Assembly (NCBI GenBank): GCA_964187785.1
Contig: OZ076409.1
Span: forward strand, 4,838,001 to 4,902,000
DNA: 64,000 nucleotides
Source of the DNA: Amphiscolops sp. MND2022
Taxonomy: Eukaryota
Reading direction: 5' to 3'
Shown here: piece by piece, positions 1 to 64,000 of the stretch
Numbering within the stretch: the stretch's first letter is position 1
How the letters are laid out: the number at the start of each line of letters is the position of its first letter
Notes under the pieces: generated by a model
Told to the model about the DNA's origin: nothing
Databases searched by the model: none
The model's input: only the letters and a program-made list of their open reading frames with translations
Made by a program: the position numbers and the translations under genes

Positions 1-136
1 GTGCACGTCTCTTTGCCCCCTCTGATAGGCACTGTCTTAAGTAGGAAGTCTATGCCCACAGTGGCAGGCAGTCGCTCGTCGAAAGTGTCACTGCACAGAC
101 GTTGAATGAAAGACGTTTTGCCCACAGAAGCGTCAC
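1..136 (-). CDS. Host gene exon (runs off window edge): Rab GTPase domain P-loop/switch I of a large Rab (CRACR2A/RASEF/Rab44-like)
   Basis: Acceptor ttaAG at 138-137; translates (G)DASVGKTSFIQRLCSDTFDERLPATVGIDFLLKTVPIRGGKETC, containing G1 GxxxVGKT and the Rab-type TVGIDF; joins in phase to exon 1882-2148 (...FKVVFLG|DASVGKT). Confidence 0.9.
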
Positions 137-173
137 CTTAACAATGAAGGCTCAAATGTTTACCTTCTTGGCC

Positions 174-540
174 TTTTTATTTGGCGCTTTTCTTTAGAAA
201 AGAGTCGACTATAATCATGCCTTTTTGTCAGTTTTTTTGATACACCTGAAGTGAAAATAGTTCTACCCTAAAAATTCTTCAAAATTTTAAGAAGACGCCA
301 AATGGTACCTGTTGGCCCAAGAAACTGAACCAAAAAGGTTTTTCTTTTTTTCCGCGTAAGATACAATACGGGGCGAGACTGAAAGGTCCCACCTTTGAGT
401 TCTTTCAGCATCGTGGGACTTTTTTCAAACACAATTTTCATCAAATGGTCCCCAATTCACCAATACTTTGGCACCTTGAAGTCCTTTTGCTATTTTTGAG
501 CCTTTGATATGGCGCCGACTTGGGCCGGTCCCGGCTTGTT
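174..540 (+). mobile_element. Helentron/DINE-1-like non-autonomous element (HINE)
   Basis: 5' T-run plus degenerate subTIR, 3' GGCGCCGACT plus GC hairpin plus TTGTT end. Confidence 0.7.
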
Positions 541-1881
541 CCATGAACTTTGGGAATTATGCTTTTTCTTTAGGAATTTGTTGCGAATTCAATCATTGTG
601 CTGAGATTTTGCTAAAAACTTTGAAGGCTATGGGTTCCTAGTGTTCCCGTTGAAATGTAACTCAATCAAGTAAATCACAAAACAACGTAGCGACCATGAG
701 TCTTATTCCCCCCCCCAAGCGGCCGGGGGTGGGATAATAAGAAACAAGGTTCAATTATTTCATGATGTCGAGATCGTTCGGCTGAAATTTCGGACCAATA
801 AATTATTTCATGTCACCATAATCCTTTTTCATTGATTCACATTTAACAGCTGCTCTTTTTAATTCATGGCAGAGAAAGTTTGCATTGAAATAGGGGCTTT
901 CCTGAACAATTTTACCGTGTGTCCAGGGGCGAATTTTTGCTTTTTTTGTCAAAAATTATACAAAAAGTCCAGATAATTTTCTGTTTTAAATGTCGAAACA
1001 ACTCTAGAGACAATTCACTAAGTATTCATAGGCATATCAATTCCTTTCATTCGCCCAATAAATTTTTCAAGCATAGAAGTTGTTTTTGTATGAGGTAAAG
1101 AAACAATGCACTTATCCTATTTACTTGATAAACGTAGGTGCAAATCTGTGGAAAATACTCTCATTTTCAAGTTTGTTTGAACCGTATCTCAAAAATTTTG
1201 GTGATCATGGTAAACTAAGTTGAATGAGCGGAAATATCCGAATGTGAACAAAACGCCCATTTCCATTGAGGTCTTTTTCGCAAACGTCAAAATCAAAAAA
1301 AACTTTTTGGCTGGTTTTTGTGTTTTTTGTTTCTTTCTTTTCCCGTAAGAGCACTAAAAAGAATTGGCTGTTATATTTCTACACTTTTAGTGCTATCATG
1401 TACTAAATCATAACAAGCAGGGCCCAAATCGGTGCTCCCTCAAATTGCAAAACATCTCAAGTTTCTTGAATATGCAAAACCAATATTTTTAAACTTTTAA
1501 GAATTTCTCAGTGCCAAAAATACCCCAAGGGATATGCATAAGACTCGGCAACTACTTTTTTCCCAACTGGAAACACAAAAAATTCATATTTTGAAAAATT
1601 ATGTTTTTTCATTTTTTTCGGAAGAATTTCATGGTTTTCCAAAATTGCATTCTCCACAATCATTAAGAAAACTCATCAGTTCCACAGGATCAAAAAATAA
1701 CAAAGAAGAGTTCTCCCTTAAGACTCGGAAAACAGGTTTCGTTCGAAGAAACCACCCCCAACTCCCAAAAAAAATGTACAGAAAAAATATTCTACTTTTG
1801 TTTTCCATTTTTTATTTCGGTAAGTCGTATGTATATGACGTCATTCGTGGCTAATTGAATGTTTTCACAGCACTCACAAAC

Positions 1882-2148
1882 CCAGGAAGACGACTTTGAA
1901 GACCTTGCTCCTGCAGCCGGCACTGTGCAGCTGGGTGGTGCTCTCGACCTCCCGGATGTGCTTCTCGAAGGTGTCTCTGATGTCATTGGCCGACACCAGC
2001 GACAGAGTCGAGTCCGTGGTGCAGCTGCGTCTGACGTCATTCGGAGCAGTGACGTCATCGTCCGCTGTCCTGGAAGTCGAGGTGGTCGAGGATCTGTGTC
2101 TGCTGCTGTTTCTAGGGTCCAGAATCCAGAACTCGTCTTCTTGAAGAC
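1882..2148 (-). CDS. Host gene exon: Ser/Thr-rich linker and first beta-strand of Rab domain
   Basis: Acceptor ttttcactgcatgtAG, donor G|GTTTGT; phase 1/1; GLQEDEFW...CRSKVFKVVFLG; GC-richer than flanks. Confidence 0.85.
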
Positions 2149-5100
2149 CTACATGCAGTGAAAAGAGATGCATTTTGTTGTATTCCACTGCTGCTTTAGA
2201 CATAACAAGACGGGAACGGCCCAAGTCGGCGCCATATCTAAGGCTCAAAAAATAGCAAAAGGACTTCAAAGTGTCAAGCATTCTCTATTACAGTACCCGA
2301 AAAACCCAAAAAGTTGGACCGAATTGGCGCGCTAAAAGGGGGACTCTTTCGGATTCTTTAACATCCGTTGTTGCAAAACATCAAAAATTTGAAGGACCCT
2401 TTGGAGAGAAAACTTTTTTTCGAAAAAAAGTCTCACAATGCCGAAAAAAACTGAAAGGGGGCATTGAAAAGAGACTTAGTAGTAAAAATTGAATTTGCAA
2501 ATGACAACAAAAAAAGTCGTCTACCACCAGCCATAATGACAGATTCTATACTTTTCGGCAACGAGGCAAAAGGTCTCTTTATGAATTGTGCATCGATTCG
2601 ATCCCACTTGACCGATTCGAGGCATATCAAAAGTTGTATCAATTGATTGAGATTGAAATTAGTGTGTCTAAATGAGAGATATTTTTTGAACCAAATGGTT
2701 GTTTCTCAATGGTATGAAAAAATATTCATCCGGAAGTTAAAGCGGAACTAGAAAACTGAATGATAGAGAAACCGTGAAAAGTTTGTTCTTTTACTACGAA
2801 AACTTTTTTCCACGACTGTATATGCAATAAAAAAAGATGCATTCTGTTGTATTCTAGTGCTGCCATAGATTTGAAAACAACAGATACTAAAATAATCTCT
2901 TGTCTTTGCGTGTCTGAAGTGGTGAGCGGGAACAACGTATAAGGAATAACGTCTAAATTCAAAGAGAGAGTAAGGTCTAAAGCAAAGTCAAGCTAATTCC
3001 CTGTTAAAACATTGAATTTCAGACGTTATACTTTTAGGCATTTTTATCGAAGCACTTTTAGACGTGCCACAGCCCGCTCCCCGACTGGGTTGCAACTGTA
3101 AAAGAGTCAGCAACGGGAGAGGAACGGATGCATGTCGAAATCAACAAGATCGTACTATTAAACTCATAAACATTTAGTAAAAATAAACTGTGACTTAGGA
3201 GAAAATAATAAACCAATTCTAGAAGATCTAAATTGAAAATGATAACCAAAAGGAACAGAATGAAATAATTTTAAACGTTTTTGCTGAGAAGCCTAAGTCG
3301 CGTAAAGATAAGTCCCTTCTCCACATGAAGTCTTATTTGAAACAAGTTTTCCTAAAGAATATACCCAAATCTAAACTGAAAATTACATAGGAAGTTACAG
3401 AACAATGCATTACGCCTACTCTGAGAAAGGCAGCTTAATTGCACTTTTAAAGGCAATAAATGCGCATTAGAACTACGATGCGTCGCTAAGTGAACAAATA
3501 TAGCAACGCCAACCAAAATTGTTATGCTTGTGACGTTTTATACAACGAGCCGGTTCTGAAAGATTACTATGTAATGTCACAGCTTTGTTGAGGTATAGCT
3601 AGATTTCATTCCAAGTTTTGGTCAACGCTACGTAACTACTACGGCAGCTAGCTAGATTTCATTCCAAATCTTGGTCAACTCTACGTCGCGAATTAATTAA
3701 ATTAGGCGTGTTAGCTATAATCAAACTTATGAAAATGGAATTCTGATAACGCAACTCAGAGAGAAATTAGATTGCAAACACGTCTTGATCATACCAGCTA
3801 TCAGAATTATGTAATGGCAGTAAGACCATTTTTCACGCACGCATTCTAACTTGAGAGTATTTTTTCTATGGCTCGTAAATGAGGAGTCACAGTTTATAAA
3901 CTTGATGAAGCAGTATGAAAGTGTTTTCAAAATTCAAGAACATTTTATAATCGTGCCGTTTTTGAATGCTGTTGCTGTTTATATTGGTGCCAAATCAGAA
4001 CGTCTGTCGTCACTGCGTCGTGACTCTATTTGAACCTGACGTTAAAGGTAAATTCCTCTAAAACGTTAATGTTGCGCTTTGTAATTCTTGCCGTTTGCAA
4101 GTTCGTATGATTTGATACGTATTATACAAAACCGATTGCTGTTCAGTTTTGCGACTGATTGAAATATTCTATGCTCCTATCATGTATTCGACAATGGTTC
4201 TCTGTTTGCGTCACCATGTCGTCCATTATCATGACCAAAAATGACGTTAATGCATAATATTTAGTACAATGTTTTGAACGTTGGATATTTTCTATGAATT
4301 TTTTGAGCAATCCTCAAACAGTGCTTCCGTTCTTATGTACATGTTGAAATTGATGTTGGTATTGATGCCCCGTCGCCACTGTTTAGAAATGTTGCCTCGA
4401 TTAGTGATTGATTGACGTAGTCACTTTGTCAACCAGTATTTTGTTTGGTACAACACTGTAAATGAAGTGTAGCATATGTTAATTTCTGTATTATTGTTTT
4501 ATCCAGGACAATTAAGTACTCGATATTTATAACAAAATATATTTCGCTTCCCTAGCATCATTCGGATAGTAGTTTGAGGATTAGTCATAGTGTTTCTCAA
4601 GTTGAAATTCAAAATCAGGTATTAGTTGCTCACGCCAGCGATATCTCGCTCAAATATCCCGCGAACCAAAGCGGTAAAATAGGGGAAACATTTCCGTTTT
4701 GAGAGGTTGAAGCAAAATCTATTCCTGCTTGGAATGAAATGAAAAGGACGCCGGAATGAAATGATATAATCATGTGTGATGACTAATATCAGAATAAGGA
4801 TCTTGTGACTAAATTTTGACGAAATAATGACGTTAAATTGGGAATCTAATTGAGTTACCCCGAAAATACGGGAAATGACTAATTGTTCGAGGAAAATTTT
4901 GGTACGCTATTGTGATCAAATGATGCTAGGAGGTTATTTATAGCTCGAATTTGTAAAAATCATTCATTCCCCTATGTGATCTCACATCGAACACAACTAT
5001 GTTTTCTTAAAACTATATTTCTACGGAATTCAATTCAAAATCGACGAACTCGGAAATCGTTTCATCAAGATGTCAACGAGAATTCAAATGAGAAGAAATA

Positions 5101-6532
5101 TTCTTCAAGAAAGTAACGAAAATGAAGATTGAAGCACAGGATTTGGTTCTTTTTTGGTTGAAAATGGAGGTTTAGTAGAACAGGTTGTCTTGATAGCGGC
5201 CCCCTCACGCTAAGTCTCCGATAGTTGAAAACAGCACTTTAGAGAGTCTGACTGCCTCTTTGAAAGAGGAAATAATTTTCGAAATCAAGAATCTACTCGT
5301 GGAATCTCAGTGAGAATCGTTGAAACTACTAAAACCTAAAACAGGATAATGTAACAACGAGGAGGATGAAACATTGCTTGAAAGTGAAACAAGAAGTTTC
5401 CACACTCCTACCAAATTTGTTTGAATTGGTAACGTTCAAAACAACGACCCTAACCTTAGTTGTAACAAGACGATATTGCTTAGATGTTATTCGCGCAACT
5501 AGCCTAAAATCTAAATCAAGGAGAACATAATTAGATATATCTAAATTTTATATCCGAAGTTTTTTGTTCGTCAACAGTAGCAGGAATTGTCTGTGACCGA
5601 ACCTCGGTAAAAGTCAAAAGTGACGGTTGAACCGCATACAGATTTTATTTGGCAGGACAGAAAAAAGTGTGAAAACTTTTACTTTTTCACCACGCTTGTC
5701 AAAAAAGTGGAAGATTAGGTATCTTTTTCAGTAGCTTCATTTCATTTTGTCATTTTTGTCGTTTTAAAAACTATTCCAAGAGACAAAGTTAACACAAAGG
5801 GATCTATTGATTCCATTGTAAATGCTTCGCAAAAGTTTACAAAAAACGTTTTTTTAACTAATTTGAAAAATGTTGACTCTGTCGAAAACACTCGTGAGTT
5901 CGAATAAAACCACAACCCTCTCTAACTGTCGGGTTTTCTTCCTACAAAACGATCTGAAAACTCTTGACCTTTTTCTCATTAAGAGTTCTATTTTAGCGGA
6001 CATTGACTTCAAGACGGTATCGTCTCTAGTTGGCGACCCGCTGCAGGCTCAAAACGAAAAAAGTCTCATAGTCTCCTTATTACGATAATGCTCAGATTGT
6101 TCGGAAATTCGGAAATTTCTCACAGTTCCGAAAAACTATTCAAAGGAGGACCTAAATTTCTCCTTAGATTGTTGTGATACATTTACCAAAAAGAGAACCA
6201 TTCGATGCGGGGTTGGTTCTCTCACTAACCAGAACGAACTTGCCACTCTAAAAGTAGGAAAGCGTTCTTGAACCTCAACACGCCCTTTCATAACTGAAAA
6301 CAATGAGCAACGACAGTATCTGCTGACTTTCTAAAAAGAGATAACAAAAATTTTTCGAGCTTCATTCGTGACTAAGCTCATTGCATGGGAACGTGTATAG
6401 TGTTCCAGGATTGTTAAGAAAGTGTATAAAAAGTCAAAAGTACGTATTAAACTGAGTCACCCTAGATAAGTCTCATGGCGGCGGAGAAACACTTTACAAA
6501 AACAAAAGTGCAAATAATTCCAACCAGCTTTT

Positions 6533-7530
6533 TCCCTCTTACTAGCATCTTGGCTGTCTTGGCAAGATCTTGCCAAATTCTTACTACATCTTGGCAACCA
6601 TGGGTCCCATGGCAAGATTCTTACTAAGATCTTACTAAGATAATACATTATTCCAAGATCGTATCTTATCACGACCGACAAAATTCTAAGATTATAAAAA
6701 ACACTATACCTTCGCTACAAGCGGCCGAGACTCAATCTGAAGGCTCATTACACCCAACACCGACTATTTATACTATTTTCATAATCAAAATGTTCCAACC
6801 GCTGAAAAAATTATGCATGCAAAATTGTGCGAAAATTACGATAACGTATTCTGGCTTCCGAAATTCTGACAAGAATCCTAATAACTCCTTACCTGTTTAA
6901 GACAGAAATGCCGAATGTTCCATTTGAAAGGTCATTTCAAGGGCTTTTCAAAACTTGTAACTTGTCACTCCTGCCAATTTCAGAGAAAGAGAAAAATACC
7001 CTCAAACGTCCAAAGCCACTTTCGGAAAGTTACTCAGGGAACACTAAGAAATTCGGTTGTACTTTTGTTAATTCATATCTCCAGCTTTCTTTGAGCCTGT
7101 TTCAGCAGCCTTATTACTGTTAGACACGACGGTCATGGTACCATTATGGGTAATGATTCAGATCGAGGCTTATCTGACGCCGTTGTTGGCGACAGTATTG
7201 CATTGACAGAACAATTTAATCAGTGCCTACCTAAACATCATCAGGATTCTTCATTCAAACTTTGTACCTTGCGAACAGAAAACTGTCATGTCTAACTATG
7301 TAAATCTGCATAGGTGTTGATTTTTGTTGACTTCCTTTCAGATTTTTTCTGGCTAAAAAAGATTTTACAATAAAATTTTTCTTGGGAACATGGCTCTCTT
7401 GATAAGATCGAACCATGGCAAAAAGAATACCATGGCAAGACCTTGGCAAGATGTTGGCCAAGATTGTTCCAAGATATTGCCAAGCTCTTGCTTAGATCTC
7501 ACTAAGATATCCACGGAGGGTCTCCCCGGG
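6533..7530. mobile_element. MITE family copy (TIR CCCGGGTTGACCCTC type)
   Basis: Collinear with 62710-63457; right end gagggtctccccggg; another right end at 9450-9600. Confidence 0.7.
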
Positions 7531-9009
7531 CAACAATTCCGCCAAAAATAATGGCTTTGGTTCGTGAGAAACTGTTAAAAACAGGAAAAAAGCTGATTAT
7601 CGTTGACGCTTTTTGCCTTAATGCATCTCAATCTCCATTAAATACATTAGTGTTATTCAACACTTCAAATCATTTTTCTATATATTTTTAGTTATATAAA
7701 TGCAATTAGAATAATGCTTGCCTTTCAGGAATTGAAGACAACTTGTTACGTCATTGATCCATCGACGATCACATGCGTCACTCATTTATTGACTACGTAT
7801 GTCATTGGAGCATAATTGCAAAAAAGTGAATATTTCTCGGGAGGTTCTTCGGTTCTTTTCTCGTTTTTCCCCCAACCACCAAGCTTTTATTCGAAAAATC
7901 AGTGAAACTAGGCTCTTTTCTGTTTCCCCCACCACCAAAATTTTTGGAAGTAAATTTCTCTAAAAATATTATACCAACCTAATTAAAAGTGAAACCTTTT
8001 TTCATAACGGGAAGCTAACGTCTATTAGAACAGTTTTTTGCATGAACAAAACATTGTTCACGCATTTTGACTGTACTTATGTTCGTATTAATTGACGACT
8101 CAAAACAGGAAGCTGTTGATTTCCTTATCAAAAATGCGTGACTACATACTGAAAAAGTGTGAACAAAGTTTGTTTTTGAATCCTAAACTGTAACACTAAG
8201 AATAAATCTAAATTTGAATCTTTCTGGTTTGTATTCAAATCTTTTTGTTATTGGATTTTCACTAATTTTCCAAAAAAAATGGTGTTGGGGGACATAAAGG
8301 AGCCTGAAACTATTATAACAAAAAAACTGAATACCAAACCAAATTTGAAATACAATTCCAAGGTGTGAATTTAGGATCCAGATATGAATTTTGTCCACGC
8401 TATTTTTAATTGAGAAACGCATTGTTGATAAAGAAATCAGCATCTTCCTGTTTTGAGCCACAAAAAAAAACGATTAACTTTCAACATAATCACAGTAAAA
8501 ATGCCCAAGGAATGTTTTGTTCAAATAAAAAACTGTTATGGAAAAATATTTCAGTTTTAACCGAGCCAGTTAGAAAAATGTACAGTATGTTTTACCACCC
8601 CTCCCCCAAGCGGCCGCGGGTGGATAAGAAACAAGGTTCGAATACGATTATACTGATATCGTCTACGTTGAAAATTTGGTCCAATAAAGTAATTGATGTG
8701 GGCATAGTCCTATCTTTTTCATTGACTGCCAGTTAAAATTGCTCAATAGATTTTATCGCGGAGAAAACTTGCGTTGAAACAGTGTCTCTTTATACGATTC
8801 TGTCTTGTTCCAAGAGTGAATTGTTGATATTTTGGACAACAATATCGAATAAATACGGTCATATATTTGGTCTTTAATTAGGGTCATTTTTTGCTTGAAG
8901 TGTCAAAACAGCTGTAAAGACAATAAACCATATCTTTACTTCATATAATAATCTTTCATTAGTGAAATAATTTAGTTCATTAGTGAAGAATAAAATGTAC
9001 TCTCGGGTT

Positions 9010-9220
9010 GGGGGATTCGAAACAATGTGTACCTGGGGGATTCGAAACAATGTGTACCTGGGGGATTCGAAACAATGTGTACCTGGGGGATTCGAAACAA
9101 TGTGTACCTTTTGGATTCGAAACAATGTGTACCTGGAGGATTCGAAACAATGTGTACCTGGGAGATTCGAAACAATGTGTACCTGGGGGGATCCGAAACA
9201 ATGCGTAACTGGGGGGATTC
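9010..9220. repeat. 25-bp tandem repeat, about 8 copies
   Basis: Unit ggggattcgaaacaatgtgtacctg; explains the multiple repetitive ORFs at 8874-9446. Confidence 0.95.
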
Positions 9221-11220
9221 TCAAATAAGACGCATGGTACAAAATTTTCAAAAAATCTTTACAAAATTTTTGATGGTGGGGGACAGAAAAAAACCCTTTC
9301 CTCTAATTTTTTCAATCAATATGCCGCCTTCTTTGCGCTTTTTGAGTCTTAGATATAGCGCCGACTGTAGACGTTCCTGTCTTGTTTTGTCATACGCTAT
9401 ACTCAATTCTGAAAACAAGCTTATATCGCCAATAATCTTTGAATAATAACGGCTCTCTTGTTAAGATCTTACCATGGCAAAATGAATACCATGGCAAGAT
9501 CTTGACAAGATCTTAGCCAAGATTGTTCTAAGACCTTGACAAGATCTTGACAAGATCTTGCCAAGATCTTACTAAGATATCCATTGAGGGTCAACCCGGG
9601 AACCTTTTTTACCGATATTTTCTTATGCTACCGATATTTTCTCTTTTCATGCAAAGAAAGAAACCCGCATCAGCAGATTCGTATTTTTTTGTTCAGTTTT
9701 TGTCAATCACAGCACTTGAAAAATATGAATTTGCCAAGAAGTGAGGAGTTGTTTTGTTGTTTTTGGAAATCAAGTAACGTTACTTAATTTTTTTTGCAAA
9801 AAGCACGCAAAACTTACGTAGAATTTCTAAAGCTGTATATTTAACGTAGAACTTCTGATAAATTGCCCAGAACACAAAACGCGCGAAGTTTTAGGAGTTT
9901 GTTTTTGAAAACCCAAGTTCCAAACAATATCCTTTGAGCTTGAAAAAACTTTCCTCAACTCGAAATGACAAAACAAAAGGGAATACTTATGCGAAAAAAA
10001 ATGAAAAACGTCGCCCTCTGGCGTAATTATGAGAGCTTACACTTTTCCAGTACTGCTCCAATGGTCGAATGTTTTTATGATTACAAGCAAACCAATGATT
10101 CATTTAACAAATGGATAAAGCGTCTAATATTGAACTTTAGAGTTCAGTGAAACCTTTTTTCCCAATAATTGTTAATGCATTGAACAATTGATACCCAAAC
10201 CTTTCACATCAAATTGATGCATACTACGTCATATGGATGTTGTAAGGCTTTCCAGTGTCATTGAGGGAACACGTTTTTTGATGATGAGTACATAATGAGA
10301 CCAAAAAAACGAATGCAACATAAATAAAATGAAGTACTGTCTAATGGATGGCTGTTGTTTACCTGATTCATTGATCATGAAAGCCATTAAATAACTTCAT
10401 TACACTACTTGAATGTGAACACAAGAAAAAAGATACAATCTCACGTAATTGACTTCACGGTTCTAACAACAATAACTACATTCATGCAAACTTTTGCATG
10501 TTTCTGATCTACAAAAACGTTAATTTCTTTCCAGTAGTGACATTTGTAATGAGAACATCCCAAAGGAAGAGATAGTTAAACTGACGTAATTTTATCAAGA
10601 TTGGAACTTTTGTGTCCTAATACATTTTTCAGTTTCTTTTTCTGTACATGAAAAAATTTGAAAATGAACATCGACCAAGTTGGGTTTCATTTCTTTTTGG
10701 TACAGAGGTTATTTGGTTTAGTTGGAATCTGGCTGTCGAAGGTTCGAGTCCCTGCTTCTGCCAGAAATTTTTTCGTGCATTTGCAAGACCGGACGAGACT
10801 CAAGGGTCCTCTCTTTCGATTTTTTGGCTTCGTGTGCCTTCCTCAAAAATTTTAACATCTCTCCAAAAGTTCCCCTTTCATTTTTTCCATCTTCTGCAAC
10901 ACCGGCATTTTCAAAAAGTCCAAAGTGTCTCCCCTCTTACAATTTTGGCATTGGGAGATTTTTCAAAATGAATGTTTTTCGTCTTACAATTTTGATAAAA
11001 TTTTAACAATAGTGTCTTTTGCATATTTAAAAACTTTACACTTTTGAACCTTGACTAGGGCGCCGACTTGGGTCTTTACCGGCTTTTTTCAACCCATGGT
11101 ATCAGGGTTAAACGTACCATGGAGTTCCATATATTTCATTATATAAAATTATAGGTTTCTTACAAAAGTTTGATGATTTTCCGATACAGCAATGGCGAAG
11201 AATTATGAAACTTGACGCTT

Positions 11221-11971
11221 CCCAGCGATCGAAGACATGGTACGCTTGCCAAGAACCATGGCAAATCGCTAGCTAACCTGGCAAGATAATTATGCAAGAT
11301 CGTGCCAAGCGTACCATGTTTTACCATGATCTTGGCAAGGATGCCAAGATTAACCATGTTCTTGACAAGGGTTCCATGGTAGCAAATCTTTTTGGTAACT
11401 CTTATTTGTTAATTCTATTTATTTTTATTGCATCGATTTCTATTGCATTTTCGAACTTCAGTTATTTCAACACGTTACCTCAATAGGTTAGGTATAAGCA
11501 AGATTAACAAATCATAACTAGAAAAGTTGGGTTTTCACACCAATATTTCAAACCCGCAAGTTGCAATAACTTGATTCGGAGCTCGCTTTGTATGATAATT
11601 AATGATAGTAGTAACGATTCCGTGCCTCAAGTAACAAAACTCGGTCAATAGGTGCAGCGAATTATTGAGAAGTGTTGTATACTTTTCAGTTTACAAAACT
11701 TGTTTCGATAAATAAAGGTCAAGTCCGAAGTTATCACAACGGCCTATTCAGAAATTAGAGACGACAAGAAATTTTTATGAAAAGAATAAATCATACAATT
11801 ATGCAGCTAACATGTTTTACCATGGTTATCTTGCCATGATTTTGCCATGATCTTGACAAGCATTCCATGTATCATGATTAGCCATGATCTTGACAAGGGT
11901 ACCATGGTTAACCATGATTTAGTAAGATTAACCATGATCTTGGCAAGCGTAGCGTGTCTTCGACCGCTGGG
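11221..11971. mobile_element. MITE with CCC...GGG termini and ccatg/cttggcaag subterminal repeats
   Basis: cccagcgatcgaagaca / tgtcttcgaccgctggg imperfect TIR; TT on both flanks. Confidence 0.7.
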
Positions 11972-12892
11972 TTCAGTGGTAAATGCGAAATAGTTTTGCA
12001 CTAGGACGAGCGATCTGTTTTTCGGATAATTGATTGTTTGTCGAAAGAAACAAAACAAAAAGCAATGTTTGTCTTCAAACGATTCCAATCAAAACGGTCT
12101 TCATAAAACCCAGAGTTGAAAGTCACAGAAATGAAACTTTCCAGAAAGAGGAAGCTTGATAACTTTTGGATTCTGTGCTTTGAAAAATATTTGAAAAACT
12201 GTGATACATTTCAAACTCTTTTGGAAAAAATTTTCGAAGCTAGAAAACGTGAATCATTGAACCGAACTGGTTGAAACAAAAGTCTGGTTTTCATAAAGAG
12301 TCGTATTTTGTACAATTATTTTATAGCGCCAACTAATAGATTGTCCGAACTCAAAATTTTTCTTCGAAAATAAACGAACGGAGTTTCAAAATTAATATAG
12401 AAAAAATCAACTCTTACACTTGTATGAGAATTTTTCTAGCAAAAAGATATCCTTGTGTTTTGTCGATGTTAAAGCCCTGTCGAAAGGGTTGTCTTTTAGA
12501 GATCTTTTTAGATGTTTACTGTTCAATCCACAGTAGGCGCGATGATTTTAATTTACACCACCAAGAATCTTACAGATTTTCAAACATTTTCTGTACAGAT
12601 TTTAGGGAACTTTTTGGGAGCTCTTAGGGAACCAATGCCCTGAATTTTTGGGCTTCAACTATTTTTTCAAGTATTTTAGCTGACCAAGACTCAGTCAGTT
12701 GAAAGTCTCCATCACAGATTCGCACAGAAACTTTTAAAAGACTTCAATTAAGAGATGTCTTTATCTTGTAGAGCACTTTTTAATCAACTGATTTCAATTT
12801 TAAAACTGTATTTACGACTAGGCAGTTTTCGACAAATCCTGGAATATCTGTCAGGATCTGTACAGATTCGCAAGGAGTGCTCAACATGGGAA

Positions 12893-13161
12893 CCCGTGTC
12901 AAAATTCATGTCTTCCATGCGATTCGATGCATGGAACCATATGGTTCCATACGATAATTTCATGCCGTTTCCATGCATGGAATCGCATGGAATCATATGG
13001 TTCCATGCACTTCCATGTATGGAATCATATGATTCCATGCATGGAATTGCATGGAAGGTCTGTAGGCCATGGTTCCATGCATGGAATCGTATGGAATCAT
13101 ACGGACGACCTGTGCGTCCATGCATGGAATTGCATGGAAGCCTTATGAATTTGGTTCCAGG
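12893..13161. repeat. Palindromic-unit repeat (ccatgcatggaa), probable small MITE
   Basis: Dense ttccatgcatggaa / catatgg units with loosely inverted ends. Confidence 0.6.
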
Positions 13162-13190
13162 AAAAGATCTCGTTTAGCAATTAGTCTCAC

Positions 13191-13502
13191 CCAAAATGGA
13201 ATTGGAACTCTGGGGTGGCTCGTCCATGTCATCTATGAGGTTGATGGCATCGGAGCTCCGGGTGAATTTGGCAAAAAGGGAGCGACTCCCCCCACTGGCT
13301 CCGCCAGACCTGCCCCCCGGTTTGTATCTGGAAGGGGCTCCGGCGGACGTGCCAGATGACGACGACACCTTGTGTTGGGTGCTAGCTTTGCTCCAGTACT
13401 GGTTGAAGTTTTCCAACTCGTCTTTTTCGTCCATCAGCCGTTCTTTCTCTCGTTTCAGCTCCTCTATCTGCGCCAGAAGTTCTTCTCTCGATTGCGAAGC
13501 TT
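13191..13502 (-). CDS. Host gene exon: end of coiled coil plus Gly/Ser linker
   Basis: Acceptor ttttcgttgcAG, donor G|GTGAGA; phase 1/1; ASQSREELLAQIEELKREKERLMDEKDELE...SSNSILG; in phase with neighbouring exons. Confidence 0.85.
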
Positions 13503-14253
13503 CTGCAACGAAAAATATTTGGTTTAGTGCGGGACTCGAACCCACCTACTCCTGCTTCTCGGACCTCAGAAAATCCGAGTTAACCTCTATGCCAAGTGTA
13601 AGCTAGAATATACAAGTTCTTATGACCTTATAGAAATTCACAAACCCGTCAGTTCGTCCGTCTTTTAAAAAAGTCACCACTACAGTCTGCTCGTTCTATG
13701 AAAGCGACGACTAAAATTAGCACTTCTTCTAATTCTCAATCCCAAATATTCCGATTTATGCAGAAATAATGAAAAAAAATGATAACTTAACTGCTGACTC
13801 TGTCGTGAATTTAAGTGATGTTATCAAGATATAAAATGAAATTTGTGATTTAGCAAGACGAAATAATATTTTTGTTCAGCAAAACAGTCACCGCAATTGC
13901 GTACAGAAAAGTTAGAAATTGACACCAGGGGCGGGGAATTTTCAACAGAATTTAGCTCTATTTTTTCTATTTCTATTCCCACTATTTTCTGAAGTTTTTG
14001 TTTTTTCTTGGAAAAACTCCTCGAGTGTATTTTTAAAAACGTTTTGACGATTTTCATCAGTTCAAAAAAAGTCGTGTTTTTTCGGTGTTTTGCGTTGTTT
14101 TATTTCATGAAATATTGATCCGTTTCGCTTCGGAAGCAATTTAGAATCTGATATGATAGCAATGGCTCAAATTAGAAGCCTTGAGTATTCTCAAAAAACT
14201 TCAAAATTGTTTGAAATTTATAGTTTTTTAGAGACGAAAAATGTAGAACTTAC

Positions 14254-14384
14254 TGTCAACCATATCATGCAGTGACTTCTCTTTTTCGTGCATTTCTTCG
14301 ACTTGTTCCAGTTTAATTTTGTGTGCGTACACTTGAGACTGGCTCAATTCATCTTTGGTCAAGTTTAGACTCTCTGTCAAGTAC
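14254..14384 (-). CDS. Host gene exon: coiled coil (not in the ORF track)
   Basis: Acceptor cttttggcAG, donor A|GTAAGT; phase 2/1; YLTESLNLTKDELSQSQVYAHKIKLEQVEEMHEKEKSLHDMVD; exactly bridges the phases of the exons ending at 17668 and starting at 13502. Confidence 0.85.
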
Positions 14385-14567
14385 CTGCCAAAAGTTCAAC
14401 AAGTTGACCAACCCGGATTCGAACTCATAATGTTCGATCACTTTGCATTTATCTCAAATCTTGATAAATGCCTGAAAAAAGAGTGACGCAGCATGAAAAT
14501 ATTGAGCAAGAAAACTTCCCTAAGCAGCTCCCAAAACCCTAATAACTTTGTCTTGCAACGTATAACC

Positions 14568-14985
14568 AACCAGCCGGGAACGGCCCAAGTCGGCGCCATA
14601 TCTAAGGCTCAACAAATTGTGAAATTTCTGGGAAAAAAAAATTTGGGGGAAAAATAAAAACGTTATATCCGAACTTTAAAAACGTTATATCAGAACTTTG
14701 AAAACGTTACATCCGAACTTTAAAAACGTTACATCCGAACTTTGAAAAAGTTATATCCGAACTTTGAAAACGTTATAGCCGAACTTTGAAAACGTTATAT
14801 GCAAGTTTTAAAACGTTAGTTACATCAGAACTTTGAAACGTTATAGCCGAACTGAAATCCGGGTTGACATCTCGGGTGAAGTTGAACAAATGAACAAAAG
14901 GGGGACCATACAGAGTGAACTGAAAGAAACTACCCACTGTAATAGTCGGTCTTTTTTCCTTAAGGAAAAAGGCGTCGACTAAAAA
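14568..14985 (-). mobile_element. HINE-like element carrying a 21/22-bp tandem array (aaaacgttatatccgaacttt, about 8 copies, 14656-14852)
   Basis: Both family termini present; internal minisatellite. Confidence 0.75.
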
Positions 14986-15897
14986 CATGTAAAACATTCG
15001 AGCACTTTCAACTAGGGTTTCCATATCAACACAGTTACTCCTTTTCTTGCGCTTCTAGATCCATCAAAAAATGGCAAGATAAAATTCCATTATTGAAACC
15101 ATATGGCTCCACGTGATATTACCATTTATATAGTTATTCTATGAAATTGTACGAAAAATGGGTTTGATATGGTTCGTTCGTATTACGAAATCATATGAAA
15201 TTAAGTTGATTGTTTGGTTCCATCAATGAAAATGGTGATTTCAGATCCGGGAAAAATATTGAAGTTCATATTTCAATCCTTCTTGGTCAATATACAGTAC
15301 TGTGATGAAAAAATCGTCCCCCTATGACGTTCTCAGCCAATTAAAATCGTTTATTTGCTCTCACTTACAATTTTGATCAGCGCATCAAGTGAACTTCATG
15401 TGAATTGAGGAATTTTTACTTTTTGAGCTGGGTATTCCAAAACCGGTTGATCATTTTCGAAATCAAAATACATCCATAGCTTCAGTAGATTTGTGGGAGT
15501 TAATTGAGATTAAAACTTGCGAAAAACTGTGGTCAAAACCGTTAAAAATTGGAAAAACGCCAGACAGTCCCAATTTTGCTCGAAATGAGCAATTTGTGAC
15601 TCCCTAATTTTTTGTCTCAGAAATTTTTAATTAATCTGAGAACGGCCCAAGTCGGCGCCTCGTTCAAGGTTCAAAACTGTAAAGTTTTTTTATATGCAAA
15701 AGACACCATTGTAAAATTTCCCCGCATGGATACGCATAACACTCGAAAACCACTTTCTCCTCAACTAGAAACAGCAAAAACCTATCTTGCTCAAATGAAA
15801 ACCTCTAAAAAATGAAAAATTGAGAAAAAAGTTTTCGAATATTTTGAATTTTTCTCAAAAAAGGTCTCCAGTAAGTCAAATAGTGCCGAAAACCCTA

Positions 15898-15922
15898 AGT
15901 AGTAGTAGTAGTAGTAGTAGTA
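15898..15922. repeat. (AGT)n microsatellite
   Basis: About 8 AGT units. Confidence 0.9.
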
Positions 15923-16217
15923 AAAGACTCAATTCCAATTACGGAAATTATTTAACAAAGAAAAAATAATTATAGCGAACAAAACATAAATCAGGTGAAT
16001 TAGGACCTACAACAAGTGCACATACATTTGAGGTAGAAGCAACAAGAATTATCAATGTTAAAATTCTAAGGAGTCCTCTATGCTCGCAGAACCTTTGGCT
16101 TCTAGTAAACATCGAGGGGGGCTTCGATAAAAACAAAGTGGAAAAAGTCGCGTACTGCCGAAAACACGCCGCTACTAAAAAAAAAGAAAATTATGATCCA
16201 GTGCTTTATTTTATCTA

Positions 16218-16540
16218 AATTTCGATATAGCGCAAACGTCGCCTCCTCTTTAGTTGAGCGAAATATGCTTCGAATATGACGTCAAACGTTTGGATATAGC
16301 CTGCTGCGATATGAGAATGCTTTCCGAACCTCGTTCTTTTTTAGCAAAACCCAATTCACTTCGGATATAACGTCAAAATTTGGATATAGCGCAATTTTTG
16401 AACATCCTCTTTCTTCGTATTAAAACGCAATATACTCCGGATATAGCGTCAAAAGTTCGGATCAAACGCAATATCTTTGATCACCTCTTAAATGAAAGCA
16501 ACTTACTACGGATATAACGTCGAAAGATTGGATATAGCGT
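16218..16540. repeat. Degenerate tandem repeat built on ggatatagcg
   Basis: About 10 recurrences of (t)cggatata(g/a)cg at roughly 20-40 bp spacing. Confidence 0.7.
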
Positions 16541-17094
16541 GTTGGGCCACTGAGAAAACCTACTTTTAAGACAAAAAATATTCATTTTGAAAAACTTTAC
16601 AATGCCGAACATTGTAAAAAGACTTTTGGCGTTTTGAAAATCCAGTTAGTTGCAAAATATTTAAAAAATTGAAGAGGAGATCCTTTGGAGGCATTAACAA
16701 CTTTGCGAGAAAATGTCTAACAAAGCTGAAATGTCTCATAGTGCCGAAAAGTTAGAAAATGGGGACCCTTCTGCTTTGGAATGGTTTTTGTACTTCATGT
16801 TAGAGGCTTTGGATGCATTCAAAATGAAGTACTCAAGACATGGTAAAAGTGTACAAGGTACAAAAAATGAACCGATTCCATTGAACTGACGAAAAAAGCT
16901 AATCACTGTAAGAGTCGTACTTTTTCTTCAAAAACGCCGACTAAAAATACTAATGTAATCTAGATGAAAATCTAAGAAACTTTAATTGTGATGTTTTTTC
17001 AAAATTTTCAACCGATTTCGAGAATTTAAATTCATGTTATTTCAAAAGTTTATTCATTCTAAGTATGCAAGTATAAATTCAGTGTTTTCCTTTT

Positions 17095-17630
17095 TTTTAA
17101 TCGGCGCTTTTCTTGAACAGAGCCAACTATAGTTATAGCTTTTTGTCAGTGTTTTTTAATTTTTTTTCGATACACCTGAAATGACCAAAAAAGTTATACA
17201 AAATTTTAAGAAGACGCCAAATTGTACATCTTGGCCCAAGGAACTGAGCCAAAAATGTTTCTCGCGTAACATACAATACCGGACGAGACCAAAGGGTCCC
17301 CCTTTCAGTTTTTTCCGGCATTGAGAGATTTTTTTCGGACAAAAAAATTCCCCAAAGGGTCCCCCTTTCAGTTTTGTTTCGGCATTGCAGGACTTTTTTT
17401 CGGAAAAACAATTTTCCCCAAAGGATCCTCCTTCAGTTTTTTTGGGGTTTTGCGACAGATGGATGTTGAAAACCCCAAAGGGTCCTCACTTTCTGTTTCT
17501 TTTCGGCATTGTGAGACCTTTTTCAAAAACTTTTTCGGGTGCTGTAGACGAGAATACTTTGACACTTTGAAGTCATTTTATTTTTTTGAGCTTTAGATAT
17601 GGCGCCGACTTGGGCCGGTCCCGGCTTGTT
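17095..17630 (+). mobile_element. HINE-like element
   Basis: Both termini; aaagggtccccctttc internal repeats. Confidence 0.75.
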
Positions 17631-17667
17631 TAGTTTGATTTCACGAAGACAAAAAAGTGAGAATTAC

Positions 17668-17836
17668 TGGTTGTCTCGCTCGAGTTCTTTGAACTCATCG
17701 GCCAGTTCAGTTCGTTCTTTGTCGACTTCTTCCAGATCCAGTTTCAGTTGCGCATTCTCGCTTTCCAGCACATCCAGCTTAGATTGCAACTCACTCATCT
17801 CAGATTGCACCAACTCCTTCATCTCCTCTTGACGCT
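17668..17836 (-). CDS. Host gene exon: coiled coil (alternative in-phase acceptor would start it at 17881)
   Basis: Acceptor gtttAG, donor CA|GTAATT; (E)RQEEMKELVQSEMSELQSKLDVLESENAQLKLDLEEVDKERTELADEFKELERDN(Q). Confidence 0.8.
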
Positions 17837-18114
17837 CTAAACACCACACTAGAAAAGTAGTCCCATCCTTTTCGGTCAGCGCTGCATGAAAAATACACCT
17901 ATTATTATTGTGGTTTTTCCTTTGGACTGAGATCTAAAATTCCGAAGGGATGTAAAGGGTTCTCCGGTCGATTTTGCAGCATTTTCATTTTAATTACAAA
18001 GCTTTATGAGATCCAAAGATTTTTGCACTGGGCGGATTTTTGCGAAATTACTTTTACTTCTCAGAATGAGAATCTCTTCTTTTTTAAATACTTTAGGTCA
18101 GTAAAAAGATTTTT

Positions 18115-20095
18115 CGGACCATGTCATCTATTTAACACCCCCCCCCCCCCAGGTACACCTTGTTGTGAATTTTCCTCCAACACTAAAGCACATTTTGTTC
18201 TTGAATAAAAATATTTCTCGATTACGAGAATATTATATGAATGTATGTACTTAGAGGATTGTCTCTACAACTGTTTGGACACTTCAGCTAAAAAAATTAC
18301 AATAATTTTTTGATATTATTGTCCAAAATAGCAGAAATTCACGTTTGAAACAACTAAAATCGTATAAAGGCCCCTATTTCAGCGCAAATTTTGACCGCTA
18401 TAAAATCTAATGAGCAACTTTTAACTGACAGTCAATGTAATGGATAGGATTATGTCGACATCAATTATTTTACTGGACCAAAATTCCAACGCAAACAATG
18501 TCGACATAATGGTAGTTGAACCTTGTGTTTCATTTCCCCCCAAGCGGCCACAGGTTCAAATACCATTATGTCGACATTGTTTGCGTTGGAACTTTGGTCC
18601 AATAAAATAATTGATGTCGACATAATCCTATCCATTAAAGTGACTGCCAGTCAAACTCTTTCGGATTCGCGGGAATTATTGACTCCGTCGAAAAATAGTA
18701 AAAAGGTGAACAAATCCACTTGAAGCAATCTGATTTTTTTTCGAAACGGGACAACTTTTTTGATCAACGAATGTAGTGAAGAGTAATCACCAAGGGACAG
18801 AATTTTAGGTCATTATAAACGCAAAACAGGCGCCTTCGCAGATCAAATAACACGCAAAAAAGGTCGAAAAGAAAGTCAAAATTTTAATTTCCAACCCTCG
18901 TATACACCAATTTTTGCAGAGTTTCTTCGCTAATATTAGCAGAATATAAGTGTTCAGCTTCAGTCACACTAAAAAGTATCTCAATTTCACATGATGTAAG
19001 GGGTGCATAACAGAAACAAGCCATATTTCGACGGCTTTTGTGGAGTCCCGGGTTTGTAAATTTCATATATCATGCTGCCATACTTTTTACGCCAATTGGG
19101 TCAAAATCAGCAAAATAGATGAAAACAGGTTATTTGGAAAACCCCCCGTTAGTTAAAGTAGAACGGGTCAAAACCTTCTTTCCGGTCCCTGGTAATCACT
19201 TCATTCCGTTCTAAGTGTTGACTAAGGGATTGGAAAATATCAATTGCAATTCAATTGATATTCAACACAGAGGCGAAGCCGTGCTTCGCAAACACTTGCG
19301 AACTTTTGAAGAAAACCAAATAAGCAATATCATACGGAAAACCAAGGGTAAAAGGAGATTAAAATTTCATCAACTTTACAGCGCCAAAAAATACCCGAAG
19401 GGATACGCGTAAGCCTCGAAAACAATTCTTCCCCAACTGAAAACAGCAAAAACCCATTCTTTCTCAACGGAAAACCTTAAACAGAAAATAGAAAAAAAAA
19501 TTCAAAATTTTTCGAAAACATTTTTGATGGGCTCCGGTAAGTCGCAAAGCCTTGAGGAGTCCTCTCGCAAAGCGTTTCGTTTCTTGTAAAAATTGAGCAG
19601 GGTGGTGTAGAATATGGTGTAGAAGGACTGTACAATATTTCGTTCGAATCGTACTTACAGTGAAAGTGACTGTTTTCTGGCCTGTTTTTGGGCTAATTTT
19701 GGCTATGTTTCTCACATCCAGGCCATACGATTTTGATGCCTTTGCACACGCAGGGGCCCCTTTGGGTGTAGAATGACTGCAAAATTTCGTGAAAATCGTA
19801 TGGACAGTTTTTGAGAAATTTGAAATTTTCATGAAAAGGTCGGGAGACAAAAAAACAAAAAAAACAGCACGATTGCATAAGTAGTCGAAAATTTTTTCCG
19901 ACTCCTAAAAATTAGGGTATTTTTTGCCTGAAATGTCAAAACAGTTGTAGAGACAATCCTTTAAGTATTTACATTCATATAATATTCTCTTATCAGTGAA
20001 ATTTTTATTCAAGAACAAAATGTGCTTTCGTGTTGGGGGGGGGTATGGATTCGCAACAAGGTGTACATGAGGGGATTGAACACATGGTCCAAAAT
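18115..20095. mobile_element. Foldback/palindromic element centred near 18537, right arm interrupted
   Basis: 18423-18523 inverted to 18554-18652; 18115-18296 inverted to about 19920-20095; single-arm relatives near 706-1030 and 8598-9240. Confidence 0.65.
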
Positions 20096-21193
20096 GGCTT
20101 TATTTTATTGGAGCCTACAGTTTCCAACTCTGGCTGAGTCGGCTGCTTTTCCGAAATTTAATCTTCCTCAAAATGAACATTCATATAACAAATCAGGCTG
20201 AAGTTTTCAACCTTCTGTCTTATTCCCCCATATATACATGGGGGGAAGATGACATGGTCCAATTTTTCGAGACCCATGGCCGCATCCTTGTTATATTTCG
20301 ACATTGGGATATTGTTGAGGGTTTTCACATAATGAAATAACTTGCTCTGTTTCAGCATTCTGTAGTTTACTGGTTTAGTTCCAATAGGTTCTGGTAGAAA
20401 TTGTGAAGAAAAAAAACACGTCGGAATCAAGATTTTTTTCCAGAAAACGGAATGAAAAAATTGCATGCTGCATTTGATACGCAAAACCTGAATAGTTAAT
20501 TATTAAACCGTAGATATTTCCGACAATGAAGAAACTTTTACTCAGATATTCAAAGAGTTGTTTTTAAAGTCAAGCAACGATCGCTTGGTTAGAGCAAGTT
20601 TGGTAAATGCTCAGGTCTTTTCGTTCAAAATGGTTGCGAACTTTGAGTGAACTTTGAACTTCAAATATAATCGAGTTCTTGGATAAACTGAAATTGAATG
20701 AATATAAGATGAATGGGTCTGAATTGGAGTAAATAATAATGAAAGAGTGAAAATAAAACTGAATCATAAAGTTCATGGTTTGATGTCTTTATGTCGACAG
20801 TAACTCGGCTGAAAAACGAAAACTTGGGGAGAGAAATGTCGACTATGGATCCGCAAAAACTCGAACGGGTTAAATTATGACAACATTACAAATTATAAAG
20901 TTGTTTGATTGTTTTTCACAGAGATCTATGAATCAAATTCCTCTGAGCTTAAATCCGGGTGGTTGAAATTTTAGTTCATTCAGGGATCAATCATTTAAAG
21001 CAATACATTTCGACGTGCTTGTATTCTACAAAAACCTGTTTTTTTTCATTGTGAAAAAAAAATGAAGAAATAGGTCAATCCTTTCACGAAATACCATTTG
21101 TGGACATGCATGTTAATCATGGAGTTAGCATGCTTTAGATCGCTGATCATGCATGTAAACGCATGGGATTCCAACGCGGGGGATTCCAACAAA

Positions 21194-21571
21194 GGGAGCA
21201 TGGTATAGTGGTTAGAGCATTCAGTTCGTACTGAGGCAGTAGCAGGTTCGAATCGCTCTCAACCCCCTATGGTTGTGCCTTTAGCAAGTCCTCAATCCTT
21301 GGCTTAGTGGTAAGGTCAGTGACAAAAAATGACGCATTTGGCGGAGAAAAGGAAAACAAAAAGAGCAACGGTGAGCAGTCAGACATTTGTGACCTTGAGC
21401 AAGTCACTTTGAAACCACAGCTTCAAGTCCACCATTGCTTGACTATTTGGCTGCAAATATGGTATCATAGCATGCTATGGGGAGATAGCATCCGAAAGGG
21501 CGCCGACTTAGAAAAGCAGAACTGCTTATTCGGCGTCCACCCCGCGGTAATATGGAAATTAACTTTATTTT
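21194..21571 (+). mobile_element. tRNA-derived SINE
   Basis: A-box-like TGGTATAGTGG, B-box GGTTCGAATC, central gtgaccttgagcaagtcactt motif typical of SINE conserved bodies, T-rich tail; no intact cloverleaf. Confidence 0.7.
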
Positions 21572-21765
21572 GAATATAATCTACATATTTTCATTCCATC
21601 TACTCATTGTAGAAGATTTGGAACCTATCCCAAGGATGGGAAGTTTATTGTGGTAACGCTTGATCTTAACCCAGCAATTTAGGATATTAGCTGCATAGTG
21701 CATTTCGAATTTATTCCAGTAATTATTCACTTAATTCTAGTTATTTCACATCTTTTTAATTTAGC

Positions 21766-22374
21766 TTTTTAGTCGGCTATTTTTCCTTTAAGGAAAAAAG
21801 CCCGACTATTACAATGGCTAGTTTTTTTTTTCGTCAGACCACAGAGCTCATCGCGTATGTACCACTTTTTACAGAAACTGATAAGACTACTCAGGCCAAG
21901 TCAGGCCAATGGAAACTTAGTGCAAAGGGTCCCCCCTTTCATTTTTTACCTTTTTAACGTAACCTACAAAACCGGAAGAGACCAAAGGGTCCCCCCTTTC
22001 AATTTTTTTTCGGCACTGTGCGAAATTTTTTGCGAAAATTTTTTAAGGTCTCAAAAGAGTCCCCCCTTCGAGTTTTTTGTTATTTTGCAACAGAATGTAT
22101 GTTAATGAATCCCAAAGGGTCCCCCCTTTTCATTTTTCGGCACTATGCGACATTTTCGAAGTTTTTTTCAAAAAAAAAATTTTTCAAAAAAATTTTCAAA
22201 TTTTTCCAGTCGGGAAACAGTGATTTTCCAGTCTTATCGAGCATGAAAGGCACACTTTGGGTGTCTCGAAAGTGTTTTCAAAGCTTTTCATGAATACGTC
22301 CTGAACATATTTAGAAAACTTTGCGCTTCTTGAGCCTTAGATATAGCGCCGACTTTAGACGTTCCCGTCTTGTT
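21766..22374 (+). mobile_element. HINE-like element
   Basis: tttttAGTCGGC...CCGACT 5' stem; 3' GCGCCGACT plus AGACG-ttcc-CGTCT hairpin plus tgtt. Confidence 0.75.
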
Positions 22375-22457
22375 AAATCTATCTTTAGTATTTCTAGATA
22401 TTATTCCGTGGTTTTAGATTTTTATAATTTAGGATTGTCTTTTATCGTTCAGCAGTT

Positions 22458-22732
22458 AGTAGTAATTGAATTCCCGTTCCCGATATATAAGAAAAAATTT
22501 AAGTTCGTAAAATTATCAAACTTTAGCCTTTTTTCAAGGCAAATCATCAAAAACTAGCCTTTTTTCACAACTAAAAAATTACCCGTTATTGATATATAAG
22601 AAAGATTTAAGCTCGTAAAATCATTAAAAAATTAATCTTTTTTCACAAAATACCAATCAAACCATCTAAAAATTAGCCTTTTTTCGCAACTAAAAATTTA
22701 ACAAAATAAAAATCAATGAACAAATTTTTCCA
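22458..22732 (+). repeat. Polinton left terminal inverted repeat
   Basis: Reverse complement of 35877-36151 with about 5 mismatches; contains internal sub-repeats (cccgtt..gatatataagaaa.atttaag.tcgtaaaat x2; agccttttttc x3). Confidence 0.95.
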
Positions 22733-22780
22733 ATGGAAAATTCATTGACCAAGATCTAATCATGGAAAAACAACTATTAA

Positions 22781-23173
22781 ATGAATTATTTATCATTCAA
22801 AGAATTTGTTAATAAACATGGATTAAAAATTGAAGCAACTTCTAATGTAAAAAAAGAAATACTTAATGAATTAAATATTCCGTGTGGAATATACATGAGA
22901 GATGATAAGTTTAACACTACCAGTGGTATAGTTAACTTACATCCCTCAGTGGGAACACACTGGGTTATGTTAACAAATCAAAACTATTTCGATTCAAATG
23001 GCTGTCCACCACCACTAAATAAAACAAAACAAATTAATAATGGCATCTATTCAGAATATCAAATCCAGAAAGACGACAGTTATTGTGCAGCTTATTGTTT
23101 GTATGTGTTGTATCTCACAAATATAATTGGCTTCAAAAATGCAGTTTTAAATTTATACTACCAAAATTTATAA
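22781..23173 (+). CDS. Polinton adenain-like cysteine (maturation) protease
   Basis: Catalytic motifs GTHWV, YFDSNG, QIQ..DSYCAAYC (His-Asp-Gln-Cys arrangement). Confidence 0.9.
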   Translation: MNYLSFKEFVNKHGLKIEATSNVKKEILNELNIPCGIYMRDDKFNTTSGIVNLHPSVGTHWVMLTNQNYFDSNGCPPPLNKTKQINNGIYSEYQIQKDDSYCAAYCLYVLYLTNIIGFKNAVLNLYYQNL

Positions 23174-23180
23174 TTCCTAA

Positions 23181-23363
23181 ATGAAGAAAATTAATAATTA
23201 TTCAGCTCAATTTAAAGTTATTCAAAAGCCAGAGAATGAAAATAATAATAAAATTCATAAGCAAAGCTCATTCGGTAATAATTCAAAAAAGAAATTATCA
23301 AAACAAAACCAAGAATTTATAAATAAGATATCCGCAAGTGGATTTAAACAAATTTTCTCCTAA
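23181..23363 (+). CDS. Polinton small basic hypothetical protein (60 aa)
   Basis: Tightly packed between protease and minor capsid gene; starts in the same TAAATG context as its neighbours. Confidence 0.5.
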   Translation: MKKINNYSAQFKVIQKPENENNNKIHKQSSFGNNSKKKLSKQNQEFINKISASGFKQIFS

Positions 23364-23366
23364 TAA

Positions 23367-24413
23367 ATGGATCTATCAAACTTTATAACCTATGATAAAA
23401 AAGAATCTCTTTTATTGAGTATTGCAAAATCTAATTTGGATATTGTTGAAAATACCTAATCCAAACCTCAGAAAACTCTAGAATTTAAAATGAATAAACC
23501 AAAAGAATCTTTTTCATTTGATATTCCTTTGGAATTGCCTGAACAATGGATGATGGGAGTAACAAGTTTAGAAGTATAAAATACAGTTTATAACATTACT
23601 GAGAAGAACAATAAATTTAAATTTCTTTATACAGAAAAAATGTTAAAAGAAAATGATGTTGACACTCAATTAGTAACAAATGTTGAGTATTTATATAAAA
23701 CCTCTGGTGATATAGAAAAAATTAAAAAACTTATAGTTAATGATAATGCTAAAATTAAGACTATTACTAAAACAGATTATGATTATTTGATGAAAATAAT
23801 TGATCAACTTAATCAGAATACCGAAGGTGCTTTGCACATTAAAGATAAACCAATTGTTATTTCTGGAATTGGATCTGTAACTGATTCCATTGAAATAGAA
23901 CTACCACCAGGAGCATATGAATTAGTTGATATAAATAATACCATCCAGCAAGAACTTATTAAATGTTATACTTTGCCTGGTGGTAGTTCTGACTTTAAAC
24001 TCAACATAGAAGCAGATACAATATCAATGAAATCAGTTTTAACAACTGCTAGTGGTATATATTTTAATTCAGAATTAAATAAACTTTTAGGGTTTACAAA
24101 CAAGGAATATCCAGCAGGAACTCATATATCAGAAAAACCAGTTATGATAACAACTACAGACAAAGTTCATCTTAAATGTGACTGTGTAGATGGTTCAATT
24201 GTTAATGGGATTAAAGAACAAATTTTATTTTCATTTAATCTTAGTGCTCCTATCGGATATAAAATTATAAAAGAACCCAATATTATTTTGTATAAAAAAA
24301 TAAACAAAACAAGGTTAGATAGTATTCAATTTTTCCTTGAGGATAACAATCATAACCCAGTTGATTTCAACGGGGAGACATTAACATTTACAATTCAAAT
24401 CAATAAGATTTAA
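23367..24413 (+). pseudogene. Polinton minor capsid (penton-like) protein with two in-frame stops
   Basis: Frame from ATG 23367 continues into the 23640-24413 ORF through TAA at 23457 and 23577; motifs FSFDIPLELPEQWMMGVTSLEV, DKVHLKCDCVDGSIVNG, PVDFNGETLTFTIQI typical of Polinton/adintovirus minor capsid proteins. Confidence 0.75.
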
Positions 24414-24422
24414 TATATATAA

Positions 24423-24841
24423 ATGAGCTTTAGTAAATTTAAAAATAATTCATATTGTGTTGGTGGAAAACATTATTCCACTACCAAAAATATTCGTGGA
24501 GATATTACTCAAAATAAAAAAAACAGGAGCACCTGTTAAATTATTAAGAGGTACTTGTTCAACTTGTAAAAGAAATATATCATTAATTGTATCAGATCAA
24601 ACAATTCAAGCAGAAGGATTGGGTAATTTTTTTAAACATTTGGGCTCGGCAGCCAAGAATGTCGGAAAGAATACTCAATAATCCTGGAAGAGCATTAGAG
24701 CTAGCAGCTAATATTGGTACAGCTGCAGCAAGTAAAAATCCAAAACTTATTGCCGCAACTGCTCCTGATATTATAAAATTTGTTCATCAAGAAAAAGGTC
24801 TGTACTTGGGTAAAATTTATTGTTTTACAGCCTTGCTGTAA
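24423..24841 (+). pseudogene. Polinton protein with Zn-ribbon-like N-terminus and amphipathic helix (putative membrane-active virion core protein); two frameshifts
   Basis: Reconstructed MSFSKFKNNSYCVGGKHYS...RGTCSTCKRNIS...QAEGLGNFFKHLGSAAKNVGK/ILNNPGRALELAANIGTAAASKNP; frameshifts near 24520 (A-run) and 24668. Confidence 0.6.
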
Positions 24842-24872
24842 ATTAAAAATTATTTTTTATGAATAACAAATT

Positions 24873-25808
24873 ATGTATTCAATTCATAATCGAGATGATT
24901 TAGAAAAATTAAAAAAAAATTGCAAGAATCAAAATCTTCTTTGAAAGCTGAAAGATTAAAAGAGAACCTAGGGAAGCAAGACTTTCATTATGATATGGAA
25001 GAAGTTTTTGAACCTGTTACTGAAAACCAGAAACAAAACCAAACTAAACAACAAGAACTTTCTGAAAAGCAAATACAAGCGCTACGTGATTCTACTCAAA
25101 CTACAACACAAGCAATCGAAAATCAGACAAGAGCAATAGAACACAGTAGTGATATTTTAAATAAAAATTTACAAAAATCTATCAAAGATGCTAATTCTAA
25201 CCAAGTAGACAGTTCAATTGTTAAAACAGTTTCCAACCTCCTCAACACCCAAAGTCAATTCAGATTAGAACCTGTGGAAGGTAATCCAAATTTATTCATT
25301 ATTAATCCTTTTACTAATCCACAACAAGTATTAATCAAAGGTTCAACAATGACTTTCGAGAATGGTAACACGTACAATTTAAATGATCCAGATCTTTCAT
25401 ATTTTATAACCTATACACAGCTTGATAAAGAAATACAAAACGAGAATCTAATTTATAATTTTTTAAAAGATATGAAATATGATCTAAATTATGGAGATAA
25501 AAAATCAAGTAGATATAATATAATTAAGCATTTATTTCAACCCCAATTAGGAAGTGGAATAAATTTTACTCGGGCTACTAACCCGAGCAAATCTTTGATT
25601 TGTGTCTTCCTTCCATCTGATCCAGATGAACTTGTAGATCAATTAAAACTACTTTATTTTGAAAAAGTAGGAGGAAATGATAACCCTATGCGTTAATGAA
25701 CAAATTATAGCAATTGCAGATAAATTATTACAGTACCAATGCATTACAACAAATCAACATCAAAACCTAGTAAGCACATTTACTAAAAAGGATCAGATTG
25801 TGGATTAA
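24873..25808 (+). pseudogene. Polinton hypothetical protein (coiled-coil N-terminus, FLPSDPDELV..L C-terminus); frameshifted at both ends
   Basis: ORF 24920-25696 extends upstream (MYSIHNRDDLEKLKK) and downstream (NEQIIAIADKLLQYQCIT) by single frameshifts. Confidence 0.6.
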
Positions 25809-26754
25809 ATATCTGGTATTGCAGATTGGATTCATTACATATCATATACTTACTCCCATTTTTATCTTCTAATCTATTTATTAATAAATAGTTATACCTC
25901 TCCCGCCATGCTTCCTTTCACAAACTTTTAAATTCATCATAAGACTTATCAAAACCAGCTATGTCGGTGTATATATGTTGCACATCTTTCAATGTTTGTT
26001 GAAATAAAATTATAATATTACTTTTGTTTCTAATTGTTCTTTTAGGCAAATCAAAGTATGACTGTGATAAATAATAAACATCCAGATCATTATGTCTTCC
26101 CCTAGTAAAAAATGGATCTATTAATTTCTGTGAAGTGTCCAACATATCATCAAATACAACACAACAATTTTGAAAATCTTGAATACTTTTGTCTTCTAGA
26201 TCTTCGTCCACTGAAACATCTTCTATTTCAATTTTATTGTATTGTTCCGGACTCCTCGTAATGATACATATCTTTTGTTCAGGATTATCTAAGCGAATTA
26301 ATTGTAATTTGTTTAATAACAAATGGGTCTTACCACAAAATGATGGGGCAACTATCAATGTCCTATTACAATTATTATCAATTTGATTATTATTATCATC
26401 AATTTGAGTATTATGATTTTCATTATCATCATCAATTTGATTATTGTCAATTTGATTATTATCATCATCAATTTGATTTTCATTATCATCATCAATTTGA
26501 TTATTATATACATCTTCTAATAATTTAATACATCTTTTCAAATGTTTTGATAAATATGTTATATTGAATTCCTTATTACAAAATTCACACATCAATTTTT
26601 TATTGAAACATTCTATAGATGTACTATACAATTTACCATTTTTATATTTGTAAAAATCTGTTTTCAATATATTACATTCTTTACATCTTTTTTTATTCTC
26701 ACAATCGGAGCAGACAGATTTTTCATTACTTTTTCCACAAATTATACACTTCAT
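25783..26754 (-). pseudogene. Polinton packaging ATPase 1 (A32/FtsK-like) with N-terminal Cys-rich region and NQIDDD repeats; premature TGA
   Basis: Walker A APSFCGKT, Walker B VVFDD, FFTRGRH..LSQSYF..IR motifs; frame continues past TGA at 25918-25920 (KEAWRERYNYLLIN...) to TAG at 25783. Confidence 0.88.
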
Positions 26755-26948
26755 TTATTTAGTAAAAAATCACTAAGAGCACTAAGCAAACTCACTAAGA
26801 GCATGATGTTTTAAGTGTAACCATATTTGCTTAGTGACAAAAAATGCTCTTAGTGAATTTGCTTAGTGATTTTACTAAGAAAATTACTAAGAAATCAGAT
26901 CCCTTATTTTTAATAATTTATATATTATTTAATTATATTTAACTATAT

Positions 26949-27957
26949 TTAATTACTTTTACTAAACCTGATTGCTTGATCAATTATAATTTTCTTAAAT
27001 TCATCTTTAAGTTGATCTGAAAATAATGGTTGTTGCATGCGTTCAACGTAGTTGTCTATTTTAGATTCATTCACTTTTATTTTATTTTGTTTACAATAAT
27101 ATACATAATAATAAGCTACATTAAAAGGTGTTATTTCAATTGTTTGATCTGACATATCTTCTAGGAATATTTTAAGTTTATTATATTCTTCACCTGTAAA
27201 GAAATAACTTTCATATTTTACATAATCTTCAGGACTCCATTTATGTTTAGTTGTATCGTATTAGTTGGTACTTTCGATTGAGTATTTTTTGCTTTTGTGA
27301 TCTAGTATCAAATTCAATTACACCAAATTCTAACTGACTACGATATTGTTTCCATTTGAGATCTTCTTTGATTGAATAAGTTTGTATTATGGTTTCAAAG
27401 AAACTATCTGGACTATTTATTGTGATATAAAATTTAAAACAATTCTCTCTCACTATTGGGAGAACATCCTTTGCATAGTGAGCAAGGTATATAACTTGTA
27501 TTTTATTGTGTCTACCAAACCGAAATAAGTCTTCTACTTTTGTTTTAAGTTGCTTATAAGCACCCGCATCGTCTAAAATTATCGTTTTATTCGCAAGTGA
27601 TTCAATTTCTATTTTTTCTAACTGCAACAAAGGTATATAATTATCATCAAACTCAGTCTCATCTCTACCGAATACTATAAAATTTGTTTTAGTTTGATCT
27701 AAATAATACTTAAGGAAACTAGTCTTACCTGATCCACTAGTACCATAAATTAACATATGGCAATTTGTATTTGTATTTGGTGGAGTAAGTTCTTGTTCTT
27801 CTTCTTTGTTAGTTAAATGAGAATATTTAAATCCCTTGAATTGTTTTAGTTTTTGGTATAATTTTTTATAATAATTAGGTTTAATATAATACCAATAAAT
27901 ATATAAAACTATAATAAAAATTACACATAATAAACCAATATATAATTTTTAATTCAT
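26949..27957 (-). pseudogene. Polinton packaging-type ATPase 2 with hydrophobic N-terminus; several lesions
   Basis: Core ORF 27247-27756: GTSGSGKT, ILDDAG, FRFGRH..VIYLAHY; upstream TAAATG start at 27957 followed by LYIGLLCVIFIIVLYIYW; 26949-27155 is probably a frameshifted C-terminus. Confidence 0.75.
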
Positions 27958-27971
27958 TTATTAAGAAATAA

Positions 27972-28829
27972 ATGAGTGAAAAGAAGAAAGAAATTGCTAA
28001 AGAAATATTTTCTCCTGTAATTAAAAAGTTTGATCGCATTAAAATAATTCCTCATTATAAAGATGAGTGTTGGAGTATTGATTTGATAGACAGATCTAGC
28101 TTATCAAAATATAATAAGAACTACAAGTTTATTTTTACAATAATTGATAACCATACCAAATATGCATGGGCGATTCCTCTTAAAGATAAATCAGGAAAAA
28201 GTACAACTGCTGCATTCAAGAATTTTTTGGAAACTAGTAAAAGAAAACCACCCAAAATATGGAGTGATAGAGGTAAAGAATTTTATAACAAAATATTTTT
28301 ACACTATTTAAAGGAGCAGAACATTCAAATTTATTCAACTAATTCAGATTTGAAGGCTGTTTTCGTTGAACGATTCAATAGAACACTTTTAGACTTAATT
28401 AAAGAACCCATGTATATTGAAGGTAAAGCTTGTTGGTTGAATCACATTAATAATGCTTCGGATAAGTATAATAATCGTGTTCATGGAACAACAAAAATGA
28501 CACCATTTGAAACGGTTACCAATACTAATAAAATTAATAAAATTAAAATTAATAAAAATGAAAAAATACCCAAATTTCAAGTGGGAGACTATGTAAGAGT
28601 TCCTGACAAAAGGAACATTTATTCAAAAGGTTATACAACAAATTGGAATAGAGAACTTTTCAAAATACACAAAATTAATCCAACTAACCCAGTTACGTAT
28701 GGTTTAGTAGATGAAAACAACGAACGAATAGAAGGAAAATATTATGAACAAGAACTTTTAAGTGTATTCATTTTTAAATCTAACAACAAAACGTTAGAAA
28801 GTATGAATATTTTCCATCGTTATGAGTAA
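27972..28829 (+). CDS. Polinton retroviral-like (rve) integrase
   Basis: DDE triad WSIDLID / SDRGKEF / VERFNRTL; FQVGDYVR..KGYTTNW C-terminal module; uninterrupted 285 aa; no obvious chromodomain. Confidence 0.95.
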   Translation: MSEKKKEIAKEIFSPVIKKFDRIKIIPHYKDECWSIDLIDRSSLSKYNKNYKFIFTIIDNHTKYAWAIPLKDKSGKSTTAAFKNFLETSKRKPPKIWSDRGKEFYNKIFLHYLKEQNIQIYSTNSDLKAVFVERFNRTLLDLIKEPMYIEGKACWLNHINNASDKYNNRVHGTTKMTPFETVTNTNKINKIKINKNEKIPKFQVGDYVRVPDKRNIYSKGYTTNWNRELFKIHKINPTNPVTYGLVDENNERIEGKYYEQELLSVFIFKSNNKTLESMNIFHRYE

Positions 28830-28843
28830 TTATATTTAAATAA

Positions 28844-29551
28844 ATAATATCAATTCATAAATTTGGTTATAGTGCCGAGAGCCTACAAAAAGATAAAATT
28901 GAGAATCTTGAAAAAGAATTGGAATCACAAACCAAATTATTTAATATAAAACTTATTGATATGCAAAGCACTATAAATGGTATGACTGATAACCTACAAA
29001 GTGTACAAGAAATTAATTTTGATGATGGTGAAACCAAGGTAGTAGTCAATGCAAAGTTATTCTTAGACATAAATAAAAATATAGAAGACTTGAAAATCAA
29101 CCTGAAATACTTAGAACAAGATGTTAAAACTAAATTTTTAGAAAAGAAAAAAGAAATAATTTTTGATGCTGCCAAGTTAGTGGAAGAACGACAAACCATT
29201 TTACGTAATCATTTTGAGAGAAACCTTATTTCAGAATTGGAAAAATGTAAAAATCAAACAGTCAAAGATACCATTCAATTACTATACAACAAAGGATTGT
29301 TTGATTCATTTGAAAATAAAGACCAAATCTTTAATGAGTACTTATATTTTAGTGATGAATACTTGTTGGAAAAATACGGAAAAGAAATAAAGACATCAGA
29401 TGGTGTGTATTATTTATCTGATTTAAATTATTCTACGAGAGAAGATATAGTGTATTCCTTAAAAATAGATGAATACAAAGATATAATTGACCTTAAATAT
29501 AGAATGAAACTAACCGATTTTGAGATAAATTTCATACTTTTTGAAAACTAA
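28844..29551 (+). CDS. Polinton hypothetical coiled-coil protein (start codon apparently mutated, TAAATA)
   Basis: Frame open from ATA at 28844 into the 28919-29551 ORF. Confidence 0.55.
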   Translation: MISIHKFGYSAESLQKDKIENLEKELESQTKLFNIKLIDMQSTINGMTDNLQSVQEINFDDGETKVVVNAKLFLDINKNIEDLKINLKYLEQDVKTKFLEKKKEIIFDAAKLVEERQTILRNHFERNLISELEKCKNQTVKDTIQLLYNKGLFDSFENKDQIFNEYLYFSDEYLLEKYGKEIKTSDGVYYLSDLNYSTREDIVYSLKIDEYKDIIDLKYRMKLTDFEINFILFEN

Positions 29552-29582
29552 TTTGTAAAATTAAGTTTTTATTTAAAATTGA

Positions 29583-30098
29583 ATGAGTGAAAAATTGTAT
29601 CCTTGTTTACGTGAATCAGATCTTGATCTTAGATTGAAAGAAATAAATAGTTTTAATAATTCAATTCAAAGTAAAAAAGATATTCAAAATTTTTATAATC
29701 ATGAAGCTAAAAAATATAAAAAAATCTAAAATAGACAAGCTTATAAATTGTTTATTCAATCTATTGATGGAGTGTCGGTGTTGGGTGTATCATCAACATG
29801 TGCCACGTTAAGTGTCACAGGAGTTGGACTTGTTGTTGTACCTATAGCAAGTGGTATAGGTGCAGGTTTATGTATATTTAGTAAAATTGCTGGAGAGTAC
29901 CTGAAAAGAAAAGAACAACACAATATTAAAAAGTATACTCTTGCTGGTAGAACACTAAATGATTTCTGTAAACTACATTCAAAATGTTTAGAAGACAATA
30001 AAACTGATCTGAATGAATACAACAAATTAAAACAAACTTACGATGTGTATAAAAACAATAAAACTAAACTAAAATCTGAGTTTACTTTTTTAGGATAA
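29583..30098 (+). pseudogene. Polinton putative membrane protein with Gly-rich hydrophobic hairpin; frameshift near 29720-29730
   Basis: MSEKLYPCLRESDLDLRLKEIN... joined to SIDGVSVLGVSSTCATLSVTGVGLVVVPIASGIGAGLCIFSK. Confidence 0.6.
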
Positions 30099-30159
30099 AT
30101 TTTTTGAGTAAAAATAAAATCAGTATAAAATTTAAATCCTAATTTTTATTCCTATTTAA

Positions 30160-31389
30160 GTGGAAATATTTTCATTGAAAAATAAATATGCTATGGATAA
30201 ACCTATTCGTAAAATTAATTTTATTAAATTTAGTCCAAGTAGTTTAGCTACAATCAACAATAATAATTCAAATATTTCCATCATCTTCCCAAGAGAAGAT
30301 GCATATATTTGTTTACAAATCTCATACATATCATTAGAATTTGAAGTTCTTAAAAATGATGATACAAGATTTGCAGATGGTGATCAAATAAGCTTGGTTA
30401 ACTTTGGACCTGTTGCTTTATTTAGTGAAGCTAAGTTAACTACTAGTTCGGGCAAGCAATTAGAAAAAGTTGATAATCTACACCCAATTTCATTGATGTA
30501 TAAACTTTTAACATCTAATCAACAAACAAGTCAATTGATGTATGGGTTTGAAGAATCACAAGCAACTAGAAGACAAGAACTAACAAATAATGAAACAGAG
30601 AAAGGAACCTTTTTTGTTAGAATAAAACTAAAAGACTTGTTTGGATTTGCTGATCAAGAAAAAATAACTTATGGATTGGGTTATAATCTAATGTTAAAAC
30701 GTACTAATAATAATGATAGTATCATCAGGGACAACGGTGTGGATGCTGCAAAAATAAATATAAAAGACATCTCCTGGTACATTCCACACTACATACCATC
30801 AATGGAAAACCAACAACTCGTGATGGATCAAATATTAGACAAAGATCCAACTGAAATATATTACGTGGAACGGATTGTATTTAGAAAAGATGTTAACACG
30901 AATAATAATTGGACATTTGAATTAGGTAGCAGTGGAGAATCTACACCAAGTTTTATAATTGTTGGATTTCAAGCTAGAAATAAAGTTGATTCACAAACAC
31001 ATAATAATGCAACATTTGATCGTTTACCTATTTCAAATGCTGTTTGTAAAATAGGATCAGAAAAATATCCCGATGATGGAATAGAATGTAATTATGATAG
31101 AGACAAATATGATCAAGCATACAGTGAAATTGAAAACTTCTATTTGTTAAAAAGTGAAACTAATCTACTCAATCCGTTTATTGATTTGCATAAATTCAGG
31201 ACAAATTATAATTTTTATGTATTTGATTTATCCAAACAAAAAGATAATATTGCGAGTCAACCAATCCGTTTAGAATTTAAACTTAGTGCTGCCATTAATG
31301 TAGCAGATTATATAGCTTATGCCTTAGTCCTAACACCTAAACTGATAAGTATCAGTAGTGATGGACAAAGGCATTTTGATTTATTATAA
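30160..31389 (+). CDS. Polinton major capsid protein (double jelly-roll, hexon-like); start codon is GTG
   Basis: 409-aa open frame; motifs WYIPHYIPS, PSFIIVGFQ, FDRLPISNAVCKIGSEKYP, FYVFDLSKQ, IRLEFKL resemble Polinton/adintovirus MCPs; size and position fit. Confidence 0.85.
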   Translation: MEIFSLKNKYAMDKPIRKINFIKFSPSSLATINNNNSNISIIFPREDAYICLQISYISLEFEVLKNDDTRFADGDQISLVNFGPVALFSEAKLTTSSGKQLEKVDNLHPISLMYKLLTSNQQTSQLMYGFEESQATRRQELTNNETEKGTFFVRIKLKDLFGFADQEKITYGLGYNLMLKRTNNNDSIIRDNGVDAAKINIKDISWYIPHYIPSMENQQLVMDQILDKDPTEIYYVERIVFRKDVNTNNNWTFELGSSGESTPSFIIVGFQARNKVDSQTHNNATFDRLPISNAVCKIGSEKYPDDGIECNYDRDKYDQAYSEIENFYLLKSETNLLNPFIDLHKFRTNYNFYVFDLSKQKDNIASQPIRLEFKLSAAINVADYIAYALVLTPKLISISSDGQRHFDLL

Positions 31390-31514
31390 GCAAAGCTTTT
31401 TCAGTAAATAAATATAATTTAAATATATTTATACAGCTTTGCTGATATGTTAAAAAAATTTATAAAATAATATAGTTATTTTTATAAAATGATAATATAA
31501 TAATATATTTATTT

Positions 31515-34500
31515 TTATAAAACAAGTGCTCGATCACTTATCAACTTCACAAGTTGTTGATGGGTGAGTGCTTGTTTCCAATACCAAACACTCCAATATA
31601 TTTCTTCATCTGTTTTCTTGTTACCGTCAACATTTATAGTTAATTCTTTATAATACAAACCAATTAATTTCAAACAATATATACATGGACAATCACCTTG
31701 TTGTGTGTGTTTATCCCATGGTAAACTTTGTATTGGATTTATATACAAACGTTCATCGTCAAAAGGATTCAAACACAACTTAGGTTGTTTTTCAACAGTA
31801 AGGTTGTGTAAACTAGATCTAATTGATATATTTGTAGAACTTGATGTTTCTGAATTAAACAATGAATTTTTGTAGTGTTCACATTTGGGAGCTTTTTGTA
31901 TTCCTTTTTGTTTCGCTTTTTGAATATTATTGTAACTAAAAGAATATGACTTTGATCGCAATGCTGTGAAGGTATCTAACACCAAAACTGGACTTGTTTC
32001 AATTTTCATTTTTCCTATACCTTTCTTGTTAATAGGATTATATAATTCATGCGATTTATCCAATTCACTGAAATCAAATTCATCTTTATTTTGTTGTAAA
32101 AAGTTTATTAGTTCTTGGTGGCTTGTATCAAAACTCAGAATAAAACTATGAGTATCCATGTAGTGTAGTTGTATGGATTGTTTCCAATATGGTTGTAATT
32201 TGTTATAATAAAATTCATACATTAGTAACTTACTTAATTCTAAAACTGTAAAACCTAAATAAATTGGTTTATCAAAGACTGTTTTTTCTTTATCAAACTT
32301 GTCTTGTACACACTAAATTTAGAATAATGATCCATGATTCCTTTGAAACTTAACTTGGATTGTCTTTTCATTATTTGATCTATTTGAGAATGATCAATGA
32401 ATTCTAGATTGGTTCTATCTCGTACCTTTTCCATAGTCTTGCCGAAGAAAGCATTGTTCATTAATTTATAAAGATCCTTTTCAAAGTTTGTTTTCGCTAC
32501 TGTGCGTTTCTGAGTATTATGATCGATATATTTACCTAACCATGGACTTTGTTTAAACTTATAGATAGTATGTATCTTCGTTACTTTCATCCCTTGGTTA
32601 AGATAAAACTTAAACATCCTATAATGTATCTTATATATCGATTTATTGGTTACATCACACATAAGTTTTGGGGTTGGTTTGTAATTAGGTTGATTTACAT
32701 TATTCATATAAGCTGAGAATAAGTCTGGATCTGCTTTTGTTTGATACGGACAAAAAGGAAAGTTTTTTGTTTTTTCTTTATTTTCAGCTGGATATTCTAA
32801 ATCACATTCGATAAAGAATCCATATTCATTATCATCATGTATTTGTAATAAATCTTCTACTAATTGCTCTAGATTGTAATTATCTGTGTAATTACACGGA
32901 TTAGGAGGTAATATTCCGAATTCGCCAGTGGGAAGGTGTTGACGCATTGCCCATCCATATAGATTATTTGCATCGATATATAAGATTTGTTTATTTTCAT
33001 CAGATTGCACGTGACGATCTCCCATTACACTTGAAATTCCTCCACGGATATTATTTAAAAGTAGTAGTAATAATTCTTTACCGGAGGGCAGCTTCGCTGT
33101 ATCTTTTATAAAGTCTAACTTTATATTAGTCAACTTCAAACCTGCTTTCCATGTATAACCAGGTAGTGAATAGGAGTATAAAGGATTAATTTTATATTCT
33201 CATGTAGAACTTTCCACAAAGTTTTCGAATACATCAGTTAATTGAAGAACATCCATTTTTAAATATAACATTGTTAATTCTCTTCCATTTTTAATTTTAT
33301 TTTTATCAATTAATTCTTGGGTTCTTTTTATATCATCATCTGATGGATAAGATTGTGTTAATGTTGACCAATATTCTTCTTCGGTTAGATTTAATGGTTC
33401 CTGAAAGTTATCAAGATTTAAGTATTCATATGGATAAGCTAATTTCTTTTTGAATAAATCATCACTCATTCCTTCCAATTTCATGATAGGAAAATTGTCT
33501 AAACTCTTAACTAACTTATCTAAACTGGAAGAAAGAAATTGGTATGAATCTAAAAATCTCAAACAACCTACTTGTACACTAACATAATTTTCCAGTGATT
33601 TTGGAATTATCGTTGGATTATAATTTTGATTGTATGCTTCGGTTAGGAGTTCTTCAAATATAAGATGACAATCATACCCCGAAAAGTTGTGGAAAAATAT
33701 AGGAATAAAACTTGATGACCTTTGTTTACAATTTATGTTACATATATTATGAGCTGCTCCTCTGTATTTTCCTGTTAGATGATCATGATCTCTAACTTTT
33801 TCACCACCGAGTGGATTTTCACAAAGCCAACACTCTTCTGCTTGTTCAAATTGTACTTCTTCTTGACTCATTTCTAATTCTAAATTTGTTTTAAAATAGT
33901 TATTAGCAATTTTTTCTAAAGTTAACATTCTATTTACAAACCACTTGGTACAATCTGTTCCAAAGTATGAATAGTAATAATTTCCGAATGGTGAAATTAC
34001 ATAATATCCTACTGCAATTGGAATTTGTTTGAATAACACGTTGGGGGTTTTTTGAGGTTGATTGATACATTCAAAATCTGCATATACTCTTATTGGTACA
34101 GGAACTTTCATATGATAATCTTCGAACTTTAACTGATCCTTCCAACTGAATGTGATTTTAGTTGGTTGTTGATTTATACATCTTTCCATATGATCAATAA
34201 GAATTGGTTGTGAACTAAATGCTGTTAAACATCTCCTACACACCCATCGCATGTGTGAATCTTTATTTATTAAACAATGTAGCTTTGTTATTAAACAATA
34301 GTGATTTTGATATAATAATAATTCTATTTGTGGTTGTAAGTAATTTTTGTTAACGTGGATTGGTGTTAGCACATTTCCTGTGAGTTCGAATACATTTATA
34401 CACAGTCCAATATTTAAATTTTCAAACTTGGGAATATCTTTGACTTTCATAGGGAATTCTAAACCTTCTAGGTTGAATTTATCAAAATGTTTTGAATAAC

Positions 34501-35310
34501 TCGATGTTATAATTTTATTATTCTCAACTGGAAATAAATATGCTAATATACACCATAGAAATTAAAATTGATCATTATTTTTTATATTTATTATTGATTG
34601 GCTGTTTTTATATTTTGGTGGTAACTCAATATATGAAGATGCTTGAATATCATTAACTTTATATATTTCTAAAATAACTTCTTCTATTTCTTGAAATTGA
34701 AAACCTGATCCTTCTAATTGTTCATCATCTAATTTTTGCATTAATGTGTTATGAGTATCTTGTTGTGTATGATTATATATTAGATCTGATTTTATCCATC
34801 TTTCAAATACTTCTTCTTCTCCATTGACTATTTTTGAAAATTTAGCTAGATAACTCAATTGATATTTAAATCGAGGAAAGTACCTTTTACTTATTAATTC
34901 ATTTATACGATTTTCAAGATTTTCAGTTGGATTTATTTTCAGTTTAATGTATGTATTTTCATTCACAATTATATTTACTCCATTACCGGAGGGCAGCAAA
35001 GCTGTACCGAAATCTGTAATTCAGCTTCGCTGGCTTTGCATACCGTTTTGTTGACGGTTTTGTAAATGAATTTCACTTTGGAAATGTCTTGTTGTATCAG
35101 ATATATATTTACTACAATCTTCACACCATATTTTATTGATGCAGTTTTTATGTTCATCTGAATTTAAATGAGAACTTTTATCTGAGGCATATATAAATTA
35201 CATTTTTTACAATAATATTGATTTAATTTTCCAAGATGTTTTACTGATTTTAGATGATCAGACTTGAAAGCTTTTTTATAATTTAAATTACAAATACTAC
35301 AATTCTCCAT
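31515..35310 (-). pseudogene. Protein-primed family B DNA polymerase (pPolB), fragmented
   Basis: N-terminal Zn fingers (MENCSICNLNYKK..H), ExoI YADFE, RDHDHLTGKYRGAAHNICN insert, ExoII HNFSGYD, YIDANNLYGWAM, KLMNNAFFGKT, catalytic YMDTHS (D to H); stops at 34562 and 33200, 5-bp duplication frameshift near 32300. Confidence 0.95.
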
Positions 35311-35876
35311 TTCTATTTAATAAAGAAAAAATAGTTTAATTAAAATTTTTTCAATATGTCTTTTGTTTAAAAAAATGGAATTTTTATATTTTTCTCACCT
35401 GTGGGTTCAAGATGAAAAAATTTGTCAGGAACAAAAGTTGTTCATATTTTGGGTTTCTCCAATTTTAGTTACTGACTTTTCACGGTAGGATCAACCAGTC
35501 TTGAGTAAAATGAGAAAAACCCAATTTTCACACCTGTTTCATCACCTGGTAATCAGTGGGTCCAAGATACTGAAAAATTTTCTTCTTGTAAAATGTTTGT
35601 CTCGTTTTTGTCTATAACTTTGATTTCCTGAGTCGGTATAGTAGGAAGACCCAGTTTCGAGAAAATTGAGAAAAACCCATTTTTCACACCTGTTGGGCAG
35701 GTGGTAATCAGTGGGTTGATTTTAGAGATAAGCCGCAGATACAAAATGTGTGTACCTTTAGATTGTCTACAACTTTCATTTTCAATGTTTTTCTCAAAAA
35801 TGATTTCCCGTTGAGATATTGAACAATTTAACTTTTCCCATGTATTAAGATTAGGAATAAAAAATTTCTATATATA

Positions 35877-36151
35877 TGGAAACATTTGTTCAATGATTTT
35901 TATTTTGTTAAATTTTTAGTTGCGAAAAAAGGCTAATTTTTAGATGGTTTGATTGGTATTTTGTGAAAAAAGATTAATTTTTTAATGATTTTACGAGCTT
36001 AAATTTTTCTTATATATCAGGAACGGGTAATTTTTTAGTTGTGAAAAAAGGCTAGTTTTTGATGATTTGCCTTGAAAAAAGGCTAAAGTTTGATAATTTT
36101 ACGAACTTAAATTTTTTCTTATATATCGGGAACGGGAATTCAATTACTACT
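35877..36151 (-). repeat. Polinton right terminal inverted repeat
   Basis: Matches left TIR; ends ...caattactact followed by TSD gcagtt. Confidence 0.95.
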
Positions 36152-36833
36152 GCAGTTGTCGGTAAAAAAAACATTGGTGAAAAAAACAAAGTAATGGCCC
36201 AAGTCATAATGAAGTAAAGGTGTTCATAATTTCAACGTGTAATGTCTAGAAGTGTCTGTGCAGTCATACTTGAGACCATAATCTTCACTTCTGGATTCCA
36301 AAGACAAGAGAGCTGGTTTACATTAGTACTAATCTCCGATAGATCTGCGAAGTTTTTCTTGACAAATTCCGATTTTTCATTCTCTTGATTTCCATGCTCG
36401 ATCCAAGCGGGAAACATGCATGGACTATGCGATTCTATGCAAAAACGGCATGCCCAAAGGCATGGAACATGCGAGTGGCAACGTGGTAATGTCCTTTCAA
36501 TATTTTCTGACTAAAAACAACAATTCTTGGTAAATTTCATCTCTTTGTTGATTTCAAGCACGAACAGAAGGTAAATGATTTGTCTACACTGCGCTCCAAA
36601 TTATCAGGCAAGTTTCAAATTTCCAGGAAGTACACCCACCAAGTTTCAACTGAGAACTTTAACTATATTAGCGTTTTTCTGAGCTCCAACAAAGACATAT
36701 TCTTGATTATAAGTACCTAATACTATACAGATGCTACAAAACAGTCGAAAATCTAATTTTCGAGCGTTTTAATCCTTAGGCAAATTCCATAAAATCAACA
36801 AAAACTTTACTTTAACGAGTTTAAATTTGACTT

Positions 36834-37247
36834 AACAAGACGGGAACGTCTAAAGTCGGCGCTATTTCTGGGGCTCAAAAAGCGCAAAGTTTTTAAAATT
36901 GTAAAAGGGGGACCCTTTCGATTTTTTGAAAATCCAGTTTGCTGCAAAATATCAAAAAACTTTAAAGGGGACCTTTTGGCGACAAAACAAATTCAACGAA
37001 AGTCGCACAGTGGCGAAATTCGAACCTGTAGTCCCGTCCGGTTTTGTATCTTACGTTAAAAACTGAGTACACGAAAGGGGGAACCATTGCACTTAGTTAG
37101 ATGAGTTTCCGCTTGCCGGTACAGTAGTTTAGTAGTTCTGTAGAAAAAGTCTCCACTACACATACATTCTGTTGTTTTACAAAAAAGAAAAAAAACTTGC
37201 CACTGTAATAGTCGAGCTCATTTCGTTGAAATGCGCCGTTTAAAAAA
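36834..37247 (-). mobile_element. HINE-like element
   Basis: aacaagacgggaacgtctaaagtcggcgc terminus and degenerate opposite terminus. Confidence 0.75.
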
Positions 37248-39076
37248 TAGGTCTTCTCCCTATCCGCTTCTTCACACATTCCCAGAGGTTTTGAATAGTA
37301 TGTCGTTCAATCGTTGAGCAAATAGTCTTCAAAGAAACTGTTCTTATATAGTTGACCATTTATAGTTGTAAGTGTTACAACCCACAAAATCTCTATTCGA
37401 TTGAGGTCCGAAGAGTTCGCTGACCACTCCGTTAGTCGCTTTCCCGCCAATTATTGAATGCATTGAAACACTCTAGCCACGAGGGAAGCGTGGGACAGAA
37501 CCTTAATATGTTGTTTCGATACGCAACGCCTTGTGAATCCGTCTGGACCATTCAAGGTTGTTCTACGTTCGTCAGTAAAGAAGCAATTTGCAAAAGGGTG
37601 TTTCATGTATCTAGACGGAAATTCAACTCTCCTTTCTTTATGGGTGATGGTCAGTCAGCGTATGCTTTCAATTCAGATTGGATTTTTCTCCAGCGCCTGG
37701 CTCTAGAGTTGACTTGAAGAATGGTTCCATTGAAACGCTCTCGAGTAGTTGCGGGTGACTCCCATTTTTAAAAACCGTCATTTTTTGGTTTTTTAAAAGT
37801 TACCTTTGTCAATTTTAGTTTTGACTGTGTGCCCCTTTTGCACAAAATTGTTTTTTGTTCGGTCATCTCGAGATAACAGTTTGGAAATTTCAATGGTACT
37901 CTTCTGATTAGACAACAATTTGACTATCTGAACTGTTTCATTTGTTGTCAAATCACGGTACCGGAAATTCAACTCTCCTTTCTTTATGGTTGATGGTCAG
38001 CTATATGCTGATGTTAATGTTGCCTGCATAGGTATTTGCAATATCAGGAAATAATCTGAGAAAAATGAATGAGAGTGTAAATTTTGAAAGTGATCAATTT
38101 GTGAAACAAATAATTGTTGTAATTAAATTTCATCCATAATAACCGAAGAAGTCATTTATGAATTTCGGCAGTAATCAATAAATCTCGTAACAGCAGAGTC
38201 TAACAGTACACCCGAACATCTTTCAAGGTAGACAACGTAAACATTTGCATACAAGATGTCAAAAGCTTCCCGAGTTTCATTTTGTCTCCGGTCAGTCATT
38301 CAGAACAACATCAGTTTCGAGGACAACATCAAGCACAAATGGGAAGTACTTTGAACTTAAATGATAAAATCGTTATCTGGAACCTCGATTTCATTTCAAT
38401 CACTGTTTACAAACGTGTTTCTCACTTTTTAAAGACAGCTAAATTCAGACTCCCTCTTCGTTCGGAAACACATTTTGATATTTTGTTTATTCATACTGGG
38501 TGAACCAAAAATTGACGAAAATTTCATTTTTCAAAAACGTAATATTTGTGAACAAAGCACATAGAATCTCTCACTTTTCTGTCAAACTTGAGCTATCATT
38601 AAGTAATTATATCATTAAGTAATCAGTTTTTCTACCGTGGTTGCTTGAAACATTCTGAAAATGTCTAGCCATATTTATCAATCAATTCGTTCTCACTTTT
38701 GATGTGTGAAAGTTCTTTCACGTAGAAAAAACCGTTTAAGATGTTCACAGTTGAAAGTTTTGAAATTTTTGTTGACAAATATTTGAAATTTTGAGTGGTT
38801 CAACCAAGGTCTTTTGGTTCAAGTTGGTATTTGGTGCCTTGTTTGAGCTAATACATGTACCGTTTTTTGCAGATAACCTTGAAGTGGTTTTGATTTTGCT
38901 TCAGCAGCAAACGATTAAACTGATGTTTTTTTAACGGGTACTTAGCTGTCATTTTCTCACGACGTTAACTAAGTGGTATTTCTAACCGCTATCACACAGA
39001 CCCATGAAACCTGGCTGAATGATGAATGTGCATCTATGATTTGATAAGAAGAGCCCTTTAATATTGAATATCTAAC

Positions 39077-39195
39077 CTGTGAATTCTTTCTCCAACCTCT
39101 GTTTCTCTTGGGTCAAACTCTGTTCCATTTCCTGTGTCATTTCCTCCCACTCACTGACCCGGTCATTCTGCGTGCCTCGTAATTTCTCCTCGAAT
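39077..39195 (-). CDS. Host gene exon: coiled coil (not in the ORF track)
   Basis: Acceptor ttttccaccaatcAG, donor G|GTTAGA; phase 2/1; FEEKLRGTQNDRVSEWEEMTQEMEQSLTQEKQRLEKEFT resembles the EEMEQQI-type segment of CRACR2A/RASEF coiled coils. Confidence 0.85.
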
Positions 39196-40044
39196 CTGAT
39201 TGGTGGAAAAACTGGCCAATAACCTTGTGGCAATTGTGAACCAATTTATTTTTGGGGCTTCGAGCTTCACGACATGCCCACATGATCAATTGTTTTTGCA
39301 GATTTTCGAACAGGTCATTAGCCTGATTTTCAAACTAATGAAGAAAATTTCTCAAAACCGAGAAAAGATATGGATACCATGTTGTCGCTAAACGCTGCGC
39401 AAAATTTTAGGCTATATTTTCGCCGGAAACTTTTTTTCAAAAACCGACTTCCTTGTTTTGAAAAAACGCAATTTTCAGTATTTTTTATCTTTTTGATCAT
39501 CCATATCTTAGAACCTATACCTTGCCTAAAAGTCCCATGTTGAGCACTCCCTGCGAATCGGTACAGATCTGCACAGATCCTGACAGATATTCCAGGATTG
39601 TTCGAAAATTGAATAGTCATAAATTCAGTTTTCGAAAAAGAAATTAGTTGGTTAAAAAGTGCTCTACGAAAAAAACACGCCTCCTATTCGAAGTTTTTAA
39701 AAAAATTCTGTGCGAATCTGTACAGATCTGTACAGATCCTTGCAGATATTCCAGGATTTGTTAAAAATTAACCATACCAATAAATTACTATGACGTATTC
39801 TGAGTTTCCAGCAATTACTAAAACTACTCCAGCAAACCATGTTCCCGAAGTATTACAACCACAGCACTCTATCATCACCCCAGAAGGTTGTTACATGTCA
39901 AATTTCATCCGTCAAAACGAAGTCAAAATGGCAAACGAGTCTCTCAAAGTTGAAAAACCACTTCTGGAAAGTTCAAGTGAAATGGATAAATTGCAGTGTA
40001 TAACCAACACCGAACATTCCCCAGACACCAAAATTACCGTGATG

Positions 40045-40456
40045 TGAGCTGTTAAAAAGTTTGGTGGTTGTTTCTTTTATACGAGTTAGAACTGACATAA
40101 GAAGTCTAAGATTTTAACAGCAGAGTCGTCTTATCTTTTATCTTATAGCTAGCTAGTTCAGAGTACAATCTATTTCTGAGATCTCAGTTCTTGAAGTGCT
40201 GGAAGAAGACTGATTGCTAGGAAGAATTCTCAATTTCTCCGAGTAGATATATTCTATTAACTAGGGTAGGTTACATCAATTAATATTGTGACAGCAACAG
40301 GATGAAGCAGGGAAGTTTGATACAGGATCTATTAAATGAAGTTTCTTCTAGAATAATTAGTTTCTAGATTCAATTAGATTTACTAATTTCTTCTGTTAAG
40401 AGTTCAGAGTATTTCAGATTTATAAAATCTTTGAGGACATGCATCATGGCATCACA
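40045..40456 (-). repeat. 3' LTR
   Basis: 412 bp; TGTGAT...AGCTCA on the element strand. Confidence 0.97.
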
Positions 40457-41633
40457 ATCAACCGGGAATTTAAAAATAAAAATTATATATATGCACTTTT
40501 GAGTTTGAGGAGTTCAAGAAGTTTTTGTTATGTGCATGGGTTTGTTTCATATGTGTTGTATTACAGTTGCATGAGTTTCGTTTTGTAGAGTACCATACTT
40601 AAGGAGTGAGAACAACCTAAGACGATTTGACTTCTTACGTCATAGACGATTCAATTGGTGCAAAAAGGTTCAAACAGGTTCAAGTTCTTTCAGTTTCTTT
40701 GACTGACAAGTTCTTTGAAGTTATTGTTGACAACTATTTATTCTTTCATGTTTCTTTATCGTACGTATCAGCTTTATTCTTTCATGTTTCTTTTTCGTAC
40801 GTATCAGCCATCGGCTTGTTGAAAAAGTTTGTTTCATCAACATGAGTTAGTCAGCATTGAAAACTTTTTAAGTTGAAGAATTAAAGCGTGGAGTTGTCAA
40901 TGAGTTGTGAACCAACATTGGCGGGTATGTGAACCAAAAGTGAAGAAAATTTGAAAAGTCAAGGTTGAAGTGAGAGTTCATTTTCACCAAAAGTGAAGAG
41001 TAGAGCAGAAGCAAGAGTTGAAAAAAAACTTTGGCTATTCCAAGTTTCAAACATTTGAAAACTAGAAGTGACATTTTTCACAAGTGACAATTTTCAAGAG
41101 TTCGAAAGAAAATTTTGGAAAATTTTTTGGGAATGCTTTCGAGGGTTAAAGGAAAGTTGTAGAAAATGTTTTGTAAAAGAAAAATTTTTGTCCAAAAATC
41201 TTAGAAAATTTCATGTGCTGTAAGTAGGACTTGTGTTCTGTAAAAAGACGGGGATTAAAATGTATTTTGGAGTGGATAATTATGTAAGATAATGTTAAAG
41301 TTCTATACACAATACAATGGAAGTAAATAATATTGTGGTTACAAGAATAATTATGGGTAGAATTTGGGAAGGATTATGGTTAATGGGGGGTAATTATACA
41401 ATGGTTAGATAAGATTAGGATTAAATAAGATTATATAGCGCTAAAGATTAGATAGGAATATATATCACTAGTATACTACGATTAGATAAGATTATATAGC
41501 ACTAAAAATTAGATAGGAGTATATAGCACTAGTCTATATTAAAGTTATGATTTGATTAAAATAGGTTACAGGTTATATTGGTTATAAATGATTATACAGT
41601 TCAGTTTGAAATTTGTATTGGCCATTGGAGTAT

Positions 41634-41817
41634 GAAGACCAGTTCACGAAGTCAGCAGTTGAGGTGTGAAGAAGACCAGTTCACAAAGTCAGCAGTTGAG
41701 GTGTGAAGAAGACCAGTTCACAAAGTCAGCAGTTGAGGTGTGAAGAAGACCAGTTCACGAAGTCAGCATTGGAGGATGAAGACCAGTCACGAAGTCAGCA
41801 TTTGAAGTGTGAAGACC
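41634..41817. repeat. 37-bp tandem repeat (about 5 copies) in the retroelement 3' region
   Basis: Unit gaagaccagttcacaaagtcagcagttgaggtgtgaa at 41634, 41671, 41708, 41745, then degenerate copies; no spacers. Confidence 0.9.
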
Positions 41818-42037
41818 GATGACGAGGACAATTTTTGGCAACGTCGATGAACCCAAAGTGTAGATGGATGTTGTTGACCATCGTGGGTGGGTGAAGTGAA
41901 GAGTTTCAGCATGTGTAGGAGTTCTTGGAAGTAATCATCAACCACATTTCGAAGCATCATCGAAAGAAGATGAAGAATTTGGAAACGAAATGTAGTCAAA
42001 GAAAGAAATAGAAGTAAGTAGAAGTTTGTGTTAGAGA

Positions 42038-42490
42038 TTATTGAAAGAGAGAGTTTTGCGATGGAGGATGAGGTTGGTGTTGGATCGGGTCATAAAGTTC
42101 TAGTTGTTGAGTATACCCGAAATCTTTCAGCATATTATTAAAAGCATCTGTAGCTTCTTGGATAGCAGTACGAAAGTACTGATCCTTTGACGTAAAGGAC
42201 GAATTGAGGACGAAAACAACATTAGATGCCGTTTCACAAATGGCAATTTTAGGTCCTTGAAGATGGATTCGCGAATATTGCTCGAAAGTGATTTTCTTTT
42301 TCTTTATTTGCGTGACATTGTAGAGTACTTTTAAGAAAGCGATGAGACATTTTGGCGTAATTTTGTTTTTGTGAATCTCAAGCGAGAGTTTGAAGGCCAT
42401 GGTATGATATATGGCGGCTTTAAGACTATGCACTTTCGAAAATTCTGAAGTCATTGTTAGAATGTCGTTTGTTTCAGCATTTGGAGCCAT
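42038..42490 (-). CDS. Retroelement accessory ORF C (150 aa)
   Basis: Sense ORF with ATG in ataATGg context; no recognisable motif. Confidence 0.55.
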   Translation of the reverse strand: MAPNAETNDILTMTSEFSKVHSLKAAIYHTMAFKLSLEIHKNKITPKCLIAFLKVLYNVTQIKKKKITFEQYSRIHLQGPKIAICETASNVVFVLNSSFTSKDQYFRTAIQEATDAFNNMLKDFGYTQQLELYDPIQHQPHPPSQNSLFQ

Positions 42491-42899
42491 TATGACGAGA
42501 GTTTGAAGAATACGAAGAAAGAGAGGTTGGGATGTTCTGAAAGAATTTGGATGAAGGAGAAGGAAGAATGGATGTTTCTAAAACAAAGGAAGTGTGAGAA
42601 GAAAGACAATATCAAGTCAAAGATGTACAACAAAAATGGGTGCTATAATGTGCCACATGTAGTATTATTTTAGATTGTCTTGTATGTCTTGTATTGTAGT
42701 GTTTAAAATAAAAAATAGTTAGTTTTTGGCATGTACTGTAGGAGAAATTAGTGTACTTAAAAAACAGTCCTGAGATTTCATTCAAAAGTAAAGATTTTTG
42801 TTAAATAAAAATGAAAATACCTTGTAGAATGTGCCACAGATGTACCAAAGAATGTATCAGAGAAGAAAATTTAAAACTTTATATTACCTGTAGAGAAGT

Positions 42900-43532
42900 T
42901 TAATGAAGATTAGTTGAATTAAAAAGAGTAGTTAAAGTTTCCAAAGCAGATTGAATTGCTTGGGATGATTGAGTGATGCGTTGAGAATCTAAATCGAGTG
43001 TCTGAAGGAGTTTGTGTGTTCTGTCATAACAGTGTAGTATATGTGTGAGTGTTGTGATAGGTGTTTCAGAGGAGTTTCGTTTATAGGGTTCCAGTAAATT
43101 TGTTATGTCTCGAAGTGTTCGATTGTTTAATACAGAGGAAAGTTTGTCATGAGTGTTTTTGATGGGCGAAGTGTGTGATTTATGTTCAGTTTTTTGTTCA
43201 GCTTGTACCATGAAAGAGATAGTTTTGGCAGATATAAAGAGAAGTTCATTGTAGGAATACGTTTGTTTGTAGAGTGCTGTATAGTATGTTCTATCTTTAT
43301 CGTCAAGTGGAGAAGAAACGAGGTGTTTAATAACAGTAAGAGGTTTTGCAATTTGAGTAGGGATGTTGCAAGGCAACAAAAAATCATCGTAATGTATGAG
43401 ATATTCTTGAGGTACAATAAGTGGACGTGAAGTATTGTTATATGGAAGCAAACAGAAGTATTGCTTTATAGGGTCATAGTTCCGAAGATAGCCTGTTATA
43501 CAGGAGTGATCGAGAGTGTACATATTTGTCAT
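42900..43532 (-). CDS. Retroelement accessory ORF B (210 aa)
   Basis: Sense ORF, ATG overlapping the TGA of ORF A; no recognisable motif. Confidence 0.6.
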   Translation of the reverse strand: MTNMYTLDHSCITGYLRNYDPIKQYFCLLPYNNTSRPLIVPQEYLIHYDDFLLPCNIPTQIAKPLTVIKHLVSSPLDDKDRTYYTALYKQTYSYNELLFISAKTISFMVQAEQKTEHKSHTSPIKNTHDKLSSVLNNRTLRDITNLLEPYKRNSSETPITTLTHILHCYDRTHKLLQTLDLDSQRITQSSQAIQSALETLTTLFNSTNLH

Positions 43533-44245
43533 TGTGAACGGTGATGTATATTTGTAATTGACAAAAATATAATTTTGTGGTTTGTGTAGTGTAGAAATTT
43601 AGTATATGTCTGATGATGAGAAGCTTTTTGTGCTATAGAGAGAAAGGATGGATCAGATTCATCCGTTTTGAGATCGTATATAGAAGGTCTAAGAAAATTG
43701 AATTGGAGAGAGAAAATTTTAACTCCATTCTCGAGCCAATATTGGTATGGACCCATTATTTTGGAAGCAATGGATGTGAAGAAGTCTTGATTTTTGTCAT
43801 ATAAGCGAAATGAGTAGTCAGTAGGATGCATATATAGAGAAGTTAGTTGTGCTTTGAAGACGAAATCGTCAGTGGAAAGAATTGAGATCAAATGATCATC
43901 GCGATTCGTGCAAAGTGAAATTTTTGAAGGTATTGAAGGAGGATATATTGGTGATGAAAGAAAGATTGGATCTTTCATTATTTCATATCGCTTTTTTGGA
44001 GGAGGTGGTGTCGATTGTGTATGATCAGTATCGTCTTGTGGAGGAGTAGGTTTTGGTTTTTCATTTTCAACTTTTGTGTGTTCCATTGGTTCAAGAAAAG
44101 TTGGAGGTGTTTTTTCAGAAGTATCAATATAGAGAACAGGAGAATCATTTGAAAGAGGTCTTGTTATAAGATCTGTTGGGGTTGCTTGTTCAAGCTGTGT
44201 TTGTAGGTCAATTTGTGCTTGTGTCATTGTTTGAGAAAGCATCAA
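43529..44245 (-). CDS. Retroelement accessory ORF A (238 aa, Pro-rich N-terminus, PPKKR NLS-like)
   Basis: Sense to gag-pol, downstream of env; its stop overlaps the next start (ATGA). Confidence 0.6.
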   Translation of the reverse strand: MMLSQTMTQAQIDLQTQLEQATPTDLITRPLSNDSPVLYIDTSEKTPPTFLEPMEHTKVENEKPKPTPPQDDTDHTQSTPPPPKKRYEIMKDPIFLSSPIYPPSIPSKISLCTNRDDHLISILSTDDFVFKAQLTSLYMHPTDYSFRLYDKNQDFFTSIASKIMGPYQYWLENGVKIFSLQFNFLRPSIYDLKTDESDPSFLSIAQKASHHQTYTKFLHYTNHKIIFLSITNIHHRSQ

Positions 44246-44491
44246 CAGTCACAGTGTTATCTATTCCAAGAGGCCTTAGCACTTTAAAGTTAAAGTACTA
44301 TAAATTACACTAACGAGTGGATTTGTCAACTTTAGTTGAAGAGTTTTTGAAGATGGTTATTATGAGAGAAGTATTATTGGACTGAGGAAGATGAATTTCT
44401 GCAAGAGTTTCAAGTGGTGGAGGAGTAGCAATTGTGAAGAAATAACAGGCGAGTGTTCTGGAAGAGAGTTACAGAAGAACTGAGAGAGAGT

Positions 44492-47239
44492 TCAAGAAGA
44501 TGGAGGAGGGAAAGGATAGTTTATTCGTGAATAGATTTTAATTGGTGTATCCGTAGTAGAAGTGACAGAATTGTTAATTAAAGTGTCATGTTGAGTAGTT
44601 AGATTGTCATTCGAGTGCAAGTTTTTATGAGTATAATTAGGAAGTGGGGGATGTTGGACAGAAGAGAAAGGAAGTGGAGTCGTTTTATGGTGAGAATTGT
44701 GGTGTCGTTTCGGAAAGAAGTTAAATTTAGGAAATTGAATTTTGTTAGATCGTTTAGTATAAAAAGGTGGAGGGGAAGTAACATCTGTAGAATGGTTAAT
44801 TAAATTGGGAGAAGTGTCAATAAAGTTATCTAAAGAATTGGATTTGGAAAGTGTACTTTTGGGTTTTTTGTTTTGAGCCTCATGTAGGTCACTGACCATT
44901 CGTGCTGTAAGAACATTAAAAAAACCATGTGCAATAGAACTAAGTAAAGTAATATTATTTTTAAGATTATATTTAATGGATATTGTTTTGTAAAGTTTAA
45001 CAATAAGTGTAAGAGTAGCTTGTACAAAAAGAAATGTAGAAAAGTATATGCCACATTGTGTAAGAATGTAACAAGGGTATCCAAAAAGTGCAATAAAAGC
45101 ATCAGAGAACCATGTAGGTGTGAAAAGAGGAGTTAAGTTCAAGAGTTTATCATGTAGTCCTATTCGTAATGTATTGTAAGGATTACCAGAGTCTTGAGGG
45201 GAATCTGCATCGTAATTTGGAGTATTAGATGAAATGAATGAATAACTAAGAGATTTACCTAGCAATTGGAGTGTAGAATCAGAGTGTTTAGAAAATAAAA
45301 TACGATTCCAAAATTGATCAAGTTCTGCATTTGAATATATACCAGCATCTTGGGCTGTAAAAGTATTAGGGCGTATTGTAGTTTTGATTTGTGAGGGTGT
45401 AAACATTAGTGGAGGTTTACGTTTGATAGGTTCAGGTCCAAGAATGTGAAAGTCTTGATCATCTGAATCAGGGTCTAGTTCAATAATGTTACGTGGATTA
45501 TTATCACATGTAATTGGTGTAGCATAATCATAAGTTTGTCTTGTAATAGGATCAACGTACATTAAGGTATCTTTAAAATGTATGGGTATACGGTCAAAGC
45601 ATCTATCTGCTTTGTATAAAGGAGATAAAAAATGAGGACAGTCATAAAGCCAGGCGGTTGAGCCTTCAACGTATAAGAAGTTACTTCTATTACCAGTTAA
45701 AAGGAAACCAGCAAGTTGAGGATTTTGTACTGACATTGCGAGTATTGTAAGGAGTTGATTTCGTTCTAGTTCACATATTGTATGAAGAGTATTTAGTTCT
45801 TGTACTGTCATTGATCGAAAAACATGAATAATAGTGTAGTCAATTTTGGTGTTTATTTGTGCATCATAATCAATGGTAGCGAAATTGTTTGATACATTTA
45901 ATGCAGGGAATACAAATTTGTTATTTGAAGTGTCCAATACTATTTTACCAGAGATATACTCATCAATTATGGAATGAGGATTAGGTTGTCCTGTATGCAT
46001 ATTAAAACCATCAGTGTATGTAACAAAAAGGTCTGAGTATTGTGTAGAATAGAGAGGGTCTGGTTTACCACAAAAGGTTTGTGCTGTAGGAAAAACTTCA
46101 AATCTTGAAAGACTTGGGTTATTTGGATGTTGTGTATGAGGAGCATGAACATAAGGGTGTTCTGTACCTTTTATGCCAGAAGCAGTTTGAGATTTTACTG
46201 GATGTGGAGAATGTACAAAAGAGTCTGTTTCAATCCAATATCTATCTTCAATTTTAGTCATACGTCCAATAAAGTTTTGTAGGGTAAAAATTAGACAATA
46301 ATCGTCATTAAACCAAACAAGAGTAAAAGGAGTTTTTGTAGTGGGTTTACAAAAGCCATCTGCAAAATAGCAGGGTAATGTATGTCCATCAATTATCATG
46401 TCATTTGATGTGTCATCATATGTAAGTTCTATTTCAGAAACTTCTAGTCGCCAACTAACTAAGTTGACTTCGAATTGATGATGAGCAGGACAGTTATGAT
46501 AAGGGTTTTTTGTAGGGTCATATATCCAGTTTTTGTCAGCAGGCATAAATGTAAATGTACCTGTATACATTTTGTTCAATTGATAGACAGTGAAAGGAGT
46601 TTGATATTGTTCTAAACGTTCTTGAAAATAATGGTCTTCTAAGAGTGTAAATGTTTTGTTGTAGTTAAGGTTGTTCAATATTTTATCATTTGTACCATTT
46701 AAATGTCTTATAATGTTTTTACATTCTACCGGATCAAGAGTAACAGGAAGCGGTAATGTATTATGATTCCATACGGTTCGATCAACACGACGGTATTTGA
46801 CAGATCCTTGAAAGCATATTTTCCTTTCTTTCTTTGCATAAGCAACACATTTGAAAGCTTTGATACGTTTAGCTTTTGCGCGGACATATACACGGGCTTT
46901 AACACTTGCATGTTTAATGTCAGAAGGAGCTTCAGTGCATTGTTTTACATTAAGTAGATTAAATTGTCTGAGATTGTGTTGTTTTGCACAATCATAATGA
47001 GAAACCATGAGATTTGTAATATTCGGGTCATCCGATGGAAGATAGTTTTCTGTGTCAGGGAGTACTATAGGTATGGAAAAGGTAGAGTTATAGAAGTGTA
47101 AAAAAAGAATTATAGTTGTTATATAAGAGGTTGTGTAGGATTTAAAAGGATGTCTTATATTTAAGACCAGAGTATGGGTTACAGAAGACAATGTTACCAT
47201 ACGTGATAGTGGGTATTTTAAGATCGCGTTCGAATTCAA
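44492..47239 (-). CDS. Envelope-like class III fusion glycoprotein (herpesvirus gB / chuvirus G-like)
   Basis: N-terminal hydrophobic segment, YDC..C start, many Cys and N-x-S/T sites, CELERNQLLTILAMSVQNPQLAGFLLTG..G....YDC..C..IP matching the gB/chuvirus domain III-IV pattern, C-terminal TM and long tail. Confidence 0.8.
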   Translation of the reverse strand: MNSNAILKYPLSRMVTLSSVTHTLVLNIRHPFKSYTTSYITTIILFLHFYNSTFSIPIVLPDTENYLPSDDPNITNLMVSHYDCAKQHNLRQFNLLNVKQCTEAPSDIKHASVKARVYVRAKAKRIKAFKCVAYAKKERKICFQGSVKYRRVDRTVWNHNTLPLPVTLDPVECKNIIRHLNGTNDKILNNLNYNKTFTLLEDHYFQERLEQYQTPFTVYQLNKMYTGTFTFMPADKNWIYDPTKNPYHNCPAHHQFEVNLVSWRLEVSEIELTYDDTSNDMIIDGHTLPCYFADGFCKPTTKTPFTLVWFNDDYCLIFTLQNFIGRMTKIEDRYWIETDSFVHSPHPVKSQTASGIKGTEHPYVHAPHTQHPNNPSLSRFEVFPTAQTFCGKPDPLYSTQYSDLFVTYTDGFNMHTGQPNPHSIIDEYISGKIVLDTSNNKFVFPALNVSNNFATIDYDAQINTKIDYTIIHVFRSMTVQELNTLHTICELERNQLLTILAMSVQNPQLAGFLLTGNRSNFLYVEGSTAWLYDCPHFLSPLYKADRCFDRIPIHFKDTLMYVDPITRQTYDYATPITCDNNPRNIIELDPDSDDQDFHILGPEPIKRKPPLMFTPSQIKTTIRPNTFTAQDAGIYSNAELDQFWNRILFSKHSDSTLQLLGKSLSYSFISSNTPNYDADSPQDSGNPYNTLRIGLHDKLLNLTPLFTPTWFSDAFIALFGYPCYILTQCGIYFSTFLFVQATLTLIVKLYKTISIKYNLKNNITLLSSIAHGFFNVLTARMVSDLHEAQNKKPKSTLSKSNSLDNFIDTSPNLINHSTDVTSPPPFYTKRSNKIQFPKFNFFPKRHHNSHHKTTPLPFSSVQHPPLPNYTHKNLHSNDNLTTQHDTLINNSVTSTTDTPIKIYSRINYPFPPPSS

Positions 47240-48398
47240 TATGTACTACTTCAAAAGGAGCAGGAGAGGTTTGATGTTCTATTTTAGAAACGTGAAATAT
47301 TGGATGAGGATTTAATCCTTGAAATTTGACTTTGACTTCGAATTTAAGTTCTAAATTTGGTGTCTGAAGACGTTTTAGTTCTGTTTCTTTACGTTTATGA
47401 GATAAGAGATCGTTGTTATTAATGAAACGTTCTGCAAGAATTGGAAATCGAGGATCGTTTTGTGGGTCGTAGATAGTTATACCATCGACTCGAAGTGGGT
47501 AATCAGCAAAATTTGGGGTTGGAGGTCTAGAATGTTCTGCAGTATAGTATTCAGGTAGTCTAATATGTGCAGGAACAGGAGTAGGGATTACTACTTTTGA
47601 AAAAAGATCTCCTGATAGGAATGCAGTTTGTGGGTTAGATGAGAGTAATGAAGCGGTTTCAAAACCAGAAGTAAAATAAGGAGATTGAAAGAGTTCTGAA
47701 GATGATGGGTCAGAGGACAATGGTTGAGCGTGTTGTCTTACAAGTCGTAATGCAGAATTGCTAGAAAGAGCGGAAAAATTGAGTGTGGAAGTGTCTGTAC
47801 TAAGTCTACGTGAAGGAAGGTCACGAAGATGATATCTATGTCTAGGTACAAAAAATGAGCTTGTGTCTTGTGATGGAGCGTAGTCAGAAGTATTATTGTC
47901 TAAGAGATTTGAGAGTGATGTAGAGGGTTTTCGAAGATGTTTTAATGGTGGATAAAGTTTTGAAGAAGTAGTGCTAAGTTCTGTAGTGCTAAGTTCTGAA
48001 GGTAATTTTAGTGGAGGTAGTTTCGTATATTCAGTATCAGGAATTTGTACTAGATTAAGTTGAGGTTGGAGTCTAACAGTTTTGATAGCTGTAGGGTGTT
48101 TGTATGTTACGTATTGTTCAACACTTTCAGGGTTTGGTATGTGTATAATAGGAGTGTTAATAGGAGTTTGTTGGGGACGAGTGTTTATAGGAATTTCGGT
48201 TATAGGTGGTCTGTGAAGAAGTGAAGAAGAAGTGGTTTCAGAGATGTATGATCTGGGTCTTTTAGAAGGAGTAGTAGGAGTTACATTACTAGAGTTTGTA
48301 GTGTTTGATACTGAAGATTCAGGTGTAGAAGGAATACTTGGAGCTGATGGAGAGATATCAGAGGGAGGATCCAGGATTGTTGAAGTGTTTTCAACAGG
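47142..48398 (-). CDS. Ser/Thr/Pro-rich open frame between pol and env (419 codons; start apparently damaged)
   Basis: Manual translation shows the 47142-47720 frame is stop-free up to 48398; contains PSAP (48339-48350) and LYPPL (47943-47957). Confidence 0.7.
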   Translation of the reverse strand, partial: PVENTSTILDPPSDISPSAPSIPSTPESSVSNTTNSSNVTPTTPSKRPRSYISETTSSSLLHRPPITEIPINTRPQQTPINTPIIHIPNPESVEQYVTYKHPTAIKTVRLQPQLNLVQIPDTEYTKLPPLKLPSELSTTELSTTSSKLYPPLKHLRKPSTSLSNLLDNNTSDYAPSQDTSSFFVPRHRYHLRDLPSRRLSTDTSTLNFSALSSNSALRLVRQHAQPLSSDPSSSELFQSPYFTSGFETASLLSSNPQTAFLSGDLFSKVVIPTPVPAHIRLPEYYTAEHSRPPTPNFADYPLRVDGITIYDPQNDPRFPILAERFINNNDLLSHKRKETELKRLQTPNLELKFEVKVKFQGLNPHPIFHVSKIEHQTSPAPFEVVHIEFERDLKIPTITYGNIVFCNPYSGLKYKTSF

Positions 48399-48499
48399 TT
48401 ATCTTTAAGATAACTTGTTATGGGTTTTATTTCATTTATTCAACATTCATTCAACCGGAGTGACTAGGTTTGAGTAAGCCAACAGATAGAATGACTAGA

Positions 48500-51400
48500 T
48501 TACAGTTGGGAAGGTGTAATAAAAAGTCTATAATCTAATTTGGGTTGTTGTCGTAGTTTATAAGTGGTTTTTGTGGTTCTGTCAATTAGAGGAGGAAGTG
48601 AAGTTGTTTGGTTGTTAGAAGGGTGTCTCGATCTGTCACTAGGGACATTAGTGTGAGGGGTATTAATTATATGTTTATATAAGGAGTTGTCATTGGTTGA
48701 GGAAGGTAAAGACTTGTCATTGGATGTTATAGATGGTGTATTTTGATTGGATGTACTAAATGATTGTGGTGTCATAAATGTTTGAGAATCTTCTTCAGAC
48801 AAAGATTCATCAGAGTTAAACGGGGAAGAATCACTGTTTGCATATCTGGTAATTTGTGGAATTGGGTTTTGAGTTGTGTCTGAAAAGCGCATAAAATTAC
48901 GCAAATGTGGATATAAGAGTGGTTCTTTAGGGTAATATGGGATTAAATGATTTCTATGAACGTGTACTGTAGAGCCATCTTGTGCAAGTAATGCATATGT
49001 GACGTCTGATAGTCTGTCAAGAATTTTATATGGTCCAATCCGAAGGGGTTTGAGTTTGTCAGAAAAATGAACATGTGTAAAATTGCGTTTTAAAACAAAG
49101 GTACCAATAGGAAGGGGTTTACTTTCGTAGTAAGTTTTTGTAATGTATGCGTGTGAATTAATTTTTCGTAGGGTGTTTTCGTAGACTGTGGAGTAAATTT
49201 GTAACATAGCAGTTTCTACAGCAAGAAACCATTGGGGAATGTTTTATAGAAAAATGGGCTTAAATCTGATTTATCATAGTGAGAGTGTTCAGGGAGTTGA
49301 GAGCAATAGCGTGAAATACATGTCTTGGAGGTATCTCGATTAAGGTTTAAATCAAATGTGAGGGGTATTCTGGGTCTAGTATGGAAAACAATTTCGTGAG
49401 GTGAAACATTGAGTTCTGAAAGTGGTTGTGAATTATGTGCATAAGCGTACATATGGACTTGAAATGCCCAATCTTTAGGTGTGTCATGTAGAAACATTCG
49501 AAGATGAGTACCAAGATTTCTGTTTTGTACTTCAACAAGGCCATTTGTCCAAGGAGAATAAGCTGTTCTAGGAGAATGACGAATTCCCATAAGTGTACAA
49601 AGATGTGCCATTTCTTTGTTAACATATTCTGATCCACGATCAGTGACAAGGTATATGGGTGGTCCAAATTTAATAATCCAATGGTGTAGGAGGGTTTTGA
49701 TAGCAGTCTTTGCGTTGTTTGATTTGATGGGTACTGTAACAACAAAGTGACTAAAAGCGTCAATTATTACATGTATATAGGATTTGTTATGAGAAGGAGG
49801 ATTAATAGGTCCTTTAGTGTCCATTGAGATTCTATAGTTGAAAGATGGAGCATGTTCTGAAAATGATTGTGTAGGAGCAGTTTGAATTTTCATATTGAAG
49901 TGCTTATTACGTTGACATTCAATACAGTCATGTATGAAAATAGAAAGCCATTTTTCAAGGAATGGAATATAGTAATATTGTTTGAATGTATTGTAGGTGA
50001 TTTTCATACCAGTGTGAGAATGTTCATGAAGTTTGTTAAAGACAGTTTTAAACAGTCGGAAAGGTAGGCATATGCGAATAGTATCTTGTACAAAATTTGG
50101 AGTAGAGGATTGGTTATTAACAGTGGGGTTTGTAATATACAGACTAATAGGATTAGTGGATTCATCAATGAAAAGTTGTGAAAATCTTTTGTAATATACA
50201 TGTAGAAATGAAGTACCAGTGATAAGAGGTGTTATAAATTCGGGTTTTTCATTGTTTAGTAACCAAGAGTAAACAGTTCTGAGAACCGGATCTTGAGATT
50301 GTTGTTGTTGGAGAGTTTTTATGTCTAATGAGTAATCATCGGGGAGGAAGAAACATTGAAAATAGTTTTTGTACTTAAAAAATGATGTATCATAAAAAGG
50401 TATAATTTGTTGACAGTGTGTGAGAGATGGTAAATTTGGTTGTACATTTATTGCAGAAATTGATTTCTGTGAGGTGTTGTAACTTGGTTGTTTAAGAGTA
50501 GAATAATTTTTTGTTTGTAATGTAGTATCTTGTGAGAAGGAAGAGTCAGATTTTGGAATTCTGGTGTAAATATGATCTTCGTCATCACTTGTAACGTCAG
50601 TATCATTAAGTAAGAGAGATTGTTGATGAAGGGTTTTGTTGTTCTTTTTTGTAGGTGTCTTAAATTTGGTTTGAAAAGGAGTTACAGATTTGAATGAGAA
50701 AGATTGTAAGGGTTTTACAATAATGTCATTTCCTTTATCATTGATACGAATAGAGAATTGATCTGTACCATAATCAGCAAGAATTGGATGAGAGTCATGT
50801 TTTTGATGGGGTAAAATTTCTTCATGTTTTATTAAGTAATGTACAGGTTTAAGAGTGTTATCTTGTAAAAGTGCAAAATCGATTTGTGGTGGGAGGTGTT
50901 TATGTTTTAATTGGTTAAGTTGTAATTCAGCTTTTGTGAATGAGCGACTCAACATATCGGCAAGAGATAGATTTTTTCCAGGGGTGTGAATTATTTTGAG
51001 TTTTGAAAATTTTGTCAATTGCATTTGAGCTCTATAGAAACGAGGGCTGAGATTACCTTTCTTTGTAAAACATTGTAATAAAGGTTTGTGATCAGTGAAA
51101 ATGTGTATTGGATGTGGAGAACCTATGATAAGAAATTCATAGATTTGAAGTGCGTGTACTATACCAAGGAGTTCTCTATCAAGTGTGGAGAGTTTTTGTT
51201 CTTGTGGGCTAAGTATACGAGAGTTGTACGATATGACTTTCATTTTGTTTTGTTCATTTAACTGGAATAAGACAGCGCCTAATCCAATAAGGGAAGCGTC
51301 AACTGTAATGAAAAATGGATGTTTTGTGTTCGGTATTGTTAATTCTGTTTCAGAAGTGAGAGACATTTTAAATTTTTGGAATAGACTTTCGTGTTCGTCT

Positions 51401-54400
51401 GTCCATTTCCAAGGAGTGTTTTCATGTAAAAGATCGGAAAACGGTTTGAGGTTAATATGTAGTTTTTCAATAAATTTAGTGTAAAAATTGAGTGCGCCAA
51501 TGAAACTCATTAGGGCAACTTTGCCAGTTGGAGAAGGGATCTTATGAATAGCTGCAATTTTTGAATGAATTGGTTTAATTGTATTGTAACCAATTTCATG
51601 TCCAAGGAATTTGACTTTAAGGAGCATGAAAAAGGATTTTTCAGGGGCTAGTTTAAGATTATTTTTTGTACTGATAATGTGTAATTGTTCTATGAGTTGA
51701 AACATGTGTTCTTTAGAGTCGGATAAAAGTAATATATCGTCAATGTAGACAAGAGCGAAACCTTGTTCTATAAGAGTTTTAAAGAAAGTAGACATTTGTT
51801 TTGTAAAGAAATTTGGTAGTCCTTTGGGACCATAAAAGCCTCGTATGAAAGCGAAAAGTTTGTCTCCTGAAGAGAAGCTAGTAAGTTTTATAGTATCTTC
51901 GTCAAGAGGTGTATGTGCAGAGGCATACATAAGGTCAATAGCAGATTTGTACTTTTTGTTTGCGCGTGCTAGTTGTGGAGCAAGAGGTTCAATAGGCCAA
52001 GATTCATCAGATTGGTCTGTATTGGAATTAAGATGTCGAGCGTCTAATACACATTTTATTGTATCTCCCTTGGGGATTATAATAAGAGGATTTAAATAAG
52101 TTGTGCCATAAACGGGTTTGTCTTGAGGAGAAGAACCAATTTGTTTAATAATGTTATATTTTTCGAGTTCTTTGAGAAGTGCATTTAATTTGTCTCGATA
52201 ATGAATAGGGACTTTGGAAGGACGTTGTGTCATAAGTTGAGCATTTGGTTTAAGTCGGATACGAAAGGGTGTTGAAATTTTTCCAACATCGTTTTTATGG
52301 GTTGCATAACATGTTTTATATTTGAGTAGCATATTGCAAAGAGTAATGTATTCTGAATCTGTAAGGTCAGAAAATTGGAAGTTAAATTTGTTAATAAATT
52401 TCAGATTTTCAGAAGTATATGGAAGAGAAGGGAAAATGCGTTTTTCTGAGGTATGAGAAGTAGGTTGAACGTTATATAGGGGAGAAGTTTGGTTTGGAAT
52501 GTTGTCATTTGTCATATAAATTTGATGTAAAGAGAATTGTGGAGGAGGGGTTGTAGGATCATCATATTGTACAATATAATTGGTCTGTGGAAGTGGTTCG
52601 GTAATATCAGGATGATAAGTATGAGTAACATTATGTATTAAAGTATTAATGTCGTTAACTTGGAAGAATTTAGGTTTTTCATTAGTAATTGGAACTTCGA
52701 TGTAGCCAATATGTCCTGTAGGTAGCGTTGCAATATGTTTTGAAGTGTTTTGAATAATAGTTGCACATATGTCTGGCTTGTCGTCTGTAAAAACTTCAAT
52801 AAAATTGAAAGTTGTACGGAATTTGGTAGCAAAATAGGTATGAGGTACTGAAGGAAAGAAGTGGTTTTGTGGTGTAGTTGTAAAATGAAGATTATGATAA
52901 TTTTTGATCGGAAAGTGTGCAATTTTGGAAGATTTGGGTTTTAAACGTATTTGAGTTTTTGAGTTAATTCTATAAATGTAAGAGAAGTATGGATAATCTT
53001 TAGATAGAAGTGTTGTAAATTTTGCATAATTTGGGTGTGTTTTTGATTGGTATTTAAATTCGAGTGTAAAGTCTTGTATGTTTATGTTTTGTATATTGTC
53101 TTCGAAGAATGGTGTACCAAGGATATTGTATTTAATATCAGCTACTGCGAAGGGTACTGAAAAGTATCGAGAGTTTTCGTCAATAGTGGTGTTCAGAATG
53201 ATATTTGCATAATGTAAAATAGGAACTTCAGTTTGGTTTGCAACAGTTAGTGTTTTGGAATTTCTAGTTGGTCCAACATCAGAGGTGTGATTTGGTCTGA
53301 TATCAAGAAGTTTTGTAAGAGTTATGTATGTTGGATAATTGAGTACAGAAATGGAAGCACCGCTATCTAGGAGGAATGCAATTTCTAATCTAGATGGGTT
53401 GTCTCTTTGTACTACACTTGATGGGGTGTGTACATATAGAGTATAAAACCAACTTGTAGGCGAGACAGCATTTGCCATTGCTGTTGGGTGATACATGTGT
53501 ACTTCAAATTTGATAGGATCAGTTTGTTCCTGTTGTTGTATTATATTGATTTTATTTCTGGAATTTGAATGTGATCGGGATCTGGAAAATCGAGAGTTTC
53601 TTGGTCTAGAAGGTGGTCTATATGAATTTGTGTATTTGTTATATTTGTCATCTCTTGAATAGGAGCGTGATCTGTATCTAGGACGAGAATTTTGTCTATA
53701 TGGAGATCTATAAGAAGATCTGTAAGGAGAACGGTAAGATCGAGAATCACGTTTATATGTGTCATATCTTGATCTGGAGTAATGTGGAGGAGTAGTACTT
53801 TTGTCATAACGAAATCGGTCTCTATCTCGAGATGTAGAACGGTATCGATCTTGTGAATAATTTTGGTTATAAGAGTTGTCTCGTGAAGTACTTCGACTTC
53901 GATATCGATTATCATAGTGTTTTGTTTTGTCATTTGAAGGGGAACGAAAGTACTGAACGAATGATTTTTGTGGAGATTTTGATCGAGCATATGCTTCTCG
54001 TTTATCTTGATGATCTCGTTGTTTTTTGAAACAAGCAGAAATGGAATTATTTGTTCTATGACAGTATGAGCAATATTTTTTATATGCAGGTTTATTTTTG
54101 TTATTCGGGTCTTTGGGTTGTGTATACATAAGTTGTTCTTGAGATGGGTGATCTAGGGTTTGAGTGTTCAATTGTTTTGTAATATTGTTGATTTCAAGTG
54201 CAAGATCATGTGTTCTAATTTTGTCGTTTGCAATATCTTCAGCGTCAACAAGTTTTACCAAAGTATGAAAAGGAATCGAAGGTTCTAAAACAGTAGAGGT
54301 GTGTTTTACTTGTCTTTTGTTTGCAAAGTCTTTAAGGGTTTTTGGAAGTCCTTTTGTAAAGATTTCATTGCATTTAAGGTTGATAGTAGATGCATTCTCA

Positions 54401-56929
54401 TTACACCAGCCTTTTTCAACCAGTTGTTGAACTTTGAGTGCAAAATGACGTACTGTTTCATTATCTTTCTTTGTTAAGTTAAGGGCTTCAACTTGAGCAT
54501 ATTAAGCGTTCTTTTGTGAGGAAAATTGTTTTTTGAAAGCTTGTACAAAAGCGTGCCAATCATGTTTATAAGTGTCGTTTAAACGGATGTACCAGCTTAG
54601 TGCTGTACCTGTTAAAGAGCATTGTATGAAAGCCATGCGGCGAGCGTGCCAAAATTTATATTCATGTTCTGATGTAGGTTGTAAACCTAAAGAGAATGTA
54701 ACACGTGCCTCAATATGTTGTAAATATTCTTCAGGTGTATAATTGTGATCGAGTCCATCAAAAGGTTTAATGGGTTCTGATATAGAAGTAGAAGAGTTAA
54801 TATATGTTGGATGTGACATAGTGTTACGAGACATAGTAGATGGAGGTGTTGTACTATACGTAGGATGGTTTGAAATATTAGTTGAAGGTATAGTTGAAGT
54901 ATTATGAAAGTGAGGGTTAGTTCTAATTGTTGTTGAAGGAGGATTTGATATTTGAAAGTGAGAGGTTTGTAATGTAGGAGGGATTGTATTGGATGTATGC
55001 TGGGAAGAAAGAGTGTTTAATTGATTGTGTGTGTTATAATTTATTTGAGATTGTGGGGCATGACTTGGATTGGTACTGGTAAGATTGTATGATAATGGGT
55101 CAGTTAATATAGGTTGTAATGGAGGTCGAGACAGATGTCTGGCTGTAGTATAGTTAGAGAGCGGGTTAGAATGAATTGTGTTAATATTTAAAGTAGGCTG
55201 TGTAGTGTGTACTGGGTTAGTTTGAGCTGGAGTATAAGTTGAAGTTTGCATTTCAGAAGATGAAGGTGGAGTTGGTGTTTGGAAATGTACTGTATTATTG
55301 TTCTGTGTAATAGAGTGTGTATTTGATGAGCTTGGTTGAGGAGAGACATGAGTATTTATTGGAGCTGAGAATTGAGAAGGAATAGGAGGTGGATCATAAT
55401 TTCGAGGAGGTAGTATTTGTGTCTGAGAGGGTTGTGTAATATTAGTATTATATGGAGATAAAACAGAAGTATTGTCTGTGATGACATTTGAAGGGTTGTC
55501 TTGATTCTGATTTGTAGTCCTTTGGGTGATATTATGGGTAGGAATTGTTATAAGATTGGAGTCCTCAGTTATTGTAAAACTTTGTGGATTTTGTACTGTT
55601 TCGTCAGAAAGTTCTGATGTATTGGGAAGTGTATGTGTTTCAGACGGATTTGGTTGTCGCGTATCAGAGATTTGTGATTGTGGTGGCTGTGGTGATTGTT
55701 CTTGAGGAGAATCAGGATTTTGAAAAAGATGAACAAGTGTTTCTTGTGTTATAGATTCTTGTTCTGATTGTTCTGATTGTTGTCTTATATATGGAGGTTC
55801 AACATTAAAGGTTTGTGTTTGAAGAGTTGTTTGATGTAAAGTATCAGATGTAATATAAGGTCTACTATCTGACGTTTCAGAATGTTCAAGTACAAAGTTG
55901 TGATCTAGGTTTATTTGTTCAAAATGTGTAACATTTAATGAAGTAAGATCTATGTAATGTAAGTGTTTGTTTTTATTGTCTATGATGTATGGTAAGAGTT
56001 CTATATCTGTTAATGCTTTTGGGAAGTTAGTATAAGCGTTTTGGTCTTTTTGTTCCCAGAGTAATTGGTAGTTAAATCTAAAGAATTTTAATAAGAAATG
56101 TGTAAAAATTTTGACTTGAGGTATAGTGTCATCTGTAAGGGTAATTTTTGTAAAGAATTTGAACTCGAAATTCTTTATTTGTAATATCTCGTTGTAGCCA
56201 ATAATGAGGGTTACTATGTCTTTGAACTTTTGTGTCAAGATCAGGGACCTCGAAATATTCAGATAAGTGTTTTATTTCTTGTAAATGAGAAGGACGATAA
56301 GGTGGTATGTCTTGGTGTTCATTGAATTCAATGAGTTTTTGCATATATGTGCGAAAAACATCTTGTATAGAAAGTGTAATATTCTGTGGATGTATAGTTC
56401 TATAAAATGTTCCAGAGTTTATTCCTTTAACAGGGTTAAAAATAGTTTGGAAAGGAGTTTGTGATGGTGTTATGTCAAGTGTTTTATATTGGATATAATA
56501 TAAGTAGGAATCACAATGTTCTCGTATTAATGGAATAGTGTGTAATATATGGGGTTCTGTTTCAAATGGAAGTGGGTTAGTGTACTGAAAGATAATATTT
56601 TGTAAAAAAGGTGTTACATATTGTATAAGAGATCGATTTTGTCTTTTATCAGTAGAGACTGTAAATGGAGTGGGGAGCATTATATGATATTAAGTTTGAC
56701 TAGTACAATAGGATTGCCATAAAGGATAGATGTATCGGAAAAGAAGATATTTTGTATTGAATTGTGAATTATATGGTAAAATTTGATCTATGAAAATAAC
56801 TTGTAGGAAAATAGTAAGTACAATACTTATGAAAAGAAGAAGTGAGTTTTGTATATATTGGATAAGTATTTTGAAAGTGTGGTATATACTAAGTAGTCCA
56901 AAAAGAGGTAGTACTATACTTGTTAACAT
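48500..56929 (-). pseudogene. Gag-Pol polyprotein (hydrophobic N-terminus, capsid, Zn knuckle, RS region, protease, RT, RNase H, integrase with GPY module) broken by 2 stops and 2 frameshifts
   Basis: ORFs 56690-56929 and 56129-56680 share a frame across a TAA; frameshift near 56185; 54502-56238 and 49216-54261 share a frame across a TAA; frameshift near 49240. Motifs PFDG..LTGTALSWY, CSYCHRTNNSISAC, LLDSGAS, YIDD, VDAS/TDHKPL/ADMLSR, HEHSH..CIEC, MDTKGP/TDRGSEY/GLVE, GPYKI. Confidence 0.92.
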
Positions 56930-56948
56930 AGAAGGAAAAAGTTGTACT

Positions 56949-57071
56949 TTAAAATTTTGGTATAAATGAAATTAAAAATTTGTCTAGAAAAAGTGCAAGA
57001 CCGGCAACGATAGCAACAAAGAACCAAAAGCAGACAATGAGTTTGACTACAATGTCTACTGAAGGCGGCAT
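56949..57071 (-). CDS. 40-aa hydrophobic upstream ORF in the retroelement leader
   Basis: MPPSVDIVVKLIVCFWFFVAIVAGLALFLDKFLISFIPKF*; single transmembrane-like stretch; below the ORF-track cut-off. Confidence 0.4.
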   Translation of the reverse strand: MPPSVDIVVKLIVCFWFFVAIVAGLALFLDKFLISFIPKF

Positions 57072-57749
57072 GTACAATAAAGTTCTATAAGAGTGTGTCA
57101 AAGAAGTTGTACAAAAATTTGTTGTATGTAGGTGTATGAAAAATGAAAGTAATGTAAAGAGAGGTGTGATATATGTGTTATATATCTTAATTGTTATGTA
57201 TTTGGATCCGTAAGAGAGTTTTAAAGGAGTTTTGTATGTGGTTTGTAGTATAGAAGAGAGAATAAGAAAAGTATTATAATTATGTTATGTAAAAAGATGT
57301 GTTATATAGGTGTGCCAACTTTAAAGTTGATCCAAGCGGCTAGAACCAAAGAGATTTTTACTAGCAGGAATCGCTGGATAGCACTGTAGAAGGGCCAACA
57401 CGTATCGCACGTCTGCGGTTGGAACGAAAGAAAGATAGAAGAAAAAAGCCAACACGAATTCACGCAGAGGTGGTTGGAACGAAAAATTTAATTGACAGGA
57501 ATTACGTGAAGAAACGTAGTCAGAACCAAGAAGTATGACTGACAGGAATTACGTTGATGAACGCAGTCAGAACCATAGCAACACGGATCAATTTCAAGTA
57601 GAAATTGGTTGCAACGTTGAAGTTAATAACGGTATGCAATATTGAGAGGTGGAGAGACTGTGTGTCGAACAAAGAGATATCGAATGAGAAAGTTGAGGAA
57701 AGGTGTACAACAATTGTAGATGTGTGAAATAAATGGGAGAGAAAGAAGA

Positions 57750-57767
57750 ATTTTCGTGGTCGCACCA
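57750..57767 (-). promoter_or_regulatory. Putative primer-binding site
   Basis: TGGTGCGACCACGAAAAT begins 2 nt inside the 5' LTR boundary; cognate tRNA not assigned. Confidence 0.7.
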
Positions 57768-57769
57768 AT

Positions 57770-58181
57770 TGAGCTGTTAAAAAGTTTGGTGGTTGTTTCT
57801 TTTATACGAGTTAGAACTGACATAAGAAGTCTAAGATTTTAACAGCAGAGTCGTCTTATCTTTTATCTTATAGCTAGCTAGTTCAGAGTACAATCTATTT
57901 CTGAGATCTCAGTTCTTGAAGTGCTGGAAGAAGACTGATTGCTAGGAAGAATTCTCAATTTCTCCGAGTAGATATATTCTATTAACTAGGGTAGGTTACA
58001 TCAATTAATAATGTGACAGCAACAGGATGAAGCAGGGAAGTTTGATACAGGATCTATTAAATGAAGTTTCTTCTAGAATAATTAGTTTCTAGATTCAATT
58101 AGATTTACTAATTTCTTCTGTTAAGAGTTCAGAGTATTTCAGATTTATAAAATCTTTGAGGGCATGCATCATGGCATCACA
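57770..58181 (-). repeat. 5' LTR
   Basis: 412 bp; differs from 40045-40456 at 2 positions. Confidence 0.97.
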
Positions 58182-60036
58182 GATGGGGACAAGACTTCCT
58201 GCTCAAGAATTTTGGGCGATGACTGAGAATTGGTCAGCAAAAATACTTGTTGAAGGACCCCAAAAATGCAATATATTGTTTCCCAGAAGCTCCGGAAAAA
58301 AAATCCTTCAAAATCTGTACAGAAACTCCTTGAACATCTGTAAAGATCCTTGCAGATCTGCAGTTGTCCTTACGTAGCAGTGGCACGATCTTTACAGATC
58401 CTCGAGGAAAACTGGCTCACAGATCTTTACAGATTCTCAAGGAAAGCTCAACATGGGGTGACGTCAAATTTTTGTTCATTGTTTTTTGTGCAAAAAAAGT
58501 TATGAGAAAAAATGTTTGATTTTTTTCCCATTCTCAGCTCATATTTTTCAAAACTGAAAAAAGATACGGAAATCATTCTCCCTCTCACATCACAGCAAGG
58601 ATGTAGGCTAGTTTTTGTAGCATTAAAGTTTCCGTCATGAAGTATGACGCCTTCGTGTTTCTGCCAAAACACTTTTCATTTTTCTAAAATTTTGTCTCAA
58701 TTTTTTTTGCTTTCGTCAAAAATTCCTCATCTAAGACTACATAAACTCAAATTTTTTTGAGCCCTGTTATATACACAAATTTTAGTATTTTCGAAACTGA
58801 ATTTACATTGAAACTTTCAATACAAAAAGTAGCTTTCTCAAATTTTCAACTTAACCAAATATATGACCAAAAGTTTCAACATTCCGTCTAAACTAGCAGT
58901 GGAAGTCTTTTTCCTCTACAATTTGACTTTTACACCATTGTACGCAGCATCCGCTCATCAATTGGGTCCGTTTCTAACTGTCAACTATTTTTTGATTTAA
59001 CAGGTTCATTGTTTTGACACCACAGGTTTTTGATCTTTGCGAATCTGTGCAGATCTGCAAGATTTTTGCCGAACTTTGCAGATATGTGCAGATTCGAAAA
59101 AAATGACCAACTCAGAATTTCAATAAAAACCCCGCTGCGATGTCAAACGAATAATGAAAATGTTTAACACTGGAGAGAAGTCTCATTTATGCCAAAATGA
59201 TAAAGCATTTTTCTGCAGCAATCTGTACAGACCTTTAGAGATTTGCAGATCTTTACAGAGACAAACAATGACCAATAAAAAACTGTAACGTATTCCGAGT
59301 TACCAGCAATTGCTAAAAATACTCCAACAAACCTTGTTACCAAAATATTACAACAACAACACTTTATCAACACATACCAACTCAGAAGGTTGCCACATGT
59401 CAAACTTTATTCGTCAAAAGTCAATATGGCAAACAAGCCTCTCAAGATCAACAACGACTTCTGTAAAGATTCTGCAGATCTGTATGGTTCTTCAAGATTC
59501 AGTGCAACGATCTTTGCAGCACCCTGCAAAAAAATCCTGCAGGTCTACACAGATTTGCAAAGATCGAAAACCTGGGACCGCTAAATAGCAATTTTGGAAA
59601 TTAGCGAGCGCGCAGAATGTTTCAAGCAATTCTATTAGCAAGTGAAATTAGTGGCAGTTAAAAGACCGTCAGAATTCAAAATGTCCTCGAAGGTTGCACA
59701 GAATTTCAAAATTCCAACTCCTATTCTTGAATTAAGGTATTTTAAAACATACTTGAAGTTAAACATTTAATAGTTGAAGAAAAGGTTTTTCAGCGAAATA
59801 TCGATTATGAAATTAGCAGTTTAGCCATTGGCGAAAAAAATAGCGATGTCAAAAGCTGAACAGGTTACAGTTTTTCAATCGATTAGGAGGTAATTAACCT
59901 GTTAAGGCTCTAGTTGGCTATCATTCGAGTGCTGTATAAGATTATTCTGGGATCATTATTGGTCATTTGTCGATTGTAGTGCCTTTAGTTTGAAAGTGAA
60001 ACTTTGAGAAGCGAGTTTCAGATTTGTTGTATCTTC

Positions 60037-60170
60037 TATTGTAATAAAGAAAAGAAAGTTTTCAAGATTATCGTTTTGTTGAAACAACGTTTAGTACAAC
60101 TAATTAGTTGTACTAAACGTTGTTTTAACAAAACGATAATCTTGAAAACTTTCTTTTCAATATTACAATA
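60037..60170. repeat. 134-bp near-perfect loopless palindrome
   Basis: Symmetric about actaa|ttagt-like centre taa|tta (60103/60104), about 3 mismatched pairs. Confidence 0.9.
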
Positions 60171-60478
60171 ATGAACGCCGTAGATCTTTGCTTTAATGTA
60201 ACAAAAATAGGTACTCTAGACAGTAATGTATAACCATGAGTAGTTAATTAAGTACAAGTCCTGCTTCTGGTTCAAAATATTTCCAGAAATTTAGTCGTCA
60301 GAAATTTAGTCGTCGGTAGTTACGTTCTGTAAAGCGCTGTCGCAATTTAGTGTATTAGGAATCGTCTTTTATTATTGGGTCTAATTATCTTAATTATTAT
60401 AGTGCAATAATTATTATCGTTGACTATTTTTTTGGTGTCAAAGTCGATCTTGTTCTTAAAATCTTAATTTAATAAATA

Positions 60479-60937
60479 AACAAGACGGGAACGTCTAAAG
60501 TCGGCGCTATATATAAGGCTCAAAAAGCGCAAAAGACTTTTTTTGGAAAAGGGGGGACCCGAAAAATGTAAAAGAGGGGACCCTTTGGGCTTTATTAACA
60601 TATATTCTGTTGCAAAATTTCAAAAAACTCGAAAGGGGACATTAAACAATGGTCGAAAAAAAGTCGCACAGTGCCGAAAAAAATTCAAAGGGGGACCCTT
60701 TAGGCACGTCCGGTTTTGTAGGTTACGTTAAAAAAGTTAAAAAAAATGAAAAGGGGACCCTTTTGCCCCAATTTCCGCTGACCGGACTTGGCCTTATGGT
60801 AGTAGTTTTAGTAGTTTCGATTGTAAGAAAAGTGGCCCAATCAGAGTGAGATTGTAGTCTGACGAAAAAAAAAGAAAAATAAATTTAGCCACCGTAAGAG
60901 TCGTGCATTTCTTTTTTCAAAAAAGCTGACTAAAAAA
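60479..60937 (-). mobile_element. HINE-like element
   Basis: Same termini and aaagggggaccc repeats; further partial copies near 2204, 9386, 11080, 13716, 15640, 16947. Confidence 0.75.
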
Positions 60938-61069
60938 GTGAATAAGTAAAATGGCATTTTTTCATGGACGCTGTGAATTCTAATCAATACGACGAAATTT
61001 CTGGCGACAAAATTTCCTCCCTCCAGTTCAAAGTATGTCTTCTAATTCCCTCCACTTCAAGATTCTAAC

Positions 61070-61201
61070 CGATTTTTCTCCTGCTGGGCTGTTTCCAGAG
61101 CCATGCACATGTAAGAGAGCAGTCTGGTTGCGTCATCGTTCAAGTTCATGTTCGAGATGACATCTTTCAGCTGCACTATGTCCAAGCCCCCTGTACTGAC
61201 C
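61070..61201 (-). CDS. Host gene exon: region preceding the coiled coil (not in the ORF track)
   Basis: Acceptor tttttttctggacAG, donor CG|GTTAGA; phase 2/2; VSTGGLDIVQLKDVISNMNLNDDATRLLSYMCMALETAQQEKN(R) joins in frame to FEEKLR. Confidence 0.8.
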
Positions 61202-62709
61202 CTGTCCAGAAAAAAAATGAGAAAAAATTTTAGTCTTAATCTGATGAAGATTTTTCAGTATTATCAGAAAACAACCCATAAAGCAGAGTTTAATAATGAA
61301 TGTATGAAATGGATAGTAGAATGAATCTCAATTTTGACAACATCCAAATTCTGAAAAAAATGATTGTTTCGGTTTTGAGTGTTATTCTAGAGCACAAAAA
61401 TGCTTGCTTACAAATGCCTCAACAAAAACTTTGTGAATTTTGAGCTTGTTCAAGTTCAAAAACAGATAATTAAAGAATTGTGAATTGTTTTCGTTTTTCC
61501 AATTTTCCATTTCACACAGGCAATTCTGGGCAGTTTTGTGCTGCATAGCACCCACTTTGATTTAACTTACTTCTGTCTAGTTTCTCTATGTTGTTCACGC
61601 AAGAATTGAAGGACAAAACTTGTTGTTGAACGTTAAGATTGATATCAAACAAGACGCCCGCTAAGCACCGGGATATTTTCCGCCCTGTTCGCCTTCACAA
61701 ACTGAGCCATGGCTATTTTGGGAGGGGGGGAGATAGGATCTAAAGAATAAGATCTAAAATTTAGTGATTTTAAATCTTATTCCTTTTAGATCTTATTCCC
61801 TTTTTTTGACTTTAGATATTATTCCCGCTGTATGCTATTTTAGTTACTTGACTATTTTAGTTACTAGTAGCTATATAAAATTGTCAAGTAATCAAAAGGT
61901 GGAGATTGTGGAGATTTGTCAAAATTTGGAAAAAAATGCGTCACAGATCATGATTTTCCTCCCCCATTTATAAAATGTGGGGTCGGAAAATAACAACTTT
62001 TCCAATTGTCTGATATTGATAAAATATAGTCATACAGTGAAATATTTGCCAATGACACTATATTGAAATACTTTGACCGAATTGATTCAAGTAAACTGTT
62101 TTGAATTATTGTATACGAGTTGAATGAAACATTTTGCGGACCCGAATGTTTCCACACTTTCACACTAATAAAACTGTAATTATGGAACAATATTTTTACA
62201 GGAAAAACCTAATTTTTTTCAAGTTTTCAGAAACCACTGGTGAGCAAAATTTAAGAAGAAACAAAAATTCCGCGATGATGATTGTCAGTGATTGCAGAAC
62301 CACCCAAATAAATGTTTGCTCAATTTCAAGTGAGACATTCAACCTTGCATGTATTAGTACTTACACCGGCGAGGGCGCATTTCTTTGAAAAATGAAAAAA
62401 ATTGGTAAGTACTCGAGTGATAATAAATGACCTTTAGTACCAGTTTTGGATCTTTTTTGTTAATCCCCCCCCCACCAATTTAATTCCCCCCAATTAAGCG
62501 GTCAAGTGAAATTATCATTGAATTAATAGTAACAACCAATCAAATTGCAGTATTTCATAGCTCTAACTGCAACTGAAACTCATCGCTGATAGTGGTTGGG
62601 GAAGTAAAACTTCCGCGCATACTGTGGGGGGATTAACGGAAAAGATCCCCAGTTTCTATCTTGTAGTGATTATATTGACTAATCAAAGAAAGAACGACAA
62701 TAGTCAGAA

Positions 62710-63457
62710 CCCGGGTTGACCCTCTTACTAGAATCTCGGCTGTCTTAGCAAGATCTGCCAAATTTTTACTACATCTTGGCAACCATGGATCCCATGGCAA
62801 GATTCTTATTAAGATCTTACTAAGATAGTACTTATTCCAAGATCATATCTTATCACGGTGGACAAAGTTTATTAAAAAACACTATACTTTCGGTACAAGC
62901 ACCCGAGACTCAATCTAAAGGCTCATTTCACCCAACAACGACTGTTTCTACCCGTTTCCATAATCAAAATGCTTAAACCTGCTGGAAAAAAATTTGCATG
63001 CAAAAATGCGTGAAAAATTACGATAACGTATTCTGGCTTCCGAAATTTTGACCGGAATCCCAATACCTGCTCACCTTTTTAAGACTGAGAAATGCGAATG
63101 TACCAAATGAAAGGTCATTTCAAGGGTTTTCCAAAACTTGTAATGTATCACACCTGTCGATTCCAAACACGGGGAACAATGCTCTTAAACGTCCAGAGCC
63201 ACTATCGGAAAGTTACACAGGGAATTATTGGAAATCAAGAAAAATTTTGTATTTTCTAATCTTCGGCTTTTTTGAGCCTGTTTCAGCAGTCCTATTACTG
63301 TTGGAAACGGTGGTCATTACCCCGTTTTGGGTATTGATTCAGGTCGAGGCTTTTCTAACGCCGCTATTGGCGACGGCTTTGCTATTGATAGAACAATTTA
63401 ATCTGAGCCTCCTTAAATATACAGCATAAGCACTCTTCAATCAAATTTTATACCTTG
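62710..63457. mobile_element. MITE family copy, interrupted at 63457
   Basis: Starts cccgggttgaccctc; aligns to about 6533-7271 up to taccttg, then homology stops abruptly. Confidence 0.7.
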
Positions 63458-64000
63458 TGTCAGAATGGATTGGAGATCTATTTTGCGACGTATTACTGCC
63501 ATTCTCTTCTCGATTACTCGAGGAAATTTTATCCGATAGGGTTCGCATTAGCGAGGTTAATTCTCCAATCTGTCAGTTCATTTCATTGAACCTGCGTTCA
63601 ATTCGTACTTTTTCATGATATCTGAAGTTGGTTGTGGCGATAACATTATTCTCTGACTCGAAGGTGCGAGTACTAACTTCTGGCAAACTAATATCGCTAG
63701 AATTGGCGTCATTATCGCTCATTTCGTCTTCTCTATTCTGGTTATTTTACGAAGGTTGAGCTCTGGTATTTACCATTTTGAGAGAATTATTCAGTTTTTT
63801 TTAAAGAATTGAATTGAGTGGAAGGAAGTCTATTCTATTGAGATAGTGTTGTATTTAGTTGGCTGTAGAAAATGAAAGCAGAATCGGGTAATGTAACGAC
63901 TGCACTTGTGATATTCCAAATCTCACTGAAGTTGGTTAGTACTTTTTTCAAGTACTCAATTATCATTTAAGAGTCGTTTAAATGTGGCTTTTAATTGGTT
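63458..64000. mobile_element. Probable edge (LTR) of another retroelement with a decayed minus-strand ORF
   Basis: Begins TGTCAGAA exactly where MITE homology breaks; minus frame from ATG 63776 reads MVNTRAQ...IERRFNEMN*QIGELTSLMRTL with 2 stops. Confidence 0.5.

Follow-up and report, generated by a model that had tools for sequence, protein, structure and literature searches.

A decayed Polinton of 13.7 kb with 12 genes was found at positions 22458 to 36151 of the window (the whole 64,000-nt stretch of DNA analyzed). It is enclosed by 275-nt terminal inverted repeats (22458 to 22732, forward strand, and 35877 to 36151, reverse strand) whose arms are 98% complementary, and both ends are flanked by the target site duplication GCAGTT, read on the forward strand (22452 to 22457 and 36152 to 36157). 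Target site duplications of Polintons/Mavericks are 6 bp long. The left repeat contains two inward TATATAAG boxes (22484 and 22593) and three outward TT-N9-TAAAT words, and canonical TATA boxes are present in both repeats.

The first gene on the left (22778 to 23173, forward) starts with TAAATG and is protease-like by similarity (E 2e-7) to an ORF of the related locus L009 that matches Peptidase_C5, the only link to a protease; its product had no sequence match in the PDB. It is followed on the same strand by a 60-aa ORF of unassigned function (23167 to 23363; no Pfam match), a probable minor capsid (penton) gene (23353 to 24413; E 8e-18 to the positionally equivalent ORF of L051), which is broken near its 5' end, and a small frameshifted gene that may encode a core-like protein (24409 to 24841; no Pfam match), all three with TT-N9-TAAATG at the start. 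A CAGC-N3-GCTG hairpin lies at the end of the core-like gene (24828), and a hairpin also follows the stop codon of the major capsid gene; a general rule of hairpins at gene ends was not supported, z being below −2.5 at only 2 of 12 ends. The next gene, coding for a coiled-coil protein (24873 to 25808, forward), is broken; its ATG is directly preceded by CAAATT, without TAAAT, and 84 of 119 sister proteins begin at this position, with MYSI. Two A32-like ATPase genes with TT-N9-TAAATG run on the reverse strand, one with an N-terminal zinc-finger region (25918 to 26768; E 3e-21 to the A32 ATPase of L051) and one, broken, with a hydrophobic N terminus (26949 to 27971; Pox_A32, E 2e-8).

Genes on the forward strand resume with a retroviral-type integrase gene with TT-N9-TAAATG (27958 to 28829; rve, E 3e-10) and an ORF of 234 aa with TT-N9-TAAATA (28830 to 29551), for which a low-confidence model (pLDDT 50) predicts a mostly helical protein; a role as transcription factor was not supported by Pfam, the Atlas or this model. 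A broken gene with TT-N9-TGAATG follows (29569 to 30098; E 4e-4 to an L009 ORF), the product of which is probably membrane active, as suggested by a hydrophobic segment, and then the double-jelly-roll major capsid gene with TT-N9-TAAGTG (30146 to 31389; PF21738, E 2e-22). Among 160 sister proteins of at least 390 aa, 33 share the capsid start at 30160; most of the others were called from a methionine 11 codons downstream or belong to a second subfamily. The right end is occupied by a family B DNA polymerase gene in several pieces on the reverse strand (31515 to 35330, ATG at 35310, TT-N9-TAAATA). Its pieces match 14 viral loci and show 30 to 41% identity to the polymerases of related loci; Pfam names the endonuclease VII part only.

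Gene set, terminal repeats, and target duplication are shared with Polintons, Mavericks, and adintoviruses (Polintoviricetes; PMC8502044, bioRxiv 10.64898/2026.06.19.733378), including polymerase, integrase, capsid, an A32 ATPase (PF04665), and the protease-like gene. The polymerase has no PF03175 match, as in the divergent Beta class of the same two sources, and the element may belong to that class. PF21738 was the sole capsid match, and the best among the fetched matches came from Polinton-type loci; on these protein comparisons, the element is not filed under virophages proper (Maveriviricetes). The capsid family is very numerous (1613 capsid matches), with the closest capsids at L003, L009, L017, and L051 and no match among phages. 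In the polymerase tree, the element sits on a long unresolved branch. Scans of viral contigs with capsid and integrase found no relative, and a metagenome scan yielded a single 1.3-kb fragment without a gene start. As claimed by an earlier, sequence-only reading, the element appears to encode no RNA polymerase: neither an RNA polymerase nor a transcription factor was matched by Pfam in the element, and its 34 frames gave no Pfam match to an RNA polymerase or capping enzyme of the kind carried by yeast-type virus-like elements.

That reading had also proposed that the genes start in a shared TAAATG. Exact TAAATG is indeed present at all seven starts for which it was claimed (22781, 23181, 23367, 24423, 26754 and 27957 on the reverse strand, and 27972). 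Of the 12 starts, nine show an exact TAAAT no more than 12 nt away, two a version with one mismatch, and one none. Two details of the reading had to be corrected. The 234-aa ORF does not start at 28844, as had been proposed: in 118 of 120 sister proteins the first residue is the next one, corresponding to 28847, and a start codon is missing there in this copy. For the polymerase, a mismatched GAAATG had been read at 35310; instead, an exact TAAAT lies at 35319 to 35315, 9 nt upstream of the ATG. Structural and replication genes (capsid, ATPases, integrase, and polymerase) have one motif in common.

TAAATG is not enriched in the whole window (78 occurrences versus 82 expected), and its enrichment is confined to starts. 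Among the 453 ATGs of the element, 25 follow TAA, or 4.1% once the starts are removed, compared to 7 of 12 starts (p about 1e-7). Because taking the first ATG behind a stop as the start is itself biased, shuffled element DNA served as a control; it gave TAA directly before ATG in 63 of 768 cases (8.2%), and 7 of 13 at that rate corresponds to a p of 3e-5. An LTR element in the window had TAA before ATG in 0 of 6 first-ATG contexts, a weak control since several of these are not true starts. Moreover, T occupies −3 in 9 of 12 starts of the element, compared to A in 185 of the 315 starts examined in related loci.

A second part of the signal, missed by the sequence-only reading, is a TT at −11/−10 of TAAAT in 10 of 11 anchored starts, compared to 0 of 18 nonstart TAAATG sites (Fisher 5e-7). 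The proportion was 6 of 7 for exact starts only (4e-5) and 4 of 5 when the divergent pair described below was left out (6e-4), and when the upstream 25-mers were rotated, a column of this kind arose, whatever the offset, in a fraction of 1.5e-5 of the trials. TT-N9-TAAATG occurs six times in the element, every time at a start, and TT-N9-TAAAT without the G occurs 37 times, 8 of them at starts. The noncoding control was less distinct: TT preceded 9 of 20 nonstart TAAAT sites, 6 of these 9 being mirrored copies in the terminal repeats (Fisher 0.02 versus 10 of 11). AT-rich sites outside the element had TT in 6 of 19 cases (0.002). Being short and AT-rich, the motif carries little information. 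Two starts are off the pattern, the protease-like gene, the sole anchored start without the TT, and the coiled-coil gene without TAAAT.

The signal takes an interlocked form between the second ATPase and integrase genes, which start 14 bp apart. Here, two inverted TAAATG words are separated by 8 bp (27955 to 27974), and the initiator of each gene provides the TT of the other. The exact spacer was not found in viral contigs, and the inverted initiator pairs turned up by a scan were largely chance matches, with ORFs of 70 codons on both sides in 1 of 120 and at another spacing.

In 40 other Polinton-like loci, the T at −10 was a weaker feature: 61 of 111 anchored starts had it, and of 13 offsets compared this one stood out most (p 2e-4). 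The four loci with the closest capsids had it in 29 of 41 anchored starts. Of the loci with at least four anchored starts, 4 of 11 reached p < 0.05 (L003, L017, L023, and L051); L030 and L037 showed no such signal, and three further anchored genes on the L051 contig had it in one of three. Exact TAA before ATG was rare in these loci (18 of 111 anchored starts), and in a sister subfamily, the open frame of some capsid calls continues on the 5' side of the methionine, so that no stop abuts it. By eye, two ORFs with a Zn ribbon, in L030 and L037, resembled VLTF3, but Pfam gave no match of that kind.

According to a later review, vaccinia late promoters place TAAAT(G) over the start codon with a conserved T ten bases upstream (PMC11980589). 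As in vaccinia and mpox late promoters (PMC11980589, PMC5294985, and PMC12917281), the next base after TAAAT is G or A in the element, and the word covers the start codon or lies shortly ahead of it; also shared are the T ten bases upstream in a T-rich tract and overlapping divergent promoters, bidirectional overlaps being described for poxviruses in PMC3185747. The likeness proposed by the sequence-only reading is stronger than claimed because the upstream T also lies at the published distance; its word "identical" was too strong for what is a match to the consensus. Unlike in vaccinia and mpox, the signal sits in an integrated 13.7-kb element without a detected polymerase or late factor, heads replication genes too, and is known here from sequence alone. 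Taken together, the placement of the word at starts, a TT one helical turn before it, the interlocked pair, and the T at −3 make it likely that TT-N9-TAAAT(G), in which most of the genes start, acts as a gene-by-gene promoter of the poxvirus late type.

Which polymerase would read it is less certain. We favor, at a probability of roughly one half, an RNA polymerase supplied by a large DNA virus infecting the same cell, as the sequence-only reading had suggested. Promoter likeness speaks for this proposal; the step from motif to helper is one that we infer, and the helper need not be a poxvirus: candidates also include poxvirus relatives and other large DNA viruses whose initiator is TAAA. TAAA is described as read by the vaccinia core polymerase itself (PMC12917281). 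By analogy with vaccinia biochemistry, transcription would start in the AAA of TAAAT, slippage would add a nontemplated 5' A leader, and the message would be almost leaderless and lack the template T at −3. By analogy with virophages, polymerase and integrase genes under the signal of the capsid genes would leave the element silent until a helper supplied late machinery; genomes and virions would then be made and could integrate elsewhere. No VLTF3 or TBP match pointing to a helper gene was found in the two bins holding L051 and L068.

The main competitor, which we regard as rather unlikely although it ranks well above the others, is that host RNA polymerase II reads the two-part promoter in the nucleus and makes nearly leaderless messages, using host factors or a factor from another Polinton; the resemblance to poxviruses would then reflect shared promoter ancestry. 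The TATA boxes in both terminal repeats fit this explanation, as does the high copy number of the capsid family, for which autonomous spread is simpler, and transcripts of an adintovirus occur in fish tissues, the passages of PMC8502044 on them naming no helper. The TAAAN initiator of related yeast linear elements shows the word to be old in the group, albeit with their own polymerase there (PMC6211774). AATAAA or ATTAAA within 40 nt after 7 of 12 gene ends would also suit host transcription, though such words are common in AT-rich DNA. Against host transcription, a TATA-like word abutting an ATG cannot act as the polymerase II TATA box of that ATG, the established spacing being 25 to 30 nt (PMC5294985), and no match to TBP or a similar protein was found in the element or among 51 ORFs from six of the related loci. 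The 12 gene spans contain 44 sense-strand AATAAA words (12 in the polymerase gene), undepleted. Coding strands had 41 AATAAA versus 42.4 expected from synonymous shuffles, indicating no avoidance, next to a weak positive control (LTR element, 13 versus 18.3, p 0.065). The poxvirus early terminator is TTTTTNT; its depletion on coding strands (5 versus 11.9) was not taken as a signal, as long A and T runs are broadly underrepresented, both in this element and in the majority of 17 other loci.

It is improbable that the word is a translation or packing feature, in which a stop right before the ATG keeps reading frames apart or helps translation to restart on polycistronic messages from terminal-repeat promoters. 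Gaps of 3 to 17 nt between five neighboring gene pairs, a TAA in frame with the ATG, and the TATA boxes in the repeats would suit it. However, the stop of the upstream gene is never this TAA, the word also heads both divergent genes and the first gene of each arm, and the fixed-distance TT and the polymerase TAAAT 9 nt before the ATG are left unexplained. It is very improbable that the word serves the preceding gene as its poly(A) signal and happens to overlap the start codon that follows: AATAAA or ATTAAA overlaps 7 of 12 starts, but 4 of these 7 (protease, polymerase, and both divergent genes) have no adjacent same-strand upstream gene, no such hexamer occurs at 23181, 24423, 29583, or 30160, and the TT is again unaccounted for. 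Equally remote is an ordinary AT-rich Kozak context or chance, for despite a GC content of 24 to 30% in the element and a hexamer common in the window, the start frequencies (p 1e-7 to 3e-5) and the LTR contexts oppose it, and the Kozak context, the control for which had been proposed earlier, fails because of the T at −3, opposite to the A of related loci.

Transcription by a helper polymerase has parallels in known systems. Endogenous virophages have helper-matched promoters, and mavirus and the endogenous EMALE virophages of Cafeteria share with the element an integrating capsid-coding form, an rve integrase, a family B polymerase, and one motif across genes (PMC10945749); they differ from it in that the element has a Polinton-type capsid, a pox-like motif rather than the TCTA motif of CroV, presumably an animal host, and a helper and reactivation that are putative. 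Polinton-like viruses found in entomopoxvirus occlusion bodies are likewise small Polinton relatives and proposed poxvirus parasites in animals, but have highly diverged capsids; the main text of that report contains neither "promoter" nor "TAAAT," and its supplement has two incidental TAAATG strings and no "promoter" (PMC11296320). Adintovirus DNA was packaged in baculovirus-infected insect cells (PMC8502044). The yeast linear virus-like elements pGKL1/2 resemble the element in their TAAAN initiator (which there yields 5' A leaders), their 3'-end stem-loops, and their linear DNA. They differ in three features not detected here: an RNA polymerase of their own, a capping enzyme, and the use of an upstream conserved sequence akin to early promoters of poxviruses (PMC6211774).

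Our literature search found no report of such a Polinton promoter; the word "promoter" is absent from PMC8502044 and from bioRxiv 10.64898/2026.06.19.733378, the supplements of which may hold promoter analyses. No Maverick-Polinton virion has been observed so far (bioRxiv 10.64898/2026.06.19.733378). A defined two-part promoter allows a direct test of the status of animal Polintons as autonomous viruses, as transposons, or as satellites: nontemplated A's on 5' ends that map to TAAAT would demonstrate transcription of the element by a viral polymerase. With host polymerase II as the reader, the signal would instead be a leaderless promoter of an unusual kind, and it could hint at how the late promoter of poxviruses arose. 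More tentatively, a capsid lineage of animal Polintons could consist of provirophages of poxvirus-like viruses, in which copies of the late promoter of the helper precede every gene and the start word of each Polinton lineage points to the family of large DNA virus that activates it. If a helper is involved, the element would be an animal counterpart of integrated virophages, virophage-like parasitism, and perhaps defense, would reach from protists to animals, and Polinton promoters could reveal large DNA viruses as yet unfound in their hosts.

The element at 22458-36151 is a decayed Polinton from a large family, an identity upheld by every feature tested. Inverted repeats of 275 nt (98%) form its two ends, with a duplicated 6-bp target site outside them, and its GC content (24-30%) lies below that of the flanks. 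Its 12 genes code for a protease-like protein, a 60-aa ORF, a probable penton, a core-like ORF, a coiled-coil ORF, two A32-like ATPases, an rve integrase, a 234-aa ORF, a probable membrane-active protein, a double-jelly-roll capsid and a family B polymerase (polB); several are broken by stops or frameshifts. The capsid had 1613 matches, the best 120 of which were all from ENA, with 80-93% identity. The 530 nt between polB and the right repeat (35335-35870) contain internal repeats and gave no convincing Pfam match in nine frames. A neighboring 18-kb LTR retroelement (40045-58069, minus strand; identical 300-nt LTRs), which causes the strong GC skew, encodes gag, a 1761-codon pol frame and a Monjiviricetes-type fusion glycoprotein (PF24664, E 1e-22); several additional ORFs of it had no Pfam match.

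Seven starts reported by the sequence-only reading as exact TAAATG were confirmed as TAA|ATG. TAAATG showed no enrichment in the whole window (78 versus 82 expected). TAA preceded 4.1% of the other ATGs of the element, so that 7/12 starts corresponds to a p of about 1e-7; first ATGs of shuffled ORFs were TAA-preceded in 63 of 768 cases (p 3e-5 for the real starts). Doubtful starts were settled by where sister proteins begin. The 234-aa ORF had been assigned a start at 28844, which we moved, as 118 of 120 sister proteins begin at the residue matching 28847. At polB (35310) a word was indeed present; rather than a mismatch version, it is an exact TAAAT 9 nt before the ATG. The count of 11/12 starts thus became exact TAAAT within at most 12 nt in nine, one mismatch in two and none in one. 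The coiled-coil start at 24873, agreed by 84 of 119 sister proteins, lacks the TAAAT word. For the capsid, 33 of 160 long sister sequences begin at the residue matching 30160; the rest either had their start called further downstream or are members of a second subfamily.

The start-word observation is real, and it is richer than first reported. In vaccinia late promoters a conserved T lies ten bases before TAAAT (PMC11980589). At this position (-10), chosen for the test on the strength of that description, T was present in 10 of 11 anchored starts (those with TAAAT or a near-match nearby), and the same 10 carried T at -11. This TT was absent from all 18 non-start TAAATG sites of the element (Fisher 5e-7 versus starts), was kept in 6/7 when exact starts alone were counted and in 4/5 when a divergent pair was left out, and rotated upstream 25-mers matched the TT column, at any offset, at 1.5e-5. 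Harder controls shrink the difference: TT occurred at 9/20 noncoding non-start TAAAT sites (p 0.02), six of these nine being mirrored copies within the terminal repeats, and at 6/19 AT-rich sites outside the element (p 0.002). All six TT-N9-TAAATG occurrences in the element lie at starts, compared with 8 of 37 for TT-N9-TAAAT, so the latter word is not in itself enough to mark a promoter. A gap of 14 bp separates the two divergent genes and one of 8 bp their inverted TAAATG words, a spacing that places the complement of each AAA on the other's -11/-10; overlapping bidirectional promoters have been described in poxviruses (PMC3185747).

Each terminal repeat carries three outward TT-N9-TAAAT words (22501, 22609 and 22700, minus strand; 35909, 36000 and 36108, plus strand) facing opposite to two inward TATA boxes. 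Poxvirus telomere resolution sites include an outward late promoter. The palindrome CAGC-N3-GCTG has five copies in the window, all within the Polinton (24828, 31434, 33089, 34994 and 35022; 0.13 expected); two sit in hairpins at gene ends, and two inside polB have the common flank ACCGGAGGG. The flanked copy at 33080 inserts 7 residues in polB that are absent from 10-11 of 11 aligned relatives, and the repeat is possibly a tiny mobile one. Eight of the 17 CTAAG/CTTAG words of the element cluster at 26771-26891, partly as inverted copies, immediately before the start of the zinc-finger ATPase gene, and may form a site for self-binding or packaging.

Polymerase scans yielded 70 related loci, of which 40 with at least three usable ORFs were kept after dropping three near-duplicates; starts were first ATGs of long ORFs, with a homologue check for part of them. 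Start contexts were lineage-specific AT words adjoining the ATG, and TAAA lay within the last 10 nt before 113 of 315 starts. T at -10 was found in 61/111 after duplicate removal (p 2e-4; best of 13 offsets). The loci that carry the signal are L023 (9/10), L017 (9/11), L051 (7/8) and L003 (7/10); L009 (6/12) was not significant, and L030 and L037 showed no signal. Three more anchored genes on the L051 contig had it in just one case. The five best capsid matches among fetched loci were L003, L017, L051, L068 and L009; the polymerase tree fails to place the element. The architecture is thus common, more loosely, to some members of the group, while strict TAA|ATG starts occur mainly in the element and L051/L068. 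L051 (G001:C8) and L068 (G002:C2) are nearly intact Polintons in bacterial genome bins, and L068 continues into a microsatellite-rich, eukaryote-like flank. In L002, L004, L007 and L008, TATATA-type words precede starts instead, resembling mimivirus late promoters. L015 is a 1.3-kb metagenome fragment in which a capsid C-terminus of the element's family is fused to unrelated-looking pieces. Zn-ribbon ORFs near polB (L037:9668-10192, L030:3363-3833) looked VLTF3/TFIIB-like by eye and had no such Pfam match.

The TAA of the start word is never the stop of the upstream gene, and the word also heads genes without an upstream neighbor. Five gene pairs are separated by 3-17 nt, for which the simplest reading is that transcription would start inside the word. 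A gene-by-gene promoter at the starts is likely. Vaccinia core polymerase recognizes TAAA directly (PMC12917281), and slippage yields 5' A leaders both in vaccinia and in yeast linear elements, whose initiator is TAAAN (PMC6211774). As claimed, no RNA polymerase of its own was detected by Pfam in 34 frames of the element, nor was TBP or a late factor; 51 ORFs from six related loci had no Pfam match to any of the three. AATAAA on coding strands was not avoided in the element (41 versus 42.4 expected) or L051 (21 versus 21.8), the pattern to be anticipated if 3' processing in the nucleus plays no part; the LTR element control was weak (13 versus 18.3, p 0.065), and L023 was depleted (5 versus 10.6). 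Reading by the polymerase of a helper virus, as proposed earlier, would be the best single explanation (probability roughly 0.5). Host Pol II might read the promoter instead, as would be suggested by the TATA boxes in the terminal repeats, the high copy number of the family and the transcription of an adintovirus in fish tissues (PMC8502044), but we consider this rather unlikely. A Kozak context is an improbable source of the words, since the -3 base is T in 9/12 element starts versus A in 185/315 elsewhere.

For a helper virus, TAAAT and AAAAT words also lie near iridovirus gene starts (PMC5294985), so the helper family is not narrowed to one. Polinton relatives have been found together with entomopoxviruses (PMC11296320), and parabasalid Polintons received genes from poxvirus relatives (bioRxiv 10.1101/2024.03.23.586382); a term search of PMC11161782 yielded nothing about transcription. 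Searches of the literature on Polinton promoters, start motifs and poxvirus links, with subscription papers mostly outside coverage, turned up no report of the two-part promoter in a Polinton. For mavirus, how well its promoters match those of the helper predicts the reactivation of individual endogenous copies (PMC10945749; bioRxiv 10.1101/2025.10.09.676808; 10.64898/2026.07.28.741278), and a mavirus-like mode would hold for the element only if helper dependence were shown.

Follow-up and report, generated by a model that had tools for sequence, protein, structure and literature searches.

A very probable defective copy of a young, high-copy Ty3/Gypsy family with a predicted class III envelope and putative selected accessory genes in Amphiscolops sp.

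The locus described here raises the question of how an LTR element comes to measure 18,137 bp, and whether the additional open reading frames (ORFs) around its envelope gene are genuine genes. The element occupies positions 40045-58181 of a 64,000-nucleotide stretch of Amphiscolops sp. MND2022 contig OZ076409.1 (the window), whose numbering is used throughout. It reads on the minus strand, where all of its genes and internal features lie; the initial annotation of this DNA had been silent on strand. The locus is very probably a defective insertion of a young, high-copy, env-carrying Ty3/Gypsy endogenous retrovirus family with three selected accessory genes.

The element is bounded by two LTRs of 412 bp, the 5′ LTR at 57770..58181 and the 3′ LTR at 40045..40456, which have TG..CA ends in the sense orientation and differ from each other by two mismatches and no gaps. 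The same four bases, GATG on the plus strand, are found on both flanks, at 58182..58185 on the 5′ side and at 40041..40044 on the 3′ side, a 4-bp target-site duplication, within the 4-6 bp characteristic of Metaviridae. A primer-binding-site-like stretch (TGG...; 57750..57767) begins 2 nt after the 5′ LTR and precedes the leader (56681..57749). The 3′ UTR contains tandem repeats of 61 bp × 1.9 and 37 bp × 5.1 (41419..41815), and a polypurine tract was not recognisable directly upstream of the 3′ LTR. The two LTRs of a pair differ at 0–3 of 412 sites in 11 copies, and all 40 scored LTR matches, from 2,474 first-look candidates, have 99–100% identity. By these LTR comparisons the family is young, expanding and very high-copy. 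The near-identical LTRs (2/412) and the target-site duplication described initially were both recovered, and a young family agrees with the recent activity proposed there.

In the family, gag-pol is a single frame of ~2,730 codons (48500..56680), broken in the window copy. Its domains follow one another in one direction: a capsid-like domain (Retrotrans_gag; 54402..54630), a nucleocapsid zinc knuckle (54031..54072), the aspartic protease active-site motif DSGA (53356..53367), the reverse transcriptase (RVT_1, with catalytic YIDD; 51592..51957), RNase H (Pfam RT_RNaseH_2/RT_RNaseH; 51007..51405), the integrase H2C2 zinc-binding domain (Integrase_H2C2) and rve catalytic core (Pfam; 49552..50058), and a C-terminal SH3/GPY-F-like integrase module (SH3_Tf2-1; 48938..49075). 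This is the PR-RT-RH-IN order that had been read from the sequence before. The capsid-like domain (E 7.6e-4) and the C-terminal module (E 7.7e-6) fall below the Pfam cut-off in the window copy; Retrotrans_gag lies above it in a sibling with an open frame (E 3.3e-8, 34.1 bits vs a cut-off of 24.1 bits). The protease was recognised by its motif, and none of the Pfam protease models matched in the window copy.

The placement of the enzymes was obtained by ranking their similarity to solved structures. The best match of the RT-RH-IN region is the Ty3 Gag-Pol (7q5b; E 5.8e-49), the Ty3 reverse transcriptase (4ol8) has E 4.9e-35, and caulimovirus (E 8.5e-26) and foamy virus (E 7.7e-16) structures rank lower. 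On this ranking the element is of the Ty3/Gypsy (Metaviridae) type, in agreement with the initial annotation. Two other assignments were rejected: BEL/Pao (Belpaoviridae), as no BEL/Pao Pfam model was among the matches and RT-RH-IN is nearest to Ty3, and Retroviridae, as the retroviral enzymes rank far below Ty3 and no family match was obtained for the accessory proteins.

Compared with ten sibling copies, all of which differ from it at these points, the window copy carries five private lesions. A 2-nt loss near 56184 splits off the gag N-terminus as a 186-aa upstream frame, a TAA at 54502-54504 interrupts the capsid-like domain, and the histidine ligand of the zinc knuckle is substituted, the canonical CX2CX4HX4C being present in 10/10 siblings. 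Further downstream, a 13-nt loss near 49242 places the integrase C-terminal module out of frame with the core, and a 1-nt loss near 43584 splits a 449-codon accessory gene into frames of 239 and 232 aa. Judged from its sequence, the window copy is one defective insertion, and the earlier description "potentially infectious" is inapplicable to it because of these five lesions. A gag-pol frame open from start to end was found in none of the ten siblings, part of whose frameshifts could be assembly errors.

The env gene (44492..47200) encodes 902 aa counted from the first ATG of a 917-codon frame (44492-47245). The protein comprises a signal peptide, a predicted class III ectodomain, one TM segment and a ~165-aa tail with a PPxY motif kept in 5/5 lineages; it contains 16 Cys, and no furin motif was found in it. 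A Pfam scan of env yielded PF24664 (Monjiviricetes_fusion) alone, at 80.2 bits against a 27-bit cut-off (E 1e-22), and PF24664 also matched all 29 aligned env relatives (best E 1.2e-47). In the AlphaFold model (pLDDT 67.7), a 45-residue helix (residues 406-450) occupies a central position. All 32 PDB entries listed for this model by Foldseek, within ranks to 50, are gB (best E 1.4e-10), and among viral models the best match is to chu-like virus glycoproteins (E 4.4e-26); the Foldseek probability of the class III matches is 1.00. VIA-align superimposed the model on gB over 432 residues, spanning model residues 23-628, with Z 11.4, and on rabies and Mokola G with Z 8.3. Because of the PF24664 match and the resemblance of the model to chuvirus-like glycoproteins, gB and rhabdovirus G, env is identified, at the level of a predicted structure, as a class III fusogen of the chuvirus/rhabdovirus/gB kind. 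The gB/chuvirus-like class that the initial annotation had proposed, with AlphaFold and Foldseek as a suggested check, was therefore supported when that check was run. The envelope protein would be uncleaved and would give the particles cell-to-cell or extracellular entry.

Three further genes accompany gag-pol and env. The first, the 418-codon STP gene (47142..48398), is S/T/P-rich with conserved motifs and lies between pol and env, the start of which its end overlaps; an S/T/P frame and then a glycoprotein after pol had been noted before. Downstream of env lie the 449-codon gene (42900..44242) and a gene of 179 codons from stop to stop (42038..42490), which gives ~150 aa from a conserved MAP start. 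Of the three sense ORFs initially reported after env, one stands as this 179-codon gene, and the other two are the halves of the 449-codon gene, its 239- and 232-aa frames being one 449-aa ORF in 5/10 siblings. Besides gag-pol, the element has four genes (418, env, 449 and 179), where the initial annotation had counted at least six to seven in all. The family layout is LTR, leader, gag-pol, 418-codon gene, env, 449-codon gene, ~150-codon gene, repeat-bearing 3′ UTR and LTR.

An 18-kb element could be a composite: an ordinary Gypsy element that received, in a single event, either another element or a viral fossil of separate origin (the glycoprotein gene of a chuvirus and its neighbours), the whole not replicating as one unit. 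In arthropod genomes, Jingchuvirales glycoprotein fossils are reported often to adjoin fragmentary Gypsy sequences (PMC10084718). A single insertion of this sort is nevertheless extremely improbable here. The LTR-to-LTR spacing and internal order are unchanged in the ten siblings, and the layout is kept in 4/4 diverged cousin loci of the same genome, whose env genes are 50-80% identical. A strong and even GC skew (0.28-0.50) runs through the element from one LTR to the other and does not continue beyond its ends, and every gene lies on one strand and is under selection. On a single contig of a distant metagenome relative, too, gag-pol is accompanied by an env of the same family and by ORFs after env.

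The extra frames might also be non-coding, opened by chance in a G-poor sense strand with few TAG or TGA codons. At the composition of the sense strand, stops should recur at intervals of about 17 codons, and by this measure the long frames are excluded as products of chance. Length alone is no proof for the shorter ones, because unconstrained frames of 100-203 aa occur in the alternative frames of the element. The accessory proteins moreover lack a match, none having been found for any of them in family, fold or atlas searches, and the model of the 449-codon protein (pLDDT 36) is useless. Against a chance origin, the 418- and 449-codon frames keep their position, length and protein sequence despite saturated synonymous sites (pS 0.6-0.7), with dN/dS of 0.06-0.15 in the closer lineage pairs; the 449-codon protein retains 114 invariant columns over four lineages, and 290 database relatives were found. 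Between the window lineage and its nearest cousin, dN/dS is 0.15 for the 418-codon gene and 0.13 for the 449-codon gene, compared with 0.11 for env and 0.17 for the integrase C-terminus, and the 179-codon gene has pN 0.27 and pS 0.86. Pooled over siblings, pN/pS is 0.24-0.51 for the real genes. It reaches 0.97 in a 100-aa frame and 1.31 in the 93-aa leader frame, both of which behave as neutral; the value of 0.52 for the 111-aa leader frame overlaps the range of the real genes, so that constraint there is less clear, and neither the 100-aa frame nor the leader frames, which are taken as non-coding, are conserved. For the 418- and 449-codon genes chance is largely refuted by conservation and dN/dS, and for the extra frames as a set it is very unlikely. 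The extra ORFs that the initial annotation had taken for genes are present and constrained in siblings and cousins, and the 418-, 449- and 179-codon genes are lineage-specific and, by their substitution patterns, under purifying selection. The frames that occupy the corresponding place in the B lineages are 15-16% identical to the 179-codon gene, and their homology to it is doubtful.

The 418-codon gene has a singular start region. Its frame contains no Met in any of four lineages (418, 420, 477 and 443 codons), but a CUG at 48372-48374 is conserved, with A at −3 and G at +4 in 5/5 lineages, a pattern kept in 9/10 siblings. Between this CUG and the env AUG, ATGs in all frames number 2, 3, 1, 2 and 0, against 7.9, 11.3, 7.3, 8.2 and 6.5 expected for the same stretches; the five lineages share ancestry, so these tests are not independent. 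The other genes of the element contain at least as many ATGs as expected. The AUG-less frame, the AUG depletion up to env and the well-placed CUG together suggest that one messenger carries two genes and is translated by leaky scanning. On this scheme, the 418-codon gene and env would share one subgenomic messenger, a minority of ribosomes would initiate the upstream gene at the CUG, and the remaining ones would scan ~1.2 kb of AUG-poor RNA to reach the env AUG.

Retroelement env messengers are usually spliced, and in those of some insect Gypsy elements splicing is reported to supply an upstream AUG. The STP frame could accordingly be a downstream exon that receives its AUG by splicing, from the leader or the beginning of gag, with env translated by leaky scanning or from a second splice form, an explanation that we consider plausible, if short of probable. 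The lack of Met and the AUG depletion as far as the env AUG also fit it; the leader, too, is AUG-poor (1 ATG at element positions 501-1000 vs 5.9 expected), and Cer1 provides a precedent for spliced retroelement env messengers (PMC10309623). On the other hand, in the window copy stops shut the STP frame as little as 8 codons before the CUG, conservation between lineages does not extend upstream of this codon, and an obvious splice acceptor was not recognised by eye.

Among known systems, strict-sense errantiviruses (gypsy, ZAM, Idefix, 17.6) share with the Amphiscolops element a Ty3/Gypsy backbone, an env placed after pol and, probably, its expression from a subgenomic messenger. They measure ~7-8 kb, and we know of none with genes beyond gag, pol and env. 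Their env is of the baculovirus F type (class I), whereas that of the Amphiscolops element matched PF24664 alone and has a predicted class III fold; membership of the genus Errantivirus in the strict sense was rejected on these grounds. Anakin and related mosquito BEL/Pao elements reportedly also use a Jingchuvirales-type class III glycoprotein as env (Dezordi et al. 2020, PMC7642597), but the Amphiscolops pol is Ty3/Gypsy-like. The initial annotation had assigned gB/chuvirus-like envelopes chiefly to BEL/Pao and treated the element that unites one with Gypsy as a candidate for an undescribed system. This combination is not new, because such elements are already published: the sections available of Chary & Hayashi (eLife 2026, PMC13524379), who use "errantiviruses" in a wide sense, describe HSV/gB-type env as widespread in Ty3/gypsy across metazoa and list 114 arthropod gypsy elements with a chuvirus-like glycoprotein. 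The gB-type elements described there have in common with ours the gag-pol-env order on one strand, a Ty3/gypsy pol, a class III env and many near-identical copies. As far as those sections go, the survey sought only gag, pol and env, in regions 3-10 kb long whose POL and ENV lay ≤1 kb apart, so that class III-env Gypsy elements were catalogued as three-gene elements and the 18-kb form would be missed. Unlike the elements of that catalogue as presented in those sections, the Amphiscolops element extends over 12.2 kb from gag to env, has a conserved gene occupying its 1.3-kb POL-ENV gap, and bears two more conserved genes after env. One large family retains three further selected genes, of which the 418-codon gene is unusual in an expression signature free of AUGs, and these three conserved genes appear not to have been described previously.

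In complex retroviruses (lentiviruses, deltaretroviruses and spumaviruses), accessory genes occupy the pol-env interval as well as the region downstream of env, and the HIV-1 vpu-env bicistronic messenger is read by leaky scanning. The Amphiscolops element resembles them in the position of its accessory genes, in an upstream accessory frame that runs, in a different phase, into the beginning of env, in the scarcity of AUGs on the way to the env AUG and in a strongly strand-biased base composition, but its pol is much closer to Ty3 and its accessory proteins do not resemble those of retroviruses. By analogy with complex retroviruses and Cer1, these proteins would act as regulators of RNA export or expression, or in counter-defence. 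Cer1 of C. elegans, a Ty3/Gypsy element whose extra-gene product CERV regulates the RNA of the element itself, shows that accessory regulators have a precedent in the superfamily (PMC10309623); it has no class III env in the layout of the Amphiscolops element, its extra gene is differently placed, and no sequence relation was detected. A tentative proposal, which we hold to be rather unlikely as a whole, is that the clade reached complex-retrovirus grade independently, with three accessory genes flanking a chuvirus-type env, one of them AUG-less and CUG-started on a bicistronic messenger with an AUG-free 1.2-kb path, and with products acting as viral-RNA regulators or host-silencing antagonists. 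On this proposal, the counterparts at like positions in distant relatives would make gene slots of this kind a general and so far overlooked trait of the env-bearing lineage. The three selected genes of the family open the question of whether regulatory or counter-defence genes evolved in invertebrate retroelements in parallel to vertebrate complex retroviruses. Lesions are already present in copies whose LTRs are identical. Defective genomes such as the window copy would be mobilised by proteins from other copies, and the family provides a natural system for how such genomes are mobilised by others.

The element occupies 18,137 bp on the minus strand (40045–58181) and is bounded by two LTRs of 412 bp each, at 40045–40456 and 57770–58181, which were found by a direct repeat search and differ, when aligned, at two positions with no gaps. 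Read in the sense orientation, the LTRs begin with TG and end with CA, and the same four bases are present on both flanks. All the long frames are on the minus strand, and therefore 57770–58181 is the 5' LTR. A TGG-initiated stretch two bases past it is a putative tRNA primer-binding site; no obvious polypurine tract was seen in the bases directly upstream of the 3' LTR, and an Rfam search of the element returned no family. In the 3' untranslated region of the window copy a 36-bp unit occurs twice (40737–40808); since 36 nt are missing there in seven sibling loci, from a set of ten near-identical genomic copies, the family is polymorphic in length at this point.

The Pfam domains are arranged in the order Retrotrans_gag (a weak match), RVT_1, RT_RNaseH_2/RT_RNaseH, Integrase_H2C2, rve and an SH3_Tf2-1/Integrase_p58_C module, and a zinc knuckle, a DSGA protease motif and a YIDD RT motif were read in the translation, all at the expected places. 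When the RT-RH-IN part was searched against all solved structures, the best match was the Ty3 Gag-Pol polyprotein (E = 5.8e-49), followed by the Ty3 RT (4.9e-35), a caulimovirus polyprotein (8.5e-26), foamy-virus Pol (7.7e-16) and, more weakly, other retroviral enzymes. Because Ty3 is the best structure match and none of the BEL/Pao models matched, the sequence evidence supports the assignment of the element to Ty3/Gypsy. In the siblings, gag and pol form a single frame, uninterrupted for up to 2,120 codons from gag to RNase H and for 1,792 codons from the nucleocapsid to the integrase end. The gag is unusually long for a Gypsy element, and its N-terminal half (about 54700–56680) contains, before the capsid domain, about 500 low-complexity residues rich in S/T/P/Q/N, with a pooled pN/pS of 0.39–0.46. 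A PPHY motif is located past the zinc knuckle. A 186-aa frame was rejected as a separate gene, as it is the gag N-terminus.

The env gene (44492–47200) lies in a 917-codon frame and encodes 902 aa counted from the first ATG. The protein matches Pfam PF24664 (Monjiviricetes_fusion) with 80 bits, for a cut-off of 27 bits, and so do all 29 aligned env relatives, with identities down to 22%. The env protein has a hydrophobic signal at its N-terminus and a single membrane segment towards its C-terminus; it contains 16 cysteines and 12 N-glycosylation sequons, and it lacks a furin motif. Sequence searches against the PDB, with the single protein and with a profile, matched no solved structure, and a fold search was therefore needed. 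The ectodomain was modelled with AlphaFold from the alignment of relatives; the model has a mean pLDDT of 67.7 and comprises beta-rich domains and a 45-residue central helix. Foldseek gave 95 PDB matches at E ≤ 0.001 (best E 1.4e-10), all of those listed, to rank 50, being herpesvirus gB. VIA-align superposed model residues 23–628 on gB over 432 residues (Z 11.4), and rabies and Mokola G scored Z 8.3. Among predicted viral structures, the glycoproteins of arthropod chu-like and related negative-strand viruses were best (E 4.4e-26 to 1e-22), with rhabdo-like G second and gB third. The PF24664, Foldseek, VIA-align and viral-model matches thus support the initial annotation of the env as a class III, gB/chuvirus-like glycoprotein. 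The cytoplasmic tail, of about 165 residues (about 44492–45000), carries a PPxY motif kept in all five lineages, that is, the window lineage and four diverged sister lineages of the same genome (the cousins A2, B, C and B2); the tail of one distant metagenome relative has YPDL and PSAP. Short budding-type motifs on env, beyond gag alone, would be unusual.

Three further genes accompany env: an S/T/P-rich frame of 418 codons before it (47142–48398), and genes of 449 codons (42900–44242) and 179 codons (stop to stop; 42038–42490 when counted from the conserved MAP start) on its 3' side. The cousin lineages hold close env relatives, with thousands of first-look candidates per lineage, and in the nearest cousin 48 of 50 scored env matches are free of stops. 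Gene order was compared over the env-proximal 10 kb in one copy per cousin and is identical in all four: the integrase end, then a frame of 420–477 codons, broken in one lineage, whose end reaches or overlaps the start of env, then env itself (863–952 codons), a frame of 491–577 codons (also broken in one lineage) and a frame of 158–318 codons. In lineage comparisons by the Nei-Gojobori method, synonymous sites are near saturation (pS 0.6–0.7) and non-synonymous change is much lower, dN/dS between the window lineage and its nearest cousin being 0.15 for the 418-codon gene, 0.11 for env, 0.13 for the 449-codon gene and 0.17 for the integrase C-terminus. Between the two B lineages the values are 0.07 for env and 0.06 for the 449-codon gene; the 418-codon gene was not computed for this pair, one copy being broken. 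The 179-codon gene gave pN 0.27 versus pS 0.86 with the nearest cousin, and a dN/dS of 0.27 between the two B lineages. The window-lineage gene is homologous to its counterparts in the nearest cousin (61%) and in lineage C (24%, where an ITFEQY..IH-like motif is shared); for the B-lineage frames, homology is doubtful. Sibling pN/pS, pooled over the ten copies, is 0.24–0.51 for gag, pol and env as well as for the accessory genes, all three of them. As judged from their sequences, the extra genes are real. Other frames were rejected as genes: a 100-aa frame overlapping the end of the 179-codon gene (pN/pS 0.97), which has nothing alignable in the nearest cousin, and, by the same sibling test, leader frames of 111 and 93 aa (0.52 and 1.31).

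None of the three accessory proteins matched a Pfam family, a solved structure or an atlas cluster. The 449-codon protein has 114 columns invariant in four lineages and 290 database relatives, all of them unnamed and without Pfam domains. A Pfam scan of four members found nothing below E 0.16, a PDB profile search nothing below E 1.3 and the protein atlas no usable match, and its AlphaFold model is unusable (pLDDT 36.3). For the 418-codon protein, the Pfam and atlas searches likewise gave no match.

In the four lineages with an intact 418-codon frame (418, 420, 477 and 443 codons), not a single methionine codon occurs in it. Between the point where protein conservation sets in and the env AUG, ATGs are scarce in all three frames relative to a dinucleotide-corrected expectation, with 2 observed against 7.9 expected in the window lineage, 3 against 11.3 in A2, 1 against 7.3 in B, 2 against 8.2 in C and 0 against 6.5 in B2; elsewhere ATGs exceed expectation (122 versus 102 in gag-pol, 59 versus 44 in env, 21 versus 19 in the 449-codon gene). 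Two distant relatives are likewise poor in AUG ahead of env. The conserved part of the protein opens with an I/N-L-D motif in which the leucine is encoded by CUG; the context of this CUG (A at -3, G at +4) is the same in all five lineages and is retained in nine of the ten siblings. Upstream of this codon the sequence is unconserved between lineages, and in the window copy the frame is closed by stop codons eight codons before it. The next AUG, or nearly so, is that of env in every lineage. These features would be consistent with one subgenomic messenger that carries both the 418-codon gene and env, in which weak initiation at the CUG would yield the S/T/P protein, and ribosomes that do not start there would scan the AUG-free path to env. 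In a rival explanation, the 418-codon frame receives an AUG spliced on from the leader or from gag. A search with a 10-kb query listed no RNA run, and contigs of unknown kind from one run (X1), aligned to the element, gave short pieces and two low-support joints only, which are uninformative on splicing and expression. Fusion of the 418-codon frame to env by frameshifting was rejected, because a 128-nt gap separates the two frames in one lineage. The proposed scheme of CUG initiation and leaky scanning resembles the HIV-1 vpu-env messenger and the CUG-initiated proteins of retroviruses.

The genome (1.07 Gb) contains many copies of the family. All 40 LTR matches scored, out of 2,474 first-look candidates, are 99–100% identical, and many are paired at a distance of 17.6–17.7 kb. 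The ten siblings were compared with the window copy gene by gene and kept separate, neither joined nor merged, and a lesion was called private when the window copy differs from all ten. In the window copy, gag is 2 nt shorter near 56184, which cuts off the 186-aa N-terminal piece; a TAA stop at 54502–54504 interrupts the capsid domain; the zinc knuckle (54031–54072) is damaged by substitution of its histidine ligand; a 13-nt shortening near 49242 throws the integrase C-terminus out of frame; and the loss of 1 nt near 43584 splits the 449-codon gene into frames of 239 and 232 aa. Programmed readthrough at the gag stop was rejected, since the stop is missing from all ten siblings. The whole gag-pol frame is open in none of the siblings, env in six (four at 917 codons and two with in-frame indels), the 449-codon gene in five and the 179-codon frame in nine. 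LTR pairs differ at only 0–3 of 412 sites (0–0.7%) in all 11 copies, compared with a divergence of 1–3% between copies, which points to frequent mobilisation of defective genomes or to indel errors in the assembly. Because three copies with identical LTRs are already frame-broken in gag-pol, either many of the lesions were present in the copied RNA, as defective genomes mobilised by the proteins of other copies, or some are assembly errors. The window copy is a defective member of a young and very abundant family of Gypsy-type endogenous retroviruses.

Accessory genes have precedents in the superfamily: plant elements are said to carry additional ORFs, and rotifer elements were reportedly described with them by Rodriguez et al. 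in 2017. Another precedent is CERV of Cer1 (PMC10309623). Chary & Hayashi (eLife 2026, PMC13524379) describe Ty3/gypsy elements with F-type or HSV/gB-type env across metazoan phyla, among other results 114 gypsy elements with a chuvirus-like glycoprotein in Coleoptera, Hymenoptera, Polyneoptera and Hexanauplia, and place the first sighting of this glycoprotein in mosquito BEL/Pao elements; Gypsy fragments adjoining Jingchuvirales glycoproteins are noted by Dezordi et al. 2023 (PMC10084718). Given these reports, the combination of Gypsy with a class III env is already known. Conserved accessory genes were not found in the literature searched on animal Gypsy elements with a class III env; the supplements and repository of PMC13524379 lie outside that search and may list the family. 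The survey of Chary & Hayashi took candidate regions of 3–10 kb, allowed a POL-ENV gap of at most 1 kb and sought three ORFs, whereas the element spans 12.2 kb from gag to env with a POL-ENV gap of 1.3 kb, so filters of this kind would tend to pass over the family. The features first reported for the element (LTRs, flanking repeat, domain order, env and extra frames) were all found again. Its reading as a potentially infectious, undescribed retrovirus-like system held for the class III env and the constrained extra genes, and not for the window copy, which is defective, nor for the already known pairing of Gypsy with such an env; what appears to be new is the size of the element, the presence of three accessory genes under constraint and, before env, a gene that lacks AUG.

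A metagenome scan with the env alignment gave seven loci, and a search of a viral contig collection for env relatives gave none that was confirmed. One metagenome contig, of 13 kb, shares the Pfam set of the window element across its Gypsy gag, PR, RT, RH and IN; it also has an env that matches PF24664 (E 7.3e-38) and is 28% identical to that of the window element, and, after env, frames of 368 (+102) and 312 codons. On a second contig, env is preceded by a frame of 316 codons and followed by one of 497 codons. The extra ORFs of two metagenome relatives (L025 and L030) show no similarity to the accessory proteins of the window family or to each other, and are counterparts in position only. In this env-bearing lineage, places for extra genes on either side of env may be common, though the genes compared here showed no similarity in content.

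The sense strand of the element is extremely poor in G (10% G versus 24% C overall, and 4% G at pol third codon positions), with a GC skew of 0.28–0.50 throughout its length, LTRs included, and close to 0 in the flanking DNA. This G-poverty is common to all four cousin lineages (8.6–11.9% G); replication bias, cDNA editing and selection are possible causes. At 22000–36000 there is a low-GC block (25–29% GC) with ORFs on both strands, which match a Pox_A32-type packaging ATPase, an rve integrase and a double jelly-roll capsid domain (E 2e-22), together with a long frame containing Endonuclease_7. This block resembles a Maverick/Polinton-type element and is separated from the LTR element by 4 kb.
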